From a bacterium (GTDB lineage: Bacteria > Patescibacteriota > Patescibacteriia > S139-126), in assembly GCA_030666865.1 (NCBI GenBank), contig DAOUWZ010000005.1, forward strand, positions 1 through 54,360: a stretch of 54,360 nucleotides of DNA. The letters are read 5' to 3'. This document shows positions 1 to 54,360 of this stretch, piece after piece (positions within the stretch are counted from its first letter, which is position 1; each line of letters starts with the position of its first letter). Under the pieces are notes generated by a model that was given only the letters and a program-made list of their open reading frames with translations, made no database searches and was not told the origin of the DNA. The translations under genes were made by a program, and so were the position numbers.

Positions 1-12
1 GCAGGAATGACA
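1..12. repeat. Right end of a GTCATTCCTGC-type REP-like palindromic repeat, cut by the window edge
   Basis: GCAGGAATGACA is the reverse complement of TGTCATTCCTGC at 4108-4119. Confidence 0.5.
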
Positions 13-156
13 GTGTGGCAAATAGAAATTTATAAAGAATAAGGGAGTAGGATGTATTAATAACGATTAATTAACATTATTAAACTAACTGTGGTGTGAC
101 GGCTAATACCCCGTCAGCTTGCTGCGGGGATAATTTATTTTATAGCTATGTGGTAT

Positions 157-180
157 TACCTGCCTGCCGGCAGGCAGGTA
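157..180. repeat. Perfect palindrome TACCTGCCTGCCGGCAGGCAGGTA (family A)
   Basis: The 20-bp core CCTGCCTGCCGGCAGGCAGG recurs at 15183-15202 and 50313-50332, is split at 30751-30810, and has variants at 10190-10225 and 15073-15119. Confidence 0.9.
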
Positions 181-207
181 CAAATTTATTAAAGTAATTG
201 AGTATAA

Positions 208-3078
208 ATGCCGAAGGGGAAAACTAAAAAAAAGACAATAAAAAAGGCTGTCTTGAAAAAAGGAACCACAAGTAAGCCAAAAACCAAAAAAGCAGGCTCT
301 TTGAATTCAAGGGGTTGTATTAAGGTTATGAAAAAGAAAACAGCAAAAAAATCTATTACCAAGAAAAAAAGAATTGTAAAAAAATCTGTTATAAAAAATG
401 AAAAAAAGATTGTTCATAAAAAGATCGCTCAAAAAAGAGATAAAATTGTTTTATTCGACGATATAAATGTGGCTACTATTAAGGCTAGACAGGATGAACA
501 TGTTATAGAAAATAGTATTGAGGAAAATGAAAATAATATGGTGATAACAAATGATGTATTAAGTCTAGATCAAGAAAGTCAGTCAAAACAGTTAAATATA
601 AAAATAAGTAATTTAAATACAAAATCTCCTCATTTAGTTGACTTGAAAAAGCGCAGGATTGTTACTTATATAGACCAGGAAAAGGATAGGCCAAAGACTT
701 TAGAAGATAGGTTGGCTAGTTTTGAAGATAAATTTTATAAAACCAAAACAAATTTTATTACTCCTGAGGCAGTTAAATATGCCAGAAAAAATAGACAAAG
801 GAAGACAGGAAAAATAAAGAGAATATTTTTAGTAATAAAAGGAAATATTTCTAATTTTTTTGAAAATCGAATTTCCAAGGTAGGTATTTGGGGAGATGAA
901 TTGGTAACTAATTATTTAGAACAAAAATCTAACAGGGGAACAGAGTCTGACTTATCATCACAAATAATTATAGAACAAGTAAGAAAAAATAAGATTAAGC
1001 GTAAGCACAGTAAATTTTTTTCTTTTCCTCATCCAGTCAGGTGGACATTTAGTAGCGAGTTGAGAGGATCTTTATTTTTGTTTTTAATTTTGGCAATAGT
1101 ATTAGTTTCACCACTTAAGGCATATACTTTTTATGAAAAGGTAAAGAATGAAAAATCGCAAGTTTTAGGAGTATCGTCAACTGTTTATAAAGATTTTTCC
1201 AATGGCGTAGATGCTTTGTCACGATTGAATTTTTCTGAAGCAACAAACAATTTTACTTCTGCTAGTGAAAATTTATTGTCAGTCAGACAAGTTTTAAATG
1301 AATATCCAGCTTTTTTGATGTCGGCAGCTAAAAGTTTGCCTAAGGTAGGAAGCCATGTGTCAGCTGGTGATATTTTAATTGATGTTGGAAATAACATTGC
1401 TAATGCTGGCGCTTTGATGAGTCAGTTATTTGCCGAGGTTTTAACTGAAGATGATAAATTAACAAGCGATAGATTGGTTGAACTTAAAACAGGATTTCAG
1501 GAATTATCAGTTATATTCAAAAATACCAGTAATTTACTGATTAAAATTGATGAGCAGGTGATTCCTGAGGAATATCAGGAAAAAATTAGCTTGTTAAAAC
1601 AATGGATGCCACTATCTAGTAGCATAATTGATAATATAGTGGAAGTTCTTGATATAAGTATTATTTTATTGGGTCATGATCAGCCACAGAGGTATTTGAT
1701 AGTATTTCAAAATTCAAATGAATTAAGGCCGACCGGTGGCTTTATTGGAAGTTTTGCCGAAATTGATGTAGATAAGGCTCAAGTAACAAATATAATCATA
1801 CCAACTGGGGGAATATATGATTTGCAAGGTGATTTAGAGGTTCTGGTAGCCGCTCCAAAGCCACTTCATATGTTGAATGCTAATTGGCAGATTCAAGATT
1901 CAAATTGGTGGTTTGATTTTCCCACTAGTGCTAAAAAAATTCTGTGGTTTTATGAAAAATCTGGCGGACCTACTGTTGATGGTTTAATCGCTGTTAATTC
2001 AAATATTCTTTCCAGTTTAATATCTATTACTGGTCCGATTTATCTTGCCAATTTTGATATAACTCTTGATGAGAATAATATTATAAATGAAATACAAAAA
2101 GAAGTAGAGTTTAATTATGATAAAGAAAATAATGAACCGAAAAAAATAATCTCTGAATTGATGCCAATTATGATAGAAAAACTTCAGAAGTTATCTGGTA
2201 ATCAATTTATGGAAATATTTACGGTCTTTAATTCTGCTTTAACATCAAAGGATATACAGATATATTATCAAAATGATGAGATGCAAAAGAAATTGAAAGA
2301 ATTAGCTTGGACTGGGGATGTAAAATATACCAAGCAGGACTATTTAGCTGTTGTGAATACCAATATTGGCGGAGGCAAGGCTGATAATAAAATTAATCAG
2401 CAAACTCATTTGCAAACTGTTATTAGTGAAGATGGCAGTATTCGGAATAAATTGAAAATCAGGTATGATTATACTGGAGCTTTAGGTGAATTATTTATTG
2501 AACCAGAGTATAATAATTATTTACGAGTTTATGTTCCGCTTGGCAGTAGGATGATTACAACAAACGGATTTTATGTACCGGCTAGTTCAGAGTTTAATAG
2601 TCCGCGAGAAGGATATGAAATTGATGAGTATTTGCACGAAGTAGAAAAATTACCTATAGTTGAGGAAAGTACTAATACCAGGATTACTGAAGAATTTGGT
2701 AAAACTGTTTTTGGAAATTGGGTTAAATTAATTCCCGGTGAGACCAAAGAGGTTTATATAGAGTATGAATTGCCGTTTAAAGTAACTTTCAAAGATACTA
2801 AAGATAAAAATATTATTATTGAATATTTTGATAAGCTTATTGAATATATTGGCATATCATTGCCAGAGGAAAAACAAGTGGCTACTTATACCGCTATGTG
2901 GCAAAAGCAGTCAGGGCAAGTTGCGCCATTTATAACCCATGAATTAAATTATTCCAACAATTGGGATGTAGCTTCTAGTCCGAGTTTATATGATAAAATT
3001 GCCAGGCAAGAAAATAAGGTTTATTATCAGACTGAACTTGATAGAGATATTTTTTGGGGTGTTATTTTGAGTAAATAG
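208..3078 (+). CDS. DUF4012 domain-containing membrane protein with a Lys-rich N-terminal extension
   Basis: Motifs QNSNELRPTGGFIGS, DSNWWFDFPTSA, GGGKAD, NYLRVYVPLGS; one TM segment near aa 290; start codon uncertain (208 or 328). Confidence 0.85.
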   Translation: MPKGKTKKKTIKKAVLKKGTTSKPKTKKAGSLNSRGCIKVMKKKTAKKSITKKKRIVKKSVIKNEKKIVHKKIAQKRDKIVLFDDINVATIKARQDEHVIENSIEENENNMVITNDVLSLDQESQSKQLNIKISNLNTKSPHLVDLKKRRIVTYIDQEKDRPKTLEDRLASFEDKFYKTKTNFITPEAVKYARKNRQRKTGKIKRIFLVIKGNISNFFENRISKVGIWGDELVTNYLEQKSNRGTESDLSSQIIIEQVRKNKIKRKHSKFFSFPHPVRWTFSSELRGSLFLFLILAIVLVSPLKAYTFYEKVKNEKSQVLGVSSTVYKDFSNGVDALSRLNFSEATNNFTSASENLLSVRQVLNEYPAFLMSAAKSLPKVGSHVSAGDILIDVGNNIANAGALMSQLFAEVLTEDDKLTSDRLVELKTGFQELSVIFKNTSNLLIKIDEQVIPEEYQEKISLLKQWMPLSSSIIDNIVEVLDISIILLGHDQPQRYLIVFQNSNELRPTGGFIGSFAEIDVDKAQVTNIIIPTGGIYDLQGDLEVLVAAPKPLHMLNANWQIQDSNWWFDFPTSAKKILWFYEKSGGPTVDGLIAVNSNILSSLISITGPIYLANFDITLDENNIINEIQKEVEFNYDKENNEPKKIISELMPIMIEKLQKLSGNQFMEIFTVFNSALTSKDIQIYYQNDEMQKKLKELAWTGDVKYTKQDYLAVVNTNIGGGKADNKINQQTHLQTVISEDGSIRNKLKIRYDYTGALGELFIEPEYNNYLRVYVPLGSRMITTNGFYVPASSEFNSPREGYEIDEYLHEVEKLPIVEESTNTRITEEFGKTVFGNWVKLIPGETKEVYIEYELPFKVTFKDTKDKNIIIEYFDKLIEYIGISLPEEKQVATYTAMWQKQSGQVAPFITHELNYSNNWDVASSPSLYDKIARQENKVYYQTELDRDIFWGVILSK

Positions 3079-3117
3079 ATTTTAGAATCTAGAATAATAA
3101 GAATTTTTATTTAAACC

Positions 3118-3146
3118 GTAGTGACAGAGCACTGCTCTGTCACTAC
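3118..3146. repeat. GTAG-type REP-like palindrome, copy 1
   Basis: GTAGTGACAGAGCA-C-TGCTCTGTCACTAC with perfect 14-bp arms; near-identical copy at 40482-40510. Confidence 0.85.
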
Positions 3147-3220
3147 ACAATTTATCATAATCAAAAATATAGTAATTATCTAATATTAGCCAAAAAGCTG
3201 ATATTTTTTGATGTCAGGCC

Positions 3221-3248
3221 TTGACAAATTCTATAAAACCTGTATAAT
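3221..3248 (+). promoter_or_regulatory. Sigma70-type promoter
   Basis: TTGACA-16 bp-TATAAT, both boxes consensus. Confidence 0.6.
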
Positions 3249-3514
3249 AGATTGTTAAACAATTTAACTTTTTGGAGAGAGTTAAAAAGAACAAGCTCCT
3301 CCGGAAAAGGGAGTTTTTTGAAAATATAAATTAGCTGGATTTATTGGAGGGAAAAAGGTGAGTACTAAGGTATGACCCTTTATAAATAATATTATTTAAG
3401 CTTATTATTTGGTGTAAACTAGATATCTGCCTAAATATATTATTTGTTTAATATCCTATTACAGGATCACTTGAACATTTTCCCTCAAATAAATCTAGTT
3501 AATATAAACTTGAC

Positions 3515-3584
3515 GAGGCTGAATGCCTCGCCTATGCGTAATTTTTGAATATCTTATTAATGCGTAGCTGAGGCATTCAGCCTC
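3515..3584. repeat. Inverted-repeat (MITE-like) element
   Basis: GAGGCTGAATGCCTC (3515-3529) and GAGGCATTCAGCCTC (3570-3584) form a perfect 15-bp inverted repeat. Confidence 0.7.
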
Positions 3585-3747
3585 AGTATAAAGTAAAGGA
3601 TAGAAGAAGATATTGGGGAGAGAGTGACTGAAGAGCTTTAAATAATAATATTGGCTTGTTTCAGCTCGCTCCCAAATACCTTCTTCTATCTCACCTATTA
3701 AATCCTCATTCATGCTAATCTATTGATTGATAAAATTGATACATTAG

Positions 3748-3808
3748 CTCCTTTCCTTATAGGGCGTTTTCTTAGTAATCTAAGTCAGACGCCTTATAAG
3801 GAGAGGAG
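3748..3808. repeat. Inverted-repeat element of CTCTCCTTATAAGGAGAGG type with internal insert
   Basis: CTCCTTTCCTTATAGGGCGT / ACGCCTTATAAGGAGAGGAG, 20-bp arms with 2 G-U/mismatch positions. Confidence 0.65.
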
Positions 3809-3926
3809 AGGATTTACTTAACAAAATTAAGTAAATCATATTTTAAAAATAAAATTTTCAAAAAATACTGATGGCAAATATCCGATAAACAATAATTTTC
3901 AAATAATAGATTAGGAATAATTTGCC

Positions 3927-4045
3927 CTCAGTAATCTGGGTTTTCAGGCTCGAGGCTAGCCGGTTGCGCTTCAGCATAGCTGTAGCAAAATCTCTCTCCT
4001 CCAGCCGGCCATGCAATTCTAGAGCCTGAAGCCCAGATTACTGAG
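3927..4045 (+). ncRNA. Candidate structured ncRNA (long rod with central bubble, 6S-like architecture) or MITE
   Basis: ~24-bp closing stem 3927-3951/4022-4045, inner stem AGCCGGTTG/CAGCCGGCC, intrinsic terminator immediately downstream. Confidence 0.4.
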
Positions 4046-4055
4046 TAAAAGTAAC

Positions 4056-4081
4056 AAAGTCGCATTGTGCGGCTTTTTTTT
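4056..4081 (+). terminator. Intrinsic terminator, copy 1
   Basis: AAGTCGCA-TTG-TGCGGCTT followed by a T-tract. Confidence 0.7.
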
Positions 4082-4107
4082 GTTTACATAATGTTAAATA
4101 TCTACTG

Positions 4108-4132
4108 TGTCATTCCTGCGAAGGCAGGAATC
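4108..4132. repeat. REP-like TGTCATTCCTGCGAAGGCAGGAATC element
   Basis: ATTCCTGC-GAAG-GCAGGAAT hairpin; same family as 1-12. Confidence 0.65.
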
Positions 4133-4169
4133 TAGAAAATAAAAAATAAAAATGAAGAGTAAAATTTTT

Positions 4170-4193
4170 AGGTCGCATTGTGCGACCTTTTTT
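4170..4193 (+). terminator. Intrinsic terminator, copy 2 (near-duplicate of 4056-4081)
   Basis: AGGTCGCA-TTG-TGCGACCT followed by a T-tract. Confidence 0.65.
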
Positions 4194-4257
4194 GTAATTT
4201 TAAATTTGTATTTTAGTACTTTTTAAAATATCAGAATTATGGTAGAATAATTTTACA

Positions 4258-5856
4258 ATGTTAAAGAAAATTTGGTTCAAATTGAATAATACTGTCACTG
4301 GCGGAGCAATAATAATTGCTTTTTTTTCTGTATTTTCAAAAATAGTCGGGTTATTTCGAGAAAGAATTTTGGCTGCCAATTTTTCTGGTGACAAGATAGA
4401 TGTTTTGGATGCTTATTATGCTGCTTTTAAATTGCCTGATTTGGTATTTAACACTTTAGTGCTTGGGGCGCTGGCTTCCGCTTTTATTCCAGTATTTATA
4501 AAATATTTAAAAAAGAATAAAGAGGAGGCTTTTTTGATCTCCAACTCTATTTTAAATTTGTTACTATTGCTAGTTGGCGGACTGACTATTATTTTTATTT
4601 TTATTGCGCCTTTGGTTATGCATTTAGTAGTACCAGGATTTGATGGAGATAAATTTGATATGACTGTCTCGCTTACTAGGATAATGTTTATATCAATAAT
4701 ATTTTTTACAGTTTCAAATGTTTTTTCCGGGGTACTAAATTCATTTAAAAAGTTTTTAACCTTTTCTTTAGCGCCAATTTTTTATAATTTAGGAATAATA
4801 TTTGGCATCGTATTTTTTACCAAATGGATGGGAGTATCTGGTATTGCTTGGGGTGTGGTACTTGGCGCTTTGCTACATTTACTGATTCAGTTGCCAGAAA
4901 TTTTGAAAACAGGTTGGCGGTATCGGTTACAATTAAACCTTAAACATAAAGGAGTAAGAAAAATTTTAAAATTGATGTTACCGAGAACTTTTGGGTTGGC
5001 AGTAGGGCAGATAAATCAATTAGTAATTGTTATTATAGCCTCTACTTTAGCAGTTGGTAGTGTGGCTTATTTCAACTTAGCTAATAATTTACAGTCTTTT
5101 CCGATTTCAATATTTGGCGTCTCTATAGCTCTGGCTTGTTTTCCGGCGTTTTCGCAGGCTTTTGCGGAAAATGATACTGAAAAGTTTAAACAAAGTTTTA
5201 GTGTAAATTTTCGTCGGATATTATATTTAATTGTGCCATTTTCGATTTTTCTTTTGTTATTAAGAGCGCAAGTAGTTAGGTTGGTTTTAGGTAGTGGTTC
5301 ATTTTCCTGGCACGATACAATTCAGACTGCTCAGACTTTGGGATTTTTTTCTTTATCGTTGTTTGCTCAAAGTTTGATACCGTTGATAGCTAGATCATTT
5401 TATGCTTTGGAAGATACGAAAACCCCGGTAATAATAAGCGTGATGGCAATGATAGTGAATATTGTTGGAGCAATATTGTTGGGGAAATATTTTGGAATAT
5501 TTGGCGTGGCAATTGCATTTTCTATAGCCACTATTATTCAAATGGTATTATTACTTACTATTTTAAGAGGACGGGTGGGCTATCTTGATGATAAAAGATT
5601 AGCTTGGTCGTCAATAAAGATCGGCTGCTTGAGTTTATTGGCTGGATTGGTCGGATATGTAGTTATGCGGATAGTAGCGCCAATGGTTGATATGCAAACA
5701 TTTTTTGGCATTTTGATTCAGACAGTAACAACCGCATTTATTGGCGGTGGAGTTTATATTTTCTTGAGTATTTTATTCAATTTTGAGGAAGTAGAAATAT
5801 TGCAGAAATATTTAGGGAAATATTCTAAAGTGTTAGCAAATAAAAAAAGTAAATAA
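4258..5856 (+). CDS. murJ: Lipid II flippase MurJ (MviN)
   Basis: SKIVGLFRE, DAYYAAFKLPD, RSFYALEDTKTP motifs; many TM helices. Confidence 0.95.
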   Translation: MLKKIWFKLNNTVTGGAIIIAFFSVFSKIVGLFRERILAANFSGDKIDVLDAYYAAFKLPDLVFNTLVLGALASAFIPVFIKYLKKNKEEAFLISNSILNLLLLLVGGLTIIFIFIAPLVMHLVVPGFDGDKFDMTVSLTRIMFISIIFFTVSNVFSGVLNSFKKFLTFSLAPIFYNLGIIFGIVFFTKWMGVSGIAWGVVLGALLHLLIQLPEILKTGWRYRLQLNLKHKGVRKILKLMLPRTFGLAVGQINQLVIVIIASTLAVGSVAYFNLANNLQSFPISIFGVSIALACFPAFSQAFAENDTEKFKQSFSVNFRRILYLIVPFSIFLLLLRAQVVRLVLGSGSFSWHDTIQTAQTLGFFSLSLFAQSLIPLIARSFYALEDTKTPVIISVMAMIVNIVGAILLGKYFGIFGVAIAFSIATIIQMVLLLTILRGRVGYLDDKRLAWSSIKIGCLSLLAGLVGYVVMRIVAPMVDMQTFFGILIQTVTTAFIGGGVYIFLSILFNFEEVEILQKYLGKYSKVLANKKSK

Positions 5857-5914
5857 TGACTAATATAGATATTAAAAAAATACGTAATTTTTGTATTATC
5901 GCGCATATCGACCA
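5856..5914 (+). pseudogene. Displaced duplicate of the lepA 5' end (MTNIDIKKIRNFCIIAHIDH)
   Basis: 5868-5914 matches 6058-6104 at 46/47 nt; its ATG overlaps the murJ stop (TAATG). Confidence 0.85.
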
Positions 5915-6028
5915 CCCCGGCACTAAAGCTCGAAAGTATTTGCAAGAGTTAATTAAAATTTATTGCTCGGAAACGCCTGCGGCTCAGTTATTAAATTATT
6001 TATATTTTTACAGAAGCTTAGTGCGGGG
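5915..6028. mobile_element. MITE-like element (114 bp) with CCCCG(G)CACT...AGTGCGGGG terminal inverted repeats
   Basis: CCCCGGCACTAAAGCT versus the reverse complement of AGCTTAGTGCGGGG. Confidence 0.65.
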
Positions 6029-6045
6029 CGCGACTCAGATAATTA

Positions 6046-7833
6046 ATGGATATTATGGATATTAATAAAATACGTAATTTTTGTATTATCGCGCATATCG
6101 ACCATGGTAAGTCTACTTTAGCTGATCGGCTTTTGGAGATTACAAATACAATAGAAGAGCGTAAGATGAAAGCGCAATTGCTTGACCAAATGGATTTAGA
6201 AAGAGAACGAGGGATTACAATCAAACTTGCTCCAGTCAGGATGCAATGGCAGGGTTATGAATTGAATTTGATAGATACTCCCGGTCATGTTGACTTTTCT
6301 TATGAAGTTTCAAGGTCACTTGCTGCAGTTGAAGGAGCTCTTTTATTGGTTGATGCTACTCAAGGTATTGAGGCTCAAACTTTGGCTAATCTGCATTTGG
6401 CGCAAAAACAAGATTTGCAGATCATTCCTATTATAAATAAAATTGATTTACCAGCCGCTGACGCGGAAACAGTGAAAGTTGATTTGGTAAATCTTTTGAA
6501 TTGTGAAGAAAGTGATATTTTATTGGTATCAGCTAAAACAGGTAAAGGAGTAAAAAACATTCTGGATGAAGTTATCAAAAAAATTCCCGCTCCGATTGGT
6601 GATAGAAAGGAGCAAACTCAAAGTTTGATATTTGATTCATTTTTTGATGAGTATCGAGGGGTGGTTAGCTATGTGAGATTGAACAATGGAGTTATTAATA
6701 GTGGCGATACTATCAAATTTATCTCTTCCGGATTTACTACTGAAGCTTTGGAAGTTGGTTTTTTCAATCCTGAAATGAAAAAGCAAAAACAATTGGTTGC
6801 GGGAGAAATTGGCTATGTTGTTACTGGACTCAAAGATGTGTCAGAAGCAAAAATTGGTGATACTATTACTACCAAAAATAATCCATCATTAGTTGCCCTG
6901 TCAGGATATGAAGAAATGAAATCAATGGTTTTTGCTGGAATCTATCCAAAAGAAGGAGATGATTTTGAACAGTTAAGGGAAGCAGTTGAAAAATTGAAAC
7001 TTAATGATTCGTCACTGTCGTATGAACCTGAGTCTTCTATGGCGTTGGGGCATGGTTTTCGTTGTGGTTTTTTAGGGCTTTTGCATTTGGAAATTTTTCA
7101 AGAAAGACTGCATCGTGAATATAATCTAGATATTATTGTTACCACTCCATCAGTAGCTTATCTGGTTTATGATAAAAAAGGGGAAAAACATATAATTCAT
7201 TCTCCAGCCGAATATTCAAAGCCAGAACTAATTTCCAAAGTTAAAGAGCCAATAATGGAAGTGGAAATTGTTACTCCAGCAGAATATATGGGAAATATTA
7301 TGAAATTTGTTGTTGAGAAAAGGGGGATTTATATTGATACCAAATATATAGATGAGCAAAAAGTAATACTACTTTATTATGTGCCTTTAACTTCTCTGTT
7401 AGTTGATTTTTATGATACACTTAAAAGTGTATCAAGCGGATATGCCAGTATGAATTATGAATTTTATAATTATTCCGAATGTACTTTGGTAAAACTTGAT
7501 ATTTTAGTAGCTGAAGAAAAAGTAGAGGCATTTAGCACTTTGGTTTATGAAGATAGGGCTTATTATATTGCTAGAGAAATTGTTGCATCTTTGAAAAAAG
7601 TTTTATCAAAACAGATGTTTGAGATAAAGATTCAGGCGGCTGTTGGCGGAAAAATAATCGCTTCCGAACGATTATCAGCCATGCGCAAAGATGTTACTTC
7701 AAAGTTGTATGGCGGTGATGTTACTAGAAAGAAGAAATTATTAGAAAAACAGAAAAAAGGTAAAAAGAAAATGCAATCAGTCGGCAAAGTGCAAATTCCA
7801 GTTGATGCATTTTTATCAATTTTAAAAAGATAA
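6046..7833 (+). CDS. lepA: Translation elongation factor 4 (LepA)
   Basis: AHIDHGKSTLADR, DTPGHVDF, NKID, GFRCGFLGLLH, RKDVT..LYGGD; start 6046 or 6055. Confidence 0.98.
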   Translation: MDIMDINKIRNFCIIAHIDHGKSTLADRLLEITNTIEERKMKAQLLDQMDLERERGITIKLAPVRMQWQGYELNLIDTPGHVDFSYEVSRSLAAVEGALLLVDATQGIEAQTLANLHLAQKQDLQIIPIINKIDLPAADAETVKVDLVNLLNCEESDILLVSAKTGKGVKNILDEVIKKIPAPIGDRKEQTQSLIFDSFFDEYRGVVSYVRLNNGVINSGDTIKFISSGFTTEALEVGFFNPEMKKQKQLVAGEIGYVVTGLKDVSEAKIGDTITTKNNPSLVALSGYEEMKSMVFAGIYPKEGDDFEQLREAVEKLKLNDSSLSYEPESSMALGHGFRCGFLGLLHLEIFQERLHREYNLDIIVTTPSVAYLVYDKKGEKHIIHSPAEYSKPELISKVKEPIMEVEIVTPAEYMGNIMKFVVEKRGIYIDTKYIDEQKVILLYYVPLTSLLVDFYDTLKSVSSGYASMNYEFYNYSECTLVKLDILVAEEKVEAFSTLVYEDRAYYIAREIVASLKKVLSKQMFEIKIQAAVGGKIIASERLSAMRKDVTSKLYGGDVTRKKKLLEKQKKGKKKMQSVGKVQIPVDAFLSILKR

Positions 7834-7835
7834 TC

Positions 7836-9227
7836 ATGCGGACAAAATATAAAAATCATTATTTCACGCAGTCAGATATTTCCACTTTTGACTTAGATCA
7901 AATTTATATGGTGAGCTCGCTGTGGCATGATAATGGCATGAAAAATCATATTGGTACTTTTGATTTAATTATTAGAGATATGCCTAAAAATAGGAATTTT
8001 TTGGTTTTTACCGGATTGGAAGAAATAATAATGGGTATTAAATCGTGGCGTTATACTGATTATGATATTAAATTATTATTGCATGAGCAATTAATCAGCA
8101 AATCATTTGCGAAATATTTGAAAAAATTTAGATTTACCGGCACTATGCATGCCATGCCAGAAGGAACAATATTTTTTCCTGGCGAAACAGTAATCAGAAT
8201 TAAAGCGCCATTAATACAAGCGAATTTATTAACAGCTTTTTTGATAACGTCTTTGTCTTCAAATACAATTTTTTCCACTAAATTTATTCGTAGTGTATTA
8301 GCAGCTAAAGGCAGGAGTGTAATTGGTCCTAGTCCAGTCAGAGCGCATGGTTTTGAATCAGCTTTTAAGGCGCAACGAGCCGCTAGTATTGTTGGTAGTG
8401 ATAATGGTCCCTCGCCAATATTTAGAAGTAAGTTCGGTTTAGACAAGGGCAATCCAGCTACTATTGCTTATCATGCTTATATAAAATCATTTCCATCTGA
8501 ATTTGAAGCTATGAAAAAAGCTAGTGATTTTCTTGAATTTGATTTATCTCTGATGATTGATACTTATGATATTAATCAAGGACTTAAAAATGCGATTAAA
8601 ATAATCAAAGAACGCGAGCAAAAGGGCAAAGGGACAAAAATTGTGATTAATAGTGGTGATTTATCTAAGTTATCAAAGATGGTTAGAAAAAAATTGGATC
8701 AAGCTGGCTGTCAAACTACATCAATTACCGTAGCTAGTAATTTGGATGAGTTTAAAATCAAAAAATTGATTGACCAAAAATCACCAATTGATACATTTAT
8801 AGTTGTTACTGAAGTGGTTACTTCATCAGACGATCCTAGACTGGAAGTGGTGTATAAATTGGCTCAAGTTGATATTGGTAGTAAGAAAGTATATAAAATG
8901 AAATTAGCTGAAGGTAAAATGAGTTATCCAGGCAGTAAACAAATATATCGAGTTGTTAAAAATGGTAAATATAGTAAAGACGTTATTGGGTTAGATGGAG
9001 AAAAATTAGGAATACCGTTGTTGAAAAAATACATAACAAATGGCAAAGTTAATTTTGGTTACCCGTCAGTAAGCAATATAAGAAACTATGTTAGCAGAGA
9101 AATTAATAAATTCCCAGCGAAATATTCGGAAATTGATAAAAACTATATTTATCCGGTAAAATATAGTAAAAGGCTGGAAAAATTGGTAACAGAAGTAAAA
9201 CAAAAGATAATAAATCAATATCATTAA
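7836..9227 (+). CDS. Nicotinate phosphoribosyltransferase (PncB/NAPRT)-family protein, divergent paralog 1
   Basis: FTGLEE, AMPEGT.FFPGE, DTYD, SGD, SNLDE, VYKL, SYPG.KQ. Confidence 0.85.
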   Translation: MRTKYKNHYFTQSDISTFDLDQIYMVSSLWHDNGMKNHIGTFDLIIRDMPKNRNFLVFTGLEEIIMGIKSWRYTDYDIKLLLHEQLISKSFAKYLKKFRFTGTMHAMPEGTIFFPGETVIRIKAPLIQANLLTAFLITSLSSNTIFSTKFIRSVLAAKGRSVIGPSPVRAHGFESAFKAQRAASIVGSDNGPSPIFRSKFGLDKGNPATIAYHAYIKSFPSEFEAMKKASDFLEFDLSLMIDTYDINQGLKNAIKIIKEREQKGKGTKIVINSGDLSKLSKMVRKKLDQAGCQTTSITVASNLDEFKIKKLIDQKSPIDTFIVVTEVVTSSDDPRLEVVYKLAQVDIGSKKVYKMKLAEGKMSYPGSKQIYRVVKNGKYSKDVIGLDGEKLGIPLLKKYITNGKVNFGYPSVSNIRNYVSREINKFPAKYSEIDKNYIYPVKYSKRLEKLVTEVKQKIINQYH

Positions 9228-9228
9228 T

Positions 9229-9339
9229 ATGAGTAGAAAAAAATTGAAAAAAAGATTAGTTAAAGTTGTTTGGATTTTAGTAGCGGCTATGGTTACATTT
9301 ACCATGGTTTTATGGACTTTAGGCGCTTCTTATTTTTAA
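9229..9339 (+). CDS. Small membrane protein, 36 aa (MSRKKLKKRLVKVVWILVAAMVTFTMVLWTLGASYF), not in the ORF track
   Basis: Fills the gap between neighbouring genes exactly; basic N-terminus plus one TM helix (DUF4044/Prli42-like layout). Confidence 0.65.
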   Translation: MSRKKLKKRLVKVVWILVAAMVTFTMVLWTLGASYF

Positions 9340-9344
9340 AATAT

Positions 9345-9986
9345 ATGGAAGAAGTATCATCATATTTTCAAAAAAAATTAAAAGATGACGAAGAAATTAT
9401 TTTATTTGTCCGTCCTTATGGTCTGGTTTATTTTTGGTGGTTTTTGTTATCTTTTGTTTTGATTGGAGGATCTTTGTATTATTTATTTTATTTGTTGGAT
9501 TTTGGTGTTTTTGGAAAAATAATTTTTTTGGCAATTTTTATTTTAGGAATAGCTACTTTGGTTAAGACATTAATAATTTGGCGGTTTTCTGCAGTAATGA
9601 TTACCAATTTCCGAGTAATTGATTTTGACAGACATAGTTTATTTGTTCGGCAAATATCTGAAGCGCCTTTTTATAATATTCAAGATATAACTTTGGAACA
9701 AAAAGGTTTTTGGCCGATGGTGTTGAAATTTGGAACTATAAAGATACAAACTGCTGGTTCAAATAACGTTTTAGAATTACAGCATATAAAAAATCCCAAG
9801 GAAGTCCATGAAGTTTTGGTTGAAATTCATGGAGAGAATAATAGCAGAAAAAAGAGTATAAATAATGATTGGGCAAAAGATGAACGATTGCATGATTTAT
9901 TTAGGATTTTGGAAAAAAAGAAACAAGAAATTGGTAAGGAGAAATTTGCCAATTCTATTGATGAATGGTTAAGGAAGAATAAATAA
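9345..9986 (+). CDS. Bacterial PH-domain membrane protein
   Basis: Two TM helices, then ITNFRVID...IQDI...FGTIKIQTAG...IKNP; start moved to ATG 9345. Confidence 0.8.
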   Translation: MEEVSSYFQKKLKDDEEIILFVRPYGLVYFWWFLLSFVLIGGSLYYLFYLLDFGVFGKIIFLAIFILGIATLVKTLIIWRFSAVMITNFRVIDFDRHSLFVRQISEAPFYNIQDITLEQKGFWPMVLKFGTIKIQTAGSNNVLELQHIKNPKEVHEVLVEIHGENNSRKKSINNDWAKDERLHDLFRILEKKKQEIGKEKFANSIDEWLRKNK

Positions 9987-10093
9987 CATAATTTTGTTTA
10001 TCCATTTGGTTTAGGATGATTTTTTTTGTATAATATAATCATGCCTTATAGATTTGATTTGTTATTAATTTGGGTGGCAAATGGAGGAATTTT

Positions 10094-10256
10094 ATACCCC
10101 TTCGCTTTAATAATTTTGCGTATATAAAAAACAGTAAATAGTTTTTTCTAATAGCTTATAATTTGGGATCATATTTAGCTACGGGGTATTACCTGCCCGC
10201 CGTACAAAATTTTGGCAGGCGGGTACGAATTTATTTAAGCAAAGTTGAGTATAAAT
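10094..10256. repeat. Composite palindromic repeat, homologous to 106-209
   Basis: ATACCCC...AGCTACGGGGTAT, then a family-A variant, then tail TACGAATTTATTTAAGCAAAGTTGAGTATAAAT. Confidence 0.65.
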
Positions 10257-10263
10257 ATAATTT

Positions 10264-10668
10264 ATGAATAAGAATCAAAAAGAGTTTTGGTTAAAAAAAG
10301 TTTTTCATTCATCGTGGTTTTTTGCAATCATTTTATTTTTTCTAATAATATTTTCCATCTCATTAGTAAATGAAATGATGAGAAAAGTAGAGATTCAAAA
10401 TGAAATTGATAGTTTGGAAAAGCAAGTTCAGGAATTAGAGGATAATAATTCTGAACTTGAAGTCATGATTAACTATTTTCAAACAGAAGAATTTATAGAG
10501 AAAGAAGCTAGAACCAAATTAGGCTACAAAAAAGTCGGTGAATCGGTTGTTTCAGTGCCAAAAGGCCAAAACTATAATTTAGATTATTCAATTGAAGAAA
10601 ATAAAAACTTGTCAGTCAATAAAGAAAATTGGCAATTGTGGTTAGATTATTTTTTTAATAAAAATTAA
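10264..10668 (+). CDS. Septum formation initiator (FtsB/DivIC family)
   Basis: TM helix plus coiled coil plus FIEKEARTKLGYKKVGE. Confidence 0.9.
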   Translation: MNKNQKEFWLKKVFHSSWFFAIILFFLIIFSISLVNEMMRKVEIQNEIDSLEKQVQELEDNNSELEVMINYFQTEEFIEKEARTKLGYKKVGESVVSVPKGQNYNLDYSIEENKNLSVNKENWQLWLDYFFNKN

Positions 10669-10677
10669 GTAAAACAT

Positions 10678-12003
10678 ATGGATGAAAAAGATATTAAAAA
10701 AGAGGAGGAAAATATTAAGGATAATATAAAGAATAAGGATATTGGTAAAGCAGGAAAGCTGGAAAAAAAATATAATGAGGAGAAATATAAAGAGATAAGA
10801 AAAAATGTTTTAAACGCATTGACTAAAGAAGCAGCCGCAAAAAAGTTGGCTAAAACTAAAATAATAGAAGTAAAAAAGAAAGAATTAAAAAAAGATGATA
10901 AAAGTTTAGAAATCAAAAATATAAAAGATAAATCATTAAAAATAAATATGAATGAAATTATAAATAAATTTAAAAATTTTATCTCTAAAAATACTGCTAA
11001 GAAAGCGGAAGATAAAGATGATAAGAAGGCGATTGAAAAGAGTGATAAGAAAAAAACCCACCCAGTCAGAATGATGGTGCTAAGCGCCTTGGTTGCAATT
11101 GTATTGTTTGTGGCAACTTTAGGAGTAGGTATTTATTTTTTAAATTGGCATAATAGCGGACTAAAAAAATTAGCCGTATACTTGCCATTTCCTGCTGGGG
11201 TAGTTTTTGGGGATATTATTAAAGCTAATGATTATTGGCAAGATATTGATACTTTAACACATTTTTATAATTATCAAGTATCACTGGGTAATTTCAAAGA
11301 AGTGCCATCAGAAAGCGAGATAAAAAATATTGTTTGGGATAGATTGGTTAATGTAAAATTAATGGAACAGCTGGCAATAGGGTATAATATACAGATAACA
11401 AAAGAGCAGGTTGATTTAGAGGTTGATAAATTGGTTAATGAAACTGGTAATCGTGATATGCTGTCTGATAATTTGTATGAATATTATAAGTGGGATATTG
11501 ATACTTTTATTATCAAAGTTATCAAGCCTTATTTGTTGGAACAAAGAGTTGTAGAAAGGTTAAGATCTGAAAATGATTATACTGATCAAGTTAAAGCCAA
11601 AGCTGAAAGTATATTGCAAAAAGCTTTAGCTGATCCAGATAGCTTTGCTGAATTAGCCAAGGAACATAGCGCTGATGTTGTTTCTGCTCAAAGAGGAGGG
11701 GATTTAGGCTATTTTAATAAAGGGGTGATGGAAGAAAATTTCGAAAATGCTGTTTTTTCCATGGAAATTGGTGAAATTAAAGGTTTGGTTGAGTCTAGTT
11801 TTGGCTATCATATTATAAAATTGGAAGATAAAAAAGTTCACGAAGATAATCCAGAAGATATTCAAGTAAAAGCTAGTCATATTTTGATTATGCCGTTATC
11901 AATTAATGAAATTGTTGAATTGAAGAAAAAAGAAATGAAAATTATAAGATTTTTGGACAAGAAAATAGATAATGCAGTTGATAATAATGAATTAGAGGAA
12001 TAA
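10678..12003 (+). CDS. Parvulin-type peptidyl-prolyl isomerase (PrsA/SurA-like)
   Basis: FAELAKEHS, GGDLGYF, SSFGYHII, KASHIL; Lys-rich N-terminus and TM anchor. Confidence 0.9.
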   Translation: MDEKDIKKEEENIKDNIKNKDIGKAGKLEKKYNEEKYKEIRKNVLNALTKEAAAKKLAKTKIIEVKKKELKKDDKSLEIKNIKDKSLKINMNEIINKFKNFISKNTAKKAEDKDDKKAIEKSDKKKTHPVRMMVLSALVAIVLFVATLGVGIYFLNWHNSGLKKLAVYLPFPAGVVFGDIIKANDYWQDIDTLTHFYNYQVSLGNFKEVPSESEIKNIVWDRLVNVKLMEQLAIGYNIQITKEQVDLEVDKLVNETGNRDMLSDNLYEYYKWDIDTFIIKVIKPYLLEQRVVERLRSENDYTDQVKAKAESILQKALADPDSFAELAKEHSADVVSAQRGGDLGYFNKGVMEENFENAVFSMEIGEIKGLVESSFGYHIIKLEDKKVHEDNPEDIQVKASHILIMPLSINEIVELKKKEMKIIRFLDKKIDNAVDNNELEE

Positions 12004-12071
12004 AAAATATTTTCAAAGTATAAGCTATTTAGGTATTATACAATAAGTCTATTATAAAAAATAATTCATAT

Positions 12072-13181
12072 ATGCCAAGAGTATTAATTTTTTCATTTTT
12101 TGTATTTTTTTTCTGGGTAAACGCAGTAAATGCAAGTGACCTCAGCACGTTTGTTTATATTAGTGAGGATGCTTTGCAGTCAGGACAAGTTATTTCATTG
12201 ACTGATTTAGCATATTTGGATATTCCAGCGGGTTCACTCAATCATTCATCTAGAATAAGTTTGGCAAAAAGCGAACAATCATCTGAACTGTCTGAAGATT
12301 TTATTTCAGATGTATTTTCCTGGCAAATTTTAGATGCTGAAATTAATACTTCCTTGTCTCTAGTAATTAATAATAAATTTGTAGAATCTTTCATTTCTGT
12401 TTATAAAAAAGTTGATAATGGCTGGGAAGAGGTGAGTTACGAAAATACAAATAACGGATACAAAATATTAATAACTGACTCTTTTGGCAGTATTGTTATA
12501 GCTGAAAAAAATTTTTTTGAATATAGCATAGTGCTTGATGCTGAAACAGTAGCAAAAGGGTATCCAGTTAAGACTCCAGATGGATATTTTGAGTTTCATA
12601 TTTTATCAGGGGTTTTTTCCAAAGAAATAACTGTTAATATTAAGTCTTTATCCTCGGAAGTGTATTCACCTAATGCTGGTTTATCGGTAAGTTCGCCAAT
12701 TTATTATTTTTATATTGATAGTGATGAAGACATAAATAAAGATTTAGCAATTGATATAAAATTTATTCAAGGTGATGAAAATAACAAAGAAATATATTAT
12801 TGGGATAACCAGAACTTAACTTGGCATATTTCTCCTTCAGAAACTAATTATACTGATGGGGTAGTCAGGACTTTTACACATCAGAAAGAGATGATTATTG
12901 GGGTATTTTCTGGTAAAATAATGGAGGAAGGTGTGGCTAGTTGGTATGCATGGAAAAATGGAGATTTTGCTGCTTCGCCAGATTATCCCAAAGGAACAAA
13001 ATTGAAAGTTACAAATATTGCTAATAGGGAAAGTGTAATAATAACGGTTAATGATTATGGACCAGATCGAAGCATCCATCCAGAAAGAGTTATTGATCTT
13101 GATAAAGTAGCTTTTAATAAAATAGCTAATCCCAGAATGGGTTTAATAGATGTGTCAGTTGAACTGATATATTTTAAATAA
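12072..13181 (+). CDS. Secreted protein with C-terminal RlpA-like double-psi beta-barrel
   Basis: Signal peptide; GVASWY...VNDYGP...RVIDLDK.AF. Confidence 0.85.
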   Translation: MPRVLIFSFFVFFFWVNAVNASDLSTFVYISEDALQSGQVISLTDLAYLDIPAGSLNHSSRISLAKSEQSSELSEDFISDVFSWQILDAEINTSLSLVINNKFVESFISVYKKVDNGWEEVSYENTNNGYKILITDSFGSIVIAEKNFFEYSIVLDAETVAKGYPVKTPDGYFEFHILSGVFSKEITVNIKSLSSEVYSPNAGLSVSSPIYYFYIDSDEDINKDLAIDIKFIQGDENNKEIYYWDNQNLTWHISPSETNYTDGVVRTFTHQKEMIIGVFSGKIMEEGVASWYAWKNGDFAASPDYPKGTKLKVTNIANRESVIITVNDYGPDRSIHPERVIDLDKVAFNKIANPRMGLIDVSVELIYFK

Positions 13182-13182
13182 A

Positions 13183-13863
13183 ATGATAAAATTTAGAAAT
13201 GTTACAAAAAAATATCCACCTGACGTTTGGGCAGTGAAAGATCTGACGTTGCAGATTAATCCCAAAGAGTTTGTTTTTATTGTTGGTCAATCCGGCACAG
13301 GCAAGTCAACTTTGGTGAAGATGATTATTGCTGAGGAAAAGTCCACCAAAGGAAAAATAATAATTGGAGATTGGGATATTACTAATATTAGACAAAGTGA
13401 ATTGCCTTTATTAAGGAGGCAGATTGGCGTAGTTTGGCAGGATTTTAAACTTTTACCGAAAAAAACAGTTTATGAAAATATCTCATTCGCACTAGAAGTC
13501 TGCGATGCTACTCCAGAACGCATTAGGAAAGTTGTACCGCAAGTGATAAAGATAGTAGGATTAAATAACAAAGCAGACAGATTCCCTCATCAATTATCTG
13601 GTGGTGAACAGCAGCGTTTGGTAATTGCCAGAGCCCTAGTGCATAAACCGAAAATTTTGATAGCAGATGAGCCAACTGGTAATTTAGATGCTATTAATAC
13701 CCAGGGAATAATTGAAATATTGAGTAAAATAAATCAACTAGGAACTACTGTTATTTTAGTTACCCACGATCGGGAAATAGTAAATAATCAAAAAAGACGA
13801 GTAATTACCATGGATGGCGGTGAGATTATTTCTGACCAATCTGAGGGTAAGTATATGCTTTAG
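13183..13863 (+). CDS. ftsE: Cell division ABC ATPase FtsE
   Basis: GQSGTGKST, LSGGEQQR, ADEPTGNLD; lies upstream of ftsX. Confidence 0.93.
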   Translation: MIKFRNVTKKYPPDVWAVKDLTLQINPKEFVFIVGQSGTGKSTLVKMIIAEEKSTKGKIIIGDWDITNIRQSELPLLRRQIGVVWQDFKLLPKKTVYENISFALEVCDATPERIRKVVPQVIKIVGLNNKADRFPHQLSGGEQQRLVIARALVHKPKILIADEPTGNLDAINTQGIIEILSKINQLGTTVILVTHDREIVNNQKRRVITMDGGEIISDQSEGKYML

Positions 13864-13951
13864 AGAAGTATAAAGTATCATGTATAGATTTGGAAATTAA
13901 AAATATATTTCTATACCTAACAACTTTAACCTTTAACCCATAACCCAAAAA

Positions 13952-14869
13952 ATGATTTTAGTTTCATTTTATAGAGTAATAAAATTTGCAATCAGGAATT
14001 TTTGGCGAAATATTTGGTTAGCAATTGTGACTACAACAATAATTACCATGTCATTATTTGTGGTAACTGTTTTAATATCTCTAAATTTGGTTATTGATCA
14101 AGCTATTCATACTTTACATGAACAGGTTGATGTTAGTATTTATTTCAAGCCAGATATTAGCGAGGATACAGTGAAAGAGTTTCAATCCAGCTTGCAAGAT
14201 ATTAGCGGTATCAAAGAAGTTGTTTACATATCAAAAGGGGAGGCGCTTGATTCTTTCAAAGAAAAATATAAGGACAATAATGTCATTTTAGAATCTCTGG
14301 AAGAATTAACAGATAATCCGCTTGGTGATACTTTGATAATTCAAGCTCAGTCTATTGATGATTATGATATGGTTTTGGCAATACTTGATAGTGAAGAGTT
14401 TTCCAAATTTGTTCAGGAAAGGAATTTTCAGGATTATGATATGATAATTAGCAAAATTAATGAGATTAGCAGCACTATCAATCGGATTGGATTTTTCTTG
14501 AGCATTTTGTTTTTTGCCATAGCTGTTTTGGTTACTTTCAATACTATTCGGATAGCGATCTATACTTATCGGGAAGAGTTGGCAATAATGAGATTGGTTG
14601 GCGCTTCTAAGACTTTTATTGAATGGCCGTTTTTTGTTGAAGGAATTTTTTATGCGTTTTTAGCAGTTATTATTAATATCATGATTATTTATCCTGTTAT
14701 TAACGCTATTCAGCCATTTTTAGGCAGTTTCTTTGGTGAGAGTGCGTTGAATCTTACTAGTTATTTTAATAGCAATTTTATAAAGATATTTGGAACTGAA
14801 TTATTAGTAACGATTTTCATTACTACAGTCAGTTCTTGGTTAGCGGTGAGAAAATATTTGAAAACTTAA
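13952..14869 (+). CDS. ftsX: Cell division permease FtsX
   Basis: NFWRN, NPL, FNTIRIAI..REE..IMRLVGA, PFFVEG. Confidence 0.93.
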   Translation: MILVSFYRVIKFAIRNFWRNIWLAIVTTTIITMSLFVVTVLISLNLVIDQAIHTLHEQVDVSIYFKPDISEDTVKEFQSSLQDISGIKEVVYISKGEALDSFKEKYKDNNVILESLEELTDNPLGDTLIIQAQSIDDYDMVLAILDSEEFSKFVQERNFQDYDMIISKINEISSTINRIGFFLSILFFAIAVLVTFNTIRIAIYTYREELAIMRLVGASKTFIEWPFFVEGIFYAFLAVIINIMIIYPVINAIQPFLGSFFGESALNLTSYFNSNFIKIFGTELLVTIFITTVSSWLAVRKYLKT

Positions 14870-14893
14870 ATTGATTTCGTAATAATAAGAGAG

Positions 14894-14925
14894 CCACATG
14901 GTAAACCACGTGGTAAACCACGTGG
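14894..14925. repeat. Tandem 12-bp palindromic repeat (CCACGTGGTAAA) x ~2.7
   Basis: CCACATGGTAAA CCACGTGGTAAA CCACGTGG. Confidence 0.7.
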
Positions 14926-14936
14926 GTATTTGGCGA

Positions 14937-14965
14937 TTGACTTTTTTAAAATTATTAGTTAATAT
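14937..14965 (+). promoter_or_regulatory. Putative sigma70 promoter for the tRNA locus
   Basis: TTGACT-17 bp-TAATAT. Confidence 0.45.
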
Positions 14966-15020
14966 ATCAAAAGCGTGAATCTTTGCGCTTTTTATTAATT
15001 AATTATTATTCCTTTTTTTG

Positions 15021-15050
15021 TCCCCCTGATAAGGGGGAATTAAGGGGGTT
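15021..15050. repeat. CCCCCTGATAAGGGGG-type palindrome (family B)
   Basis: Second copy at 50292-50342, interrupted there by a family-A palindrome. Confidence 0.7.
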
Positions 15051-15054
15051 ATAT

Positions 15055-15127
15055 TCGGAGATCGTCTAATGGCCCGCCCGCCATCGCAAGTATGAGCTTG
15101 CTTAGGCATTGCGGGCGGGTAGGACAC
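15055..15127 (+). pseudogene. tRNA-Gln 5' fragment, copy 1, interrupted by a 47-bp palindromic insert (15073-15119)
   Basis: TCGGAGATCGTCTAATGG[CCCGCCCGC...GCGGGCGGG]TAGGACAC. Confidence 0.85.
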
Positions 15128-15148
15128 TAAGTTAAATTTGTTTATTAT

Positions 15149-15209
15149 TCGGAGATCGTCTAATGGTAGGACACCTGGTTTTCCTGCCTGCCGGCAGGCA
15201 GGGGTCCAG
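15149..15209 (+). pseudogene. tRNA-Gln 5' half, copy 2, with a 20-bp palindrome inserted in the anticodon loop
   Basis: TCGGAGA...CCTGGTTTT[CCTGCCTGCCGGCAGGCAGG]GGTCCAG. Confidence 0.9.
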
Positions 15210-15216
15210 AAAATAT

Positions 15217-15477
15217 ATGTTATATTATGTTTATATATTAAAAAGTATTTTTAAGGAAAATTGGTCTTATGTAGGTAGCACTGATAATCTTGAGAGAAGA
15301 TTTAAAGAGCATAGTTGTGGTAAAGTAAGATCAACAAAAGGAATGAGGCCATTAAAATTAGTTTTTAGTGAGTCATTTAAAACAAGAGAATTAGTTTTAG
15401 AAAGAGAAAAATATTTAAAATCAGGAATCGGTAGAGAAGAGAAAAACAATATTATAAACCATTCGGAGATCGTCTAA
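15217..15477 (+). CDS. Small GIY-YIG nuclease family protein
   Basis: YYVYILKS...SYVGST.NL.RR..EH, REKYLKSG.GRE; last codons and stop lie inside the tRNA 5' end. Confidence 0.9.
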   Translation: MLYYVYILKSIFKENWSYVGSTDNLERRFKEHSCGKVRSTKGMRPLKLVFSESFKTRELVLEREKYLKSGIGREEKNNIINHSEIV

Positions 15478-15536
15478 TGGTAGGACACCTGGTTTTGGTC
15501 CAGGCAATCGGGGTTCGATTCCCTGTCTCCGAGCCA
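15463..15536 (+). tRNA. tRNA-Gln (anticodon TTG), CCA encoded
   Basis: Acceptor TCGGAGA/TCTCCGA, anticodon arm CCTGG-TTTTGGT-CCAGG, T-arm CGGGG-TTCGATT-CCCTG, ends GCCA. Confidence 0.97.
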
Positions 15537-15614
15537 TCAACATTTTTTATCGAGCGACCGAGAGGCTTCAGATTATCAACGTCTTAAGGTTCTAGACCGA
15601 GCTCGAATATGAAT

Positions 15615-15646
15615 ACAAAAACGTGAATTTAGGTTCACGTTTTTGT
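15615..15646 (+). terminator. Hairpin/terminator downstream of the tRNA
   Basis: ACAAAAACGTGAA / TTCACGTTTTTGT perfect 13-bp stem. Confidence 0.6.
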
Positions 15647-15694
15647 GTTTTAAGGTTATACTATAAATAATAAGGTTTAATATAAATTAATTCT

Positions 15695-16363
15695 ATGGAT
15701 GTTAGTACTATAATACTCTCAGTAATAAAAAAGATTTGGCCATTAATATTTTTAGTATCATTGGTTTATTTGTTTACTGAATTATACCCAGTATTACGTA
15801 CTCGTTGGAAAAGAAGTAAGAAATTCAGAGAAGGTGAGAATTGGCGTTCTGATAGGGAACTTTTGCAATGGTTAAGAAAGTTAAGACCATCTGAGTTTGA
15901 GCATTATATATCTAAGCTTTTTTCTAGTTTAGATTATATTACTGAAACAGTAGGAAAGTCTCATGACGGAGGTATAGATGTAATAGCTAAGAAAGATGGT
16001 AAAACTCATTATATTCAATGTAAGAAATTTATAACTTCTGAAGTTACTCTGGGTGATGTACGTGATTTTTATGGCGCATTAGCTGATTATTTAGCTGATG
16101 GACAAGGTTATTTTATTACTACTAATAAATTTACTCTAGAAGCTCGTAAATTTGTTGAAGATAAGCCCATTGAGCTGATTGATGGATTTGAACTAATTCG
16201 TTATATAAAAATGTCTAAAAGCGACGATATAGTCACAGAACCACCTTTGACTAAAAAAACATGCCCTCAATGTAAAGGGCAGTTAGTTGAACGTACTGGT
16301 AAGTACGGTAAGTTTATTGGTTGTGCCAATTATCCTAAGTGTAAATATACTGAAAAGTTATAA
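15695..16363 (+). CDS. Mrr-family restriction endonuclease with N-terminal TM helix and C-terminal topoisomerase C4 zinc finger
   Basis: EFE..I..LF, DGGIDV, IQCKK, VRDFYGA, IELIDG; CPQC...GKFIGCANYPKC. Confidence 0.88.
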   Translation: MDVSTIILSVIKKIWPLIFLVSLVYLFTELYPVLRTRWKRSKKFREGENWRSDRELLQWLRKLRPSEFEHYISKLFSSLDYITETVGKSHDGGIDVIAKKDGKTHYIQCKKFITSEVTLGDVRDFYGALADYLADGQGYFITTNKFTLEARKFVEDKPIELIDGFELIRYIKMSKSDDIVTEPPLTKKTCPQCKGQLVERTGKYGKFIGCANYPKCKYTEKL

Positions 16364-16366
16364 AGA

Positions 16367-17668
16367 TTAGATTAACTTAAGTTTCCTATCAGCTAGTGTT
16401 AATTTACTTCTTAGGCAAGATAGTAGCTCTCGTTTCTCTATGATATTCCCATCAGTCAATATATATTTTGCATACTTCTTCATATCAGTCTCTTTACTGA
16501 GTTTTAGTTTCTCTTTATTAGCTCCAAATACTGTTTGCCTAAATTTATAATATTTTTCAACTTCATTTTCCAGTTTTTGTCTAATACCTAGCTTGTCCAA
16601 ATTGATAGTATCTATAATATTTAGTATTTGTTTGATAAGTTCTTCTTCTCGTATATATTTACCAGAGCATTTTTTATCTCTTGATCTAGTACAGCCATAA
16701 TATATATATTTTTTCTTTGTACCATCTTTTCTGTATTTATATTTTTCTTGTGCGGTTATACCTGATCCACATTTTCTACATTGTATTAGTTTTGTGAAGG
16801 CGAATTCTTTACTACCATAGTTATATTCTCTTTGAATGGTTATTTTTTTCTGTACTTTATCAAATAATTCTTTGGAAACTAGGGGAGTATGCTGAGCAGT
16901 ATACCAATTCCCACTACCATGAGGATATTCAAACACACCATAATAGAAAGTATTCTTTAATATAATATAGATATTACTTAAAGATAAATGCTTTCCATTT
17001 TTTGTTTTAAAATTTATATCATTTTTAAGCCAGAAAAATATTTGTCTACCACTTAAGCCTTCATTGGCTACTTTTTCGTATATTTGTTTTATTACATGTC
17101 CGCGTTCTGGATCTACTATGACATGACATTTTCTATCACTTCGTTTTTCATTTAAATAACCAGTTGGTGCTACTGATGGTCTTAAGCCCATTTCTACTTT
17201 TGCTCTTAAACCACGCTTTACATTGATACCTCGATTATCATTTTCCAGTTTTGCTTGAGATCCTAGGATCATCAGTAAGAATTTTTCATTAGGGGAATTA
17301 GTAAACGTTTGTCCATGCGTTCGTATTTCAAAAAGTAATTTACTATCCATTAGATCTACTACTGCTCCAAGATCGCCAGCATTTCTTGCTAGTCGATCAG
17401 GTGCCCAAGTTAAAATACCATTAAACATTCCTTTACTTATATCTACTAGTAGTTGATTATATACTGGTCTTTGCCCTGACTCTTTGGCTGAATGTGATTC
17501 TTTGCGTATTTCTACTATATTTAGTTTTTCTTTCTCTGCTAGCTCTAACATTTCCTTAATCTGTGAATCAATAGACATTGCTTGTTTTTCATCGCTCTCG
17601 CTCGATTTGCGGGCATATAGGCAGTACTTAATAGTTGGGTAATTATCTTGTGATTGTGTTTGATCCAT
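16367..17668 (-). CDS. Large serine recombinase (resolvase + recombinase + zinc ribbon)
   Basis: YARKSS catalytic Ser, ESHSAK, DRLARN, CRKCG...YYGC...C. Confidence 0.93.
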   Translation of the reverse strand: MDQTQSQDNYPTIKYCLYARKSSESDEKQAMSIDSQIKEMLELAEKEKLNIVEIRKESHSAKESGQRPVYNQLLVDISKGMFNGILTWAPDRLARNAGDLGAVVDLMDSKLLFEIRTHGQTFTNSPNEKFLLMILGSQAKLENDNRGINVKRGLRAKVEMGLRPSVAPTGYLNEKRSDRKCHVIVDPERGHVIKQIYEKVANEGLSGRQIFFWLKNDINFKTKNGKHLSLSNIYIILKNTFYYGVFEYPHGSGNWYTAQHTPLVSKELFDKVQKKITIQREYNYGSKEFAFTKLIQCRKCGSGITAQEKYKYRKDGTKKKYIYYGCTRSRDKKCSGKYIREEELIKQILNIIDTINLDKLGIRQKLENEVEKYYKFRQTVFGANKEKLKLSKETDMKKYAKYILTDGNIIEKRELLSCLRSKLTLADRKLKLI

Positions 17669-17760
17669 AGTTTTGGATTAATAATTATATCTCCTTAAAC
17701 TAATGGATGACGCAATCCCTTTAGTGAGTCCAGGACACCTAGTAGACAAATTGTTGGTAA

Positions 17761-18300
17761 CTAATTCTTTTCATCCTCATCATATTTAGCCATTTTTTCT
17801 TCAATTTCATCTTCTTTTTCATATCTTTTATCTCTTTGCATTATAATATCAATATTATTCATTCCTTCTTTTTTGCCTTGTAACAATTCGACATAATCTT
17901 TGCTATTTGCAATTATTTCTTCAATACTTTCATCTTGTGATTCTACCTCATAAGGTCTTGCCCGTTTTTTGGAATAAGTGTGACTATTGTATTTTAGCCA
18001 AAAAATTATTGCTGTTAGATTGTCGGCTTGAATAGATTTAATTAGTTTTGATTCTGCTAAATCATTTATTAATGATTTTCCAGCTCTCAGTGCTCTATCA
18101 GCCGCTTTAGCAAAAATGTGATCATTTTTACGCCACCTATAATATGTGGCTCTAGATACACCAGCTCTTTCACAAGCTAATTGTACAATCGGCGTTTTTT
18201 TCAGTTGACTGATCAATGCTTTTTTCATTTCTTCTGTTCTATTAGCTACTGTTTCAGAAGATTTTTTATCTTTTTTGGTAGTAATAGATTTCTTATTCAT
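17761..18300 (-). CDS. Helix-turn-helix protein (phage terminase-small-subunit-like / phBC6A51-type)
   Basis: ACERAGVSRATYYRW...DLAESKL...AIIFWLK. Confidence 0.75.
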   Translation of the reverse strand: MNKKSITTKKDKKSSETVANRTEEMKKALISQLKKTPIVQLACERAGVSRATYYRWRKNDHIFAKAADRALRAGKSLINDLAESKLIKSIQADNLTAIIFWLKYNSHTYSKKRARPYEVESQDESIEEIIANSKDYVELLQGKKEGMNNIDIIMQRDKRYEKEDEIEEKMAKYDEDEKN

Positions 18301-18321
18301 AATATTTACATAGCTATTATA

Positions 18322-19653
18322 TTAATTAACTTTTTTAGCGGTTTTGCCTGTGTATTTTTCCCAGCGTTTTAGTATCACCTCAGTATAAATAGGGGACTTT
18401 TCCATTAAGAAACATCTTCTGCCTAGTTTAAGTGAAGCTATAAGCGTACTCCCCGAACCTCCAAATGGCTCTAGAACAATATCCCCTCGCTTGGTTAGAA
18501 CTTTTATGTAAGGAATAAGAAGCTCTAATGGCTTAGTGCCAAAGATAATGCCTTGACCAGAACTTTTTTTATCAGCGGCAATGTGTTCAATAAAATCAGT
18601 TGGACATATTGCTTTATTCTTTTTATAACCTTCCCAATGTGGGGAGCCAGAAGTGGCAAACAGAGCATTTTCATATTCATTTTGAAATAGCTCATCAGAT
18701 TCAGTTTCAAGATTTAATTCAACATTACCTTTAGTACCTACAATAGCAATGTCAGATTTGTTAAAGAACTTATATTTAGCTGCAAATCCTTGTACTCGGT
18801 TCGGGATATGCCAAATAATTGTATTCCTATAGCGCCAATGTTTTTCCAGCTCTTGCCAAAGGGCCTTTAAATTTTTTGGATTTTCATATATAATAATAGA
18901 GAAGTCGGGTTTTTGCACTTTAGCAACACTGTTCATCCATAATTCTGTAAAGTTATCAGGTAAAATATCTGTTTCTAAATATCTACGATTTTTCTTTACA
19001 CCAAATCCTTCAGTGACTCCGTCTTTATTTCTGGTTTTACCCTTTAAATAATCGAGTAAATATGGAGGATCAGTCAGGCACAGATCTGCCTTATGGTTTT
19101 CCATAAGCGATAACATATCAGCTTCTATGGTAGAGTCCCCGCATTTAACAAATGATCCATCAATTTCATAAATATTTCCTTTTTTGACTTTTATCTCAGT
19201 AATGTTTAGCTTTTCTAATTCCTTTTTTAAATCAAATTGTTCTGGTGTTGTATCTATTTCAAATATTTCATCCATTTCTTCATTAGAAAATCCAACATCA
19301 GTCAAAAGCACTTCATTAAAATCTTGTAAAAGAGATAAATCAAATTCTCCTAAATTCTTATTTAGCCTTAAGTTAAGTTCTTTTTCTCTTTCAATCTCAG
19401 GGATATTTACATAGACAACATCAACTTCTTTAAATCCCATTTCCTTCATCATCTCTAAACGGAAGTGTCCTCCAATCAAAAAATTCATTCTATCAGGATG
19501 ATTGTTACAGATGAGGGGGTCGACTTGTCCAAACCGTTCAAGACTCTGTTTTAAGTCTTCTGCTTGTTGTTTGTCCCACTTACGCGGATTATATTTACTT
19601 TTTTTGATTGCTGTAATGGCAATTTTTTTAATTTGTAAGTTGTTTTCTAACAT
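18322..19653 (-). CDS. ParB/Srx N-terminal domain fused to an N6/N4 DNA methyltransferase
   Basis: YNPRK, GGHFR (ParB-like); DPPY then EPFGGSGST (beta-class MTase order). Confidence 0.88.
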   Translation of the reverse strand: MLENNLQIKKIAITAIKKSKYNPRKWDKQQAEDLKQSLERFGQVDPLICNNHPDRMNFLIGGHFRLEMMKEMGFKEVDVVYVNIPEIEREKELNLRLNKNLGEFDLSLLQDFNEVLLTDVGFSNEEMDEIFEIDTTPEQFDLKKELEKLNITEIKVKKGNIYEIDGSFVKCGDSTIEADMLSLMENHKADLCLTDPPYLLDYLKGKTRNKDGVTEGFGVKKNRRYLETDILPDNFTELWMNSVAKVQKPDFSIIIYENPKNLKALWQELEKHWRYRNTIIWHIPNRVQGFAAKYKFFNKSDIAIVGTKGNVELNLETESDELFQNEYENALFATSGSPHWEGYKKNKAICPTDFIEHIAADKKSSGQGIIFGTKPLELLIPYIKVLTKRGDIVLEPFGGSGSTLIASLKLGRRCFLMEKSPIYTEVILKRWEKYTGKTAKKVN

Positions 19654-19681
19654 ATAGTTGTTAAGTTAATTTTTAAGTAAT

Positions 19682-19751
19682 AAAAAAATCTTAAGTTGTA
19701 GGCATACTAAACCCAGGTATCATTGGTTTTGGTATTTTTACAATTTAAGAT
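19682..19751 (-). terminator. Attenuator-like hairpin in the leader of the ParB-MTase operon
   Basis: Stem 19688-19700/19739-19751 with an inner stem, followed by a U-tract on the minus strand, ~28 nt before the ATG. Confidence 0.5.
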
Positions 19752-19904
19752 CTCTTTGGGACTTATTTCCCTAAAAGCAGGGAACTAAGGTTTGGTTAAA
19801 AAAAAGAGGTGTAATGAAGGGGTTAATAATTAAATCACTCTTTATGTGTCTCTATGTATCATTGTTTGATGGTTGTTTTTAATTGTTAAGGAACTAATGA
19901 ATTA

Positions 19905-19932
19905 ATTATAGATGGACTGAAAAATAAGTCAA
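19905..19932 (-). promoter_or_regulatory. Sigma70 promoter for the ParB-MTase/HTH/recombinase operon
   Basis: Minus strand TTGACT-16 bp-TATAAT. Confidence 0.55.
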
Positions 19933-20144
19933 TATTATGCCACATAATATAAATAGTGTCAATACTGTAAATAAGTCATTATACTTTTTGGCTAAGATTA
20001 GCTTAAAAATAATAATGAATTTTTAAAACCTTTTAAATATTGGTTATTTTGACCTGTTGATAACTCTACTTCGCAAGGTCTGTGGTTAAGCTAGAATGGA
20101 CTAAAGGTCGAAATAAGGGTAAAATTACCTTACAAATTGAATAT

Positions 20145-20336
20145 TCTGGTATAACCAGAGTGCCTAAACCTTATTTATAAGGCATGGCGCTGAAATCCAA
20201 CCATGGTAGAGAACTCCTCGTTCAAGTCTTCCATGGTTGGTCGTATTCCGAAAGGAATATGGGTGTCGCAAGATGCCAGACTTGGCGGGGAGCTTTGTGT
20301 ATTCAAAGTCAACCTGTTACCAAGGTTGGTTTTTTG
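20145..20336 (+). ncRNA. Candidate multi-stem structured RNA with GNRA tetraloops, pseudoknot and terminal terminator
   Basis: Stems CCAACCATGG/CCATGGTTGG, CGTATTCC-GAAA-GGAATATG, GGTGTC-GCAA-GATGCC; CAAGTCT(20223)/AGACTTG(20278) complementarity; AACCT...AGGTT plus T-tract. Confidence 0.65.
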
Positions 20337-20360
20337 TTTATAATTTATTTTAAAAATAAT

Positions 20361-20747
20361 ATGGAAAATAAAAAAGAAAATATTAGCAAGAAAAATATTA
20401 TTACTTTATTAGTCGTTATCATTATTATCTTGATAAGTGGATTCTTTGTATATCCAGAATATTCAAGATATAGATTTCAAAAAGAAATAGAGCATCAACA
20501 AGCAAGACAGGAGGCTTCAGAAAAGAGCATGCTTATAACAGAAATAGATTTATTGCAGATGGATCTCGGTGAGTTTGAATATACATCTGAAAGACAAAAA
20601 CAAATGAGTTTAGAAGAATTGAGAAATGCTAAACAAGAACTTGAATGGAAAATGGAATTTAATACTCTCAAAAGAAAATGTGGTGATGATTGTCCTGAGA
20701 ACTTAACCTGGGGTAATTTTCTTTTAAGTAAGGTACTTGCAGATTAA
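20361..20747 (+). CDS. Hypothetical single-TM coiled-coil protein
   Basis: AT-rich-preceded ATG at 20361 (the upstream ORF extension overlaps the structured RNA); TM IITLLVVIIIILISGFFV. Confidence 0.65.
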   Translation: MENKKENISKKNIITLLVVIIIILISGFFVYPEYSRYRFQKEIEHQQARQEASEKSMLITEIDLLQMDLGEFEYTSERQKQMSLEELRNAKQELEWKMEFNTLKRKCGDDCPENLTWGNFLLSKVLAD

Positions 20748-20756
20748 TTTTAAGAT

Positions 20757-21350
20757 ATGTATAAAAGAATTCCTGATAAAAAACTTATTGGAGAAGAGTT
20801 TTTTAAAAATACTAAAGATAAACATTTTTCAATATTAGAATTTTGGCAGTATGGTTTTTCCAATCTAAATTCAAATGTACTCAGAGGTGCATTGGCTGAA
20901 TTTCTAGTTGAAAATGCTTTAAAAGATAAAAATGATATTTTCGTTCGCAATCCTTGGGGTGATTATGATGTTGAAACAAAAGATAATAAAAAAATTGAAG
21001 TGAAATGTAGTTCTTATATTCAAGATTGGGATCAAAATAAATTAAGCACAATACTTTTTTCAGGACTCAAAGCAAAAGAAATTTATTGGTCAGAAGCTGT
21101 GAAAAAGAAAAGTGATTTAAAAAAGAAAGATTATAAAGCAGATATTTATATTTTAGCCTTATTGGATCATCAAGAATCCGAAACCCTTGATATATTGGAT
21201 ATTGACCAATGGAGTTTTTATGTTTTAACAAAAGATAGAATAAAAGAAATAACCAAAGATGGTAAGTCTATATCATTATCTAAACTTAACAAAAACAATA
21301 TTAAGCCTTATCATTTTAATCAATTGGCTAGTATAGTAACTAATATTTGA
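20757..21350 (+). CDS. PD-(D/E)XK restriction-endonuclease-like protein
   Basis: RGALAEFLV...YDV...IEVK. Confidence 0.7.
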   Translation: MYKRIPDKKLIGEEFFKNTKDKHFSILEFWQYGFSNLNSNVLRGALAEFLVENALKDKNDIFVRNPWGDYDVETKDNKKIEVKCSSYIQDWDQNKLSTILFSGLKAKEIYWSEAVKKKSDLKKKDYKADIYILALLDHQESETLDILDIDQWSFYVLTKDRIKEITKDGKSISLSKLNKNNIKPYHFNQLASIVTNI

Positions 21351-21386
21351 TATGCCAGAGTTATATTTTAATAAAATGTCTAACAT

Positions 21387-21418
21387 AAGCCATAAATGAT
21401 TGATTTATGGCTTGTTTT
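21387..21418 (+). terminator. Intrinsic terminator-like hairpin
   Basis: AAGCCATAAAT/ATTTATGGCTT followed by GTTTT. Confidence 0.5.
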
Positions 21419-21468
21419 GTGGGAGAATAGAATTATTAGAATGTTAGTGTACAGGTAATAAAATAATT

Positions 21469-23994
21469 ATGGTAAATTTCAAAGAAGCACAAGCACGAAT
21501 AAAGATAGACGAATTACTCAAACAAGCTGGTTGGAGATTTTTTGATAATGAGAATGATTCAGCGAATATTCAACTTGAGCCTGGGGTTAAACTTACAAAA
21601 ATAGTACTAGATGCTCTTGGAAACGATTTTGAAAAAGAAGTAAAAGGTTATGTTGATTATTCACTACTCGATGATGACGGAGATCCTATTATTGTGATTG
21701 AAGCCAAAAAAGAGTCAATTCATCCACTGGAAGCTAAAGAGCAAGCACGAAAATACGCAAATGTACAAAGATGTCGTTTTGTAATTCTAACAAATGGTAA
21801 TACTCATTATTTTTGGGATATAGAACATGGTAATCCTCAAATTATAACGGACTTTCCCACGCTCGAATCTTTATATCACCGTAAAAAGTTCAAGCCAGAT
21901 ATGAATGCTCTTGCAGACGAATATGTGGATGATGGTTATATTGCACGAATCAAAGATGAAAATTATTTTGATGATCCAAGATATCAAGATGAAAACACAC
22001 GAACAACATACCTAAAAGATAAAGGTCTTATAATTTTGCGACCGTTTCAGCTTGATGCTATCCATAAACTACAAAGTGCCGCTAAAAATGGACAAGAAAG
22101 ATATTTGTTCGAGATGGCAACAGGGACAGGAAAAACATTAACAACTGCCGCAGTTGCACGCCTATTTTTACGCACAGGAAATGCACGAAGGATTCTCTTT
22201 TTAGTAGATAGAATCGAACTTGAAAATCAAGCAGAGAAAGCACTAAAAAAAGTACTTGGTGACGACTATATAATTAAAACCTTCAAACAAAATAGAGACA
22301 GCTGGAAAAGTGCTCAAATAGTAGTTAGTACAGTACAATCATTGCTTGCTGGTGATAAATATCGTAAAGAATTTTCACCAACAGACTTTGAGTTGGTTAT
22401 TTCTGATGAAGCTCATCGTTCGCTTGGGGGTAACTCGCGCTCTGTATTTGAGTATTTCAACGGTTATAAATTAGGACTTACGGCAACGCCTAAAGATTAT
22501 TTAAAGAATGTTGAGGATAAAGACGATCCGCGCACATCTGAACGTCGTGAGTTGTTAGATACATACAGAACTTTTGGATGTGAATCAGGAGTGCCGACAT
22601 TTCGTTACAATCTATCACAAGGAGCAAAAGACGGTTATCTCGTTCAGCCAAAAGTTTTTGATGCACGTACACAAATTACAACACAATTGTTATCTGATGA
22701 GGGCTATGCAGTACTTGCGGCAAATGAAGATGGTGATGAAGTTGAAGAAACATTTACACATCGAGATTATGAGAGAAAATTTTATAATACAGAAACAAAT
22801 ATTGCATTTTGCAAGACACTTATAGATCATTGTGTAACAGATCCGATTACACAAGAAATCGGCAAAACTTTAGTATTTTGTGTTAGCCAAAAACATGCAC
22901 GTAAAATTACAGAAATTCTTAATTTGATGGCTGATAAAAAATACCCTGGCAAATACAATTCTGATTTTGCTGTGCAAGTCACATCAACCATCAAAGATGC
23001 TCAAGATAAAACAGTAAGATTTGCAAATGATAATCTCAGTGGTAACTCTAAATTTAAAGAGGGCTACAAAACTAGCAAGACGAGAGTTTGTGTAACTGTT
23101 GGCATGATGACAACAGGATATGATGCTCCCAATATCTTAAACTTAGCACTAATGCGTCCAATTTTTTCTCCATCAGATTTTGTGCAGATGAAAGGTCGAG
23201 GGACGCGCAGACATACATTTTCATATGGTGATGATAAATATGAAAAAGAGAATTTCTACCTTTTTGATTTCTTTGGCAACTACGAATATTTTGAAGAGAA
23301 GTTTGACTATGACGAGGTGCTTAAATTGCCAGCATTGCAACATACTGAAACAAATACAGATGATCAAGAAATTAAGAAGAAAATTGAATCTCTAGATTTG
23401 GATCAATTAGATGCGATAAAGCAAATAGATAAAACTGAAGTCGGAGAGGAAGGAATGGTTATAGACAGAGAGCTATATCATGAGACTTTTGAGAAAATCA
23501 TAAAAGAAGATGGTGAGCTTCAAGATATTTATACTCAAAATGGTATAGATGGAGTTAAAGAATATGTAATGTCAGAAATCCTCAATAAACCAAAAGAGTA
23601 CTTTACACCAGAAAAGCTTCGCGAGTCTATAACATCAGATAGATGGATAAGTTTTAAGGAAATCTTACAAAAAGCATTTGGAGAAATTGATACATTTAAA
23701 AACTTAGATGAAAAAACAGAAGAAGAATTTAAGAAGTTCCAAGATATTGAGGAGTTGGATGCAAATGTTGTCCCAGAGGCGCGATGGTTCTTCTCTGCGT
23801 ATTTGCAAGATAAAGATTTGCGCGGAGTTATAGAAAGTGAGCAGTTTGGCAGATTACCAGCAATGGCAGGAGTAGATTTTGACGCTTTCAAAAAATTAGC
23901 AGAAACAAAACGCAATGGTGGTTCGTATGCACAATACATACCAATATACATACATGATTATGTAGACAATCTAAAAACTTTTGAACAAGTATAA
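21469..23994 (+). CDS. hsdR: Type I restriction enzyme R subunit (EcoEI/EcoAI-like DEAH helicase-nuclease)
   Basis: VDY..IEAKK, MATGTGKT, DEAH, TAT, QMKGRGTRR. Confidence 0.9.
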   Translation: MVNFKEAQARIKIDELLKQAGWRFFDNENDSANIQLEPGVKLTKIVLDALGNDFEKEVKGYVDYSLLDDDGDPIIVIEAKKESIHPLEAKEQARKYANVQRCRFVILTNGNTHYFWDIEHGNPQIITDFPTLESLYHRKKFKPDMNALADEYVDDGYIARIKDENYFDDPRYQDENTRTTYLKDKGLIILRPFQLDAIHKLQSAAKNGQERYLFEMATGTGKTLTTAAVARLFLRTGNARRILFLVDRIELENQAEKALKKVLGDDYIIKTFKQNRDSWKSAQIVVSTVQSLLAGDKYRKEFSPTDFELVISDEAHRSLGGNSRSVFEYFNGYKLGLTATPKDYLKNVEDKDDPRTSERRELLDTYRTFGCESGVPTFRYNLSQGAKDGYLVQPKVFDARTQITTQLLSDEGYAVLAANEDGDEVEETFTHRDYERKFYNTETNIAFCKTLIDHCVTDPITQEIGKTLVFCVSQKHARKITEILNLMADKKYPGKYNSDFAVQVTSTIKDAQDKTVRFANDNLSGNSKFKEGYKTSKTRVCVTVGMMTTGYDAPNILNLALMRPIFSPSDFVQMKGRGTRRHTFSYGDDKYEKENFYLFDFFGNYEYFEEKFDYDEVLKLPALQHTETNTDDQEIKKKIESLDLDQLDAIKQIDKTEVGEEGMVIDRELYHETFEKIIKEDGELQDIYTQNGIDGVKEYVMSEILNKPKEYFTPEKLRESITSDRWISFKEILQKAFGEIDTFKNLDEKTEEEFKKFQDIEELDANVVPEARWFFSAYLQDKDLRGVIESEQFGRLPAMAGVDFDAFKKLAETKRNGGSYAQYIPIYIHDYVDNLKTFEQV

Positions 23995-24005
23995 TAAAAT
24001 ATTTC

Positions 24006-26723
24006 ATGCTTACATCAGAAACAAAACAAAGAATCAGCTCCCTGCGACAAATTCTTGTCGGCAAAGTACCTAATCCAACAGAACAAGTGGATCAAATCAC
24101 CAATGCGCTGATTTATAAATACATGGACGACATGGACCAGCAGGCAATCTCACTTGGCGGTAAGGCTGGTTTTTTTGTTGGTAAATATGAGAAATATGCA
24201 TGGAAAAACTTAATGGACACCAAAATTGGTGCGCAAGATAGAATGAATGTGTACACAGAAGCGCTTGAAAGTATGGGAACAAATAAAAATCTCTCTCCAG
24301 TGTTTCGTGATATCTTAAAAGGTGCTTTTCTGCCATATCGTTCACCAGAAACTTTAAATTTATTTTTACATGAGATAGATAGTTTTTCATACAGTCATAG
24401 CGAGGAATTAGGTAATGCATTTGAATACTTGCTTTCAATTATGGGATCACAAGGTGATGCTGGTATGTTCCGTACACCGCGCCACATTATTAATTTTATT
24501 GTAAAAGTTGTGAACCCGACAAAAGACGATACAGTGCTTGATCCAGCATGTGGTACGGCTGGTTTTCTTATATCTGCTTATAAACATATCAAAGGAGAGC
24601 ATGACGGCATAGATAACAAAACAGGTAAAAAGACAGATAAAGAAAAAACACTCACACCAGCACAAGTTAAAAAGATTCATAAAAACTTTTCTGGTTACGA
24701 TATCTCGCCAAGTATGACGAAGTTATCCCGTGCAAATATGTTTTTACACCAATTCCCAGATCCTCAAATTTACGAATACGATACATTAAGTTCAGAAGAA
24801 AGATGGAACGATAACTTTGATGTTATCCTTGCGAATCCTCCATTTATGAGTCCAAAAGGCGGAATTGTGCCGCACAGCAGATTTAGTATAAAAGCCAATC
24901 GCTCTGAGGTGCTTTTTGTGGACTATATTCTTGAGCACCTTAAACCAAAAGGGCGTGCTGGAATTATTGTACCCGAGGGGGTTGTTTTCCAATCTGGTAA
25001 TGCATATAAACAACTCCGCAAGGCACTCGTTGAGGATGGGCTTTGGGCCGTTGTGAGTTTGCCACAGGGCGTCTTCAATCCATATGCTGGGGTAAAAACC
25101 TCTATTTTACTTTTTGATAATAATGTCACCAAACAATCAGACGAAGTTTTGTTTGTGAAAATTGAGAATGACGGTTTTGACTTGGGTGCGCAACGCAGAT
25201 CGATTGAACAAAATGATTTGCCAAAAGCATTAGAGTTAATGAATAAATATAAAGAAAGTCTAAATAATAAGGATGTTTATTTGACTAGGCGAGATGTTAC
25301 GGAAAATGGCATTTTAATAGTTTCCAAAAAAGAGATTTTTGAAAACGATGACTACAATCTGAGTATTGATAGATATAAAAAAGATCCATTAGAGTATCTG
25401 AAAAATATTGTAAATATAAAAGAAAAAGAAATTCAGAAAAGTTTACAACCAGTTTTGGATTCAGTAAGTAGCTTTGTAAAATCTTCTGCTTTTTTACAAA
25501 TCCAAGATAATTTCAAAAAGATGGTTGAACAATATCAGAAAATATTAGAAGACGGTAAAATCAAAAAGATTATGGAAATACAAAAGAAGATCATCAAAGA
25601 AATAAAAGAACGCCAAAAATGGCCGATGGTGGAGTTGGGAGATGTTGCAACATTAATGACTGGAGGGACGCCAAAATCAACAAAAGAAGAGTATTATGGT
25701 GGTGATGTTAAATGGTTGGTGTCGGGCGATATTCATAAAGGGGAGGTTTTTGACTGTGATGGTCGTATAACAAACTTGGCGTTGCGTGAATCAAATACGA
25801 AGTTATTGCCAATTAACTCCGTACTAATTGCACTCAATGGGCAAGGCAAAACACGTGGAAGTGTTGCAATTTTGCGAGTGAAAGCAGCGTGTAATCAATC
25901 CCTTGTTTCAATAGAACCACAAAAAGAAAAATTGTTGCCAGAATTTCTTTTGTACGCACTAAGAAATATGTACCAAGAAATAAGGGGTATGACAGGTGAT
26001 AATCAGCGTAGTGGGCTAAACATGCCAATAATTCGCTCAATCAAGATTCCACTCCCCCCACTTGAAATCCAAAAACAAATCGTTGCAGAAATTGATGGGT
26101 ATCAAAAAGTTATTGATGGAGCAAAGCAGGTAGTAGAAAATTGGAAGCCAAATATAAAAAATGATCCAGATTGGAAAGTAGTTAAGCTAGAAAAAGTTTG
26201 TAAGTACGCAGGAGGGACACAGCCGCCAAAATCAACGTTCATTTATGAGTCGAAGGATGATTATATTCGTCTTCTTCAAATAAGAGACTATAAAAATGAC
26301 AATAATATTGTATATATACCTAAAAAAGAGAGGCATAAAATGTGTACCGAACAAGACATAATGATTGGAAGATACGGTCCACCAGTATTTCAAATACTAA
26401 AAGGAAAAGCCGGGGCGTACAATGTGGCTCTTATGAAGTGTTTACCAGATGAGTCTAAAATTACTAATGATTGGCTTTACTATTTCCTTTTATCTGAACG
26501 TGTACAGACAAAAATTATTGCCTTGTCTGAAAGAGTTAGGCAAGCTGGTGTCAGACCCGCTGATTTAGATAATTTAGATGTTGCTTTACCAACACTAGAT
26601 GTTCAAGTTCAAGTCGTAGATAAAATTAAAGAAGAGCAGAAAATGGTTGACCAGAACAAAAAATTGATTGGAATATTTGAGCAGAAAATCAAACAAAAAA
26701 TTAGCGAAGTTTGGGGGAAATAA
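24006..26723 (+). CDS. Type I R-M fused methyltransferase-specificity protein (HsdM-HsdS)
   Basis: FRTPRH, DPACGTAGFL, NPPF; then two TRDs (GGTPKS...PLPPLEIQKQIV; LPTLDVQ..VV). Confidence 0.9.
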   Translation: MLTSETKQRISSLRQILVGKVPNPTEQVDQITNALIYKYMDDMDQQAISLGGKAGFFVGKYEKYAWKNLMDTKIGAQDRMNVYTEALESMGTNKNLSPVFRDILKGAFLPYRSPETLNLFLHEIDSFSYSHSEELGNAFEYLLSIMGSQGDAGMFRTPRHIINFIVKVVNPTKDDTVLDPACGTAGFLISAYKHIKGEHDGIDNKTGKKTDKEKTLTPAQVKKIHKNFSGYDISPSMTKLSRANMFLHQFPDPQIYEYDTLSSEERWNDNFDVILANPPFMSPKGGIVPHSRFSIKANRSEVLFVDYILEHLKPKGRAGIIVPEGVVFQSGNAYKQLRKALVEDGLWAVVSLPQGVFNPYAGVKTSILLFDNNVTKQSDEVLFVKIENDGFDLGAQRRSIEQNDLPKALELMNKYKESLNNKDVYLTRRDVTENGILIVSKKEIFENDDYNLSIDRYKKDPLEYLKNIVNIKEKEIQKSLQPVLDSVSSFVKSSAFLQIQDNFKKMVEQYQKILEDGKIKKIMEIQKKIIKEIKERQKWPMVELGDVATLMTGGTPKSTKEEYYGGDVKWLVSGDIHKGEVFDCDGRITNLALRESNTKLLPINSVLIALNGQGKTRGSVAILRVKAACNQSLVSIEPQKEKLLPEFLLYALRNMYQEIRGMTGDNQRSGLNMPIIRSIKIPLPPLEIQKQIVAEIDGYQKVIDGAKQVVENWKPNIKNDPDWKVVKLEKVCKYAGGTQPPKSTFIYESKDDYIRLLQIRDYKNDNNIVYIPKKERHKMCTEQDIMIGRYGPPVFQILKGKAGAYNVALMKCLPDESKITNDWLYYFLLSERVQTKIIALSERVRQAGVRPADLDNLDVALPTLDVQVQVVDKIKEEQKMVDQNKKLIGIFEQKIKQKISEVWGK

Positions 26724-26735
26724 TTATTATGAGCT

Positions 26736-27770
26736 ATGAACCAAAATCTTGCAGAAAAAATAGAAAATCTTTGTTTGTATGTTTGTAATGCAAAAAAGTT
26801 TGGCTACGAGCAGAAGTTAAAAAAGGCTACAGAACATGAGCTTTACGACGCTGCGATTATTTACGCATGGAGCATTTTCATGCTTTTCATTTTTGAGAAA
26901 GTTTGGCAACTACGAGAGATTGAAAGATGTGAAGACGGAGACAGTTTTCTCACTGATGGAATTTTTCTGCAGCTGATAAACAAAGGAAAGCCGAGCGACA
27001 AACCAGCAGACTACTTTGATGGTAGTTTATTTTCACTCAATAAGCTGCAGGAAAATAATCAAGGAGAGGATAAAATAATAGGTAAATTGAAAGACGTTTT
27101 CAGGGGTGTAGATCAACAGTTTTTTAAAGAGGCTCAACAGATACTACAAAAAAGACATACTTCCGCACATGTTAATTCAGTAAATTTGTCTATTGATGAA
27201 TTAAATTATGTACTCGGAAAACTTATTGGCATAGCACAGGAAATACAAAATGATCACGAAAGGAAAATGCCAAAAGTATTTGAGTATTTAGATACTGTAA
27301 ATGAGTGGCACTTATCGGAATTTGATATGGTAAAAGTCCATGAGTTATTTGACCAAGACCAAACAGACGATATTTGTAAATACAGAAGTGTAACAAGATT
27401 GGTAAAAATACAAGATTTTTCTAGTGCCTCCGTTGATGAGATTAAAGAGCGGGCTATAAAGTATTTTTTAAAATCGTATAGTTATCAATCCGCATATGAT
27501 AATGGTGTGGAAATGATACTGCCCATTTTGCAATTTCTAGATGAAGATGATATAAAGCAAATTCTTACTGGAGTTTTTGAGAATGTACGAAATCAAATTT
27601 TAGATGCACGAAAAATTGAAGATATTTTTTGGGAGCTTTATCAACTTTCATCAAATAGCTTCCCTGATTTGCAGAGCAATTGGGAAGAGTTTATAAATAA
27701 GTTAGAGGCTGAAGAATGCACAGGCAATTTCCCAAAATTAATACCAGAGATAAAAAAAACTGAAGAATAA
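26736..27770 (+). CDS. Hypothetical protein with N-terminal HEPN-like domain
   Basis: DAAIIYAWS helix and Rx4H motif (KRHTSAH). Confidence 0.55.
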   Translation: MNQNLAEKIENLCLYVCNAKKFGYEQKLKKATEHELYDAAIIYAWSIFMLFIFEKVWQLREIERCEDGDSFLTDGIFLQLINKGKPSDKPADYFDGSLFSLNKLQENNQGEDKIIGKLKDVFRGVDQQFFKEAQQILQKRHTSAHVNSVNLSIDELNYVLGKLIGIAQEIQNDHERKMPKVFEYLDTVNEWHLSEFDMVKVHELFDQDQTDDICKYRSVTRLVKIQDFSSASVDEIKERAIKYFLKSYSYQSAYDNGVEMILPILQFLDEDDIKQILTGVFENVRNQILDARKIEDIFWELYQLSSNSFPDLQSNWEEFINKLEAEECTGNFPKLIPEIKKTEE

Positions 27771-27771
27771 A

Positions 27772-28638
27772 ATGAAACTACAACAGAAAACAATTACAAA
27801 ATTTCGAGAATTGATTAACGAGGAAACAGAATATAGGAGCGGACCAGCGCTAGTGGCGTTTTTTAATGATCTTGGCTCCAGTGACTCATACGGACAAGGA
27901 TTCCCTTCAAGATGGGTGTACACAGAAGACAGGTTGAAGGCTTTCAACGGAACTTCAAAAATGAACGAATGTATAAAAAGAATCTTTGCACCGATAAATT
28001 TTGTTGGTGATTTTAAAACTTTAGATAAGCATATTACTGATTTTAATCAGTATCTTGCGTTTGACGGATACAAAATTACAAGAAAAGGTCAGGTTGTAGT
28101 AGTTGGCAAATGCTCTGAATCGGATTTTGATAACGAAGTTGATGACAGTGAATCTGAGAATGAATTTATCGCGAAGGAGTTTAAAAAAGTAGCACTTAAC
28201 AAATTATGTTTAGATTCTGCGGTCACAAATGTATTACAACAACGTTTGAATGAGATTGAAAAATGCCTTAGCAAAAAAGCGGCTCTATCAGTAGTGATTT
28301 TATGTGGGGGTACATTAGAGGGTATTCTGATTGGAATGGCAAGTAAATATTCAAAAGAATTTAATAAATCAAAATGTGCATGTAAGAAGAAGGGTAAAGT
28401 TTTGCCGTTTTCAGATTGGAACTTGTCAGGTCTTATCGATACTGCTAAAGATGTCGGGTTGTTAGGTGAAGATGTGAAAAAATATAGTCATGCATTGCGT
28501 GATTTTAGGAATTACATACATCCGTATCAACAAGTGGCAAGTAGTTTTAGTCCACATAATCATACTGCAAAAATTAGTTGGCAGGTGTTGCAAGCAGCTA
28601 TATATGAAATATTTGAATATGAAAACAATAAAGAATGA
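27772..28638 (+). CDS. AbiJ-like protein (AbiJ N-terminal domain + HEPN-like C-terminus)
   Basis: YRSGP.LV.FFN...SRW.YT..RL; LEG.L...LRDFRNYIHP. Confidence 0.6.
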   Translation: MKLQQKTITKFRELINEETEYRSGPALVAFFNDLGSSDSYGQGFPSRWVYTEDRLKAFNGTSKMNECIKRIFAPINFVGDFKTLDKHITDFNQYLAFDGYKITRKGQVVVVGKCSESDFDNEVDDSESENEFIAKEFKKVALNKLCLDSAVTNVLQQRLNEIEKCLSKKAALSVVILCGGTLEGILIGMASKYSKEFNKSKCACKKKGKVLPFSDWNLSGLIDTAKDVGLLGEDVKKYSHALRDFRNYIHPYQQVASSFSPHNHTAKISWQVLQAAIYEIFEYENNKE

Positions 28639-28713
28639 GGGGATAAATTTGCATGTACATTGGGCATATTGAGTAAACTCAATATTACTTACTTCAGTAA
28701 TTAATTTAAATTT

Positions 28714-29466
28714 ATGTCCCAATACTACAATCCAATCAGAACCAGAAACATCTATGATCCTAAATCAGAAGATATTTTTAAGCTATCTCGTAGCAAAATA
28801 GATTTATTTATAGAATGTCCAAAATGTTTCTATATTGACCGACGACTTGGAACTGGGAGACCACCTGGATTTCCTTTTAACTTAAATAGTGCTGTAGATA
28901 CACTACTTAAGAAAGAATTTGATATTCATCGCGCTAACGATACTCAGCATCCATTGATAGAGAAATACGGAGTAGATGCTAAACCAGTAGCACATGAAGA
29001 TTTAGATATCTGGCGAGAGAATTTTAAAGGTGTGCAGTTTTATCATAAAAAAACTAATTTTATTATCACTGGTGCTATTGATGATCTTTGGATTAACTCA
29101 AAAGACGAATACATAGTGGTAGATTATAAAGCAACTAGCAAGAATGCAAAGATTGAAGCACTAGATCAAGATTGGCAGATTGGTTATAAAAGACAGATGG
29201 AGATATATCAGTGGTTATTGAGACAAAATGGATATAAAGTTTCTAATACTGGATATTTTGTGTATTGTAATGGTGATACTGATAAAAAAGCTTTTGATGC
29301 CAAACTTGAATTTGATATTACTTTAATTTCATATACTGGTAATGATGCATGGATAGAAGATACTATCATCAAAGCACATAAATGTTTGCAATCAAATAAA
29401 ATCCCACAATCAGGGAATGATTGTGATTATTGTGCTTATGTGGAGGCGAGGGGTAAAGTGAATTAA
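28714..29466 (+). CDS. PD-(D/E)XK nuclease (RecB/Cas4-like, Cys cluster)
   Basis: LSRSKI..F.ECPKC, GAIDD, VDYK, QMEIY, CDYC. Confidence 0.85.
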   Translation: MSQYYNPIRTRNIYDPKSEDIFKLSRSKIDLFIECPKCFYIDRRLGTGRPPGFPFNLNSAVDTLLKKEFDIHRANDTQHPLIEKYGVDAKPVAHEDLDIWRENFKGVQFYHKKTNFIITGAIDDLWINSKDEYIVVDYKATSKNAKIEALDQDWQIGYKRQMEIYQWLLRQNGYKVSNTGYFVYCNGDTDKKAFDAKLEFDITLISYTGNDAWIEDTIIKAHKCLQSNKIPQSGNDCDYCAYVEARGKVN

Positions 29467-29475
29467 TATTTTTAT

Positions 29476-29988
29476 ATGTCAGAATTAGATTTAAGACATC
29501 CTTCTATACAAGGTTATCCAAAAGAAGAGATGGTGTTGTTAATAGATTTGTATAGATTGATTTCTATATTTGGATCTAGTGAGTATATTTCAACTTTTCG
29601 TAGTGATAGAGATGATATTTCGCATTATAGTATTAATGCAATATTTCGTAATTTTGAATATACTGAGATTTCAAGGTTACTAATTTCATTAGCAGCTCAA
29701 TTACGAAATATACTAGATAATAATTGTGATATAGATGAAAAACAAGAATTTATTGTTGGAGAAATTAAACATCAAAAGAAAGAAGAAAAAGAAGATTTAT
29801 TACTTAGAGATGCGTGTAATAAAATATTACATGCTGAAAATATTAATTTTGATTTAAGTGAAAATAATACTATATATAGTGGTTATTTAAATCCAATAAT
29901 ATATTTATATTCTAATAATTCTGAATATAATTGGAAGGCAAAATTAGATATAAAAAGTTTCACAAAGTGTATTTTTAAAAATATTTAG
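29476..29988 (+). CDS. Hypothetical protein (possible divergent HEPN, RDACNKILH)
   Basis: Co-oriented 170-aa ORF within the cargo array. Confidence 0.6.
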   Translation: MSELDLRHPSIQGYPKEEMVLLIDLYRLISIFGSSEYISTFRSDRDDISHYSINAIFRNFEYTEISRLLISLAAQLRNILDNNCDIDEKQEFIVGEIKHQKKEEKEDLLLRDACNKILHAENINFDLSENNTIYSGYLNPIIYLYSNNSEYNWKAKLDIKSFTKCIFKNI

Positions 29989-30033
29989 TGTTATTAGTTA
30001 AGTCGAAAATAAAGCATTCATTAGAATAGTATT

Positions 30034-30405
30034 ATGGTTAAAAAACAAAATGAACTTAAAAGTAAATTTACTAAATTGATCAAAAGTAATAATTTTAGTT
30101 TCGACGATTTATCACAAATATCGACAGAACAAGGAGTGTATATTATTTATAGTAATAGGAATAAAGTTTTACATGTAGGTAGAACTGTTAGAGCAAGAAA
30201 TGGATTAAAGCAGAGATTGACAGATCATAAACGAGGGCAATCTAGTTTTGTTAAAAAAGGGTTGAAAGGTGATAGAGATAGATTAAGAAATTGTCATTTT
30301 AAATATATAGTAGAAGATAATAATAGAATTAGAGCATTATTAGAATGCTATACAATTGGAGGGTTATACCCTGAACATATTGGCTTAGGAAAAAGAAAAA
30401 AATAG
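30034..30405 (+). CDS. GIY-YIG-like nuclease
   Basis: GVYIIY...VLHVGRT...LKQRLTDH...LLE. Confidence 0.7.
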   Translation: MVKKQNELKSKFTKLIKSNNFSFDDLSQISTEQGVYIIYSNRNKVLHVGRTVRARNGLKQRLTDHKRGQSSFVKKGLKGDRDRLRNCHFKYIVEDNNRIRALLECYTIGGLYPEHIGLGKRKK

Positions 30406-30570
30406 TTCTAGACCGAGGTTTGAATAAGACACCAAGACACCCCTTTTTATAGTGTCTCATTTGTCTCATTCACTCCGACCGAGAGGGGTTGTACTAGTCT
30501 ATGAATGAGTGCTAGAATACCTCTAAGGTTACCACACTACATTGGTACTAGACCGTGTGTGTGAGCCATG

Positions 30571-30603
30571 AAAAAATCAACATCTCACGATGTTGGTTTT
30601 TTT
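30571..30603 (+). terminator. Intrinsic terminator (probable original tRNA-Gln terminator)
   Basis: AAAAAATCAACATC-TCAC-GATGTTGGTTTTTTT directly after the GAGCCAT core. Confidence 0.7.
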
Positions 30604-30620
30604 ATAGTTCTGAAATAGAT

Positions 30621-30820
30621 AGGGAATCGAACGGGTACGAGAGAGGCAATCCCGCGTTAGCGGGAGTAGACGAGCGACAAATAATCCGAGCTGACGCAGG
30701 ATTATTTGGTACCCCGGGCAACGAAGCCCTGAAAGGGCAAGGCGAAATTCCCTGCCTGCTCCTCGAGTCTGAGCACGAGGCTCACCTTAGAGCGATGACC
30801 GGCAGGCAGGTCGTCCGACT
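30621..30820. other. GC-rich multi-hairpin element with tRNA T-arm-like ends, containing nested palindromic insertions
   Basis: AGGGAATCGAAC is the reverse complement of tRNA 15513-15524; closing ATTCCCTG at 30747; internal stems. Confidence 0.55.
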
Positions 30821-30840
30821 GTGAGGCTTTAATAAAAAGC

Positions 30841-30870
30841 AAGCCCGGAAAATTAAAAGTTCCGGGCTTT
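30841..30870. terminator. Bidirectional terminator-like hairpin
   Basis: AAGCCCGGAA / TTCCGGGCTT. Confidence 0.6.
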
Positions 30871-30900
30871 ACTATTAAAGATGAAATGGCTTGCTTGTTT

Positions 30901-31860
30901 TTACAAGAGAGTGGAGATAATTTCTCTAAATGACAAGCCTTTTTTAAATGCCTCTACGGCATTTTTTTTATAAAAAACATTAGCGATATCTTCCCAGTCA
31001 TTAAAAGAGAAGAAATTTTTAAGTGAACCATTCGTATTTTGGTTAGGGTTAAACCAACCAAAAGGTACGCCGGCAACTTCTGCCAATTTACCGTCTTTGA
31101 TCGGATCATCACCGAAATAGATCATCCTTTGGCGGCTTTCCATGAGGAATCTAACTAGTTGGAGTTGATTGGTCATTGCACCATGAATGACGGAAAACCA
31201 CATGAGGTGAATTAAATCAAATAAAGTAACAGATGGTTTAATTCGCATTGCTTGTTTTTTTGGATATGCTCGTCCTCTCATTTCATCATCAGTTAGAAGT
31301 ATTGGTGGACAAGGAAGCCCCCATACTTTGAAAGTCTCTTGAATAAACTTCTCATGGCCAGATGAAAGAATGGCTAACTGGATGTTTACTGAGTTATTAT
31401 TTATCTTTTTTATCATTTTCAGGAATTCCAGAATTCCTTTACAGGGACGAGGCCAAGTTTCTCTAATTTCTTTTGCTAGATATTCCAGCTTAGAGCGGAC
31501 TAACATTTCTGTGATAACACCATTTGGATTCCAAGAATTGGCTTGAGGCCATTCAAGTGGATGTCCTTTACCTTCAGGAACCAACCCATTAAGAAGTTCG
31601 TGGTTTTTTACAAAGAATTGCTTGGCTGCTTGGATTAAACTTTCTTTGTTTCCTTTCGAGAGAATTGCCTCAACCAGTTCTCCTGGAGCTCTATTTTCAA
31701 GTCGACCAATTTTGTTGAATACACTCAGTCCCGTATTTCCAAAGACTGATTTAACAGCATGTGTATATGCTTCATTGACGCCGATGCCATTAGGGCTCAG
31801 CTCGAAAGTATTTGCAACACATCCGTCAAAATCACAAATAACTAGATATTCTTGTATCAT
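30901..31860 (-). CDS. HAD-superfamily hydrolase
   Basis: Motif I DFDGCV, motif II LSSG, KP, motif IV YFGDD..KD. Confidence 0.85.
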   Translation of the reverse strand: MIQEYLVICDFDGCVANTFELSPNGIGVNEAYTHAVKSVFGNTGLSVFNKIGRLENRAPGELVEAILSKGNKESLIQAAKQFFVKNHELLNGLVPEGKGHPLEWPQANSWNPNGVITEMLVRSKLEYLAKEIRETWPRPCKGILEFLKMIKKINNNSVNIQLAILSSGHEKFIQETFKVWGLPCPPILLTDDEMRGRAYPKKQAMRIKPSVTLFDLIHLMWFSVIHGAMTNQLQLVRFLMESRQRMIYFGDDPIKDGKLAEVAGVPFGWFNPNQNTNGSLKNFFSFNDWEDIANVFYKKNAVEAFKKGLSFREIISTLL

Positions 31861-32092
31861 GATATTGCCCTCCTATATGGCTTATCAAAAAGTTTATTGT
31901 TAGCAAATATTTATTATTTATATTGAAAAGAACCAAGTGTTATTATTAGTCTTTTATCCTTACTTTTTAGGATTTTTTATTATAGAATAAAATATTATTA
32001 AAAGCAACTTTTTATTAAAATTAGATAAAAATCAACTTGAAAGCATTTATTAAAAATGTTAAATTAAATAAAAGTAGCTTATTAAATATTTT

Positions 32093-32623
32093 ATGGATCC
32101 AAACAATTGGTATGTAATTACAGGCGCTCCTTCAGCTGGTAAAACTACTTTGATTAAATTATTAGAGGAAAGGGGCTACGATGTTGTTCATGAAGTGGCT
32201 AGAGTTTATATCGATCAAGAAATAGAGAAAGGAAAAACTATTGATCACATACGTCGTGATGAATTTTTGTTTCAAAATATTGTATTAAAAATGAAAATCG
32301 AGATAGAAAATAATTTACCAAAGGGGAAAATTATTTTTTTTGACAGAGGTATTCCTGACACCGAGGCTTATTATAAATTATATGGAAAAGAAAATGATGA
32401 ATTTTTAAAAGAGGCTATCGATAATTGTTTATATAAAAAGATTTTTTTACTTGATTTTTTCAATATGCATAAGGATTATGCCAGAACGGAAAACAGCGAA
32501 AAACAAATAAAAATTCATGATTTGTTAGAAAAAAGTTATCTGAAAACAAATATTCCTATTGTTAAAGTGCCAAAAATGAAATCAAAAGAGGATAGATTAA
32601 ATTTTGTTTTGGATAATTTATAG
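32093..32623 (+). CDS. AAA_28 (NadR/Ttd14-like) P-loop nucleotide kinase/ATPase
   Basis: ITGAPSAGKTT, E.AR..I, FFDRGIPD, RTE. Confidence 0.85.
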   Translation: MDPNNWYVITGAPSAGKTTLIKLLEERGYDVVHEVARVYIDQEIEKGKTIDHIRRDEFLFQNIVLKMKIEIENNLPKGKIIFFDRGIPDTEAYYKLYGKENDEFLKEAIDNCLYKKIFLLDFFNMHKDYARTENSEKQIKIHDLLEKSYLKTNIPIVKVPKMKSKEDRLNFVLDNL

Positions 32624-32790
32624 TTTGAAAATAACCATACATCCAGAATGCATTGAACTAATACAATAATTTGTAATGTCAAGATAGTTGATATATAATC
32701 AATAATAGCTATGTATTTGAGATTTCTAATGATCAGATTAGTTTTTTTTATATAAAAAAAATAATAAAAATATTTAATTAAAAAAAATGT

Positions 32791-34248
32791 ATGCCCAGTA
32801 AAAAAATTATTTTGTTAGTAAGTGTAGTTTTTATTTTTGCTATTAGTTTTTTTAATACTCCTACAGAGGTGAAAGCGCAGGATAATACTATTTGCGCGGT
32901 ATATTTTACAGGTATTGGTTGTCCACATTGTTCCAAAACAGATCCTGTATTATTTGAAGAATTGTTAGATCAATATCCAAATTTATTTATCATTGAATAT
33001 GAAATTTATAATCAGCAAGAGAATGGCACACTTTTGTATTCATATAATCAAGAATATAATTCTGGTTTAGGTATTCCATTAGTGATTTTTAATAAAGAAA
33101 CTAATTTTAAAGGTGATAGACCTATTTTGAATAACGCAAATAAATTTTTGAATAAAAATAGCAATAATAAATGCCTTTTACTTGACGGTTCAGCTGTTGA
33201 TTTTGCTTCTTTGGATATTGCTGCTTTACATGGTTTGCCAAAAATATGGCATCAAAATAAAATTTTAATTAAGCAAAAACAAGGTGCTAATGACAGTCAA
33301 TTGTTGAGAGATTTATTAATTAATAATAATATAGATAAGGTTTTAGATAATAAGAATTACAATCAGGTAGAATCTATATCGGTTCATCTTTCTGGAAAGA
33401 GTTTATCTTTTGACCATGCTATTAATTTAGGTAATTGGTTATTTCAATGGAATGGGGAGTCTTCAGATAAAGTAATACAAACAGATGTTTTTTCTGATAA
33501 TATAAATCAAAAAAATAGTTTTTCATCTGATTCAGCTGATGAAACCAATAAGTTGAATCTTACTTGGACTAAAATAATTTCTTTAGCAGTTGTAGACGCG
33601 GTAAATCCATGCGCTTTAGCAGTATTAGTTTTGATGTTGACTGCAATCTTGGCTTACAATCCGAGTAATCGTAAAAACATTATTTTAGCCGGATTAGCTT
33701 TTATATTTTCAATTTATATTATGTATTTATTTTATGGTTTGGTTATTATTAAATTTTTTAAGGTAGTCCAGGCTTTAACTGTTGTACGTTTATGGCTTTA
33801 TAAAATTTTAGGAATAATTGCAATCATTTTAGCTATTTTGAATATTAGAGACTTTTTGAAATATAAGCCCGGTCAAGTAGGCACTGAAATGCCATTATTC
33901 TTAAGACCAAAAGTACAAAAAATAATTAGTGGCGTTACTTCTATCAAGGGAGCCTTTGGTGTGGGTATTTTTGTAACCTTATTTTTATTACCATGCACTA
34001 TTGGACCATATATTATTGCTGGAGGTATTTTATCAGCTTTAGAAGTATTACAGACACTTCCGCCGTTATTTTTGTATAATTTGATTTTCATCAGTCCAAT
34101 GCTTATTATTGTGGCAATTGTTTATATTGGGTTTCGTAAAGTGGAAGATATTAATAATTGGAAAGAAAAGAATATCACAAAGTTACATTTAGTAGCTGGC
34201 ATAATTATGTTATTTTTAGGATTAGTAATGATTATGGGATGGGTATAA
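32791..34248 (+). CDS. Thioredoxin-like (CPHC) domain fused to a CcdA/DsbD-type membrane domain
   Basis: GCPHC; DAVNPCA; LPCTIGPY; multiple TMs. Confidence 0.85.
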   Translation: MPSKKIILLVSVVFIFAISFFNTPTEVKAQDNTICAVYFTGIGCPHCSKTDPVLFEELLDQYPNLFIIEYEIYNQQENGTLLYSYNQEYNSGLGIPLVIFNKETNFKGDRPILNNANKFLNKNSNNKCLLLDGSAVDFASLDIAALHGLPKIWHQNKILIKQKQGANDSQLLRDLLINNNIDKVLDNKNYNQVESISVHLSGKSLSFDHAINLGNWLFQWNGESSDKVIQTDVFSDNINQKNSFSSDSADETNKLNLTWTKIISLAVVDAVNPCALAVLVLMLTAILAYNPSNRKNIILAGLAFIFSIYIMYLFYGLVIIKFFKVVQALTVVRLWLYKILGIIAIILAILNIRDFLKYKPGQVGTEMPLFLRPKVQKIISGVTSIKGAFGVGIFVTLFLLPCTIGPYIIAGGILSALEVLQTLPPLFLYNLIFISPMLIIVAIVYIGFRKVEDINNWKEKNITKLHLVAGIIMLFLGLVMIMGWV

Positions 34249-34296
34249 GGAAGTTTATAATAGCCATTTTGACATAAAAAGATTTTAAAATAAGTT

Positions 34297-34905
34297 ATGG
34301 ATAAATTATCAAATTCAAAAGTCAAAATAGAATCAGAATTAAAAGAAATTAAAAATGAAATATTAAATTGCCAGAAGTGTTCATTGTATAAAACCAGAAA
34401 ATACCCGGTTATTGGCCAGGGCAATCATCAGCCGAGAATTATATTGATTGCTGAAGCGCCTGGTAGTTGTGAAGATAAAACTGGGAGACCATTTTGTGGT
34501 CAGTCTGGTAAAATATTAGATGAATTATTATATGCGGTTAATATTGCCAGAGAGGATATATACATTACAAATATTTTAAAATGCCGGCCGCCAGGCAATC
34601 GCGATCCTTTAGCAGATGAAATTAATTCATGTGGTGGTTATTTGTTAAGGCAGATAAGCATTTTAAAGCCGCAAGTGATATGTTCTTTAGGTAATTTCGC
34701 AACCAAATATATTATGGAAAAGTTTGATTTATTAGCTGAATTTAAAGGAATTAGTAAAATACATGGACAAGAGTTTTCTGTTAAAAATGCTGATTATGGT
34801 CAATTTAAAATTATTCCCTTTTACCACCCAGCTGTAGCATCTTATCGTATAAATATGAAAGAATTATTATTAGCAGATTTTAAAATTTTGCAAAAATTTA
34901 TTTGA
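34297..34905 (+). CDS. Uracil-DNA glycosylase, family 4 (Fe-S)
   Basis: CQKC, EAPG, GRPF.G.SG, NILKCRPP.NRDP, YHPA. Confidence 0.93.
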   Translation: MDKLSNSKVKIESELKEIKNEILNCQKCSLYKTRKYPVIGQGNHQPRIILIAEAPGSCEDKTGRPFCGQSGKILDELLYAVNIAREDIYITNILKCRPPGNRDPLADEINSCGGYLLRQISILKPQVICSLGNFATKYIMEKFDLLAEFKGISKIHGQEFSVKNADYGQFKIIPFYHPAVASYRINMKELLLADFKILQKFI

Positions 34906-34948
34906 TAATTTTTTACTAAAGTAATGATAAATAAAGTTTTATAAAAAA

Positions 34949-36334
34949 ATGGGAATAAATCAAAAACTAATAAATCAATTATTTAATTTATCAGATTTGC
35001 CTTTGACGCAGCTTTCTCATACTTTTGCCCAAGCCTCTATCTGGTATGAAGAGGGTATGAAAGATCAGATCGCTACTTTTGATTTGGTAGTTAGAGATAT
35101 GCCCAAGCATCGGAATTATTTAGTGGCTGGGGGCTTGGAAGAAGTAATAGGTTATTTACTTAAGTATAAATATTCAGATGAGGATATAAAATACTTATTA
35201 GATGGAGGGTTGATTACTAAAAATTTTGTAAAATATTTAAAGCAATTAAGATTTACTGGAGATGTTTATGCCATGCCAGAAGGGACAATACTTTTTCCCG
35301 GTGAACCAATTATTAGAATAACTGCGCCATTGATTCAGGCTGCTTTGATAGAGATATTTTTATTAACAGTCGGAGTTTCAAATATTATTTTTTTGAGTAA
35401 AGCTGCTAGATTACGATCAGCTTCACCGAATAATGTTCCATCATTGGGTATGCAGCGAGCTTATTCTTTTGAATCTGGCATGAAAGCACTTAGAAGCGGA
35501 TATATTTGTGGTTCCAAAATGAATGTGTGGTCTAGTTTTGTAAAAAAATTTGGATTGAAACAATCTGATTACATTATTAATGGACAGCATTTATTTATTA
35601 AATCGTTTAATAATGAATTGACGGCTTTTCGGAAAATGGCTAAATATTTTCCTGATAATACATCAGTAATGATTGATACTTATGATTTTGATCAGGGTTT
35701 AGCTAATGCTATTACTGTCGCTAAGGAATTAAAACAACAAGGATATAATTTGGAATATGTCACTATTGATTCTGGAAATTTGGAAAAACTTAGTAAACAG
35801 GTCAGGAAAGAGCTTGATCAGAATGGATTGAAAAAAGTAAAGATTATTACTGCTACAAATTTGGATGAATATAAAGTTAAAAAATTGGTACAAAACCGGG
35901 CACCAATAGATATATTTGTGGTAGCAACCGAGTATGTCACTATGGCTGATTCATCAAAACTAGAAGTAGTCTACAAAATGGCAGAATTAAAAGATGGCAA
36001 AAATATTCAATATACTGCCAAACTATCACCTGGTAAGGAAAGTTATCCTGGCCGGAAACAAGTATTTAGAAAATATAGAAACGGCAAAATAGTTGAAGAT
36101 ATTATTGGTTTGGAAAATGAAAAATTAGGCGCGCCTTTACTAAAGCAATATATGTCTAAGGGACGAATTATAAGAAAAATTCCAGATATTAAAGAAATTA
36201 GAAAATATTTTGATAAACAATTTGCGACTATTCCGCAGAGGTTATTATCAATAGATAAAGATATAGAGTTTAAAGTGAAAGTAAGTAGGGAGATTAAAAA
36301 AATATTCAACCAAATAAAGAAAGAACATAAATAA
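34949..36334 (+). CDS. PncB/NAPRT-family protein, divergent paralog 2
   Basis: AGGLEE, FTGDVYAMPEGT, DTYD, DSG, NLDE, VYKM, SYPGRKQVFR. Confidence 0.87.
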   Translation: MGINQKLINQLFNLSDLPLTQLSHTFAQASIWYEEGMKDQIATFDLVVRDMPKHRNYLVAGGLEEVIGYLLKYKYSDEDIKYLLDGGLITKNFVKYLKQLRFTGDVYAMPEGTILFPGEPIIRITAPLIQAALIEIFLLTVGVSNIIFLSKAARLRSASPNNVPSLGMQRAYSFESGMKALRSGYICGSKMNVWSSFVKKFGLKQSDYIINGQHLFIKSFNNELTAFRKMAKYFPDNTSVMIDTYDFDQGLANAITVAKELKQQGYNLEYVTIDSGNLEKLSKQVRKELDQNGLKKVKIITATNLDEYKVKKLVQNRAPIDIFVVATEYVTMADSSKLEVVYKMAELKDGKNIQYTAKLSPGKESYPGRKQVFRKYRNGKIVEDIIGLENEKLGAPLLKQYMSKGRIIRKIPDIKEIRKYFDKQFATIPQRLLSIDKDIEFKVKVSREIKKIFNQIKKEHK

Positions 36335-36398
36335 TATTTTTATTTGATTTTACTTTACAGCATGTTTTTATGACAAATAAAGATAATAAAATAAATAA

Positions 36399-37457
36399 AT
36401 GAATAATTTTTTAGAACTTAATTTAGAAAATATTCCAGATTACTATCGACGAATTTTGAGTAAATATTTATTCAAGGCTGATTTATTAAAAGTAGATGAA
36501 GTGCATAATGGTTTTAATAATTATTTATTTAGATTAATTGTAAATTTTAAAGGTAAGCATAAAGTTTATTATTTAAAACAAGCACAGAAATATAATAAAA
36601 GAAGTTATTTACAAGGAAAGCCTATTTATCTAAGTCCAACTAGAATTATTGGAGAAGTAGATCTAATATCTAGATTGGAAAAAATATGGCCTATTGGAAC
36701 TGTGCCTAAAATTATTTATTTTGATAAAAAAAATTATATTTTTTTAATGAATGATATTTCTGGAAATGCTAAATTTTTACCTAAAGAATTTGATAGAAAT
36801 AAAGTGCATCCAGAAGCTGGCAGTACTTTAGGTAGGTTATTAGCGAAACTCCATTCTTCTACTTGGAAAAAGAGTGTTTATCCCAAATCAAAAATTTCAT
36901 ATCAAAATAAATTGAAAAAAGAATTATTTGAAAAAAATTGGTCTAAAGGTATAAAAAAGGTGGTTGATTCAAAATTAGTTAATAGTTTATTTAAACCTAA
37001 TAAGTATATTTCCACTTCATTGATTTGGGGTGATCCAATATATAGAAATATTTTTGTAAAACCTAATGGAAAAGTGAGTTTAGTTGATTTTGATCACACT
37101 TTAAAATTCAATCCCTTATTAGATTCAGGTATTTTACTTTCACATTGGACATGGATGTGGTTGAAGCCAAATAAAAAATTAAAAAAAGATTGTGAAAAAT
37201 TTATAAAAAATTATATCAGTAATTATTATAAAGCATGGTTTAAGCATCCTAATTTTGATAGAAAAATTAAAGACGAATTTGATTATTGGCTACCTTGTTG
37301 GATTGGTTGGTATATGCTATCAAGAACAGAAGGAAAATCTGGTTCTTATTTTGAAAAATATCCAACTTGGGAAAAAAAGATTAAGCAATTAGGAATTGAT
37401 TTGATTGAAGGAAATTTATCAGAGCATAGTAGAAAAATAGTAGATTTATTAAAATAA
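36399..37457 (+). CDS. APH/choline-kinase-fold phosphotransferase, 5-methylthioribose-kinase-like
   Basis: GFNNYLFR, YLKQA, LAKLH, IWGD...NI, VDFD. Confidence 0.7.
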   Translation: MNNFLELNLENIPDYYRRILSKYLFKADLLKVDEVHNGFNNYLFRLIVNFKGKHKVYYLKQAQKYNKRSYLQGKPIYLSPTRIIGEVDLISRLEKIWPIGTVPKIIYFDKKNYIFLMNDISGNAKFLPKEFDRNKVHPEAGSTLGRLLAKLHSSTWKKSVYPKSKISYQNKLKKELFEKNWSKGIKKVVDSKLVNSLFKPNKYISTSLIWGDPIYRNIFVKPNGKVSLVDFDHTLKFNPLLDSGILLSHWTWMWLKPNKKLKKDCEKFIKNYISNYYKAWFKHPNFDRKIKDEFDYWLPCWIGWYMLSRTEGKSGSYFEKYPTWEKKIKQLGIDLIEGNLSEHSRKIVDLLK

Positions 37458-37479
37458 GATAATTATTAATAAAAAATAT

Positions 37480-38151
37480 ATGAAAAAATTATATAAGCCT
37501 AATCATGAGGATTACACATTTATTCAAGGGGATAGAGATCCTGATGAAAATATGCGTAATATAGCTTCACAATTAGGTGAGGAATTATCCAAGAGAGATG
37601 TCAAAGTAAATGTAGGTTCTTATGGTGGTTTTGTTAAAGTATTGCAGGAGTCAGGTGTTGAAATTTATCCTCATGTAATGGTGTGGGAAGGTAAAGAATT
37701 ACAATTTAACCAGGATGAAGTAGAATCAATCAATTGTATAGAAATAGCTGAGCAGATGTTGCAGAATGAAAAAATAGATGAAGAAGAGAAAAAAAATAGA
37801 ATCAAAGATGTTTCATGGGCTTTACGAATGGGGTTGTTTTTATCAAATTCTAGCTCTTTTGCATTTTTTCCTGGCACTAGAGGAACGAGATCTCATTTAT
37901 TATCTGCTTTAGCATTCAATTTAACATCTGACAAGCCTAAACCTGTGGCTTTAATAGGATGGGATGAAGATGATTTGAATTTGCAAAATCATTCAGAATA
38001 TCCAGAACTTAAAGACAGAGAAGATGCTTGGCTTAAAAGTTTTGCTTCAGAGTTGAGAGAAGAATTTCCGTCATGGCTAAAAAATTTTGATAAAGAAGAT
38101 ATTGATGGAATAGTTGAATTTCTTACAAATAAAACAGAAAATAATGATTAA
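37480..38151 (+). CDS. Divergent SLOG/LOG-fold protein
   Basis: QLG.EL, VGSYGG, FPGTRGT, KPVALIGW. Confidence 0.55.
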   Translation: MKKLYKPNHEDYTFIQGDRDPDENMRNIASQLGEELSKRDVKVNVGSYGGFVKVLQESGVEIYPHVMVWEGKELQFNQDEVESINCIEIAEQMLQNEKIDEEEKKNRIKDVSWALRMGLFLSNSSSFAFFPGTRGTRSHLLSALAFNLTSDKPKPVALIGWDEDDLNLQNHSEYPELKDREDAWLKSFASELREEFPSWLKNFDKEDIDGIVEFLTNKTENND

Positions 38152-38159
38152 TATATTAT

Positions 38160-39542
38160 ATGATAAATGATTTAGTCACCAAAGAAGATTTGATTTTATT
38201 TACTTCCGGGACCAGGTTTACTTTGAGAAGCGTTTACTATGAAGAAGGTTTTGCCGACACAATAGCAAGTTTTGATTTATTTGTTAGAGAATTGCCAGAC
38301 AAAAGAAACTATTTGGTATTTGCTGGATTGGAACATATTTTGGATTTTTTATTAAATTTAAAATTTACTGACCGGCAACTTAAGTGGTTGAAAAAAACAT
38401 ATGGCTTTTCTGATGAAGTAATGAAGTATTATAAAAAATTTAAATTTACTGGTGATGTTTATGCTATGCCTGAGGGTAGTATATTTTTTGCAAATGAGCC
38501 GGTGATTAGAATAGTTGCGCCGATTATTGAAGCGCAAATGGTAGAGATTTATTTGACCAATACAATTTTTTTACAAACAATTTTAGCATCAAAAATTTCC
38601 CGGTTTGTCTGCGCAGCCAAGAATAAAAAATCAATATTTGGATTTAATCGGAGTTATGGTCTGGATACGGCGATGAAATTGGATCGGGTAGGGAAGATTG
38701 TTGGGTCTAGTCAATCAGTTGTGCCGATTAATAGTTTTAGAAATCCCGGGCTCGCTACTTTTTCAAATCATATGTTTCATCATTTTGTTACAGCATTTGA
38801 TAGTGAAATTGAGGCGTTTGAAGCTCATCTAAAACGTTATCCTGATAAAGCGACTGTTTTGGTGGATACTTATGACACTATTAAGGGAGTTAAAAATTTT
38901 ATTAAGGTGGCGGTCCGAGTAAAGGAGAAAACCGGCAAACAGCCTAAACATATCATGCTTGATAGCGGTGATATATATTCATTAAGCGTTCGCGCCAGGA
39001 AAATGCTTGATGATGCTGGACTTGATAGGGTTGGCATTATGGGAGTCAGTAATTTGGATGAGTATAAAGTAGATAAGATGGTCAAAAAAAATGCGCCGAT
39101 TGATCTTTATAGCGGTACCACTAATATTTTGACGCCGATTGACGCGCCAGTATTGGAGTTGGTTTATAAGTTGAATGAAATTAGAAAAGACGGCAGGGTA
39201 TATCCGAAGATGAAATTATCCAGTCAGAAAATATCTTTGCCTGGTAGAAAACAGGTATTTAGACAAGAAAAAAATGGTAGATATATAGGAGATGTTATTG
39301 GGCTTAGTTCAGAGAAAATTAGCGGCCGGAAAATGCTGATTAAATATATTAGCCAAGGAAAATTAGCAAGGAAGTTGCCTGACTTAGCATCAATAAAGAA
39401 ATATTATGAGAAAGAAAAAAATAAATTTAAACAGTCTTTATTAGAAGTAAGTAAAAAAGTGGAATACAAGGTGTCAATTAGTAAAGATTTGAAAAAGTTA
39501 ATGAAAAAAACCAGAAAAGAAATTGAACAGAAGAATTATTAG
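38160..39542 (+). CDS. PncB/NAPRT-family protein, divergent paralog 3
   Basis: FAGLE, FTGDVYAMPEG, VDTYDT, LDSGD, SNLDE, VYKL, LPGRKQVFR. Confidence 0.9.
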   Translation: MINDLVTKEDLILFTSGTRFTLRSVYYEEGFADTIASFDLFVRELPDKRNYLVFAGLEHILDFLLNLKFTDRQLKWLKKTYGFSDEVMKYYKKFKFTGDVYAMPEGSIFFANEPVIRIVAPIIEAQMVEIYLTNTIFLQTILASKISRFVCAAKNKKSIFGFNRSYGLDTAMKLDRVGKIVGSSQSVVPINSFRNPGLATFSNHMFHHFVTAFDSEIEAFEAHLKRYPDKATVLVDTYDTIKGVKNFIKVAVRVKEKTGKQPKHIMLDSGDIYSLSVRARKMLDDAGLDRVGIMGVSNLDEYKVDKMVKKNAPIDLYSGTTNILTPIDAPVLELVYKLNEIRKDGRVYPKMKLSSQKISLPGRKQVFRQEKNGRYIGDVIGLSSEKISGRKMLIKYISQGKLARKLPDLASIKKYYEKEKNKFKQSLLEVSKKVEYKVSISKDLKKLMKKTRKEIEQKNY

Positions 39543-39825
39543 TAGATTATTCGCACCACTATGTCACTTTGTACAGGGATAACATACCCCACTCTCTTGA
39601 TATGTACATTGATAGAGGGGATGTGCTAATAATGTTTTTATTTGTAGAAATGTTAAAAGTTAAATTTTTTTTGCCCGCCGTATTGGAGAGAGAGGGGAAT
39701 TTCCGCTCGAGGCGGATCAGCCTTGGCTGAAAAAGGTCTACTTACTGGCAGGTAGGGGGTGGGTAGTATTAATGTTTAGAAAGGGTTTATAAATTGGGAT
39801 GAAAAAAGAGCTATCAAAGCTCTTT

Positions 39826-40383
39826 TTAGATTGAAAAATCTATTTCATTAATTTCCTCGGCCGTGTTTATATGATAAATATTTATTTTCATATAGGGAGG
39901 TATAATACCAAGAGAAAATTCTTTTATCAATCCGACCCAATTAAAAAAACTGTTATTAAAAAAAACTATTTTTTTTAATTTTTTTTCTGGCTGAATTTGA
40001 TACTGAACATTTCTTATTTGCATTACAGTTTGTAATTCAAATAATGTTCCTTCGTTACCTGGCATAAAAATATAAGCATCAGCGGCCATCAAGCGTTTGA
40101 CGCGCCAGAGAAATTGTTGTTCTAAGTTATTTCCCCGAGCTATTATTTTTTTTGTTAAAAATTTATTAGCTTTTAATTTAACGGGAAGAGGAAATAATAC
40201 CCCAGTAATATTAATGGTTTTATTATTTGCATTATTAGCGCCTTCAGAGATAGCCGTCATAATTCCTGAATACCCTCCAGAAATAATTGAAAGATTTTTT
40301 CTGGCTAAAGCCAGACCTAAATTATAGGCTGACTGATAAAAATTATGAGTAGTTTTACTACCACCAAATACTGCGATTTCCAT
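39826..40383 (-). CDS. LOG-family (SLOG) nucleotide phosphoribohydrolase-like protein
   Basis: AVFGGS, SGGYSGIM.A, R...L, MPGNEGTLFEL. Confidence 0.85.
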   Translation of the reverse strand: MEIAVFGGSKTTHNFYQSAYNLGLALARKNLSIISGGYSGIMTAISEGANNANNKTINITGVLFPLPVKLKANKFLTKKIIARGNNLEQQFLWRVKRLMAADAYIFMPGNEGTLFELQTVMQIRNVQYQIQPEKKLKKIVFFNNSFFNWVGLIKEFSLGIIPPYMKINIYHINTAEEINEIDFSI

Positions 40384-40481
40384 TTTAGCTCCTTTCTGAT
40401 TGATTTAATGAACAAATTAATTTAGAAAATATAGCATTTTATTATTGGGATGTCAATATTAGTATTAAAAATAAGATAGGT

Positions 40482-40510
40482 GTAGTGACAGAGCATTGCT
40501 CTGTCACTAC
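40482..40510. repeat. GTAG-type REP-like palindrome, copy 2
   Basis: GTAGTGACAGAGCA-T-TGCTCTGTCACTAC; differs from 3118-3146 only at the centre base. Confidence 0.85.
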
Positions 40511-40613
40511 GATCTAAAGATGTTATACATAAAAATGATATTGTATTTTATAGTAAAATTTACTATACTCTAAACTAGAGTTGAATAAACTCTTTATTTA
40601 TTTAAATATAAAT

Positions 40614-42236
40614 ATGAATGAATTAAATTCACAAGATCAGAAGGTTTATACGCTTTTTTCACCAATCGTGAAACTTGTTAAAGTATTTAAAGATACTGAA
40701 AATAAGGTATTGCCACCAGAAGATTCACGCATAAAATTAAATACAGTCGTTTCCAAAATGTCCTTATTTTATGAAAAAATAAGGAATGCTGTTGATTATG
40801 AAGAAGAACATTTATTAAGAGAAAGGGCAATTCGGAGGAATTTGAAACGAACCATGACTTTGCCAAATAGATCAGGAAAAATTATTGCTAAACCTTTGGT
40901 GCTTGATATGGTTAGGTCTGGTTATTTGCCCAATAATGAGTTATCAGAAGATATTGTTACTAAGGGTGAGATAATTATTGATAAGTATTTGGGGTTAATT
41001 GATCGAATAGGAAAATACAAAGAAAAGAAAGAGAAAGTAGAACTTTTTGAATGGCTGGTAAATATTTTATCTATAGAACTTGATGATTTATTTGAAACAA
41101 AATCAAAAGAGGATTCTTTGGTAGAGTGCATGTATCAAGTTGTCAGCAAGGATATTGTAGTTACAGATTCAAAATATAGTGAATCCGATATTAAAATCCA
41201 ATTATATATAGCAATTTTAAGATCATTGATTAAGGCTGATATTGCCAGAGTGGGATATTATCTATGGCAATTGTATGTTCCAAATTGGCGTGAAGCAGAG
41301 GAAATTGATTTGACAGATGTTGCTCAGAAGATCGGCAGCATATACCAAAAAATTCAAATGCAGATAAAGCATCCTTTAGGGGATCTTTATATGAGGATTT
41401 TGAGAAAGTATAATGTTATTTTTTTAATAATTCAAGATATTATCAAAGATGAGCCGGCTGCTGCTATTGATGTGTGGAAAAATCCCGCATTATTGGAAGA
41501 GAAGATTCGCAATGCCACTAAGAAACGTTATAAAATTTCTAAAGTTAAATTGAGAAGAAGCATAGTCAGAAGTATTATTTATCTTTTGATTACTAAAATG
41601 GTTTTGGCCGTCTTGTTGGAATTACCATTAGACTGGTTAATAGAAAGAGAGTTGAATATTATTAGTATCGTTATTAATGTTTTATTTCCACCGGCTTTAA
41701 TGTTTTTGATCGGATTGTTTATTCGTGTTCCTAGTATGAAAAATACCGACAAGATTGTTCAAGGTATTAAAGAAATTTCATATCAATTTGATGAAAGACA
41801 AGTTTTACATAAGATTAAGAAGCAGTTAAAGCGCAGTGTATTCATGACCAGAGCTTTTAGAGTTGTTTATACAATTATTTTTACATTTACATTTGGTATG
41901 ATTTTTTATGGATTGCATAATTTGAGTTTCAATATTGCTAGCATGGTAATATTTATATTTTTTCTATCTCTGGTTTCATTTTTTAGTATTCGCATATCTC
42001 AGTCAGCTCGGGAACTCCATATTATAGAAAAAAAGGCTAATGTGTTTACGTTTTTTAAGGATTTTTTTTCATTGCCAATTTTACATTTTGGCCGCTGGCT
42101 TTCTAATAATTTAAATAAAATTAATTTTTTTGTAATTTTGTTTGATTTTGTGATTGAAGCGCCGTTTAAAGTTTTGGTTGATATTATTGATGAATGGACC
42201 ACTTATGTTGAAGAAAAAAAAGAAGAATTGTATTAG
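40614..42236 (+). CDS. Conserved hypothetical membrane protein
   Basis: YEKIRNAVDYEEEHLLR..AI.R; C-terminal TMs; DFVIEAPFK; ATG at 40614 preferred over TTG at 40581. Confidence 0.75.
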   Translation: MNELNSQDQKVYTLFSPIVKLVKVFKDTENKVLPPEDSRIKLNTVVSKMSLFYEKIRNAVDYEEEHLLRERAIRRNLKRTMTLPNRSGKIIAKPLVLDMVRSGYLPNNELSEDIVTKGEIIIDKYLGLIDRIGKYKEKKEKVELFEWLVNILSIELDDLFETKSKEDSLVECMYQVVSKDIVVTDSKYSESDIKIQLYIAILRSLIKADIARVGYYLWQLYVPNWREAEEIDLTDVAQKIGSIYQKIQMQIKHPLGDLYMRILRKYNVIFLIIQDIIKDEPAAAIDVWKNPALLEEKIRNATKKRYKISKVKLRRSIVRSIIYLLITKMVLAVLLELPLDWLIERELNIISIVINVLFPPALMFLIGLFIRVPSMKNTDKIVQGIKEISYQFDERQVLHKIKKQLKRSVFMTRAFRVVYTIIFTFTFGMIFYGLHNLSFNIASMVIFIFFLSLVSFFSIRISQSARELHIIEKKANVFTFFKDFFSLPILHFGRWLSNNLNKINFFVILFDFVIEAPFKVLVDIIDEWTTYVEEKKEELY

Positions 42237-42301
42237 GATTTTGATAAAATTAATTTTTTGAATAAATTTGTCTAATATTAGACAAATTTTTAGATAAACA
42301 C

Positions 42302-42330
42302 TTGACAAAATCGTTAAAATTTGCTATTAT
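42302..42330 (+). promoter_or_regulatory. Sigma70 promoter
   Basis: TTGACA-17 bp-TATTAT with TGn extension. Confidence 0.6.
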
Positions 42331-42365
42331 TTAATGATTTAAAATAATATGATATAATTAAAATA

Positions 42366-43760
42366 ATGGATAAAGATAGGAGAAAAAAAATTGATAATAA
42401 TAAATCCAAAAAAACATTTTGGGGAATTTTGTGTTTATTAGCTGGAATGTTTATTTTTTTATATCCAAAGAGGAAAAGAATAAAAAAGATAGCCCTAAAT
42501 GAAAAAGATAAGTGTGTGAGTGCTATAGAAAAAGAGTATGGAGTATTAAAACATGGAGTCAAAAAATTTCCCCACAGGGTTTTAATGACATTGAAAGATG
42601 TTTTTGTACCTCATGAGGGCAATAATCATAAACCAAAAGCATTGCATCCAAAGTCGTTGAAAGCATATGTTATTTTGTTAGTTTTGATAAAAATATTTGT
42701 AACAGGTTTTATATTCTTTACATATCCAAATCCAGCTAGGCTTTCAGAAAAGATCGCTAATGAAGTTTTTTCATTAACCAATCAGTCAAGGCAATCAGAG
42801 GGTGTAGATATAGTTACTTGGAATGATTCATTAACTAGAGCGGCTCAGAATAAAGCTCAAGATATGATAAATAATAATTATTTTTCTCATGTAAGTCCAG
42901 ATGGCACTCAGCCGTGGCAATGGATCAATAAAGGAGAATATAGTTATGTTTATATGGGTGAAAATTTAGCGATGGATTTCAGTTCAGCTGAGATAGCGCA
43001 TTCAGCATTTAAAAAATCTCCCACTCATTGGAAAAATATTATGAACAGTAAATACAGTGATATGGGGATTGGCGTTGCTGTTGGGGAAATTGATAACAGA
43101 CAAACGATTGTTTTGGTTGAATTTTTTGGTACTGCTAAGGCGCCGGCTCCACAATTAGTCAAAGCAGCTGAAGCAGCAGAAACTGAAAAGCAAGATATTG
43201 TACCTATTCAGGAAGAACAGCCAAAACAAGAAATTGAAGAGATTCCAGTGGTTAAGGATGTTGTTAAGTCAGAAGAAAATAAGTCAGAATTAGATGATAT
43301 TAAAGAAGATATAATCGAACCGTCTGTTATTGGTGAAATTTATGTTGAAGAGGATGTTGTTGATCAAGTTGCAGAAGATCAAAAAATTATTGCCAATCAA
43401 GATAAAGTGGCAGCTGAATCTGATACAAAGATAGCTTATGAACCAATTGCTCAAAAATTGGTTCCAGAAATAACAGTACCAAAAGTATTTTCTGCTTCCC
43501 AGCAATTAAAAGTGGTACCGATAGAGCAAAGAAATATTAGTAAAGGTATGGTTGATTATGTGATATTGTATGGTAGATATATAATGCTTTTGTTCTTATT
43601 GGTTTTGATGGCTATTTTATTGGTTAATATTTTGATAAAGCCTCATATTCAGCATAGCGGTCTGATATTGCAGACAGTAGCCTTAATAATTGTTGTTTCG
43701 GCTTTTTTATTTGTCAGATTTCATTTTATAGAAGATTTAAGCGCTGTAATCATATATTAA
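42366..43760 (+). CDS. CAP (SCP) domain membrane protein
   Basis: TNQSR, L..AAQ.KA.DM...YFSH, GENLA, SPTH..NI, GIGV. Confidence 0.9.
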   Translation: MDKDRRKKIDNNKSKKTFWGILCLLAGMFIFLYPKRKRIKKIALNEKDKCVSAIEKEYGVLKHGVKKFPHRVLMTLKDVFVPHEGNNHKPKALHPKSLKAYVILLVLIKIFVTGFIFFTYPNPARLSEKIANEVFSLTNQSRQSEGVDIVTWNDSLTRAAQNKAQDMINNNYFSHVSPDGTQPWQWINKGEYSYVYMGENLAMDFSSAEIAHSAFKKSPTHWKNIMNSKYSDMGIGVAVGEIDNRQTIVLVEFFGTAKAPAPQLVKAAEAAETEKQDIVPIQEEQPKQEIEEIPVVKDVVKSEENKSELDDIKEDIIEPSVIGEIYVEEDVVDQVAEDQKIIANQDKVAAESDTKIAYEPIAQKLVPEITVPKVFSASQQLKVVPIEQRNISKGMVDYVILYGRYIMLLFLLVLMAILLVNILIKPHIQHSGLILQTVALIIVVSAFLFVRFHFIEDLSAVIIY

Positions 43761-43768
43761 AATAATAC

Positions 43769-43802
43769 AAAAACAGTCTCGCGAACGCGGGACTGTTTTT
43801 TT
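43769..43802 (+). terminator. Intrinsic terminator
   Basis: AAACAGTCTCGCG-AA-CGCGGGACTGTTT plus T-tract. Confidence 0.7.
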
Positions 43803-43855
43803 GATTTCAAGTATTTAATATGATATAATTTGATCAGTATTATTAAATATTTATT

Positions 43856-44881
43856 ATGTTAGAAGAAAATTTATCATTGGAGTCAAATGCTAAAAAAAAT
43901 ATATTAGTTAGTGGCGGAGCTGGGTTTATTGGCTCTCATTTATGTGATGAATTAGTCAAACAAGGTCATAATGTAGTTTGCATAGATAATTTTGTCAGTG
44001 GTACTAGGTCAAATATAGAATTTTTATTACAAATGCCTAATTTCAAGTTTATCAATCATAATATTGTTGAACCTTTTGACTTGGAAAGCTTGTCGGAATT
44101 ATCTGTTTTCAATATTATTACCAAAGGTATTGACGAAATGTATAATTTGGCTTGTCCAACATCTTATAAAGAATACAAAGAATTGCCATTGGAGACTATT
44201 TTGACTAATTCACATGGATCTAGGAATATGCTTGAAGTTGCGGTGAAATATAAAGCCAAATTTTTACACGCCTCAACATCATCGGTTTATGGAGCGCCTT
44301 TGAAAAATGTGAAATTTTTCAAAGAAGATTATTGGGGGTTTGTAAATCCAATTGGTCCTAGAAGTTGTTACAATGAAGGCAAAAGATTTGCTGAAAGTTT
44401 AGTTGATAATTATAAAGATAAATATAAGCTAAAAACAAAAATTGCTCGCATCTTTCAAACTTATGGTCCGCGAATGAGATTTGATGATGCCAGATTGATT
44501 CCCGATATGATTCGTTCCGCTTTAAAAGGTGACAATTTGATTATTTATGGTGGTGAAGAAAAAAGCACTTCATTCTTATATGTATCTGATTTGGTTGAAG
44601 GTTTATTGAAATTAATGAATTCTGATAATAATGAAGTTTTCAATTTTGGCTATCCACAAGAGATAAAAATAGAAGATGCAGCTAGGATAATTATAAAAAC
44701 AACTGATTCAAAGTCAAAAGTAAAATATGAAGATGAATTGCCATTTATTATGACTCACGGTTTGCCTGACACAAAGAAGGCTAAAGAATTGCTCGGATGG
44801 TTTCCTTTAGTGGGGCTTGAGGATGGTTTAATAAAAACAGTTGAGTATATGAAAGCTCAAAAAGGAGTTTTGAAGTTTTAA
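43856..44881 (+). CDS. UDP-glucuronate decarboxylase-like NAD-dependent epimerase/dehydratase
   Basis: GGAGFIGSH, LACP, STSSVYG, GPRSCYNEGKR, TYGPRM. Confidence 0.88.
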   Translation: MLEENLSLESNAKKNILVSGGAGFIGSHLCDELVKQGHNVVCIDNFVSGTRSNIEFLLQMPNFKFINHNIVEPFDLESLSELSVFNIITKGIDEMYNLACPTSYKEYKELPLETILTNSHGSRNMLEVAVKYKAKFLHASTSSVYGAPLKNVKFFKEDYWGFVNPIGPRSCYNEGKRFAESLVDNYKDKYKLKTKIARIFQTYGPRMRFDDARLIPDMIRSALKGDNLIIYGGEEKSTSFLYVSDLVEGLLKLMNSDNNEVFNFGYPQEIKIEDAARIIIKTTDSKSKVKYEDELPFIMTHGLPDTKKAKELLGWFPLVGLEDGLIKTVEYMKAQKGVLKF

Positions 44882-44909
44882 TAAATCTAATTTTTAAAGA
44901 AGAATAAAG

Positions 44910-46067
44910 ATGGAAAAAAATATTTTTACTTCCGAGTCTGTTACTGAGGGACATCCTGATAAAGTTTGTGACCAAATTTCAGATGCAATTTTAGATGAGC
45001 TATTGAAGCAAGATCCAAATTCACATACTGCTATTGAATGTCTGGCTACAACTGGTTTAGTGGTAGTGGCTGGAGAAATAAGAACTAAGGCATACGTTGA
45101 TATTGCTGGAGTTACTAGAAAAACTATCAATGAGATTGGCTATAATAATTCTAGTTCAGGTTTTAAAGGTGATGATTGCGGGATTTTGATAAGTATTGAT
45201 GAACAATCTCCTGACATTTCTCAAGGCGTTGATAAAGGTAAAGGCAAACACAAAGAGCAAGGAGCAGGAGATCAAGGTTTAATGTTCGGTTATGCTTGTG
45301 ATGAAACACCTGAATTGATGCCATTGCCTATTATGTTAGCTCATAAAATGGCAAAAAGATTGGCTACTGTTAGAAAGAGTAAAACTTTGTCTTATTTAGA
45401 GCCTGATGGAAAAACAGAAGTAGCAGTTGAATATGTGAATGGCAAGCCAACCAGAATTGATACTGTAGTAGTAGCAACGCAACACAATGAAAAAGTAGCA
45501 CAGGCAACTTTGGAAAAAGATATCAAAAAGCAGGTGATTGATTATGTTGGTAAAAAATATATTGATAATAAAACCAGAATATTTATAAATGCTACCGGTA
45601 AATTTATAAAAGGAGGACCTCCAGCTGATGCTGGGCTTACCGGACGAAAAATAATTGTTGATACTTATGGCGGGTATGCTCCGCACGGTGGCGGCGCGTT
45701 CTCTGGAAAAGATCCGTCTAAGGTTGACCGCAGTGCTACTTATATGGCCAGGTATATTGCCAAGAATATAGTGGCAGCAAAACTGGCAAAAAAATGTTTA
45801 GTGCAATTATCATATGTTATTGGAGTTGCTGACCCAGTTAGTGTTATGGTTGATACGTATGGAACTAGCAAGCTCACCAATACTAAGATTGAAAAAATAG
45901 TTAGAAAAGAATTTGAATTGAAGCCGGCAGGTATTATTAAGCAATTAAAATTGAAGAAACCAATTTATCGGAAAACAGCAGCTTATGGGCATTTTGGCAG
46001 AAATGAACAAGGGTTTGCTTGGGAAAAAACAGATAAATTAAATTCATTAAAGAAATATAATAAATAG
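44910..46067 (+). CDS. metK: S-adenosylmethionine synthetase
   Basis: [40 protein letters not shown]. Confidence 0.98.
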
Positions 46068-46069
46068 TC

Positions 46070-46987
46070 ATGAAAATAATTGTTACTGGAGGAGCAGGAT
46101 TTATTGGTTCCAATTTAGTTGATTTATTGATTGCAGATGGTCATCAGGTTTTAGTAGTGGATAATTTATCTACCGGCAGGCAAGAGTATATCAATGCTCG
46201 GGCTGAATTTAAAGATATTGATATTGTTGATGAGAAATTGCCAGAAATATTCAAAGATTTTAAACCAGAGGCAGTATATCATTTAGCTGCTCAGAAAAAT
46301 GTTCGAGTATCATTAGAAGATCCTTTGTTTGATGCCAGGATAAATATAATGGGTTCTTTAAATGTAATAGAATCAACTCATCAGGCTGGAGGAAATAAAT
46401 TAATATTCGCATCATCAGGCGGTGCTATATATGATGCCAATCAAGCCATGCCTTTGACTGAAAATTCTAAAGCCAAACCTTTATCACCTTATGGTATTAG
46501 TAAATATACTATTGATCAGTATTTAGAGTTTTATTACCATAATTATCAATTGAATTATGTTAGTTTGCGGTTTGCTAATGTTTATGGGCCACGTCAAGAT
46601 CCTTTGGGTGAAGCTGGGGTAGTAGCGATATTTTTTGATAAATTAATAAACGAAGAACAAGCTAAAATTTTTGGTTCAGGCAAGCAAACACGTGATTATG
46701 TTTATGTCGGCGATATAGTTGAATCTCTTAAAGCAACTTTAAACCCATCTGCAAATGGTACTTATAATATTGGTACTGGCAAGGAAGTAGATGTAAATGA
46801 GCTTTATCAGATGCAAACAAATATCGCAGATAAAGCTATTTCGGCAGAACACATTCAGGCAATTGTCGGTGAGTTAATGCGAAATGCTTTAAATAGTGAT
46901 AAAGCTAAGCAGGATCTAGGTTGGCAACCGCAAATAGAGTTAGTTCAAGGTTTAAAATTAACTTATGAATGGTTTAAATCCAAATAA
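46070..46987 (+). CDS. NAD-dependent epimerase (UDP-glucose 4-epimerase-like)
   Basis: TGGAGFIGS, SSGGAIY, YGISK, NVYGPRQ, TRDYV. Confidence 0.9.
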   Translation: MKIIVTGGAGFIGSNLVDLLIADGHQVLVVDNLSTGRQEYINARAEFKDIDIVDEKLPEIFKDFKPEAVYHLAAQKNVRVSLEDPLFDARINIMGSLNVIESTHQAGGNKLIFASSGGAIYDANQAMPLTENSKAKPLSPYGISKYTIDQYLEFYYHNYQLNYVSLRFANVYGPRQDPLGEAGVVAIFFDKLINEEQAKIFGSGKQTRDYVYVGDIVESLKATLNPSANGTYNIGTGKEVDVNELYQMQTNIADKAISAEHIQAIVGELMRNALNSDKAKQDLGWQPQIELVQGLKLTYEWFKSK

Positions 46988-47651
46988 AAAAATATTTATT
47001 ATTATCCCTGCATGGAATGAAAAAGAAAGAATAGTTCAAGTAATAGCTAATTTGAAAAAGCATGGTTATGATAGAATTGTGGTAGTTGATGATAGCTCTT
47101 GTGATAATACTGGAAAGCTCGCGAAAGAGAATGGAGCAATTGTTTTGTCGCATATTATCAATCGCGGTCAGGGAGCAGCTTTGCAAACTGGTAATACATA
47201 TGCAGTAAAAAATGGTGCTGATATTATTGTGCATTTTGATGCTGATGGTCAGATGAGACCTGAAGATATTTCCAAAATGATAGAACCGATTATTAATGGC
47301 AAAGCAGAAATTACCTTAGGATCAAGATTTTTGGGACAAACTAAAAATATACCTTTTACTAAACGTTATATATTATTGCCAGTATCAAGGTTGATTAATT
47401 ATTTGTTTACTGGTCTTTGGCTTAGTGATGTGCATAATGGTTTTCGGGCATTATCAAAAGAAGCTTGCTTGAAAATAAATATCAAGCAAGATGAGTTTTC
47501 CCATGCTACTGAAATTATTGAACAAATAAAAATTAATAATCTTAGATATGAAGAAGTGCCAGTAACAATAATTTACCATGAATATGGTATGAATTTGTTT
47601 GGCGCTTTTCGTATTTTAAAAGAATTATTAATCGGCAAGTTAATTAGATAA
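46965..47651 (+). CDS. Glycosyltransferase family 2 (polyprenol-phosphate glycosyltransferase-like)
   Basis: IPAWNE, VDD.S.D.T, N.GQGAAL, FDADGQ, GSRF. Confidence 0.9.
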   Translation: MNGLNPNKKIFIIIPAWNEKERIVQVIANLKKHGYDRIVVVDDSSCDNTGKLAKENGAIVLSHIINRGQGAALQTGNTYAVKNGADIIVHFDADGQMRPEDISKMIEPIINGKAEITLGSRFLGQTKNIPFTKRYILLPVSRLINYLFTGLWLSDVHNGFRALSKEACLKINIKQDEFSHATEIIEQIKINNLRYEEVPVTIIYHEYGMNLFGAFRILKELLIGKLIR

Positions 47652-47655
47652 TTAT

Positions 47656-48012
47656 ATGGATTTTAATATTTTACAAATAGCACTTTTGATTTTTATTGTT
47701 TTTGTTTTACTTAGAGTATTAAAAAGATTTAGAAATAATGATGTTACATTTAAAGAGTGGCTACTTTGGTCATTATTTTGGCTAGTTGTTCTGGTAGCTA
47801 CATTTCTGCCGCAAAGTACTGATTTTTTAGCCAAAAAAATAGGATTGGAAACTGGTCGTGGTGTAGACTTGGCTGTTTATGCCTCTATACCAATTTTATT
47901 CTATTTGATTTTTAAAGTGATAGCTAAATTGGATAAAATTCAGCAGAATCAAACAAAAATAGTTAGACATTTAGCTATAAAAAATTTTTCAGAAAAAGAA
48001 AAAAAAGAATGA
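47656..48012 (+). CDS. DUF2304-family membrane protein
   Basis: W.LFW...P...D.LA..G..RGVD...IVR.LA; typical partner of the upstream GT2. Confidence 0.8.
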   Translation: MDFNILQIALLIFIVFVLLRVLKRFRNNDVTFKEWLLWSLFWLVVLVATFLPQSTDFLAKKIGLETGRGVDLAVYASIPILFYLIFKVIAKLDKIQQNQTKIVRHLAIKNFSEKEKKE

Positions 48013-49046
48013 AATCAACTGTTATAATAATTTTAACTTATAATAGCAGGGGTGATATTGGCCCTTGTCTTAATTCTGTTTTAAGTCAAAGCTATAAACA
48101 GGATTATGATGTGGTGGTAGTTGATAATAATTCCGACGATGACACAGTAAAATTTGTAAAAGAAAAATATCCAAGTATAAAATTGATTGCCAATAAAAAA
48201 AATACCGGATATGCTGGCGGAAATAATATTGGTTTGAATTATGCTTTGGAAAAAGATTATCAAAATTATATTTTATTGAATCCGGACATGATTGTTGATA
48301 TTGATTGGCTGAAGTATTTGATTGCTGTAGCGGATAGTAGAGAAGATGCTGGCATTATTCAATCTAAAGTTCTATTTTTTCACGAAAAGTTTAGAATTAA
48401 TACTATTGGTAATCCGATTCATTATTTGGCTTTTTCTTGGTCTGGAGGGTATAAAAAATTAAGCAGTGCTTATCAGGAAATTATTGACATTCCTTTGGCA
48501 TCTGGCAGCTGTTTGCTGGTTAAAAAAGAAGTACTAAAACAAATAGGCGTATTGGATGAGAAATTATTTATGTACCATGAAGATGTTGATTTTTCCCTGC
48601 GAGCGAAATTGGCTGGCTACAATATTATTCTCGCGCCTGATTCAAAAGCATTTCATAATTATTCATTTTCTTTTGGCACAAGAAAGTTTTATTTTTGCGA
48701 AAGAAATCGTTTATTTGTATTTTTTTCCTATTATTCATTGTTTAGTATTATTTTGTTTTTTCCATTTTTTTTACTAACAGAAATTCTGATGATAATTTAT
48801 GCATTTTTTACTGGTTGGGGTAAATATAAGCTAAAAGCTTATGTCGGCTTGATTATTTTGGTGCCGCATATTTTGAAAAAGAAATTTGAATTAAGAAAAA
48901 TTCGTCAAATAACTGATAGACAGATGATGGATTTTATGAGTGCTAAATTTGAATTTGATGATGTGAATAATATAGGTATAAAATATATTTATAATCCCGT
49001 CTCAACAGTTTATTTTTTGTTGATGAAAAAGATTATTTTTTGGTAA
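48009..49046 (+). CDS. Glycosyltransferase family 2
   Basis: VVDNNSDD, GYAGGNN, LNPD, FMYHEDVD. Confidence 0.9.
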   Translation: MKSTVIIILTYNSRGDIGPCLNSVLSQSYKQDYDVVVVDNNSDDDTVKFVKEKYPSIKLIANKKNTGYAGGNNIGLNYALEKDYQNYILLNPDMIVDIDWLKYLIAVADSREDAGIIQSKVLFFHEKFRINTIGNPIHYLAFSWSGGYKKLSSAYQEIIDIPLASGSCLLVKKEVLKQIGVLDEKLFMYHEDVDFSLRAKLAGYNIILAPDSKAFHNYSFSFGTRKFYFCERNRLFVFFSYYSLFSIILFFPFFLLTEILMIIYAFFTGWGKYKLKAYVGLIILVPHILKKKFELRKIRQITDRQMMDFMSAKFEFDDVNNIGIKYIYNPVSTVYFLLMKKIIFW

Positions 49047-49049
49047 TCT

Positions 49050-50183
49050 ATGAAGATCGCTCAAATAACCTCAGTTTTTCCGCCTTATAAAGGCGGTATT
49101 GGACAAGTAGCATATCATTATGCGCGTTTATTTTATCAGAAAGGTGAAGATCCAACAGTATATACAGTTGATTATGACGCCCGAGAAAGTTTTGATTTTA
49201 AGGTAAAATATTTAAAAACATTTTTAAAATGGGGGAAAGCAGGGTTTTGCCCGCAATTGTTTTGGGAATTGAAAAAGTTTGATGTGATTGGATTGCATTA
49301 TCCCAGTTTTGGATTGGCGGAAGTTGTTTGGTTATGGAAAAAAATTTTTAAATCAAAAACAAAATTGATAATTTTTTATCACCACGATGTGGTTGGTTCT
49401 AGATTTTTGGGAAAAATATTCCGTTGGCATAAAAAATATCTAATGCCTCGAATTATCAAATCAGCTGACTTGGTCATGGTATCTTCTTTTGATTATGCAA
49501 AAAATTCTTATATTAAAAATATTTATGCCAATGCGCCGGAAAAATTTATTGAATTGCCATTTGGAATAACTCATAATTTTTATCCAGCTGAGAAAAATTT
49601 GGATTTATTGAATAAATACAATATTCCAGCAGATAAAAAAATTATTATGAATTTAGGCGGACTTGATAGAAATCATTATTTTAAGGGAGTGAATAATTTG
49701 ATATCTGCTTGCGCGAAAATAAAAAGTGATGACTGGCACTTGTTATTGGTTGGCAGTGGTGATTTGATTTCAAATTTAAAAGAACAAGCAAAAAATTTAA
49801 ATATCGCCGATAAAATTACATTTGCTGGCAGGGCTCGTGATGAAGAATTGCCTGATTTTTACCGTTTAGCCGAGGTGTTTGTATTACCTAGTATAGATAA
49901 AAGCGAGGCGTTTGGGATTGTTTTGATAGAGGCAATGGCTTGCGGTATTCCAATAATCGCATCAAATTTACATGGGGTTAGAACAGTAGTAGATGAAAAT
50001 AAAACAGGGTTTTTAGTAACACCTGGTGATGTTGATGATTTGCATAATAAAATTGAGAAAATAATTTCAAATCCGGAGTTAAGAGATAAATTTTCTATTC
50101 AAGCGCGAAAACGGGTTGAAGAAAATTATTTTTGGGATGATATTGGTGATCAATTAATAAAAATATATCAAAGTGTAATATAG
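49050..50183 (+). CDS. Glycosyltransferase family 4
   Basis: GGI, KG, FVLPS..SEAFGIVLIEAMACG. Confidence 0.92.
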   Translation: MKIAQITSVFPPYKGGIGQVAYHYARLFYQKGEDPTVYTVDYDARESFDFKVKYLKTFLKWGKAGFCPQLFWELKKFDVIGLHYPSFGLAEVVWLWKKIFKSKTKLIIFYHHDVVGSRFLGKIFRWHKKYLMPRIIKSADLVMVSSFDYAKNSYIKNIYANAPEKFIELPFGITHNFYPAEKNLDLLNKYNIPADKKIIMNLGGLDRNHYFKGVNNLISACAKIKSDDWHLLLVGSGDLISNLKEQAKNLNIADKITFAGRARDEELPDFYRLAEVFVLPSIDKSEAFGIVLIEAMACGIPIIASNLHGVRTVVDENKTGFLVTPGDVDDLHNKIEKIISNPELRDKFSIQARKRVEENYFWDDIGDQLIKIYQSVI

Positions 50184-50291
50184 AATTAAGATTTATGATT
50201 CAAGATTTAAGAGATAAATAGATTAAAATAAATTAAACTTCAAAAATCAAAATTTAAAATTTTATAAAAAGGTGAATAGCGCCACTTTCTA

Positions 50292-50342
50292 TCCCCCTGA
50301 CAAGGGGGAACTCCTGCCTGCCGGCAGGCAGGAAAGGGGGTT
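50292..50342. repeat. Family-B palindrome with a nested family-A palindrome (50313-50332)
   Basis: CCCCCTGACAAGGGGGAACT[CCTGCCTGCCGGCAGGCAGG]AAAGGGGGTT versus uninterrupted 15021-15050. Confidence 0.8.
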
Positions 50343-50446
50343 TTGAATAGAATTTTTAATTATTCTAATTTCCCCGTTCGCAATAGCTTGTTAGGATTAG
50401 GCTTGTGTGGCGAATAGGTAAACAAATCCCAAATTCAAGATATTAA

Positions 50447-52681
50447 ATGAAATTTATAATTGATTATTTAAATAATAAAACACTATTAATAACATTTTGG
50501 ATAAATGCTTTTTTATTGATACTGAATTTTTTATTTTTCAAAATATATTTTTTTGATATTCTTTTTTTCTTGTTATTTTTTGCTTTAATCGGAATATATT
50601 TGGCAAAAATAATTAAAAATATTTTAAAATGGTCAAGCGCTTGGTCGTTAGTTTTTTCATATTTTTCTCTTTTATATTTGTTGAGTTTTATTGTCGCGAT
50701 ATTTATAGATTTCTATAAGATAAATGATTTGTTGTTATTGCTAAGTTTATTAATTCCTGGGTTAATAATATTTGGTATAGCAAATCAAAAGAGATATAAG
50801 CAGGAAAAACTTAATTTTAATTGGCAAAGTAATAATAAAAATAGCGATAGCATATCAATAAATAAATATTTAATAATCATTCTGCCGGCTCTTTTTGCTT
50901 TAGGGGCGTTTTTTCTTTTTATAGCCAGAACAGGGGAGTATATTCTGACACCTTGGGCGAGCATCTCAAAATTGTATGTTTATGTATTTTTATTAATTAC
51001 TTTTATTGTTGCTTTATTTGTTTTTTCTAGGGCCAGAGTAAAAATAATTTTATTATTTATTATTTTGCATTCATTTTTATTGCATGCTTACCTGCCGGTA
51101 GTTTACGAAACTGGTTTTGGTGGAGATAAATGGAGACACCTGGCTTCGGAAAAATATTTACAACAGGAAAAAGTTTATTCGCCTTCACTTTTTGGCGAAC
51201 CCTTGCGAACAGTTGAGATTGGTCCATTGCAAGTTCCTGAAGTTCTGATTGCCGGAAATAAAACATCTTATGGCAATCAATGGGGGATTACTATATTACT
51301 GGCTAGATTTTTACATATTGATATTTTTTGGATTGATTATTTATTTTTGTTTGTTCTTTGGTCGCTTATTTTACCTTTATTATTATTTAAGTTTGGCAAG
51401 CTGATTTATAATAATATTCATTTTCGATTGTTACTCGCGTTTTTGCCTAGTATTTTTTATACTTTTCAAGTATTTGGTTCAATTACCATTCCAGTTGCGA
51501 TAGGCAGTTTATTTTTTTTCTGGGCTTTGTATTTATGGCTGTTGTATTTGCGTGATGATAATAAGCAGGTCAGGAATATTGCTATAATTTTTTCAATTTT
51601 GATGTACCTTGGGTATGTACTTCATTTTATTGTTATTTTTGAAATAGGCTTATTGATACTGGTCATCAAGTTACTAAAACGGCCTGTTTGGCGAAAGACT
51701 GTCGTTTTTGGGCTAATTATACTATTTATTCTATTTATCCCATTTTTAGAGATATTTATGGGTTATGGGAGCTTTAAAACAGGAGTTTTCAGTTTCAATG
51801 GCGCATTAAGTGGATTGGCCAATGCTTTTGGCGCATTAACAGGAATAATAGCTTTTATTCCGCGGCCGACTCATATTGATCAAGGTAATTGGCTTTTCAA
51901 TCAAACCAGATTGACTCAAACCGAAGCATCATTATTTACTTTGCGCCAGTTGCCATTTTTTATAACTTCGTTTATTTGGTTGTTGGTAGTTTTTGGATTT
52001 TACAAAATAAGAAAAATGAAATTTGATAAAGTTGCCAAATTTATTTGCGGCGGCTTAATTGTTTTAATCTGTAATTATATCATCTCTTGGTATTTTATGG
52101 ACGGTAATCACATTTTAGCTAGACGGCTTGATTTGTTGATTGTGTTTTTAATGATGGTGATGGTGGCTTTGGGAATTTATTTTTTTATTGAAAATATTTT
52201 TAATCATTTAACAAAAAAACAAAAAATATATTTAGTAGCTATGGCTATTGCAATTACTGCTACAGCTACTTATACATCAGGGCCGTTTTTAGAAGTAGTT
52301 ACCAAAGATGAAGTGAGAGCGGCCGAATATATCTGGCAGGAAATTGATAAAACAGACGAGAAGTATTGTGTAGTGGCTAACACTTGGCCGTTGTTGGGAT
52401 TGGAAGCAGCATCGTCCAGAGAAATAATTGCCGGTGGATTTCCAGTTTATTTGGAATATGCCCAACCAGAGAGAGTGAAAATATTTGAAGGTATGCTGAA
52501 GAAACCAAACAAAAAAGATTGGTTCAAAGACGCTTTCCGAGTAACTCACGCGAATGAATGCTGGTATATGCTGGAAAAACGCTGGGTGTCAGATAAAATT
52601 TTTGAACAAATTTTGCAAAAAATTGGCAGCCCTGGCATGGAAATAGGCAATGTGATGATTTGGAAGTTTGACAAAAAGTGA
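50447..52681 (+). CDS. Polytopic membrane protein, possible GT-C-fold glycosyltransferase/polymerase
   Basis: Many TMs, GGDKWRH loop, position at the end of a glycan operon. Confidence 0.6.
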   Translation: MKFIIDYLNNKTLLITFWINAFLLILNFLFFKIYFFDILFFLLFFALIGIYLAKIIKNILKWSSAWSLVFSYFSLLYLLSFIVAIFIDFYKINDLLLLLSLLIPGLIIFGIANQKRYKQEKLNFNWQSNNKNSDSISINKYLIIILPALFALGAFFLFIARTGEYILTPWASISKLYVYVFLLITFIVALFVFSRARVKIILLFIILHSFLLHAYLPVVYETGFGGDKWRHLASEKYLQQEKVYSPSLFGEPLRTVEIGPLQVPEVLIAGNKTSYGNQWGITILLARFLHIDIFWIDYLFLFVLWSLILPLLLFKFGKLIYNNIHFRLLLAFLPSIFYTFQVFGSITIPVAIGSLFFFWALYLWLLYLRDDNKQVRNIAIIFSILMYLGYVLHFIVIFEIGLLILVIKLLKRPVWRKTVVFGLIILFILFIPFLEIFMGYGSFKTGVFSFNGALSGLANAFGALTGIIAFIPRPTHIDQGNWLFNQTRLTQTEASLFTLRQLPFFITSFIWLLVVFGFYKIRKMKFDKVAKFICGGLIVLICNYIISWYFMDGNHILARRLDLLIVFLMMVMVALGIYFFIENIFNHLTKKQKIYLVAMAIAITATATYTSGPFLEVVTKDEVRAAEYIWQEIDKTDEKYCVVANTWPLLGLEAASSREIIAGGFPVYLEYAQPERVKIFEGMLKKPNKKDWFKDAFRVTHANECWYMLEKRWVSDKIFEQILQKIGSPGMEIGNVMIWKFDKK

Positions 52682-52764
52682 TATTATTAATCTGATAAAG
52701 GTTTATTTATTATAAGTAAGTTCGCATAACATACAATATTCGTTTTTATCCAAACAAAATATTT

Positions 52765-52783
52765 GTATAAAAACCAATTATGT
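52765..52783 (+). other. attI-like recombination site (AAT/ATT type)
   Basis: GTATAAA-5 bp-ATTATGT; ATTATGTGA is the exact reverse complement of TCACATAAT at 53442-53450. Confidence 0.5.
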
Positions 52784-52834
52784 GAAATAACAAAAAAAAT
52801 TTTCTAATTTATAATTTTGGCAATTTAACTACAT

Positions 52835-53398
52835 ATGACTTATCCATTCAACTGTATTACAAATTTTATATTCGTTGAGCATAAACCATCAAAAGCTGAT
52901 GTGATTTTGATTCCTGGTGGAAGTCGTCCACAACTTATAGAAAAAGCTGTTGAATTATACAAAGAGGGATATGCTTCTCATATTTTACCTTCTGGCGGAG
53001 CTAATCCTAAACTTACCGAATATAAAACTGAATGGGAATATCTCCAAAATATTGCCCTTTCATTAGGTGTGCCCGAAAACACTATCCTGAAAGAAGACCA
53101 AGCAAAACACACCTTCGATAATGCAAATTTATCTTGGCAAGTTCTACAAAACAGCAATTTAAAAACCAATAAAGTAATATTTGTTTGTAAAACACATCAC
53201 GCAAGAAGAGCTTTGTTGACATATCAAACAGCTTTTCCAACGAACATTGAATTTGTGGTTTGTCCAATAGTTGATGAAAGAGATGTGCGCAAAGATAATT
53301 GGTTTTTAGATCAAGATAAAATAGACATCATCATGAAAGAAGTCGAAAAAATCGGGCAATATTTTGGAAAGCATATCCCTAACTGGCTGAACCGTTAA
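52835..53398 (+). CDS. YdcF/DUF218-family protein (probable gene cassette)
   Basis: A.ELY, SGG, E..A..T..NA, H.RRA. Confidence 0.88.
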   Translation: MTYPFNCITNFIFVEHKPSKADVILIPGGSRPQLIEKAVELYKEGYASHILPSGGANPKLTEYKTEWEYLQNIALSLGVPENTILKEDQAKHTFDNANLSWQVLQNSNLKTNKVIFVCKTHHARRALLTYQTAFPTNIEFVVCPIVDERDVRKDNWFLDQDKIDIIMKEVEKIGQYFGKHIPNWLNR

Positions 53399-53443
53399 AT
53401 TGCCAAAATTTCTTTTAACAAGGTAGAATTTTTTTGTTACATC

Positions 53444-53589
53444 ACATAATAGCGTGTATCTGGTTCGGAAGATTTGACGCAATTAGATTCAAAAGGAATG
53501 TCAAATCAGCCTCTCCCAAATTTCGCAAAAAAACAATTAGATTTTTAGAGAAATTTTTGCGAAACTTCAGATACACGCGAACATTAGAC
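53444..53589 (+). mobile_element. Integron attC-like site with AAT/ATT cores
   Basis: ACATAAT-A-GCGTGTATCTG ... CAGATACACGC-GAAC-ATTAGAC; internal stems GATTTGAC/GTCAAATC and TTTCGCAAAAA/TTTTTGCGAAA. Confidence 0.75.
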
Positions 53590-53647
53590 GAAATGGAAAG
53601 TCATCCCTATCGAAATGTTTTTAATATCTAACTGAAATCAAATTACT

Positions 53648-54163
53648 ATGGCACATATAAATATTGAAATCAAAGCTAAATCTAATAATCAAGATGAGAT
53701 AAGAGAAATCTTAAAATCAAAGAACGCTAACTTTAAAGGTGTTGACCACCAAATTGATACGTACTTTAAAGTCAATAATGGTAGATTGAAATTAAGAGAA
53801 GGAAAAATTGAAAATCATCTTATTCATTATCAAAGAGAAAACAAAGAAGGTCCTAAACAATCTGATGTTACTTTGTTTAAATCAGACCCTAAATCTTCAT
53901 TGAAAGAAATTTTAACTAAATCTCTTGGTGTTTTAGTCGTTGTTGATAAAAAGAGAGAAATTTATTTTATTGATAATGTAAAATTTCATATTGATATAGT
54001 TGAAGATTTAGGGACTTTTGTTGAAATTGAAGCTATTGATAATGATGGTACATTTGGAAAAGATAAATTACTTGAACAATGTCAATTTTTCCTTGATTTA
54101 TTTAAGATTTCTCAAGAAGATTTGATTTCAGTTTCTTATAGTGATTTATTATTACAGAAGTAA
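53648..54163 (+). CDS. CYTH-domain (class IV adenylate cyclase-like) protein, probable gene cassette
   Basis: IEIKA, QIDTYF, RLKLR, K.REIY, HID.V..LG.FVEIE, SYSDL. Confidence 0.9.
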   Translation: MAHINIEIKAKSNNQDEIREILKSKNANFKGVDHQIDTYFKVNNGRLKLREGKIENHLIHYQRENKEGPKQSDVTLFKSDPKSSLKEILTKSLGVLVVVDKKREIYFIDNVKFHIDIVEDLGTFVEIEAIDNDGTFGKDKLLEQCQFFLDLFKISQEDLISVSYSDLLLQK

Positions 54164-54177
54164 CGGGCTGACTTTCA

Positions 54178-54360
54178 ACTCAAGGGGACGCTGCGCTTTC
54201 GCTTCACTACGTTACGCTCACCCTCGTATATCCCTGACGTTATTATAAATTCCGCTTCGCTTCATTTAGAATAACGCGCGCGGATACCTCCGCTGTCATA
54301 CTCCATTCCGCTCCGCGGAACTTCGTATAACAGCGGATATCCAAAATTTCTTTACGCAAA
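54178..54360 (+). mobile_element. Cluster of attC-like sites/remnants running off the window
   Basis: CGTATATCCCTGAC-GTTATTA (54239), GAATAAC (54269), CCGCTGTCATAC/GTATAACAGCGG, CTTCGCTTC loops. Confidence 0.5.

What the first reader, a model, noticed from the sequence alone, without database searches (positions are those of the whole stretch)
20095..20336. Pseudoknotted, GNRA-rich structured RNA at the centre of the island
Seen: behind a TAGAAT -10-like box lies a GC-rich ~200-nt stretch of back-to-back helices: TCTGGT/ACCAGA; AGTGCC..GGCGCT with an internal CCTAAA/CATGG loop resembling the 11-nt GAAA-tetraloop receptor; a 10-bp CCAACCATGG/CCATGGTTGG stem; an 8-bp stem capped by GAAA; a 6-bp stem capped by GCAA. 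CAAGTCT (20223-20229), inside the 10-bp stem's loop, is exactly complementary to AGACTTG (20278-20284), giving a pseudoknot. A terminator ends ~25 nt before the first cargo gene. Known: tetraloop/receptor plus pseudoknot are hallmarks of ribozymes and riboswitches. It is not colinear with the c-di-GMP-I riboswitch or a group I core as I recall them. Inference: an undescribed ncRNA tied to this recombinase island (regulator of defence cargo, ribozyme, antitoxin or recombinase cofactor).
Basis: partly seen in the sequence, partly recalled or inferred. Interest (0 to 1): 0.78.

Follow-up and report, generated by a model that had tools for sequence, protein, structure and literature searches.

The report
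Known LOOT RNA leader with switch
The flagged structured RNA is real but is a copy of the already catalogued LOOT RNA of ultra-small (CPR) bacteria, and comparison of over a hundred copies suggests it is a gene leader that can flip between two folds rather than a free-standing small RNA.

Summary
The core (20161-20277, +) is a full-length match to Rfam RF03000, LOOT RNA (82 bits, cut-off 46.4), so it is not undescribed. This scan has also noted LOOT 33 times on other DNA.

LOOT's function is unknown. Comparison of 113 distinct copies adds four points.
It joins the whole P2 loop (20207-20229) to a conserved 3' extension (20278-20299) that the Rfam model lacks.
- That helix shares bases with the inner P2 hairpin, which is also conserved, and by my steric reasoning it cannot coexist with the closed P2 stem.
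- A same-strand ORF of at least 100 aa starts within 120 nt in 88 of 110 copies. Products are diverse and enriched for membrane or secreted proteins.
- In 24 of 113 copies the copy's own P2 5' strand recurs just before the start codon. In the window, the terminator 3' strand mimics the P2 3' strand.

Best reading: a cis-acting leader switch with an unknown trigger. It is a new member of a known family, of moderate interest.

The parts
20097..20125 (+). Promoter-like pair: -35 TGGACT (20097-20102), 17-nt spacer, -10 TAAAAT (20120-20125)
   Evidence: Listed by the consensus scan (9 of 12 matches). The same TGGACT...TAAAAT arrangement lies upstream of several other LOOT copies. A TAnnnT box ends 3-8 nt before the ACAA motif in 60 of 113 copies. 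The transcription start is inferred, not shown.
20132..20144 (+). Conserved 5' leader motif ACAAATTGAATAT (family consensus ACAAyTkAAT), probably the first transcribed bases
   Evidence: An ACAANN motif lies within 45 nt upstream in 88 of 113 copies, mostly 7-16 nt before P1.
20145..20159 (+). Optional small hairpin P0 (TCTGGT ATA ACCAGA) inserted between the leader motif and P1
   Evidence: Sequence. A hairpin of different sequence sits at the same place in L012, L043 and L044 only, so 4 of 113 copies have it. It lies outside the Rfam model.
20161..20277 (+). LOOT RNA core (Rfam RF03000). P1 is 20161-20164/20186-20189 plus 20169-20173/20178-20182, with a receptor-like internal loop. P2 outer is 20197-20206/20231-20240. 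P2 inner is 20211-20214/20220-20223. P3 is 20242-20249/20254-20261 (GAAA loop). P4 is 20262-20267/20272-20277 (GCAA loop)
   Evidence: cmscan gives 82 bits against a gathering score of 46.4, E 6e-16, model positions 1-121 of 121. The helices covary on 77 further copies: 96.6% of cells paired against 62.4% shuffled, on an alignment fitted to these helices.
20278..20300 (+). Conserved 3' extension (family consensus GCUGGCG-N-GGGGCUUUGUGU) that pairs with the whole P2 loop 20207-20229 to form the long-range helix S2.
   Evidence: Present in all 77 matches found with a pattern that did not include it. Covariation is shown. Own-versus-other duplex energies are -26.2 against -15.8 kcal/mol, with the own pairing better in 74 of 74 copies.
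20305..20335 (+). Intrinsic-terminator-like hairpin (core CAACCT 20310-20315 / AGGTTG 20323-20328) plus a T-run. Its 3' strand CCAAGGTTGG (20320-20329) is a 9-of-10 copy of the P2 3' strand
   Evidence: Terminator scan. Direct repeat 20231-20241 / 20320-20330 at 91% identity. In the full-length MFE the P2 5' strand pairs with this strand in place of the terminator.
20361..20747 (+). First downstream gene: a 128-aa protein with an N-terminal hydrophobic anchor and no significant family match
   Evidence: ORF list. Pfam gives only a sub-threshold hit, and PADLOC and PHROGs give none. The hydrophobic N-terminus was found.

Best explanation
The element is a copy of LOOT RNA. I read it as the 5' leader of the island's rightward cargo transcript, acting in cis as a conformational switch.

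Transcription probably starts about 30 nt before P1, from a conserved promoter. The RNA first folds into the catalogued LOOT shape: P1 with a GAAA-receptor-like loop, a long P2 hairpin, P3 capped by GAAA and P4 capped by GNRA.

The 3' extension is transcribed next and is complementary to the entire P2 loop. Forming that long helix (S2) requires the inner P2 hairpin to melt. By my steric reasoning the closed outer P2 stem cannot hold a fully paired 24-nt loop, so S2 should also free the P2 strands.

The freed strands then have partners downstream. In the window, the terminator's 3' strand is a near copy of the P2 3' strand. P2 closed therefore lets the terminator form (gene off). P2 open lets the P2 5' strand pair with that terminator strand (read-through).

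In about a fifth of other copies, an exact copy of the P2 5' strand sits directly before the start codon. There the same flip would cover or uncover the translation start.

Shown here: family membership, the covarying S2 helix, its base-sharing with inner P2, the leader position, and the downstream strand copies. Inferred: the transcription start, the steric exclusion, the direction of the switch, and that anything (ligand, protein, temperature or folding kinetics) sets it.
For: Family and structure:
- Family membership rests.
- S2 on 40 copies: 13 pairs are 88.7% paired against 73.0% shuffled, with 0 of 500 shuffles as high. There are 76 compensatory cells against 23, and slid partners pair at 37-55%.
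- The extension of S2 into the U-rich tail is 83.4% paired against 68.3%.
- On an independent 77-copy set, aligned by a model that does not contain S2, pairing is 77.0% against 65.5% and compensatory cells are 193 against 69.
- Alignment-free test: own loop against own tail gives -26.2 kcal/mol, against -15.8 with other copies' tails. The own pairing is better in 74 of 74 copies.
- The competing inner P2 hairpin is also copy-specific, with the own pairing better in 70 of 74.
- In the window, folds with P2 forced and with S2 are iso-energetic at -70.1 and -70.3 kcal/mol. The S2 fold pairs the P2 5' strand with the terminator's 3' strand.

Leader position:
- A same-strand ORF of at least 100 aa starts within 120 nt of the model end in 88 of 110 copies. 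The figure is 27% at random positions and 28 of 112 in the mirror orientation.

Variable output modules behind a conserved core:
- An exact copy of at least 8 nt of the copy's own P2 5' strand lies downstream in 24 of 109 tested copies. With other copies' strands it is 5 of 2180.
- That copy ends 0-7 nt before the called start codon in 20 of 24 cases.
- The extension has a downstream complement at z < -2 in 38 of 113 copies.
- A separate canonical terminator, as in the window, occurs in about 7 of 106 copies.
Against: - No expression data exist. No RNA run holding this DNA was listed, so the 5' and 3' ends are inferred.
- Downstream genes are very diverse. That is unlike classical metabolite riboswitches and gives no clue to a ligand.
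- About half the copies show none of the three output modules that I scored.
- In the window, the pairing of the extension with downstream sequence is weak (z = -1.56).
- The polarity I infer for the window (P2 open gives read-through) is opposite to the polarity expected where P2 opening would cover a start codon.
- The steric argument is reasoning, not a model.
- The column-based test of the inner P2 hairpin on alignment A1 showed no covariation (66.3% against 65.4%, with 171 of 500 shuffles as high). Only the alignment-free test supports that hairpin.
- Rfam types LOOT as a gene/sRNA.
- Related copies are not independent, so the p-values overstate the support.
Confidence: 0.55

Rival explanations
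1. A free-standing small RNA, as Rfam types it. It would be made from its own promoter and ended by the S2 helix plus the U-rich tract (and in the window by the hairpin terminator). It would act in trans or as a protein-binding or scaffold RNA, with downstream genes expressed only by leak-through.
For: Rfam type 'Gene; sRNA'. The RNA has its own conserved promoter-like module. The GC-rich S2 core is followed by CUUUGUGU or CCUUUUUUG in all aligned copies. The window has a strong terminator before the ORF. Some genomes carry up to 4 copies.
Against: An ORF follows on the same strand within 120 nt in 88 of 110 copies. Copy-specific duplicates of P2 strands lie at the start codon or terminator, which has no purpose for a trans-acting RNA. 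The U-rich tract itself covaries as a paired strand. A separate canonical terminator occurs in only about 7 of 106 copies.
Confidence: 0.17
2. A constitutive structured 5' cap for mRNAs of accessory genes. It would act as a stabiliser, a processing site (for example RNase III cutting in the long helix) or a processive antitermination element like phage HK022 put RNA. It would have no sensing function.
For: It sits at the very 5' end of transcripts of unrelated cargo genes. It travels with its promoter as one module. A duplex of about 20 bp is a plausible RNase III substrate (my own knowledge, not tested). The window has a terminator directly downstream that an antiterminating polymerase would ignore.
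Against: Two mutually exclusive pairings are both conserved, and strand copies are placed at start codons. These features point to switching, not to a static cap. No resemblance to put or EAR was found by Rfam at E <= 1 in 19900-20500.
Confidence: 0.13
3. A self-cleaving ribozyme or a self-assembling RNA. In the second case the loop-to-tail complementarity would be used between molecules, together with tetraloop-receptor contacts.
For: It has a pseudoknot plus a multi-helix junction, an invariant GAAA loop and receptor-like loop, a scattered multi-copy distribution in mobile DNA, and a loop-to-tail pairing that is awkward to form within one molecule (inference).
Against: There is no match to any ribozyme family. 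The most conserved bases are explained by the tetraloop-receptor pair. The leader position and the start-codon strand copies are not explained. Nothing here tests cleavage or assembly.
Confidence: 0.06
4. One reading: an RNA antitoxin for the downstream protein, or a cofactor of the serine recombinase.
For: The order promoter, structured RNA, terminator, protein gene resembles type III toxin-antitoxin loci (recalled). A serine recombinase lies within 4 kb in 7 of 17 loci examined.
Against: Downstream proteins are unrelated across copies. There are no tandem repeats. Most LOOT copies are not next to the ParB-methylase/recombinase cassette, since only 8 of the 55 listed matches lie within 5 kb of one. 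The RNA is oriented away from the recombinase operon.
Confidence: 0.03

Closest known systems
LOOT RNA motif, Rfam RF03000 (from the Weinberg et al. 2017 survey, PMC5737381; shown as a 'metagenomic-based RNA' in the Rfam 14 paper, PMC7779021)
   Same: Full-length match over the cut-off, with P1 and its internal loop, P2, P3-GAAA and P4-GNRA all present. It is found in many Patescibacteria (CPR) lineages.
   Different: The Rfam model stops at P4 (121 positions). It lacks the 5' leader motif, the optional P0 hairpin and the conserved 3' extension that pairs with the P2 loop. Rfam types the family as an sRNA, whereas its position says leader. I could not see the survey's supplement or the Rfam seed, so I cannot say whether the authors noted the extension. 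The passages I read do not mention it.
Riboswitches and attenuators with pseudoknot-based switching (for example the preQ1, SAM-II and fluoride classes; recalled)
   Same: A conserved folded domain is followed by variable output modules (terminator, start-site masking). The alternative pairings share one strand.
   Different: There is no ligand, no coherent regulon and no Rfam match to any riboswitch. Lysine scores 16.5 bits against a cut-off of 30. The competing helix is about 20 bp, far longer than usual.
11-nt GAAA tetraloop receptor (CCUAAG / UAUGG; motif recalled from memory)
   Same: The P1 internal loop reads CCUAAA(C) / (G)CAUGG and is nearly invariant. P3 always ends in GAAA.
   Different: The closing G-U of the classical motif is replaced by an A/C juxtaposition. 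Docking was not modelled or tested.
Phage-satellite-like islands with orphan terminase genes (PICI-like; lead from earlier scan note e1-887371)
   Same: The window's neighbours are a ParB-methylase, a terminase-small-subunit-like HTH protein and a large serine recombinase. Sister loci L024 and L027 add a terminase large subunit.
   Different: The window has no large-subunit gene. LOOT also occurs far from such cassettes. No packaging role for the RNA is indicated.

Membership tests
LOOT RNA (Rfam RF03000) | Covariance-model score at or above the gathering score over the full model | tested here: met
   82 bits against 46.4, model positions 1-121 of 121, E 6e-16.
LOOT RNA (Rfam RF03000) | P1 with the conserved CCUAAA / CAUGG internal loop, P2 hairpin, P3 capped by GAAA, P4 capped by GNRA | tested here: met
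   The alignment to the consensus shows all of them. Only the inner part of P2 is short (4 bp) and poorly matched.
Riboswitch (generic) | Conserved domain in a 5' UTR with alternative pairings linked to a terminator or start site | tested here: met
   The output modules were detected in only about half of the copies.
Riboswitch (generic) | Specific ligand binding that changes the fold | not testable with these tools
   Needs in-line probing, ITC or similar.
Riboswitch (generic) | Downstream genes form a coherent pathway or function | tested here: not met
   The 106 first ORFs include nucleases, DNA methylases, proteases, OB-fold proteins and many unknowns. The only shared trend is an N-terminal hydrophobic segment, in 63 of 101 against 324 of 1028 control ORFs.
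c-di-GMP-I riboswitch / group I intron / other Rfam families | Any covariance-model match | tested here: not met
   At E <= 1 only LOOT and a sub-threshold Lysine hit (16.5 bits against 30) were found in 19900-20500.
Type III toxin-antitoxin RNA antitoxin | Tandem direct repeats upstream of a conserved endoribonuclease toxin | tested here: not met
   There are no tandem repeats in 19500-20420, and the downstream proteins are unrelated.
Intrinsic terminator (20305-20335) | GC-containing hairpin followed directly by a T-run | tested here: met
   1 site found against 0.3 expected in shuffles. Its function was not tested.

The most novel reading that the evidence does not exclude
LOOT may be an orphan riboswitch-like class confined to Patescibacteria. 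It would travel as a portable promoter-plus-leader module that puts surface, secreted-nuclease and restriction or defence cargo genes of mobile islands under one common, still unknown signal. It would work through an unusually long loop-to-tail helix that pries open P2. If so, the Rfam model is truncated and mistyped.
Probability: 0.25. Interest if true: 0.7.

Novelty: new member of a known kind. Interest (0 to 1): 0.33.

Why it matters
The copy itself is ordinary, being one of three LOOT copies in this 1.09-Mb genome. LOOT was found in about a quarter of the genomes sampled from its class.

What could matter is the family. LOOT is a widespread, elaborately folded RNA of bacteria that are hard to culture, and no function has been assigned to it. 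The evidence here points to a cis-acting switch rather than an sRNA. The pieces of evidence are:
- a conserved extension missing from the catalogued model;
- two exclusive conserved pairings;
- a leader position in front of genes;
- copy-specific strand duplicates at start codons and at the window's terminator.

This gives concrete constructs to test (20132-20345). It also suggests how accessory genes on CPR mobile islands are controlled.

The same conclusions were already reached several times on other genomes in this scan, so little is added beyond replication.

Tried and rejected
- **Papers.** Searches for 'LOOT motif' (0 papers), 'LOOT' with the survey title and 'LOOT RNA / RF03000' (5 papers) gave only listings. 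I read passages of PMC5737381 (its only hit is an author named Loot), PMC7779021 (a figure legend), PMC7657543 (one sentence on cross-covariation) and PMC11701678 (a table row). None gives a function or mentions the extension.
- **Sequencing runs.** No RNA holder was listed for 19900-20800. Only DNA metagenome contigs were listed, so I laid no reads.
- **Inner P2 hairpin.** The column-based test on A1 showed no signal. I later put this down to misregistered columns, because the alignment-free test is positive.
- **P2 strands against the start region.** Duplex energy was weak overall. The 5' strand gave p = 0.89 and 0.59. The 3' strand gave p = 0.006 and 0.05, with the own pairing better in only 38 of 72. 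Only the exact-copy test is clear.
- **Antisense LOOT fragment.** Only 11-12-nt imperfect inverted repeats turned up (I21 and I23), which I treat as chance.
- **Island borders.** A search for att-like direct repeats bounding the island found none convincing.
- **Pattern hits that failed.** 9 of the 85 loci found by pattern did not match the model: L070, L073, L076, L093, L101, L113, L117, L119 and L132. I take them as chance hits.
- **Rows dropped before counts.** These were L018 (22 bits), a second weak hit in L013, and three duplicates (L085 = L010, L133 = L087, L062 = L060).

Full report
**What is there**

The region 20095-20336 lies in the 707-bp gap between two gene sets.
- On the minus strand is an operon with a ParB-N6/N4 methylase fusion (18322-19653), a terminase-small-subunit-like HTH protein (17761-18300) and a large serine recombinase (16367-17668).
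- On the plus strand is a cargo set. It starts with a 128-aa membrane-anchored protein (20361-20747), followed by a type I restriction system.

The segment 20161-20303 folds better than 199 of 200 shuffles, with z = -3.69.

**Identity**

A scan of the whole window against Rfam gives two hits: tRNA-Gln, and at 20161-20277 (+) the family RF03000, LOOT RNA. The LOOT hit scores 82 bits against a gathering score of 46.4 and covers the full model. At E <= 1 the only other match in 19900-20500 is a sub-threshold lysine-riboswitch hit. No c-di-GMP-I or group I match appears. The RNA is therefore not undescribed.

LOOT comes from the 2017 survey of 224 candidate RNAs, and Rfam types it 'Gene; sRNA'. 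I found no paper assigning it a function. My searches were made, and I read passages only.

This scan has already noted LOOT 33 times in at least 32 other genomes, with readings like mine.

**Distribution**

- The window's genome (1.09 Mb, 99.6% complete) has three copies.
- 12 of 41 relatives and 37 of 151 sampled genomes of the class have a match, with up to four copies each.
- A sequence pattern taken from P1 and P3 found 5 predicted viral contigs and at least 120 genome contigs. Most are labelled as Patescibacteria lineages. A few are labelled DPANN archaea or Gammaproteobacteria, which I cannot vouch for.
- A covariance model that I built from 40 copies matched 77 full-length copies in 76 of the 85 fetched loci. 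The other 9 loci look like chance pattern hits.
- After removing three duplicates, 113 distinct copies remained for the counts below.

**Beyond the catalogued model**

*Upstream.* Many copies share a promoter-like module. It consists of a -35 box (TGGACT in the window and several others), a -10 TAnnnT box, a gap of about 6 nt, and then ACAAyTkAAT just before P1. The ACAA motif is present in 88 of 113 copies, and a suitably placed -10 box in 60.

In the window these elements are 20097-20102, 20120-20125 and 20132-20144.

*Downstream.* Every copy carries a conserved extension, GCUGGCG-N-GGGGCUUUGUGU. It is complementary to the whole P2 loop, including the 3' strand of the inner P2 hairpin.

The pairing covaries:
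- 13 core pairs are 88.7% paired against 73.0% in shuffles, with 76 compensatory cells against 23. Slid controls pair at 37-55%.
- 8 further pairs into the U-rich tail are 83.4% paired against 68.3%.
- On the independent 77-copy set, whose alignment was not fitted to this helix, pairing is 77.0% against 65.5% and compensatory cells are 193 against 69.
- Without any alignment, a copy's loop pairs with its own tail at a median of -26.2 kcal/mol, against -15.8 with other copies' tails. The own pairing is better in 74 of 74 copies.

In the window the helix runs 20207-20229 with 20278-20299.

**Two exclusive folds**

The inner P2 hairpin of the Rfam model is also copy-specific, with the own pairing better in 70 of 74. 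A column-based test on my first alignment had shown nothing. The inner hairpin and the long helix use the same bases.

The loop has a median length of 24 nt and is almost entirely consumed by the long helix. A closed 10-bp outer P2 stem cannot span such a duplex, so I infer that full formation also opens outer P2. This is reasoning, not a model.

In the window the two alternatives are iso-energetic, at -70.1 kcal/mol with P2 forced and -70.3 for the fold with the long helix. In the second fold the P2 5' strand pairs with the 3' strand of the downstream terminator. That strand, CCAAGGTTGG at 20320-20329, is a 9-of-10 copy of the P2 3' strand.

**Leader, not coding**

- A same-strand ORF of at least 100 aa starts within 120 nt of the model end in 88 of 110 copies. 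The figure is 27% at random positions in the same loci and 28 of 112 in the mirror orientation.
- The ATG inside the conserved CAUGG opens a frame that reaches a long ORF in only 7 of 112 copies, one of which is the window.
- 71 of 113 copies have stops in all three frames.

The 187-aa ORF from 20184 is therefore an accident of this copy.

**Output modules vary**

- In 24 of 109 tested copies, an exact copy of at least 8 nt of the copy's own P2 5' strand recurs downstream. With other copies' strands this happens in 5 of 2180 comparisons.
- That copy ends 0-7 nt before the called start codon in 20 of 24 cases. In two of the remaining four cases a nearer ATG of a short ORF is visible.
- The extension has a significant downstream complement in 38 of 113 copies. 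In the window this is weak, z = -1.56.
- A separate hairpin-plus-T-run terminator, as in the window, is seen in only about 7 of 106 copies.

A conserved core with varied, copy-matched output elements is what cis-acting switches look like. Roughly half the copies, however, show none of these modules.

**Context**

First downstream genes are unrelated to each other. They include staphylococcal-type nucleases, DNA methylases, OB-fold 'tRNA_anti-like' proteins, trypsin-like proteases and zinc-ribbon membrane proteins, and more than half have no Pfam match. Of the first ORFs, 63 of 101 have an N-terminal hydrophobic segment, against 324 of 1028 crude ORFs in the window's genome.

Among 17 loci examined to +/-4 kb:
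- 7 have a large serine recombinase;
- 5 have the ParB-methylase cassette;
- 2 have tyrosine integrases;
- 4 have none of these.

In sister loci the cassette includes a terminase large subunit, so these are phage-derived or satellite-like islands.

The ParB-methylase occurs in 10 of 151 class genomes, and 9 of those carry LOOT. 8 of its 12 genes have a LOOT within 5 kb, but those are only 8 of the 55 listed LOOT matches. LOOT is enriched in such islands and is not specific to them.

**Verdict**

My best explanation (0.55) is a cis-acting leader switch whose trigger is unknown. The rivals are a free-standing sRNA (0.17), a constitutive stabilising, processing or antitermination cap (0.13), a ribozyme or self-assembling RNA (0.06), and an antitoxin or recombinase cofactor (0.03).

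No transcript data were available, so the RNA ends and the direction of switching remain inferences.

Noticed in passing
window 15147-15182 and 15461-15496 (also 15053-15088): A 36-nt stretch covering the 5' half of tRNA-Gln (15463-15536) is repeated exactly 314 nt upstream, so the two copies bracket a 104-aa GIY-YIG ORF (15163-15477). A third, 64%-identical copy lies 94 nt further up. This looks like a GIY-YIG gene inserted at a tRNA gene with target duplication.
   Followed up: partly
window 30034-30405; L021 4553-5103: A second small GIY-YIG gene lies at the far side of the cargo region. In the genome's other recombinase-linked LOOT locus (contig C39), two small GIY-YIG genes directly follow the serine recombinase. 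Serine-recombinase islands here may target or sit beside GIY-YIG genes.
   Followed up: no
window 16367-19653; L024 6512-9820; L027 11251-14468: The cassette of ParB-methylase plus terminase-small-like HTH protein is followed by a serine recombinase in the window. In two sister loci it is followed by a terminase large subunit instead (PHROG 38, E 4e-79 and 8e-73). There are no capsid genes nearby, which is satellite-like.
   Followed up: partly
window 24006-26723: A single 905-aa ORF fuses a type I methylase (HsdM) with two specificity (HsdS) domains. It lies next to an 841-aa HsdR-like helicase at 21469-23994.
   Followed up: no
G000 contigs C36:86488-86606 and C39:1823-1947: The same 1.09-Mb genome holds two further LOOT copies (94.6 and 69.3 bits). 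One lies between a KAP NTPase gene and an FtsK-gamma-domain gene. The other lies upstream of a 286-aa ORF and a serine recombinase.
   Followed up: partly
L063 2000-2151 (+) and 2649-2794 (-): Two different LOOT copies face each other about 500 nt apart on one contig. An earlier scan note describes a similar inverted pair that had been mistaken for transposon ends.
   Followed up: no
L087, L116: Full-length LOOT matches (98 and 112 bits) lie on contigs whose records are labelled Nanoarchaeia and Pacearchaeota. L087 is identical in its RNA to L133, which comes from a Uhrbacteria record. This suggests mis-binning rather than archaeal LOOT.
   Followed up: no
window 15695-16363: An Mrr-type restriction endonuclease domain fused to a topoisomerase-type C4 zinc ribbon sits between the tRNA and the recombinase. 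A Zn_ribbon_Top1 protein also lies directly upstream of LOOT in L028.
   Followed up: no

Follow-up and report, generated by a model that had tools for sequence, protein, structure and literature searches.

The closest described relatives of the proteins considered here are the canonical nicotinate phosphoribosyltransferases (PncB/NAPRT), such as those of E. faecalis (2F7F) and human (4YUB), whose active-site residues are assigned roles as in the structural account of PMC4442680; the docking model of that source links H205, K333, and R164 to ATP and pyrophosphate. In the phage and bacterial NARP1 system, so far as its pathway description goes (PMC12774641), a Prs-like gene (Adps) lies upstream of a type II phosphoribosyltransferase homologue (Namat), and the route operates without NadD and NadE. 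Our literature search found no paper tying an NAPRT-like enzyme to Patescibacteria or DPANN lineages, and no description of LOG enzymes paired with NAPRT-like genes or with an MtnK-like kinase.

We analyzed a 54,360-nucleotide stretch (the window) of contig DAOUWZ010000005.1 from GCA_030666865.1, which carries three full-length NAPRT-family genes, PncB1, PncB2, and PncB3. Their products share 38–47% pairwise identity and are the sole family members in this 1.09 Mb, 99.6% complete genome. All three fall within a Patescibacteria/DPANN branch of the NAPRT family (type II phosphoribosyltransferases) that is large and had not previously been described. Between PncB2 and PncB3 lie the genes for an MtnK-like kinase and for P0311, a LOG-fold protein; the P0311 gene ends 8 nt before the start of PncB3, and a convergent SLOG gene then follows; the gene positions and order given by the first-pass annotation are thus confirmed (Table 1). 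Orthologues of PncB1 (55–59% identity) occur in G544, G192, G151, G029, and other genomes, those of PncB2 (61–63%) in G592, G544, and L056, and those of PncB3 share 64–69% identity. PncB1 sits amid housekeeping genes (murJ, lepA) in an arrangement syntenic with G314, and the GC content of the cluster is 0.31 versus 0.33 for the genome. There is an R-M and recombinase island 4 kb upstream, and weak PRTase-CE matches occur among the neighbors.

Table 1. NAPRT-like genes and cluster neighbors, with their positions in the window
Feature	Position	Strand	Remarks
PncB1, NAPRT-like, clade A, 463 aa	7836-9227	+	Pfam NAPRTase_N + NAPRTase_C; downstream of lepA
UDG family 4	34297-34905	+	ORF, first in cluster order
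PncB2, NAPRT-like, clade B, 461 aa	34949-36334	+	Pfam NAPRTase_N + NAPRTase_C
APH/MtnK-fold small-molecule kinase, 352 aa	36399-37457	+	Pfam APH weak; catalytic residues kept
P0311, divergent LOG-fold protein, 223 aa	37480-38151	+	Lysine_decarbox below cut-off; AlphaFold/Foldseek
PncB3, NAPRT-like, clade C, 460 aa	38160-39542	+	Pfam NAPRTase_N + NAPRTase_C
P0312, SLOG/LOG-family (LDcluster4), 185 aa	39826-40383	-	Pfam LDcluster4 50.6 bits; convergent on PncB3

Clade-specific replacement of the nicotinate pocket

Residues were counted in 307 homologues (59 canonical and 248 non-canonical). Canonical enzymes keep Y17, R163, R164, H205, R262, K333, and GVGT in 59/59 and S206 in 58/59. The non-canonical branch retains the fold, the autophosphorylated His (H205), the Lys that binds pyrophosphate and the ATP γ-phosphate (K333), and one Arg of the RR pair (R164), each residue in 248/248, together with the acidic DTYD, DSGD, and NLDE motifs and many barrel residues common to the canonical enzymes. 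The switched positions concentrate in the pocket: the pyridine-stacking Tyr (Y17) is kept in only 12 of the 248 members, the carboxylate-binding Arg (R262/R318) in 4, and the 5-phosphate Arg (R163/R171) in none, while the Gly-rich GVG loop is gone and the residue after the conserved Thr is Glu in 215/248.

Pyridine stacking, the nicotinate carboxylate contact, and the 5-phosphate salt bridge are replaced in three conserved patterns, one per clade. At Y17/R163/S206/R262 the signature is Q/V/A/V in PncB1, H/Q/L/T in PncB2, and T-R/F-N/H/M in PncB3. In clade C the T162 position is F/Y/W (49/54), with R163 replaced by N, S206 by Y/H, and R262 by Q, which suggests a pocket suited to stacking on, and hydrogen bonding to, a neutral base. 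Most motifs quoted earlier for PncB1, PncB2, and PncB3 were recovered, namely DTYD, (D/N)SG(D/N), NLDE, the His (AYHAY, GQHLF, MFHHF), and the changes of FGxRR to PSPVR/LGMQR/FGFNR and of GVGT to IVVT/VVAT/SGTT. For the D-L-Y motif, SGT in PncB3 stood, but "DLD" and "PLT" lay a few residues off register; the alignment gives LDQ (PncB1) and LSH (PncB2), so that Q, H, and T take the place of the stacking Tyr in PncB1, PncB2, and PncB3, respectively.

The tree supports the non-canonical clade (0.993–0.997), clade B (43 sequences, 0.96), and clade C (56 sequences, 1.0). The remodelling is not chance decay, since clades of 43–172 homologues conserve these very substitutions, and the proposed expansion of a family with altered active sites is upheld. 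Relaxed selection had been raised as a possible objection; the branch is under purifying selection (dN/dS 0.078 and 0.108 in the two unsaturated pairs). NAPRT-positive genomes numbered 10/400 in a phylum sample and 32/400 in a class sample. Throughout these comparisons, kin genomes do not count as independent cases. An obligate heteromer of the paralogs is unlikely because several genomes (at least six) have a clade A copy and no other; clades B and C were seen in complete genomes only together with A. Arrays of up to five NAPRT-like paralogs exist in public contigs, and a search of viral contigs found no phage copies.

Gene neighborhoods and NAD context

LOG/SLOG or Prs genes lie within two genes of 15/27 non-canonical metagenome loci (LOG/SLOG at 13, Prs at 5 and there directly upstream, neither at 12) versus 0/32 canonical loci, in a BLAST survey whose references came from non-canonical loci and which may therefore miss some LOG genes beside canonical copies. 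Among GTDB and genome_contigs loci, LOG/SLOG was found at 7/28 and Prs or a Prs-like gene at 3/28. Recurrent orders include SLOG>Prs>NAPRT-like (L063, L064), Prs>NAPRT-like (L065, L066), and Prs>SLOG>five NAPRT-like genes (L056, L073). The suggested LOG/SLOG linkage is thus conserved beyond this genome. UDG is not supported as a component (0/28 loci, and none in the further loci surveyed), and neither is an AAA_28 kinase. P0312 carries GGYSGIM and PGNEGTLFE, and SLOG neighbors keep the LOG motifs, including the signature Glu, in 23/24 cases; in L063, L064, L069, and L077 a P0312 orthologue immediately precedes the clade C gene, and in L068 it is convergent and downstream. Proteins that combine an Rph-like domain with a PEP-utilizers swivel domain and lack ATP-grasp adjoin NAPRT-like genes at L019, L024, L028, L029, L068, L074, and L111.

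In the phylum sample, 8/10 NAPRT-positive genomes encode Prs, versus 118/390 of the others. The genome studied here has it on another contig than the cluster, and family relatives that lack NAPRT-like genes also lack Prs and Apt. G310 (99% complete) and G141 hold an NAPRT-like copy and no Prs at E≤1e-20. Hpt (0/16 vs. 3/15 Prs-positive comparators) and Upp (0/16 vs. 1/15) make a gap-filling argument non-discriminating.

The kinase and a P0311-type LOG-like protein make up a separate conserved pair, which refines the cluster as first described. P0311 homologues adjoin the kinase in 8/10 loci, strong kinase orthologues occur in 10/400 class genomes, and just some of the genomes place the pair with NAPRT-like genes; in relatives it is bordered by 2–5 type I PRTase paralogs, where this genome has NAPRT-like genes.

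As first reported, pncA, nadD, and nadE are missing from the window, and searches of the whole genome recovered none of them, its sole cytidylyltransferase-like domain being a generic one fused to TruB. Genomes with non-canonical copies had NadD in 0/16 cases and NadE above cut-off in 1/16, and the one canonical pncB of the phylum sample (G275) sits in a pncB-nadE-nadD operon. Because the holders lack NadD and almost always NadE, the branch cannot feed the Preiss-Handler route; together with the lost pocket residues, this bears out the view of PncB1–3 as non-Preiss-Handler enzymes.

Candidate functions of the branch

We give about an even chance to PncB1–3 being ATP-coupled type II phosphoribosyltransferases with putative non-nicotinate acceptors, partnered by LOG and Prs in a route that would swap bases or recycle ribose phosphate. 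LOG/SLOG phosphoribohydrolases would split nucleotides into base and ribose-5-phosphate, PRPP synthase would convert the latter to PRPP, and the paralogs would couple ribosyl transfer to ATP, each taking a different neutral heteroaromatic base and using PRPP or a close activated ribose as donor. Such recycling would serve organisms without de novo nucleotide synthesis, and phospho-His ATP coupling could make scarce bases scavengeable. The putative cycle proposed earlier, "LOG cleaves, PRTase rebuilds," fits the SLOG-Prs and Prs-SLOG gene orders. The donor may be other than plain PRPP, given the lost 5-phosphate Arg and GVG loop and the Glu after the conserved Thr. In this genome the putative module is fused with the kinase/P0311 pair, which may release a ribose derivative and phosphorylate it at C1. 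The branch is large and unstudied, and probably recycles nucleotide building blocks other than vitamin B3.

Judged from sequence conservation, the retained residues are mainly ATP- and phospho-His-linked, and a role without ribosyl transfer would fit them equally well. PncB1–3 could be phospho-His ATPases, phosphotransferases, or regulatory or pseudo-enzyme subunits (possibly paralog heteromers) that relay phosphoryl groups together with the kinase and swivel-His proteins. The invariant set is the one that the docking model of PMC4442680 assigns to ATP and pyrophosphate, base and 5-phosphate recognition are gone, swivel proteins adjoin NAPRT-like genes at seven loci, and clades B and C accompany clade A. 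We nevertheless regard this role as unlikely: the acidic motifs and barrel residues stay invariant, the proximity of Prs and the gene order SLOG-Prs-NAPRT speak for PRPP chemistry, clade A copies are found on their own, and the pocket residues particular to each clade show the conservation expected of ligand contacts.

MtnK phosphorylates the C1-OH of 5-substituted ribose and some SLOG domains bind ADPR-derived ligands, activities that would suit a cellular NARP1 analogue in which ADP-ribose, once activated at C1'' by a kinase or a Prs-like enzyme, would be coupled to nicotinamide or nicotinate by the NAPRT-like enzyme, giving NAD(-like) dinucleotides and bypassing NadD/NadE. The MtnK lineage of the kinase, Prs directly upstream of NAPRT-like genes as in the Adps arrangement, and the absence of NadD/NadE despite a need for NAD (IMPDH and NAD-dependent epimerases are encoded) argue for this analogue. 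It is still rather improbable, as a single base would hardly call for three to five divergent pockets in each genome, the Prs of the G592 cluster scores as an ordinary Prs (281 bits), phage copies were not found in viral contigs, and PncB1–3 lose pyridine-holding core residues.

Ordinary nicotinate phosphoribosyltransferase activity, supplying NaMN for NAD salvage, is what annotation implies: PncB1–3 pass the TIGR01513 and NF009131 (NCBIfam) cut-offs (PncB1, 320.6 bits against TIGR01513), PGAP-type models would name them "nicotinate phosphoribosyltransferase," databases so label their homologues, and an NAPRT-like protein matches 2f7f at E=5e-56. The organism's need for NAD agrees. This function is very doubtful, since the carboxylate Arg, 5-phosphate Arg, and stacking Tyr are gone in 244/248, 248/248, and 236/248 members, the catalytic Pfam model PF04095 has no match to PncB1–3 at E≤0.01, PncA, NadD, and NadE are missing as described, and the sole canonical gene keeps nadE and nadD beside it. 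A nucleotide-centered conflict or defense system on a mobile island, suggested by the sporadic distribution, the nearby R-M island, the PRTase-CE matches, and the SLOG and PRTase domains reportedly recurrent in conflict systems predicted by Burroughs and Aravind, is scarcely credible given PADLOC matches for 0/6 cluster proteins, genome-like GC, the syntenic housekeeping setting of PncB1, and a lack of copies in viral contigs and of sensor, effector, or toxin domains.

Comparison with described systems

PncB1–3 share with canonical PncB/NAPRT the three-part architecture and length, and the branch keeps the phospho-His, K333/K396, R164, DTYD, DSGD, NLDE, and PGRKQVFR; judging from the structural account in PMC4442680, it presumably also forms dimers with composite active sites. 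It differs in replacing Y17/Y21, R163/R171, S206/S214, R262/R318, and the GVG loop clade by clade, in lacking the PF04095 match (PncB1–3) and the NadD/NadE context, and in occurring in arrays of 2–5 paralogs with LOG/SLOG and Prs. In NARP1, too, a Prs-family gene immediately precedes the gene for a type II PRTase homologue whose substrate use has changed; however, Namat, as described in PMC12774641, leaves the catalytic core of Nampt intact and acquires an adenine clamp outside it, whereas the branch rebuilds the core pocket, belongs to the NAPRT rather than the NAMPT family, and combines several paralogs with a LOG/SLOG partner.

Like the LOG/PpnN/type I-II LOG nucleotide 5'-monophosphate phosphoribohydrolases, P0312 and the SLOG neighbors keep GGxxGxM and GGxGTxxE. 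P0311 scores only 19 bits against Pfam Lysine_decarbox, below cut-off, but its AlphaFold model (pLDDT 83) superposes on LOG structures (Foldseek top matches 5its, 1ydh, and 5wq3; prob 1.00, TM 0.5–0.6); its family differs in replacing the motif Glu with His (GREGTxAH; GTRGTRSH in P0311 itself) and in scoring under the Pfam cut-offs. The kinase resembles MtnK and its relatives (5-deoxyribose kinase, PsiK) in its best PDB matches (family profile: methylthioribose kinase 2olc, 2.6e-21; PsiK, 1.7e-18) and in the catalytic residues K60, E86, D212, N217, and D230, which are invariant in its family. Unlike MtnK, it reaches only 40.5 bits (1.7e-10) against the 275-bit TIGR01767 cut-off, belongs to a very small family (156 representatives at E≤1e-3 among 1.84 billion; 22 at E≤1e-30), and has as its conserved partner a LOG-like protein rather than methionine-salvage genes.

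Family membership and active-site residues

Open reading frame calling combined with family scans bore out the gene order proposed in the first-pass annotation (see table), and exactly three nicotinate phosphoribosyltransferase (NAPRT)-like copies were found in the host genome G000 (1.09 Mb, 99.6% complete), all of them in the window (contig C35) and with pairwise identities of 38–47%. To go by the source names of homologues and related contigs, the host belongs to Patescibacteria, close to Kuenenbacteria and Komeilibacteria. The cluster has a GC content (0.31) close to that of the genome (0.33), marking no foreign island by this measure, and promoter and terminator scans returned 52 sites where 52.1 were expected in such AT-rich DNA. 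Upstream of the cluster lie a NadR-type AAA_28 small kinase and an HAD-like protein that faintly matches the nucleotidase YjjG, neither of which recurs in related loci; positions 15163–30824 of the window read as a mobile or defence island.

Coordinates of features in the window and in related loci
Feature	Position	Strand	Basis or remark
PncB1, NAPRT-like, 463 aa	7836-9227	+	ORF calling and family scans; 3' of murJ and lepA
Two GIY-YIG genes, Mrr-type nuclease with Top1 zinc ribbon, ParB-N6/N4 methylase, PD-(D/E)XK nuclease	within 15163-30824		
Large serine recombinase	16367-17668	-	
Type I R-M HsdR	21469-23994		
Fused HsdM-HsdS	24006-26723		
HAD-like protein	30901-31860		
AAA_28 small kinase	32093-32623		
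UDG family 4	34297-34905	+	ORF calling and family scans
PncB2, NAPRT-like, 461 aa	34949-36334	+	ORF calling and family scans
APH/MtnK-like kinase	36399-37457	+	ORF calling and family scans
P0311, weakly LOG-like	37480-38151	+	ORF calling and family scans
PncB3, NAPRT-like, 460 aa	38160-39542	+	ORF calling and family scans
P0312, SLOG/LDcluster4	39826-40383	-	ORF calling and family scans; convergent on PncB3
551-aa protein, no family	40581-42236		TTG start
CAP-domain protein	42366-43760		
CYTH-domain protein	53648-54163		Near window end
TruB fusion	G000:C15:35723-36904 (L004:1435-2616)		
OPRT-like PRTase arrays	L039:3130-8429; L029:5776-7184; L035:6823-8234; L034:1110-2584; L037; L042		
Rph-like + swivel-His proteins	L029:1272-5775; L039:4430-6142; L024; L019; L111; G000:C9 (L051:9800-11353)		
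Four tandem NAPRT-like genes	G709:C13:15521-21773		
Prs, SLOG and five NAPRT-like genes	L056:3115-12770		CAZNIO010000013.1
pncB-nadE-nadD operon	G275 (L030), C1:452193-455772		
Semi-canonical NAPRT-like gene L022	G385:C7:249359-252325		

All three proteins match Pfam NAPRTase_N and NAPRTase_C, display the overall NAPRT architecture of N-terminal domain, barrel, and C-terminal domain (2f7f match, E = 5e-56), and exceed the NCBIfam TIGR01513 and NF009131 cut-offs, which would name them nicotinate phosphoribosyltransferase. The catalytic-domain model PF04095 matched none of them at E ≤ 0.01. Among homologues of P0002 (P0001–P0003 being the window proteins), the best 54 lacked this domain, whereas 63 of the next 65, which are canonical and 40–46% identical, carry it; for P0001 and P0003, all 120 matches listed for each lacked it. 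The named sources of these PF04095-less homologues are Patescibacteria lineages together with one Woesearchaeota and one Nanoarchaeota record.

In the human NAPRT structure paper, Y17/Y21 (E. faecalis/human) is modelled as stacking on the pyridine ring, R262/R318 as binding the nicotinate carboxylate, PRPP ribose, and ATP adenine, and K333/K396 as binding pyrophosphate and the ATP gamma-phosphate; R163/R171, common to all three type II PRTase families, is modelled as salt-bridging the 5-phosphate, and the autophosphorylated H205/H213 and S206/S214 make up the rest of the set (PMC4442680). An alignment of 307 homologues was divided into 59 canonical sequences with the N-terminus present and 248 non-canonical ones. 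Every canonical sequence keeps Y17, R163, R164, H205, R262, K333, and GVGT (S206 in 58/59), whereas the non-canonical group retains H205, R164, and K333 throughout (248/248 each) and the Thr of GVGT in 238/248, but Y17 in only 12, S206 in 8, R262 in 4, and R163 in none. In 215 of the 248, the residue directly after this Thr is Glu. The positions switched between the two groups concentrate in the N-terminal helix motif, in the RR, His, and GVGT loops, and at the residue preceding DSGD; some 50 others do not vary in either group. The non-canonical proteins make up a separate and conserved NAPRT-family branch, one that has retained the ATP/phospho-His apparatus and the pyrophosphate Lys and has lost all residues assigned to nicotinate recognition, plus the 5-phosphate Arg.

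The substitutions follow three clades, A, B, and C, to which PncB1, PncB2, and PncB3 belong, respectively. Clade A carries [DE]xxQIF, GxxxRAH, AYHA, and [IV]V[VA]TE; clade B carries QxSHTF, GMQRAH, GQH[LF]F, and VATEY; and clade C carries TSG[ST]RF, GFNRSY, FH[YH], and YAGxTE. Because these replacements are clade-specific and conserved, they do not reflect decay, which substantiates the earlier claim of active-site remodelling. For the stacking Tyr, the replacements 'DLD' and 'PLT' quoted there were slightly out of register, the aligned residues being Q, H, and T in PncB1, PncB2, and PncB3 (V, T, and M at R262). The clade C pocket, which in 49/54 sequences has T162 replaced by an aromatic residue and also presents Asn, Tyr/His, and Gln, looks suited to a neutral, hydrogen-bonding heteroaromatic base, to judge from the aligned residues.

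A FastTree phylogeny (LG+gamma, 330 sequences) groups all non-canonical proteins together (support 0.993–0.997); among them, clade C comprises 56 sequences (support 1.0) and clade B, nested among clade A lineages, comprises 43 (support 0.96). Each window paralog lies nearer to orthologues in other genomes (55–69% identity) than to its own paralogs, and the duplications are therefore old. Relaxed selection, which the first-pass annotation had named as grounds for abandoning its reading, was not found: Nei-Gojobori dN/dS values were 0.078 and 0.108 for two congeneric clade A orthologue pairs (G192 vs G151), two further pairs being saturated, and the kinase (0.115–0.152) and the LOG-like gene (0.30) were estimated in the same way.

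The family is sparse, occurring in 10/400 other genomes of a phylum-wide sample and in 32/400 genomes of a class sample (8%), and in none of five genomes from the host's own family. Several genomes hold two to four copies, including one with four in tandem. By clade, G000 contains A + B + C; G544, A, A, B; G592, A, B; G029, A, C; G151 and G192, A, A each; and G314, A, A, A; in single-copy genomes the copy belongs to clade A, the one exception being G141, an incomplete genome with a clade C copy. A search of genome contigs with P0002 alone as query found no related loci, and a scan of viral contigs gave 19 pattern matches and no relative.

Conserved neighbours of the NAPRT-like genes

Neighbourhoods were examined in three samples, two centred on NAPRT-like genes and one on the kinase. 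The first took in 28 loci with 32 copies between them, drawn from GTDB genomes and genome contigs, with Pfam applied to two genes on either side; LOG/SLOG proteins were found at 7/28 loci, Prs or Prs-like proteins at 3/28, PEP-utilizers swivel-domain proteins at 3/28, and type I PRTases at 2/28. UDG, which the earlier reading had counted as a component, was found at 0/28 and drops out; along with AAA_28 and the SfLAP membrane protein, it was set aside as absent from related loci. The second sample came from a metagenome scan with the clade C alignment, which yielded 78 loci; copies were sorted by active-site signature, and loci sharing proteins at least 95% identical were collapsed, leaving 29 non-canonical and 33 canonical loci, of which 27 and 32, respectively, have one or more ORFs as neighbours. 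Within two genes of the non-canonical copies, LOG/SLOG genes were present at 13/27 loci, Prs at 5/27, and either at 15/27, compared with 0/32 canonical loci for each category, counts that include related, non-independent contigs and neighbours called by BLAST with references from non-canonical loci, so that other LOG subfamilies may be under-detected. Multiple copies were found at 6/29 non-canonical and 0/33 canonical loci. The branch is thus genomically tied to LOG/SLOG and Prs, and the linkage proposed for the window extends beyond the host genome.

Recurrent gene orders are SLOG>Prs>NAPRT-like[C] and Prs>NAPRT-like[C]>SLOG>NAPRT-like[A]. At L056, Prs and SLOG precede five NAPRT-like genes, with an ORF of 197 aa after the second (A, B, ORF, C, A, A), and L073 reads Prs>SLOG>A>B>.>C>A>A; hhalign gave the 197-aa ORF a probability of only 0.7%, so that it is no homologue of P0311. 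Although 'Gammaproteobacteria' stands in the titles of the L056 and L058 records, their genes are Patescibacteria-like. Orthologues of P0312 lie directly upstream of clade C genes at four loci (L063, L064, L069, and L077) and, as in the window, convergently downstream of one at L068. P0312 itself scores 50.6 bits against LDcluster4 (cut-off 26.3) and carries the motif PGNEGTLFE with its Glu; both signatures, GGxxGxM and GGxGTxxE, are retained among the SLOG neighbours, with Glu in 23/24. These motifs have catalytic meaning in LOG proteins. PADLOC returned defence matches for 0/6 cluster proteins, only AAA_28 matching weakly (VakA).

The kinase belongs to a tiny family (in a search space of 1.84 billion, 156 representatives match at E ≤ 1e-3 and 22 do so at E ≤ 1e-30) in which the APH/ePK catalytic residues K60, E86, D212, N217, and D230 are invariant or nearly so across 25 sequences. 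The best matches of its family profile are methylthioribose kinase 2olc (2.6e-21) and PsiK; its score of 40.5 bits falls below the MtnK equivalog cut-off of TIGR01767 (275), and its neighbours are LOG-like proteins and PRTases rather than methionine-salvage genes. MTAP, which yields MTR-1-P directly, is present in G000. Two family members, P0330 and P0344, are fused to His_Phos_1 histidine phosphatase and alpha/beta-hydrolase domains, and at L037 a separate alpha/beta hydrolase adjoins the kinase.

Strong kinase orthologues were found in 10/400 class genomes, with a P0311 homologue no more than two genes away at 8/10 loci, mostly in divergent orientation; a ninth locus (L034) has an LDcluster4 SLOG in its place, and L036:10780-11382 is not a P0311 homologue. 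The AlphaFold model of P0311 (pLDDT 83) retrieves LOG structures by Foldseek (probability 1.00, TM 0.5–0.6) and so has the LOG fold; its Pfam score is 19 bits (cut-off 27), and its motif GTRGTRSH (family consensus GREGTxAH) shows His in place of the Glu of LOGs. In G000, G034, G544, and G592, no more than 10 kb separates NAPRT-like genes from the kinase; such genes occur anywhere in 6/10 strong kinase-positive genomes vs 26/390 others of the class sample, four of the six belonging to one genus.

At all seven kinase loci with Pfam-scanned neighbours, one to five divergent type I PRTase paralogs were detected that are OPRT-like and have kept the DD...TG PRPP loop, and kinase loci also hold tandem Rph-like + swivel-His proteins, Prs (L036), and a PfkB kinase (L042). 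Arrays of two to five OPRT-like paralogs encode proteins of about 210–270 aa with the PRPP loop intact and a conserved Trp-rich C-terminal extension, all below pyrE cut-offs. The tandem proteins (450–570 aa) combine an Rph-like substrate domain with a PEP-utilizers swivel-His domain, without ATP-grasp; they are common beside the kinase/LOG-like pair and NAPRT-like genes in Patescibacteria, and DPANN look-alikes exist.

NAD and PRPP enzymes in the host genomes

PncA was not found in G000, and neither NadD, NadM, nor NadR gave a match there; NAD_synthase-like matches were confined to GuaA and MnmA. The sole CTP_transf_like domain in the genome is a generic cytidylyl/adenylyltransferase-like domain at the N-terminus of a 393-aa TruB, and could be the missing FMN or NMN adenylyltransferase. 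NadD and NadE were surveyed in 17 genomes, 16 with non-canonical or semi-canonical copies and one with a canonical copy; among the 16, NadD was found in none and NadE exceeded its cut-off in one (G288). The genome with the canonical copy is G275, whose pncB (511 bits), the only clearly canonical NAPRT gene in the 400-genome phylum sample, sits in a pncB-nadE-nadD operon. The non-canonical branch is thus found in genomes without NaMN-consuming enzymes, and this natural control, taken with the lost nicotinate-binding residues, makes its annotated NaMN-forming function very unlikely. The semi-canonical gene L022 keeps RR, R262, and GVGT, with Tyr and Ser absent; its flanking genes are an LDcluster4 SLOG and the only Prs-like gene of its genome (sub-cut-off), in which NadD and NadE were not found.

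Prs and Apt are encoded on contig C17 of G000, and MTAP is accompanied by a ComF-like protein; searches of this genome for Hpt, PyrE-like, and Upp proteins found none. Four genomes of the same family (G001, G003–G005) and one of the same order (G006) have no NAPRT-like genes and only a ComF-like PF00156 match, hence neither Prs nor Apt. Across the phylum sample, Prs was present in 8/10 NAPRT-positive genomes vs 118/390 others, the total of 126 including the unpublished genome G193. Hpt (0/16 NAPRT-like holders vs 3/15 Prs-positive comparators) and Upp (0/16 vs 1/15) are rare in both groups and do not discriminate.

Proposed function and relation to known systems

We infer that the non-canonical enzymes are ATP-coupled ribosyl-transferases for acceptors other than nicotinate. 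LOG would convert a nucleotide to base and ribose-5-phosphate, Prs would convert ribose-5-phosphate to PRPP, and the NAPRT-like PRTase would join PRPP and a base into a nucleotide; the consecutive chemistry of these neighbours suggests a route of base swap or ribose-phosphate recycling. The observation of the first-pass annotation is confirmed and widened, and its interpretation is supported in part: LOG linkage, non-canonical function, and paralog specialisation are plausible, UDG lies outside the system, and the heteromeric and NAD-restoring versions are hypothetical. Because the 5-phosphate Arg and the Gly-rich loop are lost and a new Glu has appeared, the donor may be other than plain PRPP. 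These changes, taken with the adjoining MtnK-type kinase, would also allow a donor activated at C1 of a 5-substituted ribose, an NARP1-like ADP-ribose route included. A phospho-His role without ribosyl transfer is a further possible explanation.

Beyond ribosyl transfer to acceptors other than nicotinate, we offer a wider and decidedly tentative proposal, that the type II PRTase fold radiated in CPR/DPANN into salvage enzymes that are driven by ATP and act on bases other than pyridines, be they purines, pyrimidines, or modified bases. They would operate in a base-swap cycle with LOG for base removal and Prs for re-activation, and symbionts with reduced genomes could in this way rebalance the nucleotides they scavenge although they make none de novo. 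To our knowledge, the only substrates known for this fold are pyridines (quinolinate, nicotinate, and nicotinamide), and non-pyridine acceptors, if true, would be the first such specificity for it.

At least 248 cluster representatives now define an enzyme branch that is large, conserved, and maintained by selection. Annotation pipelines call its members 'nicotinate phosphoribosyltransferase', although they cannot bind nicotinate in the known way. Since the nicotinate-binding residues are lost and the genomes are without NadD and NadE, metabolic reconstructions that assign NAD salvage to holder organisms probably err at this step. The matter bears on how Patescibacteria and DPANN, with no de novo nucleotide or cofactor synthesis, obtain and balance nucleotides and NAD, and the conserved SLOG-Prs-NAPRT-like order would represent a three-step pathway, directly testable with a defined protein panel, of relevance to specialists in CPR/DPANN metabolism and PRTase enzymology.

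Full-text and broader searches found no literature linking nicotinate phosphoribosyltransferase to Patescibacteria or the candidate phyla radiation. Among known systems, NARP1 has an adjacent Prs-like gene, whereas the G000 cluster is without Prs, which is present at 5/27 related loci; and Namat of NARP1, in the part of PMC12774641 that deals with it, keeps a Nampt-type catalytic core (PMC12774641), whereas the window proteins have core residues replaced. The cluster thus shows neither feature of NARP1 membership. Canonical NAPRTs differ in PF04095, in the Tyr and Arg residues, and in their NadD/NadE context, whereas their autophosphorylated His and K333/K396 are kept by 248/248 non-canonical proteins; the branch would best be classed as a functionally novel form of type II PRTase, and not as an NAPRT in the enzymatic sense.
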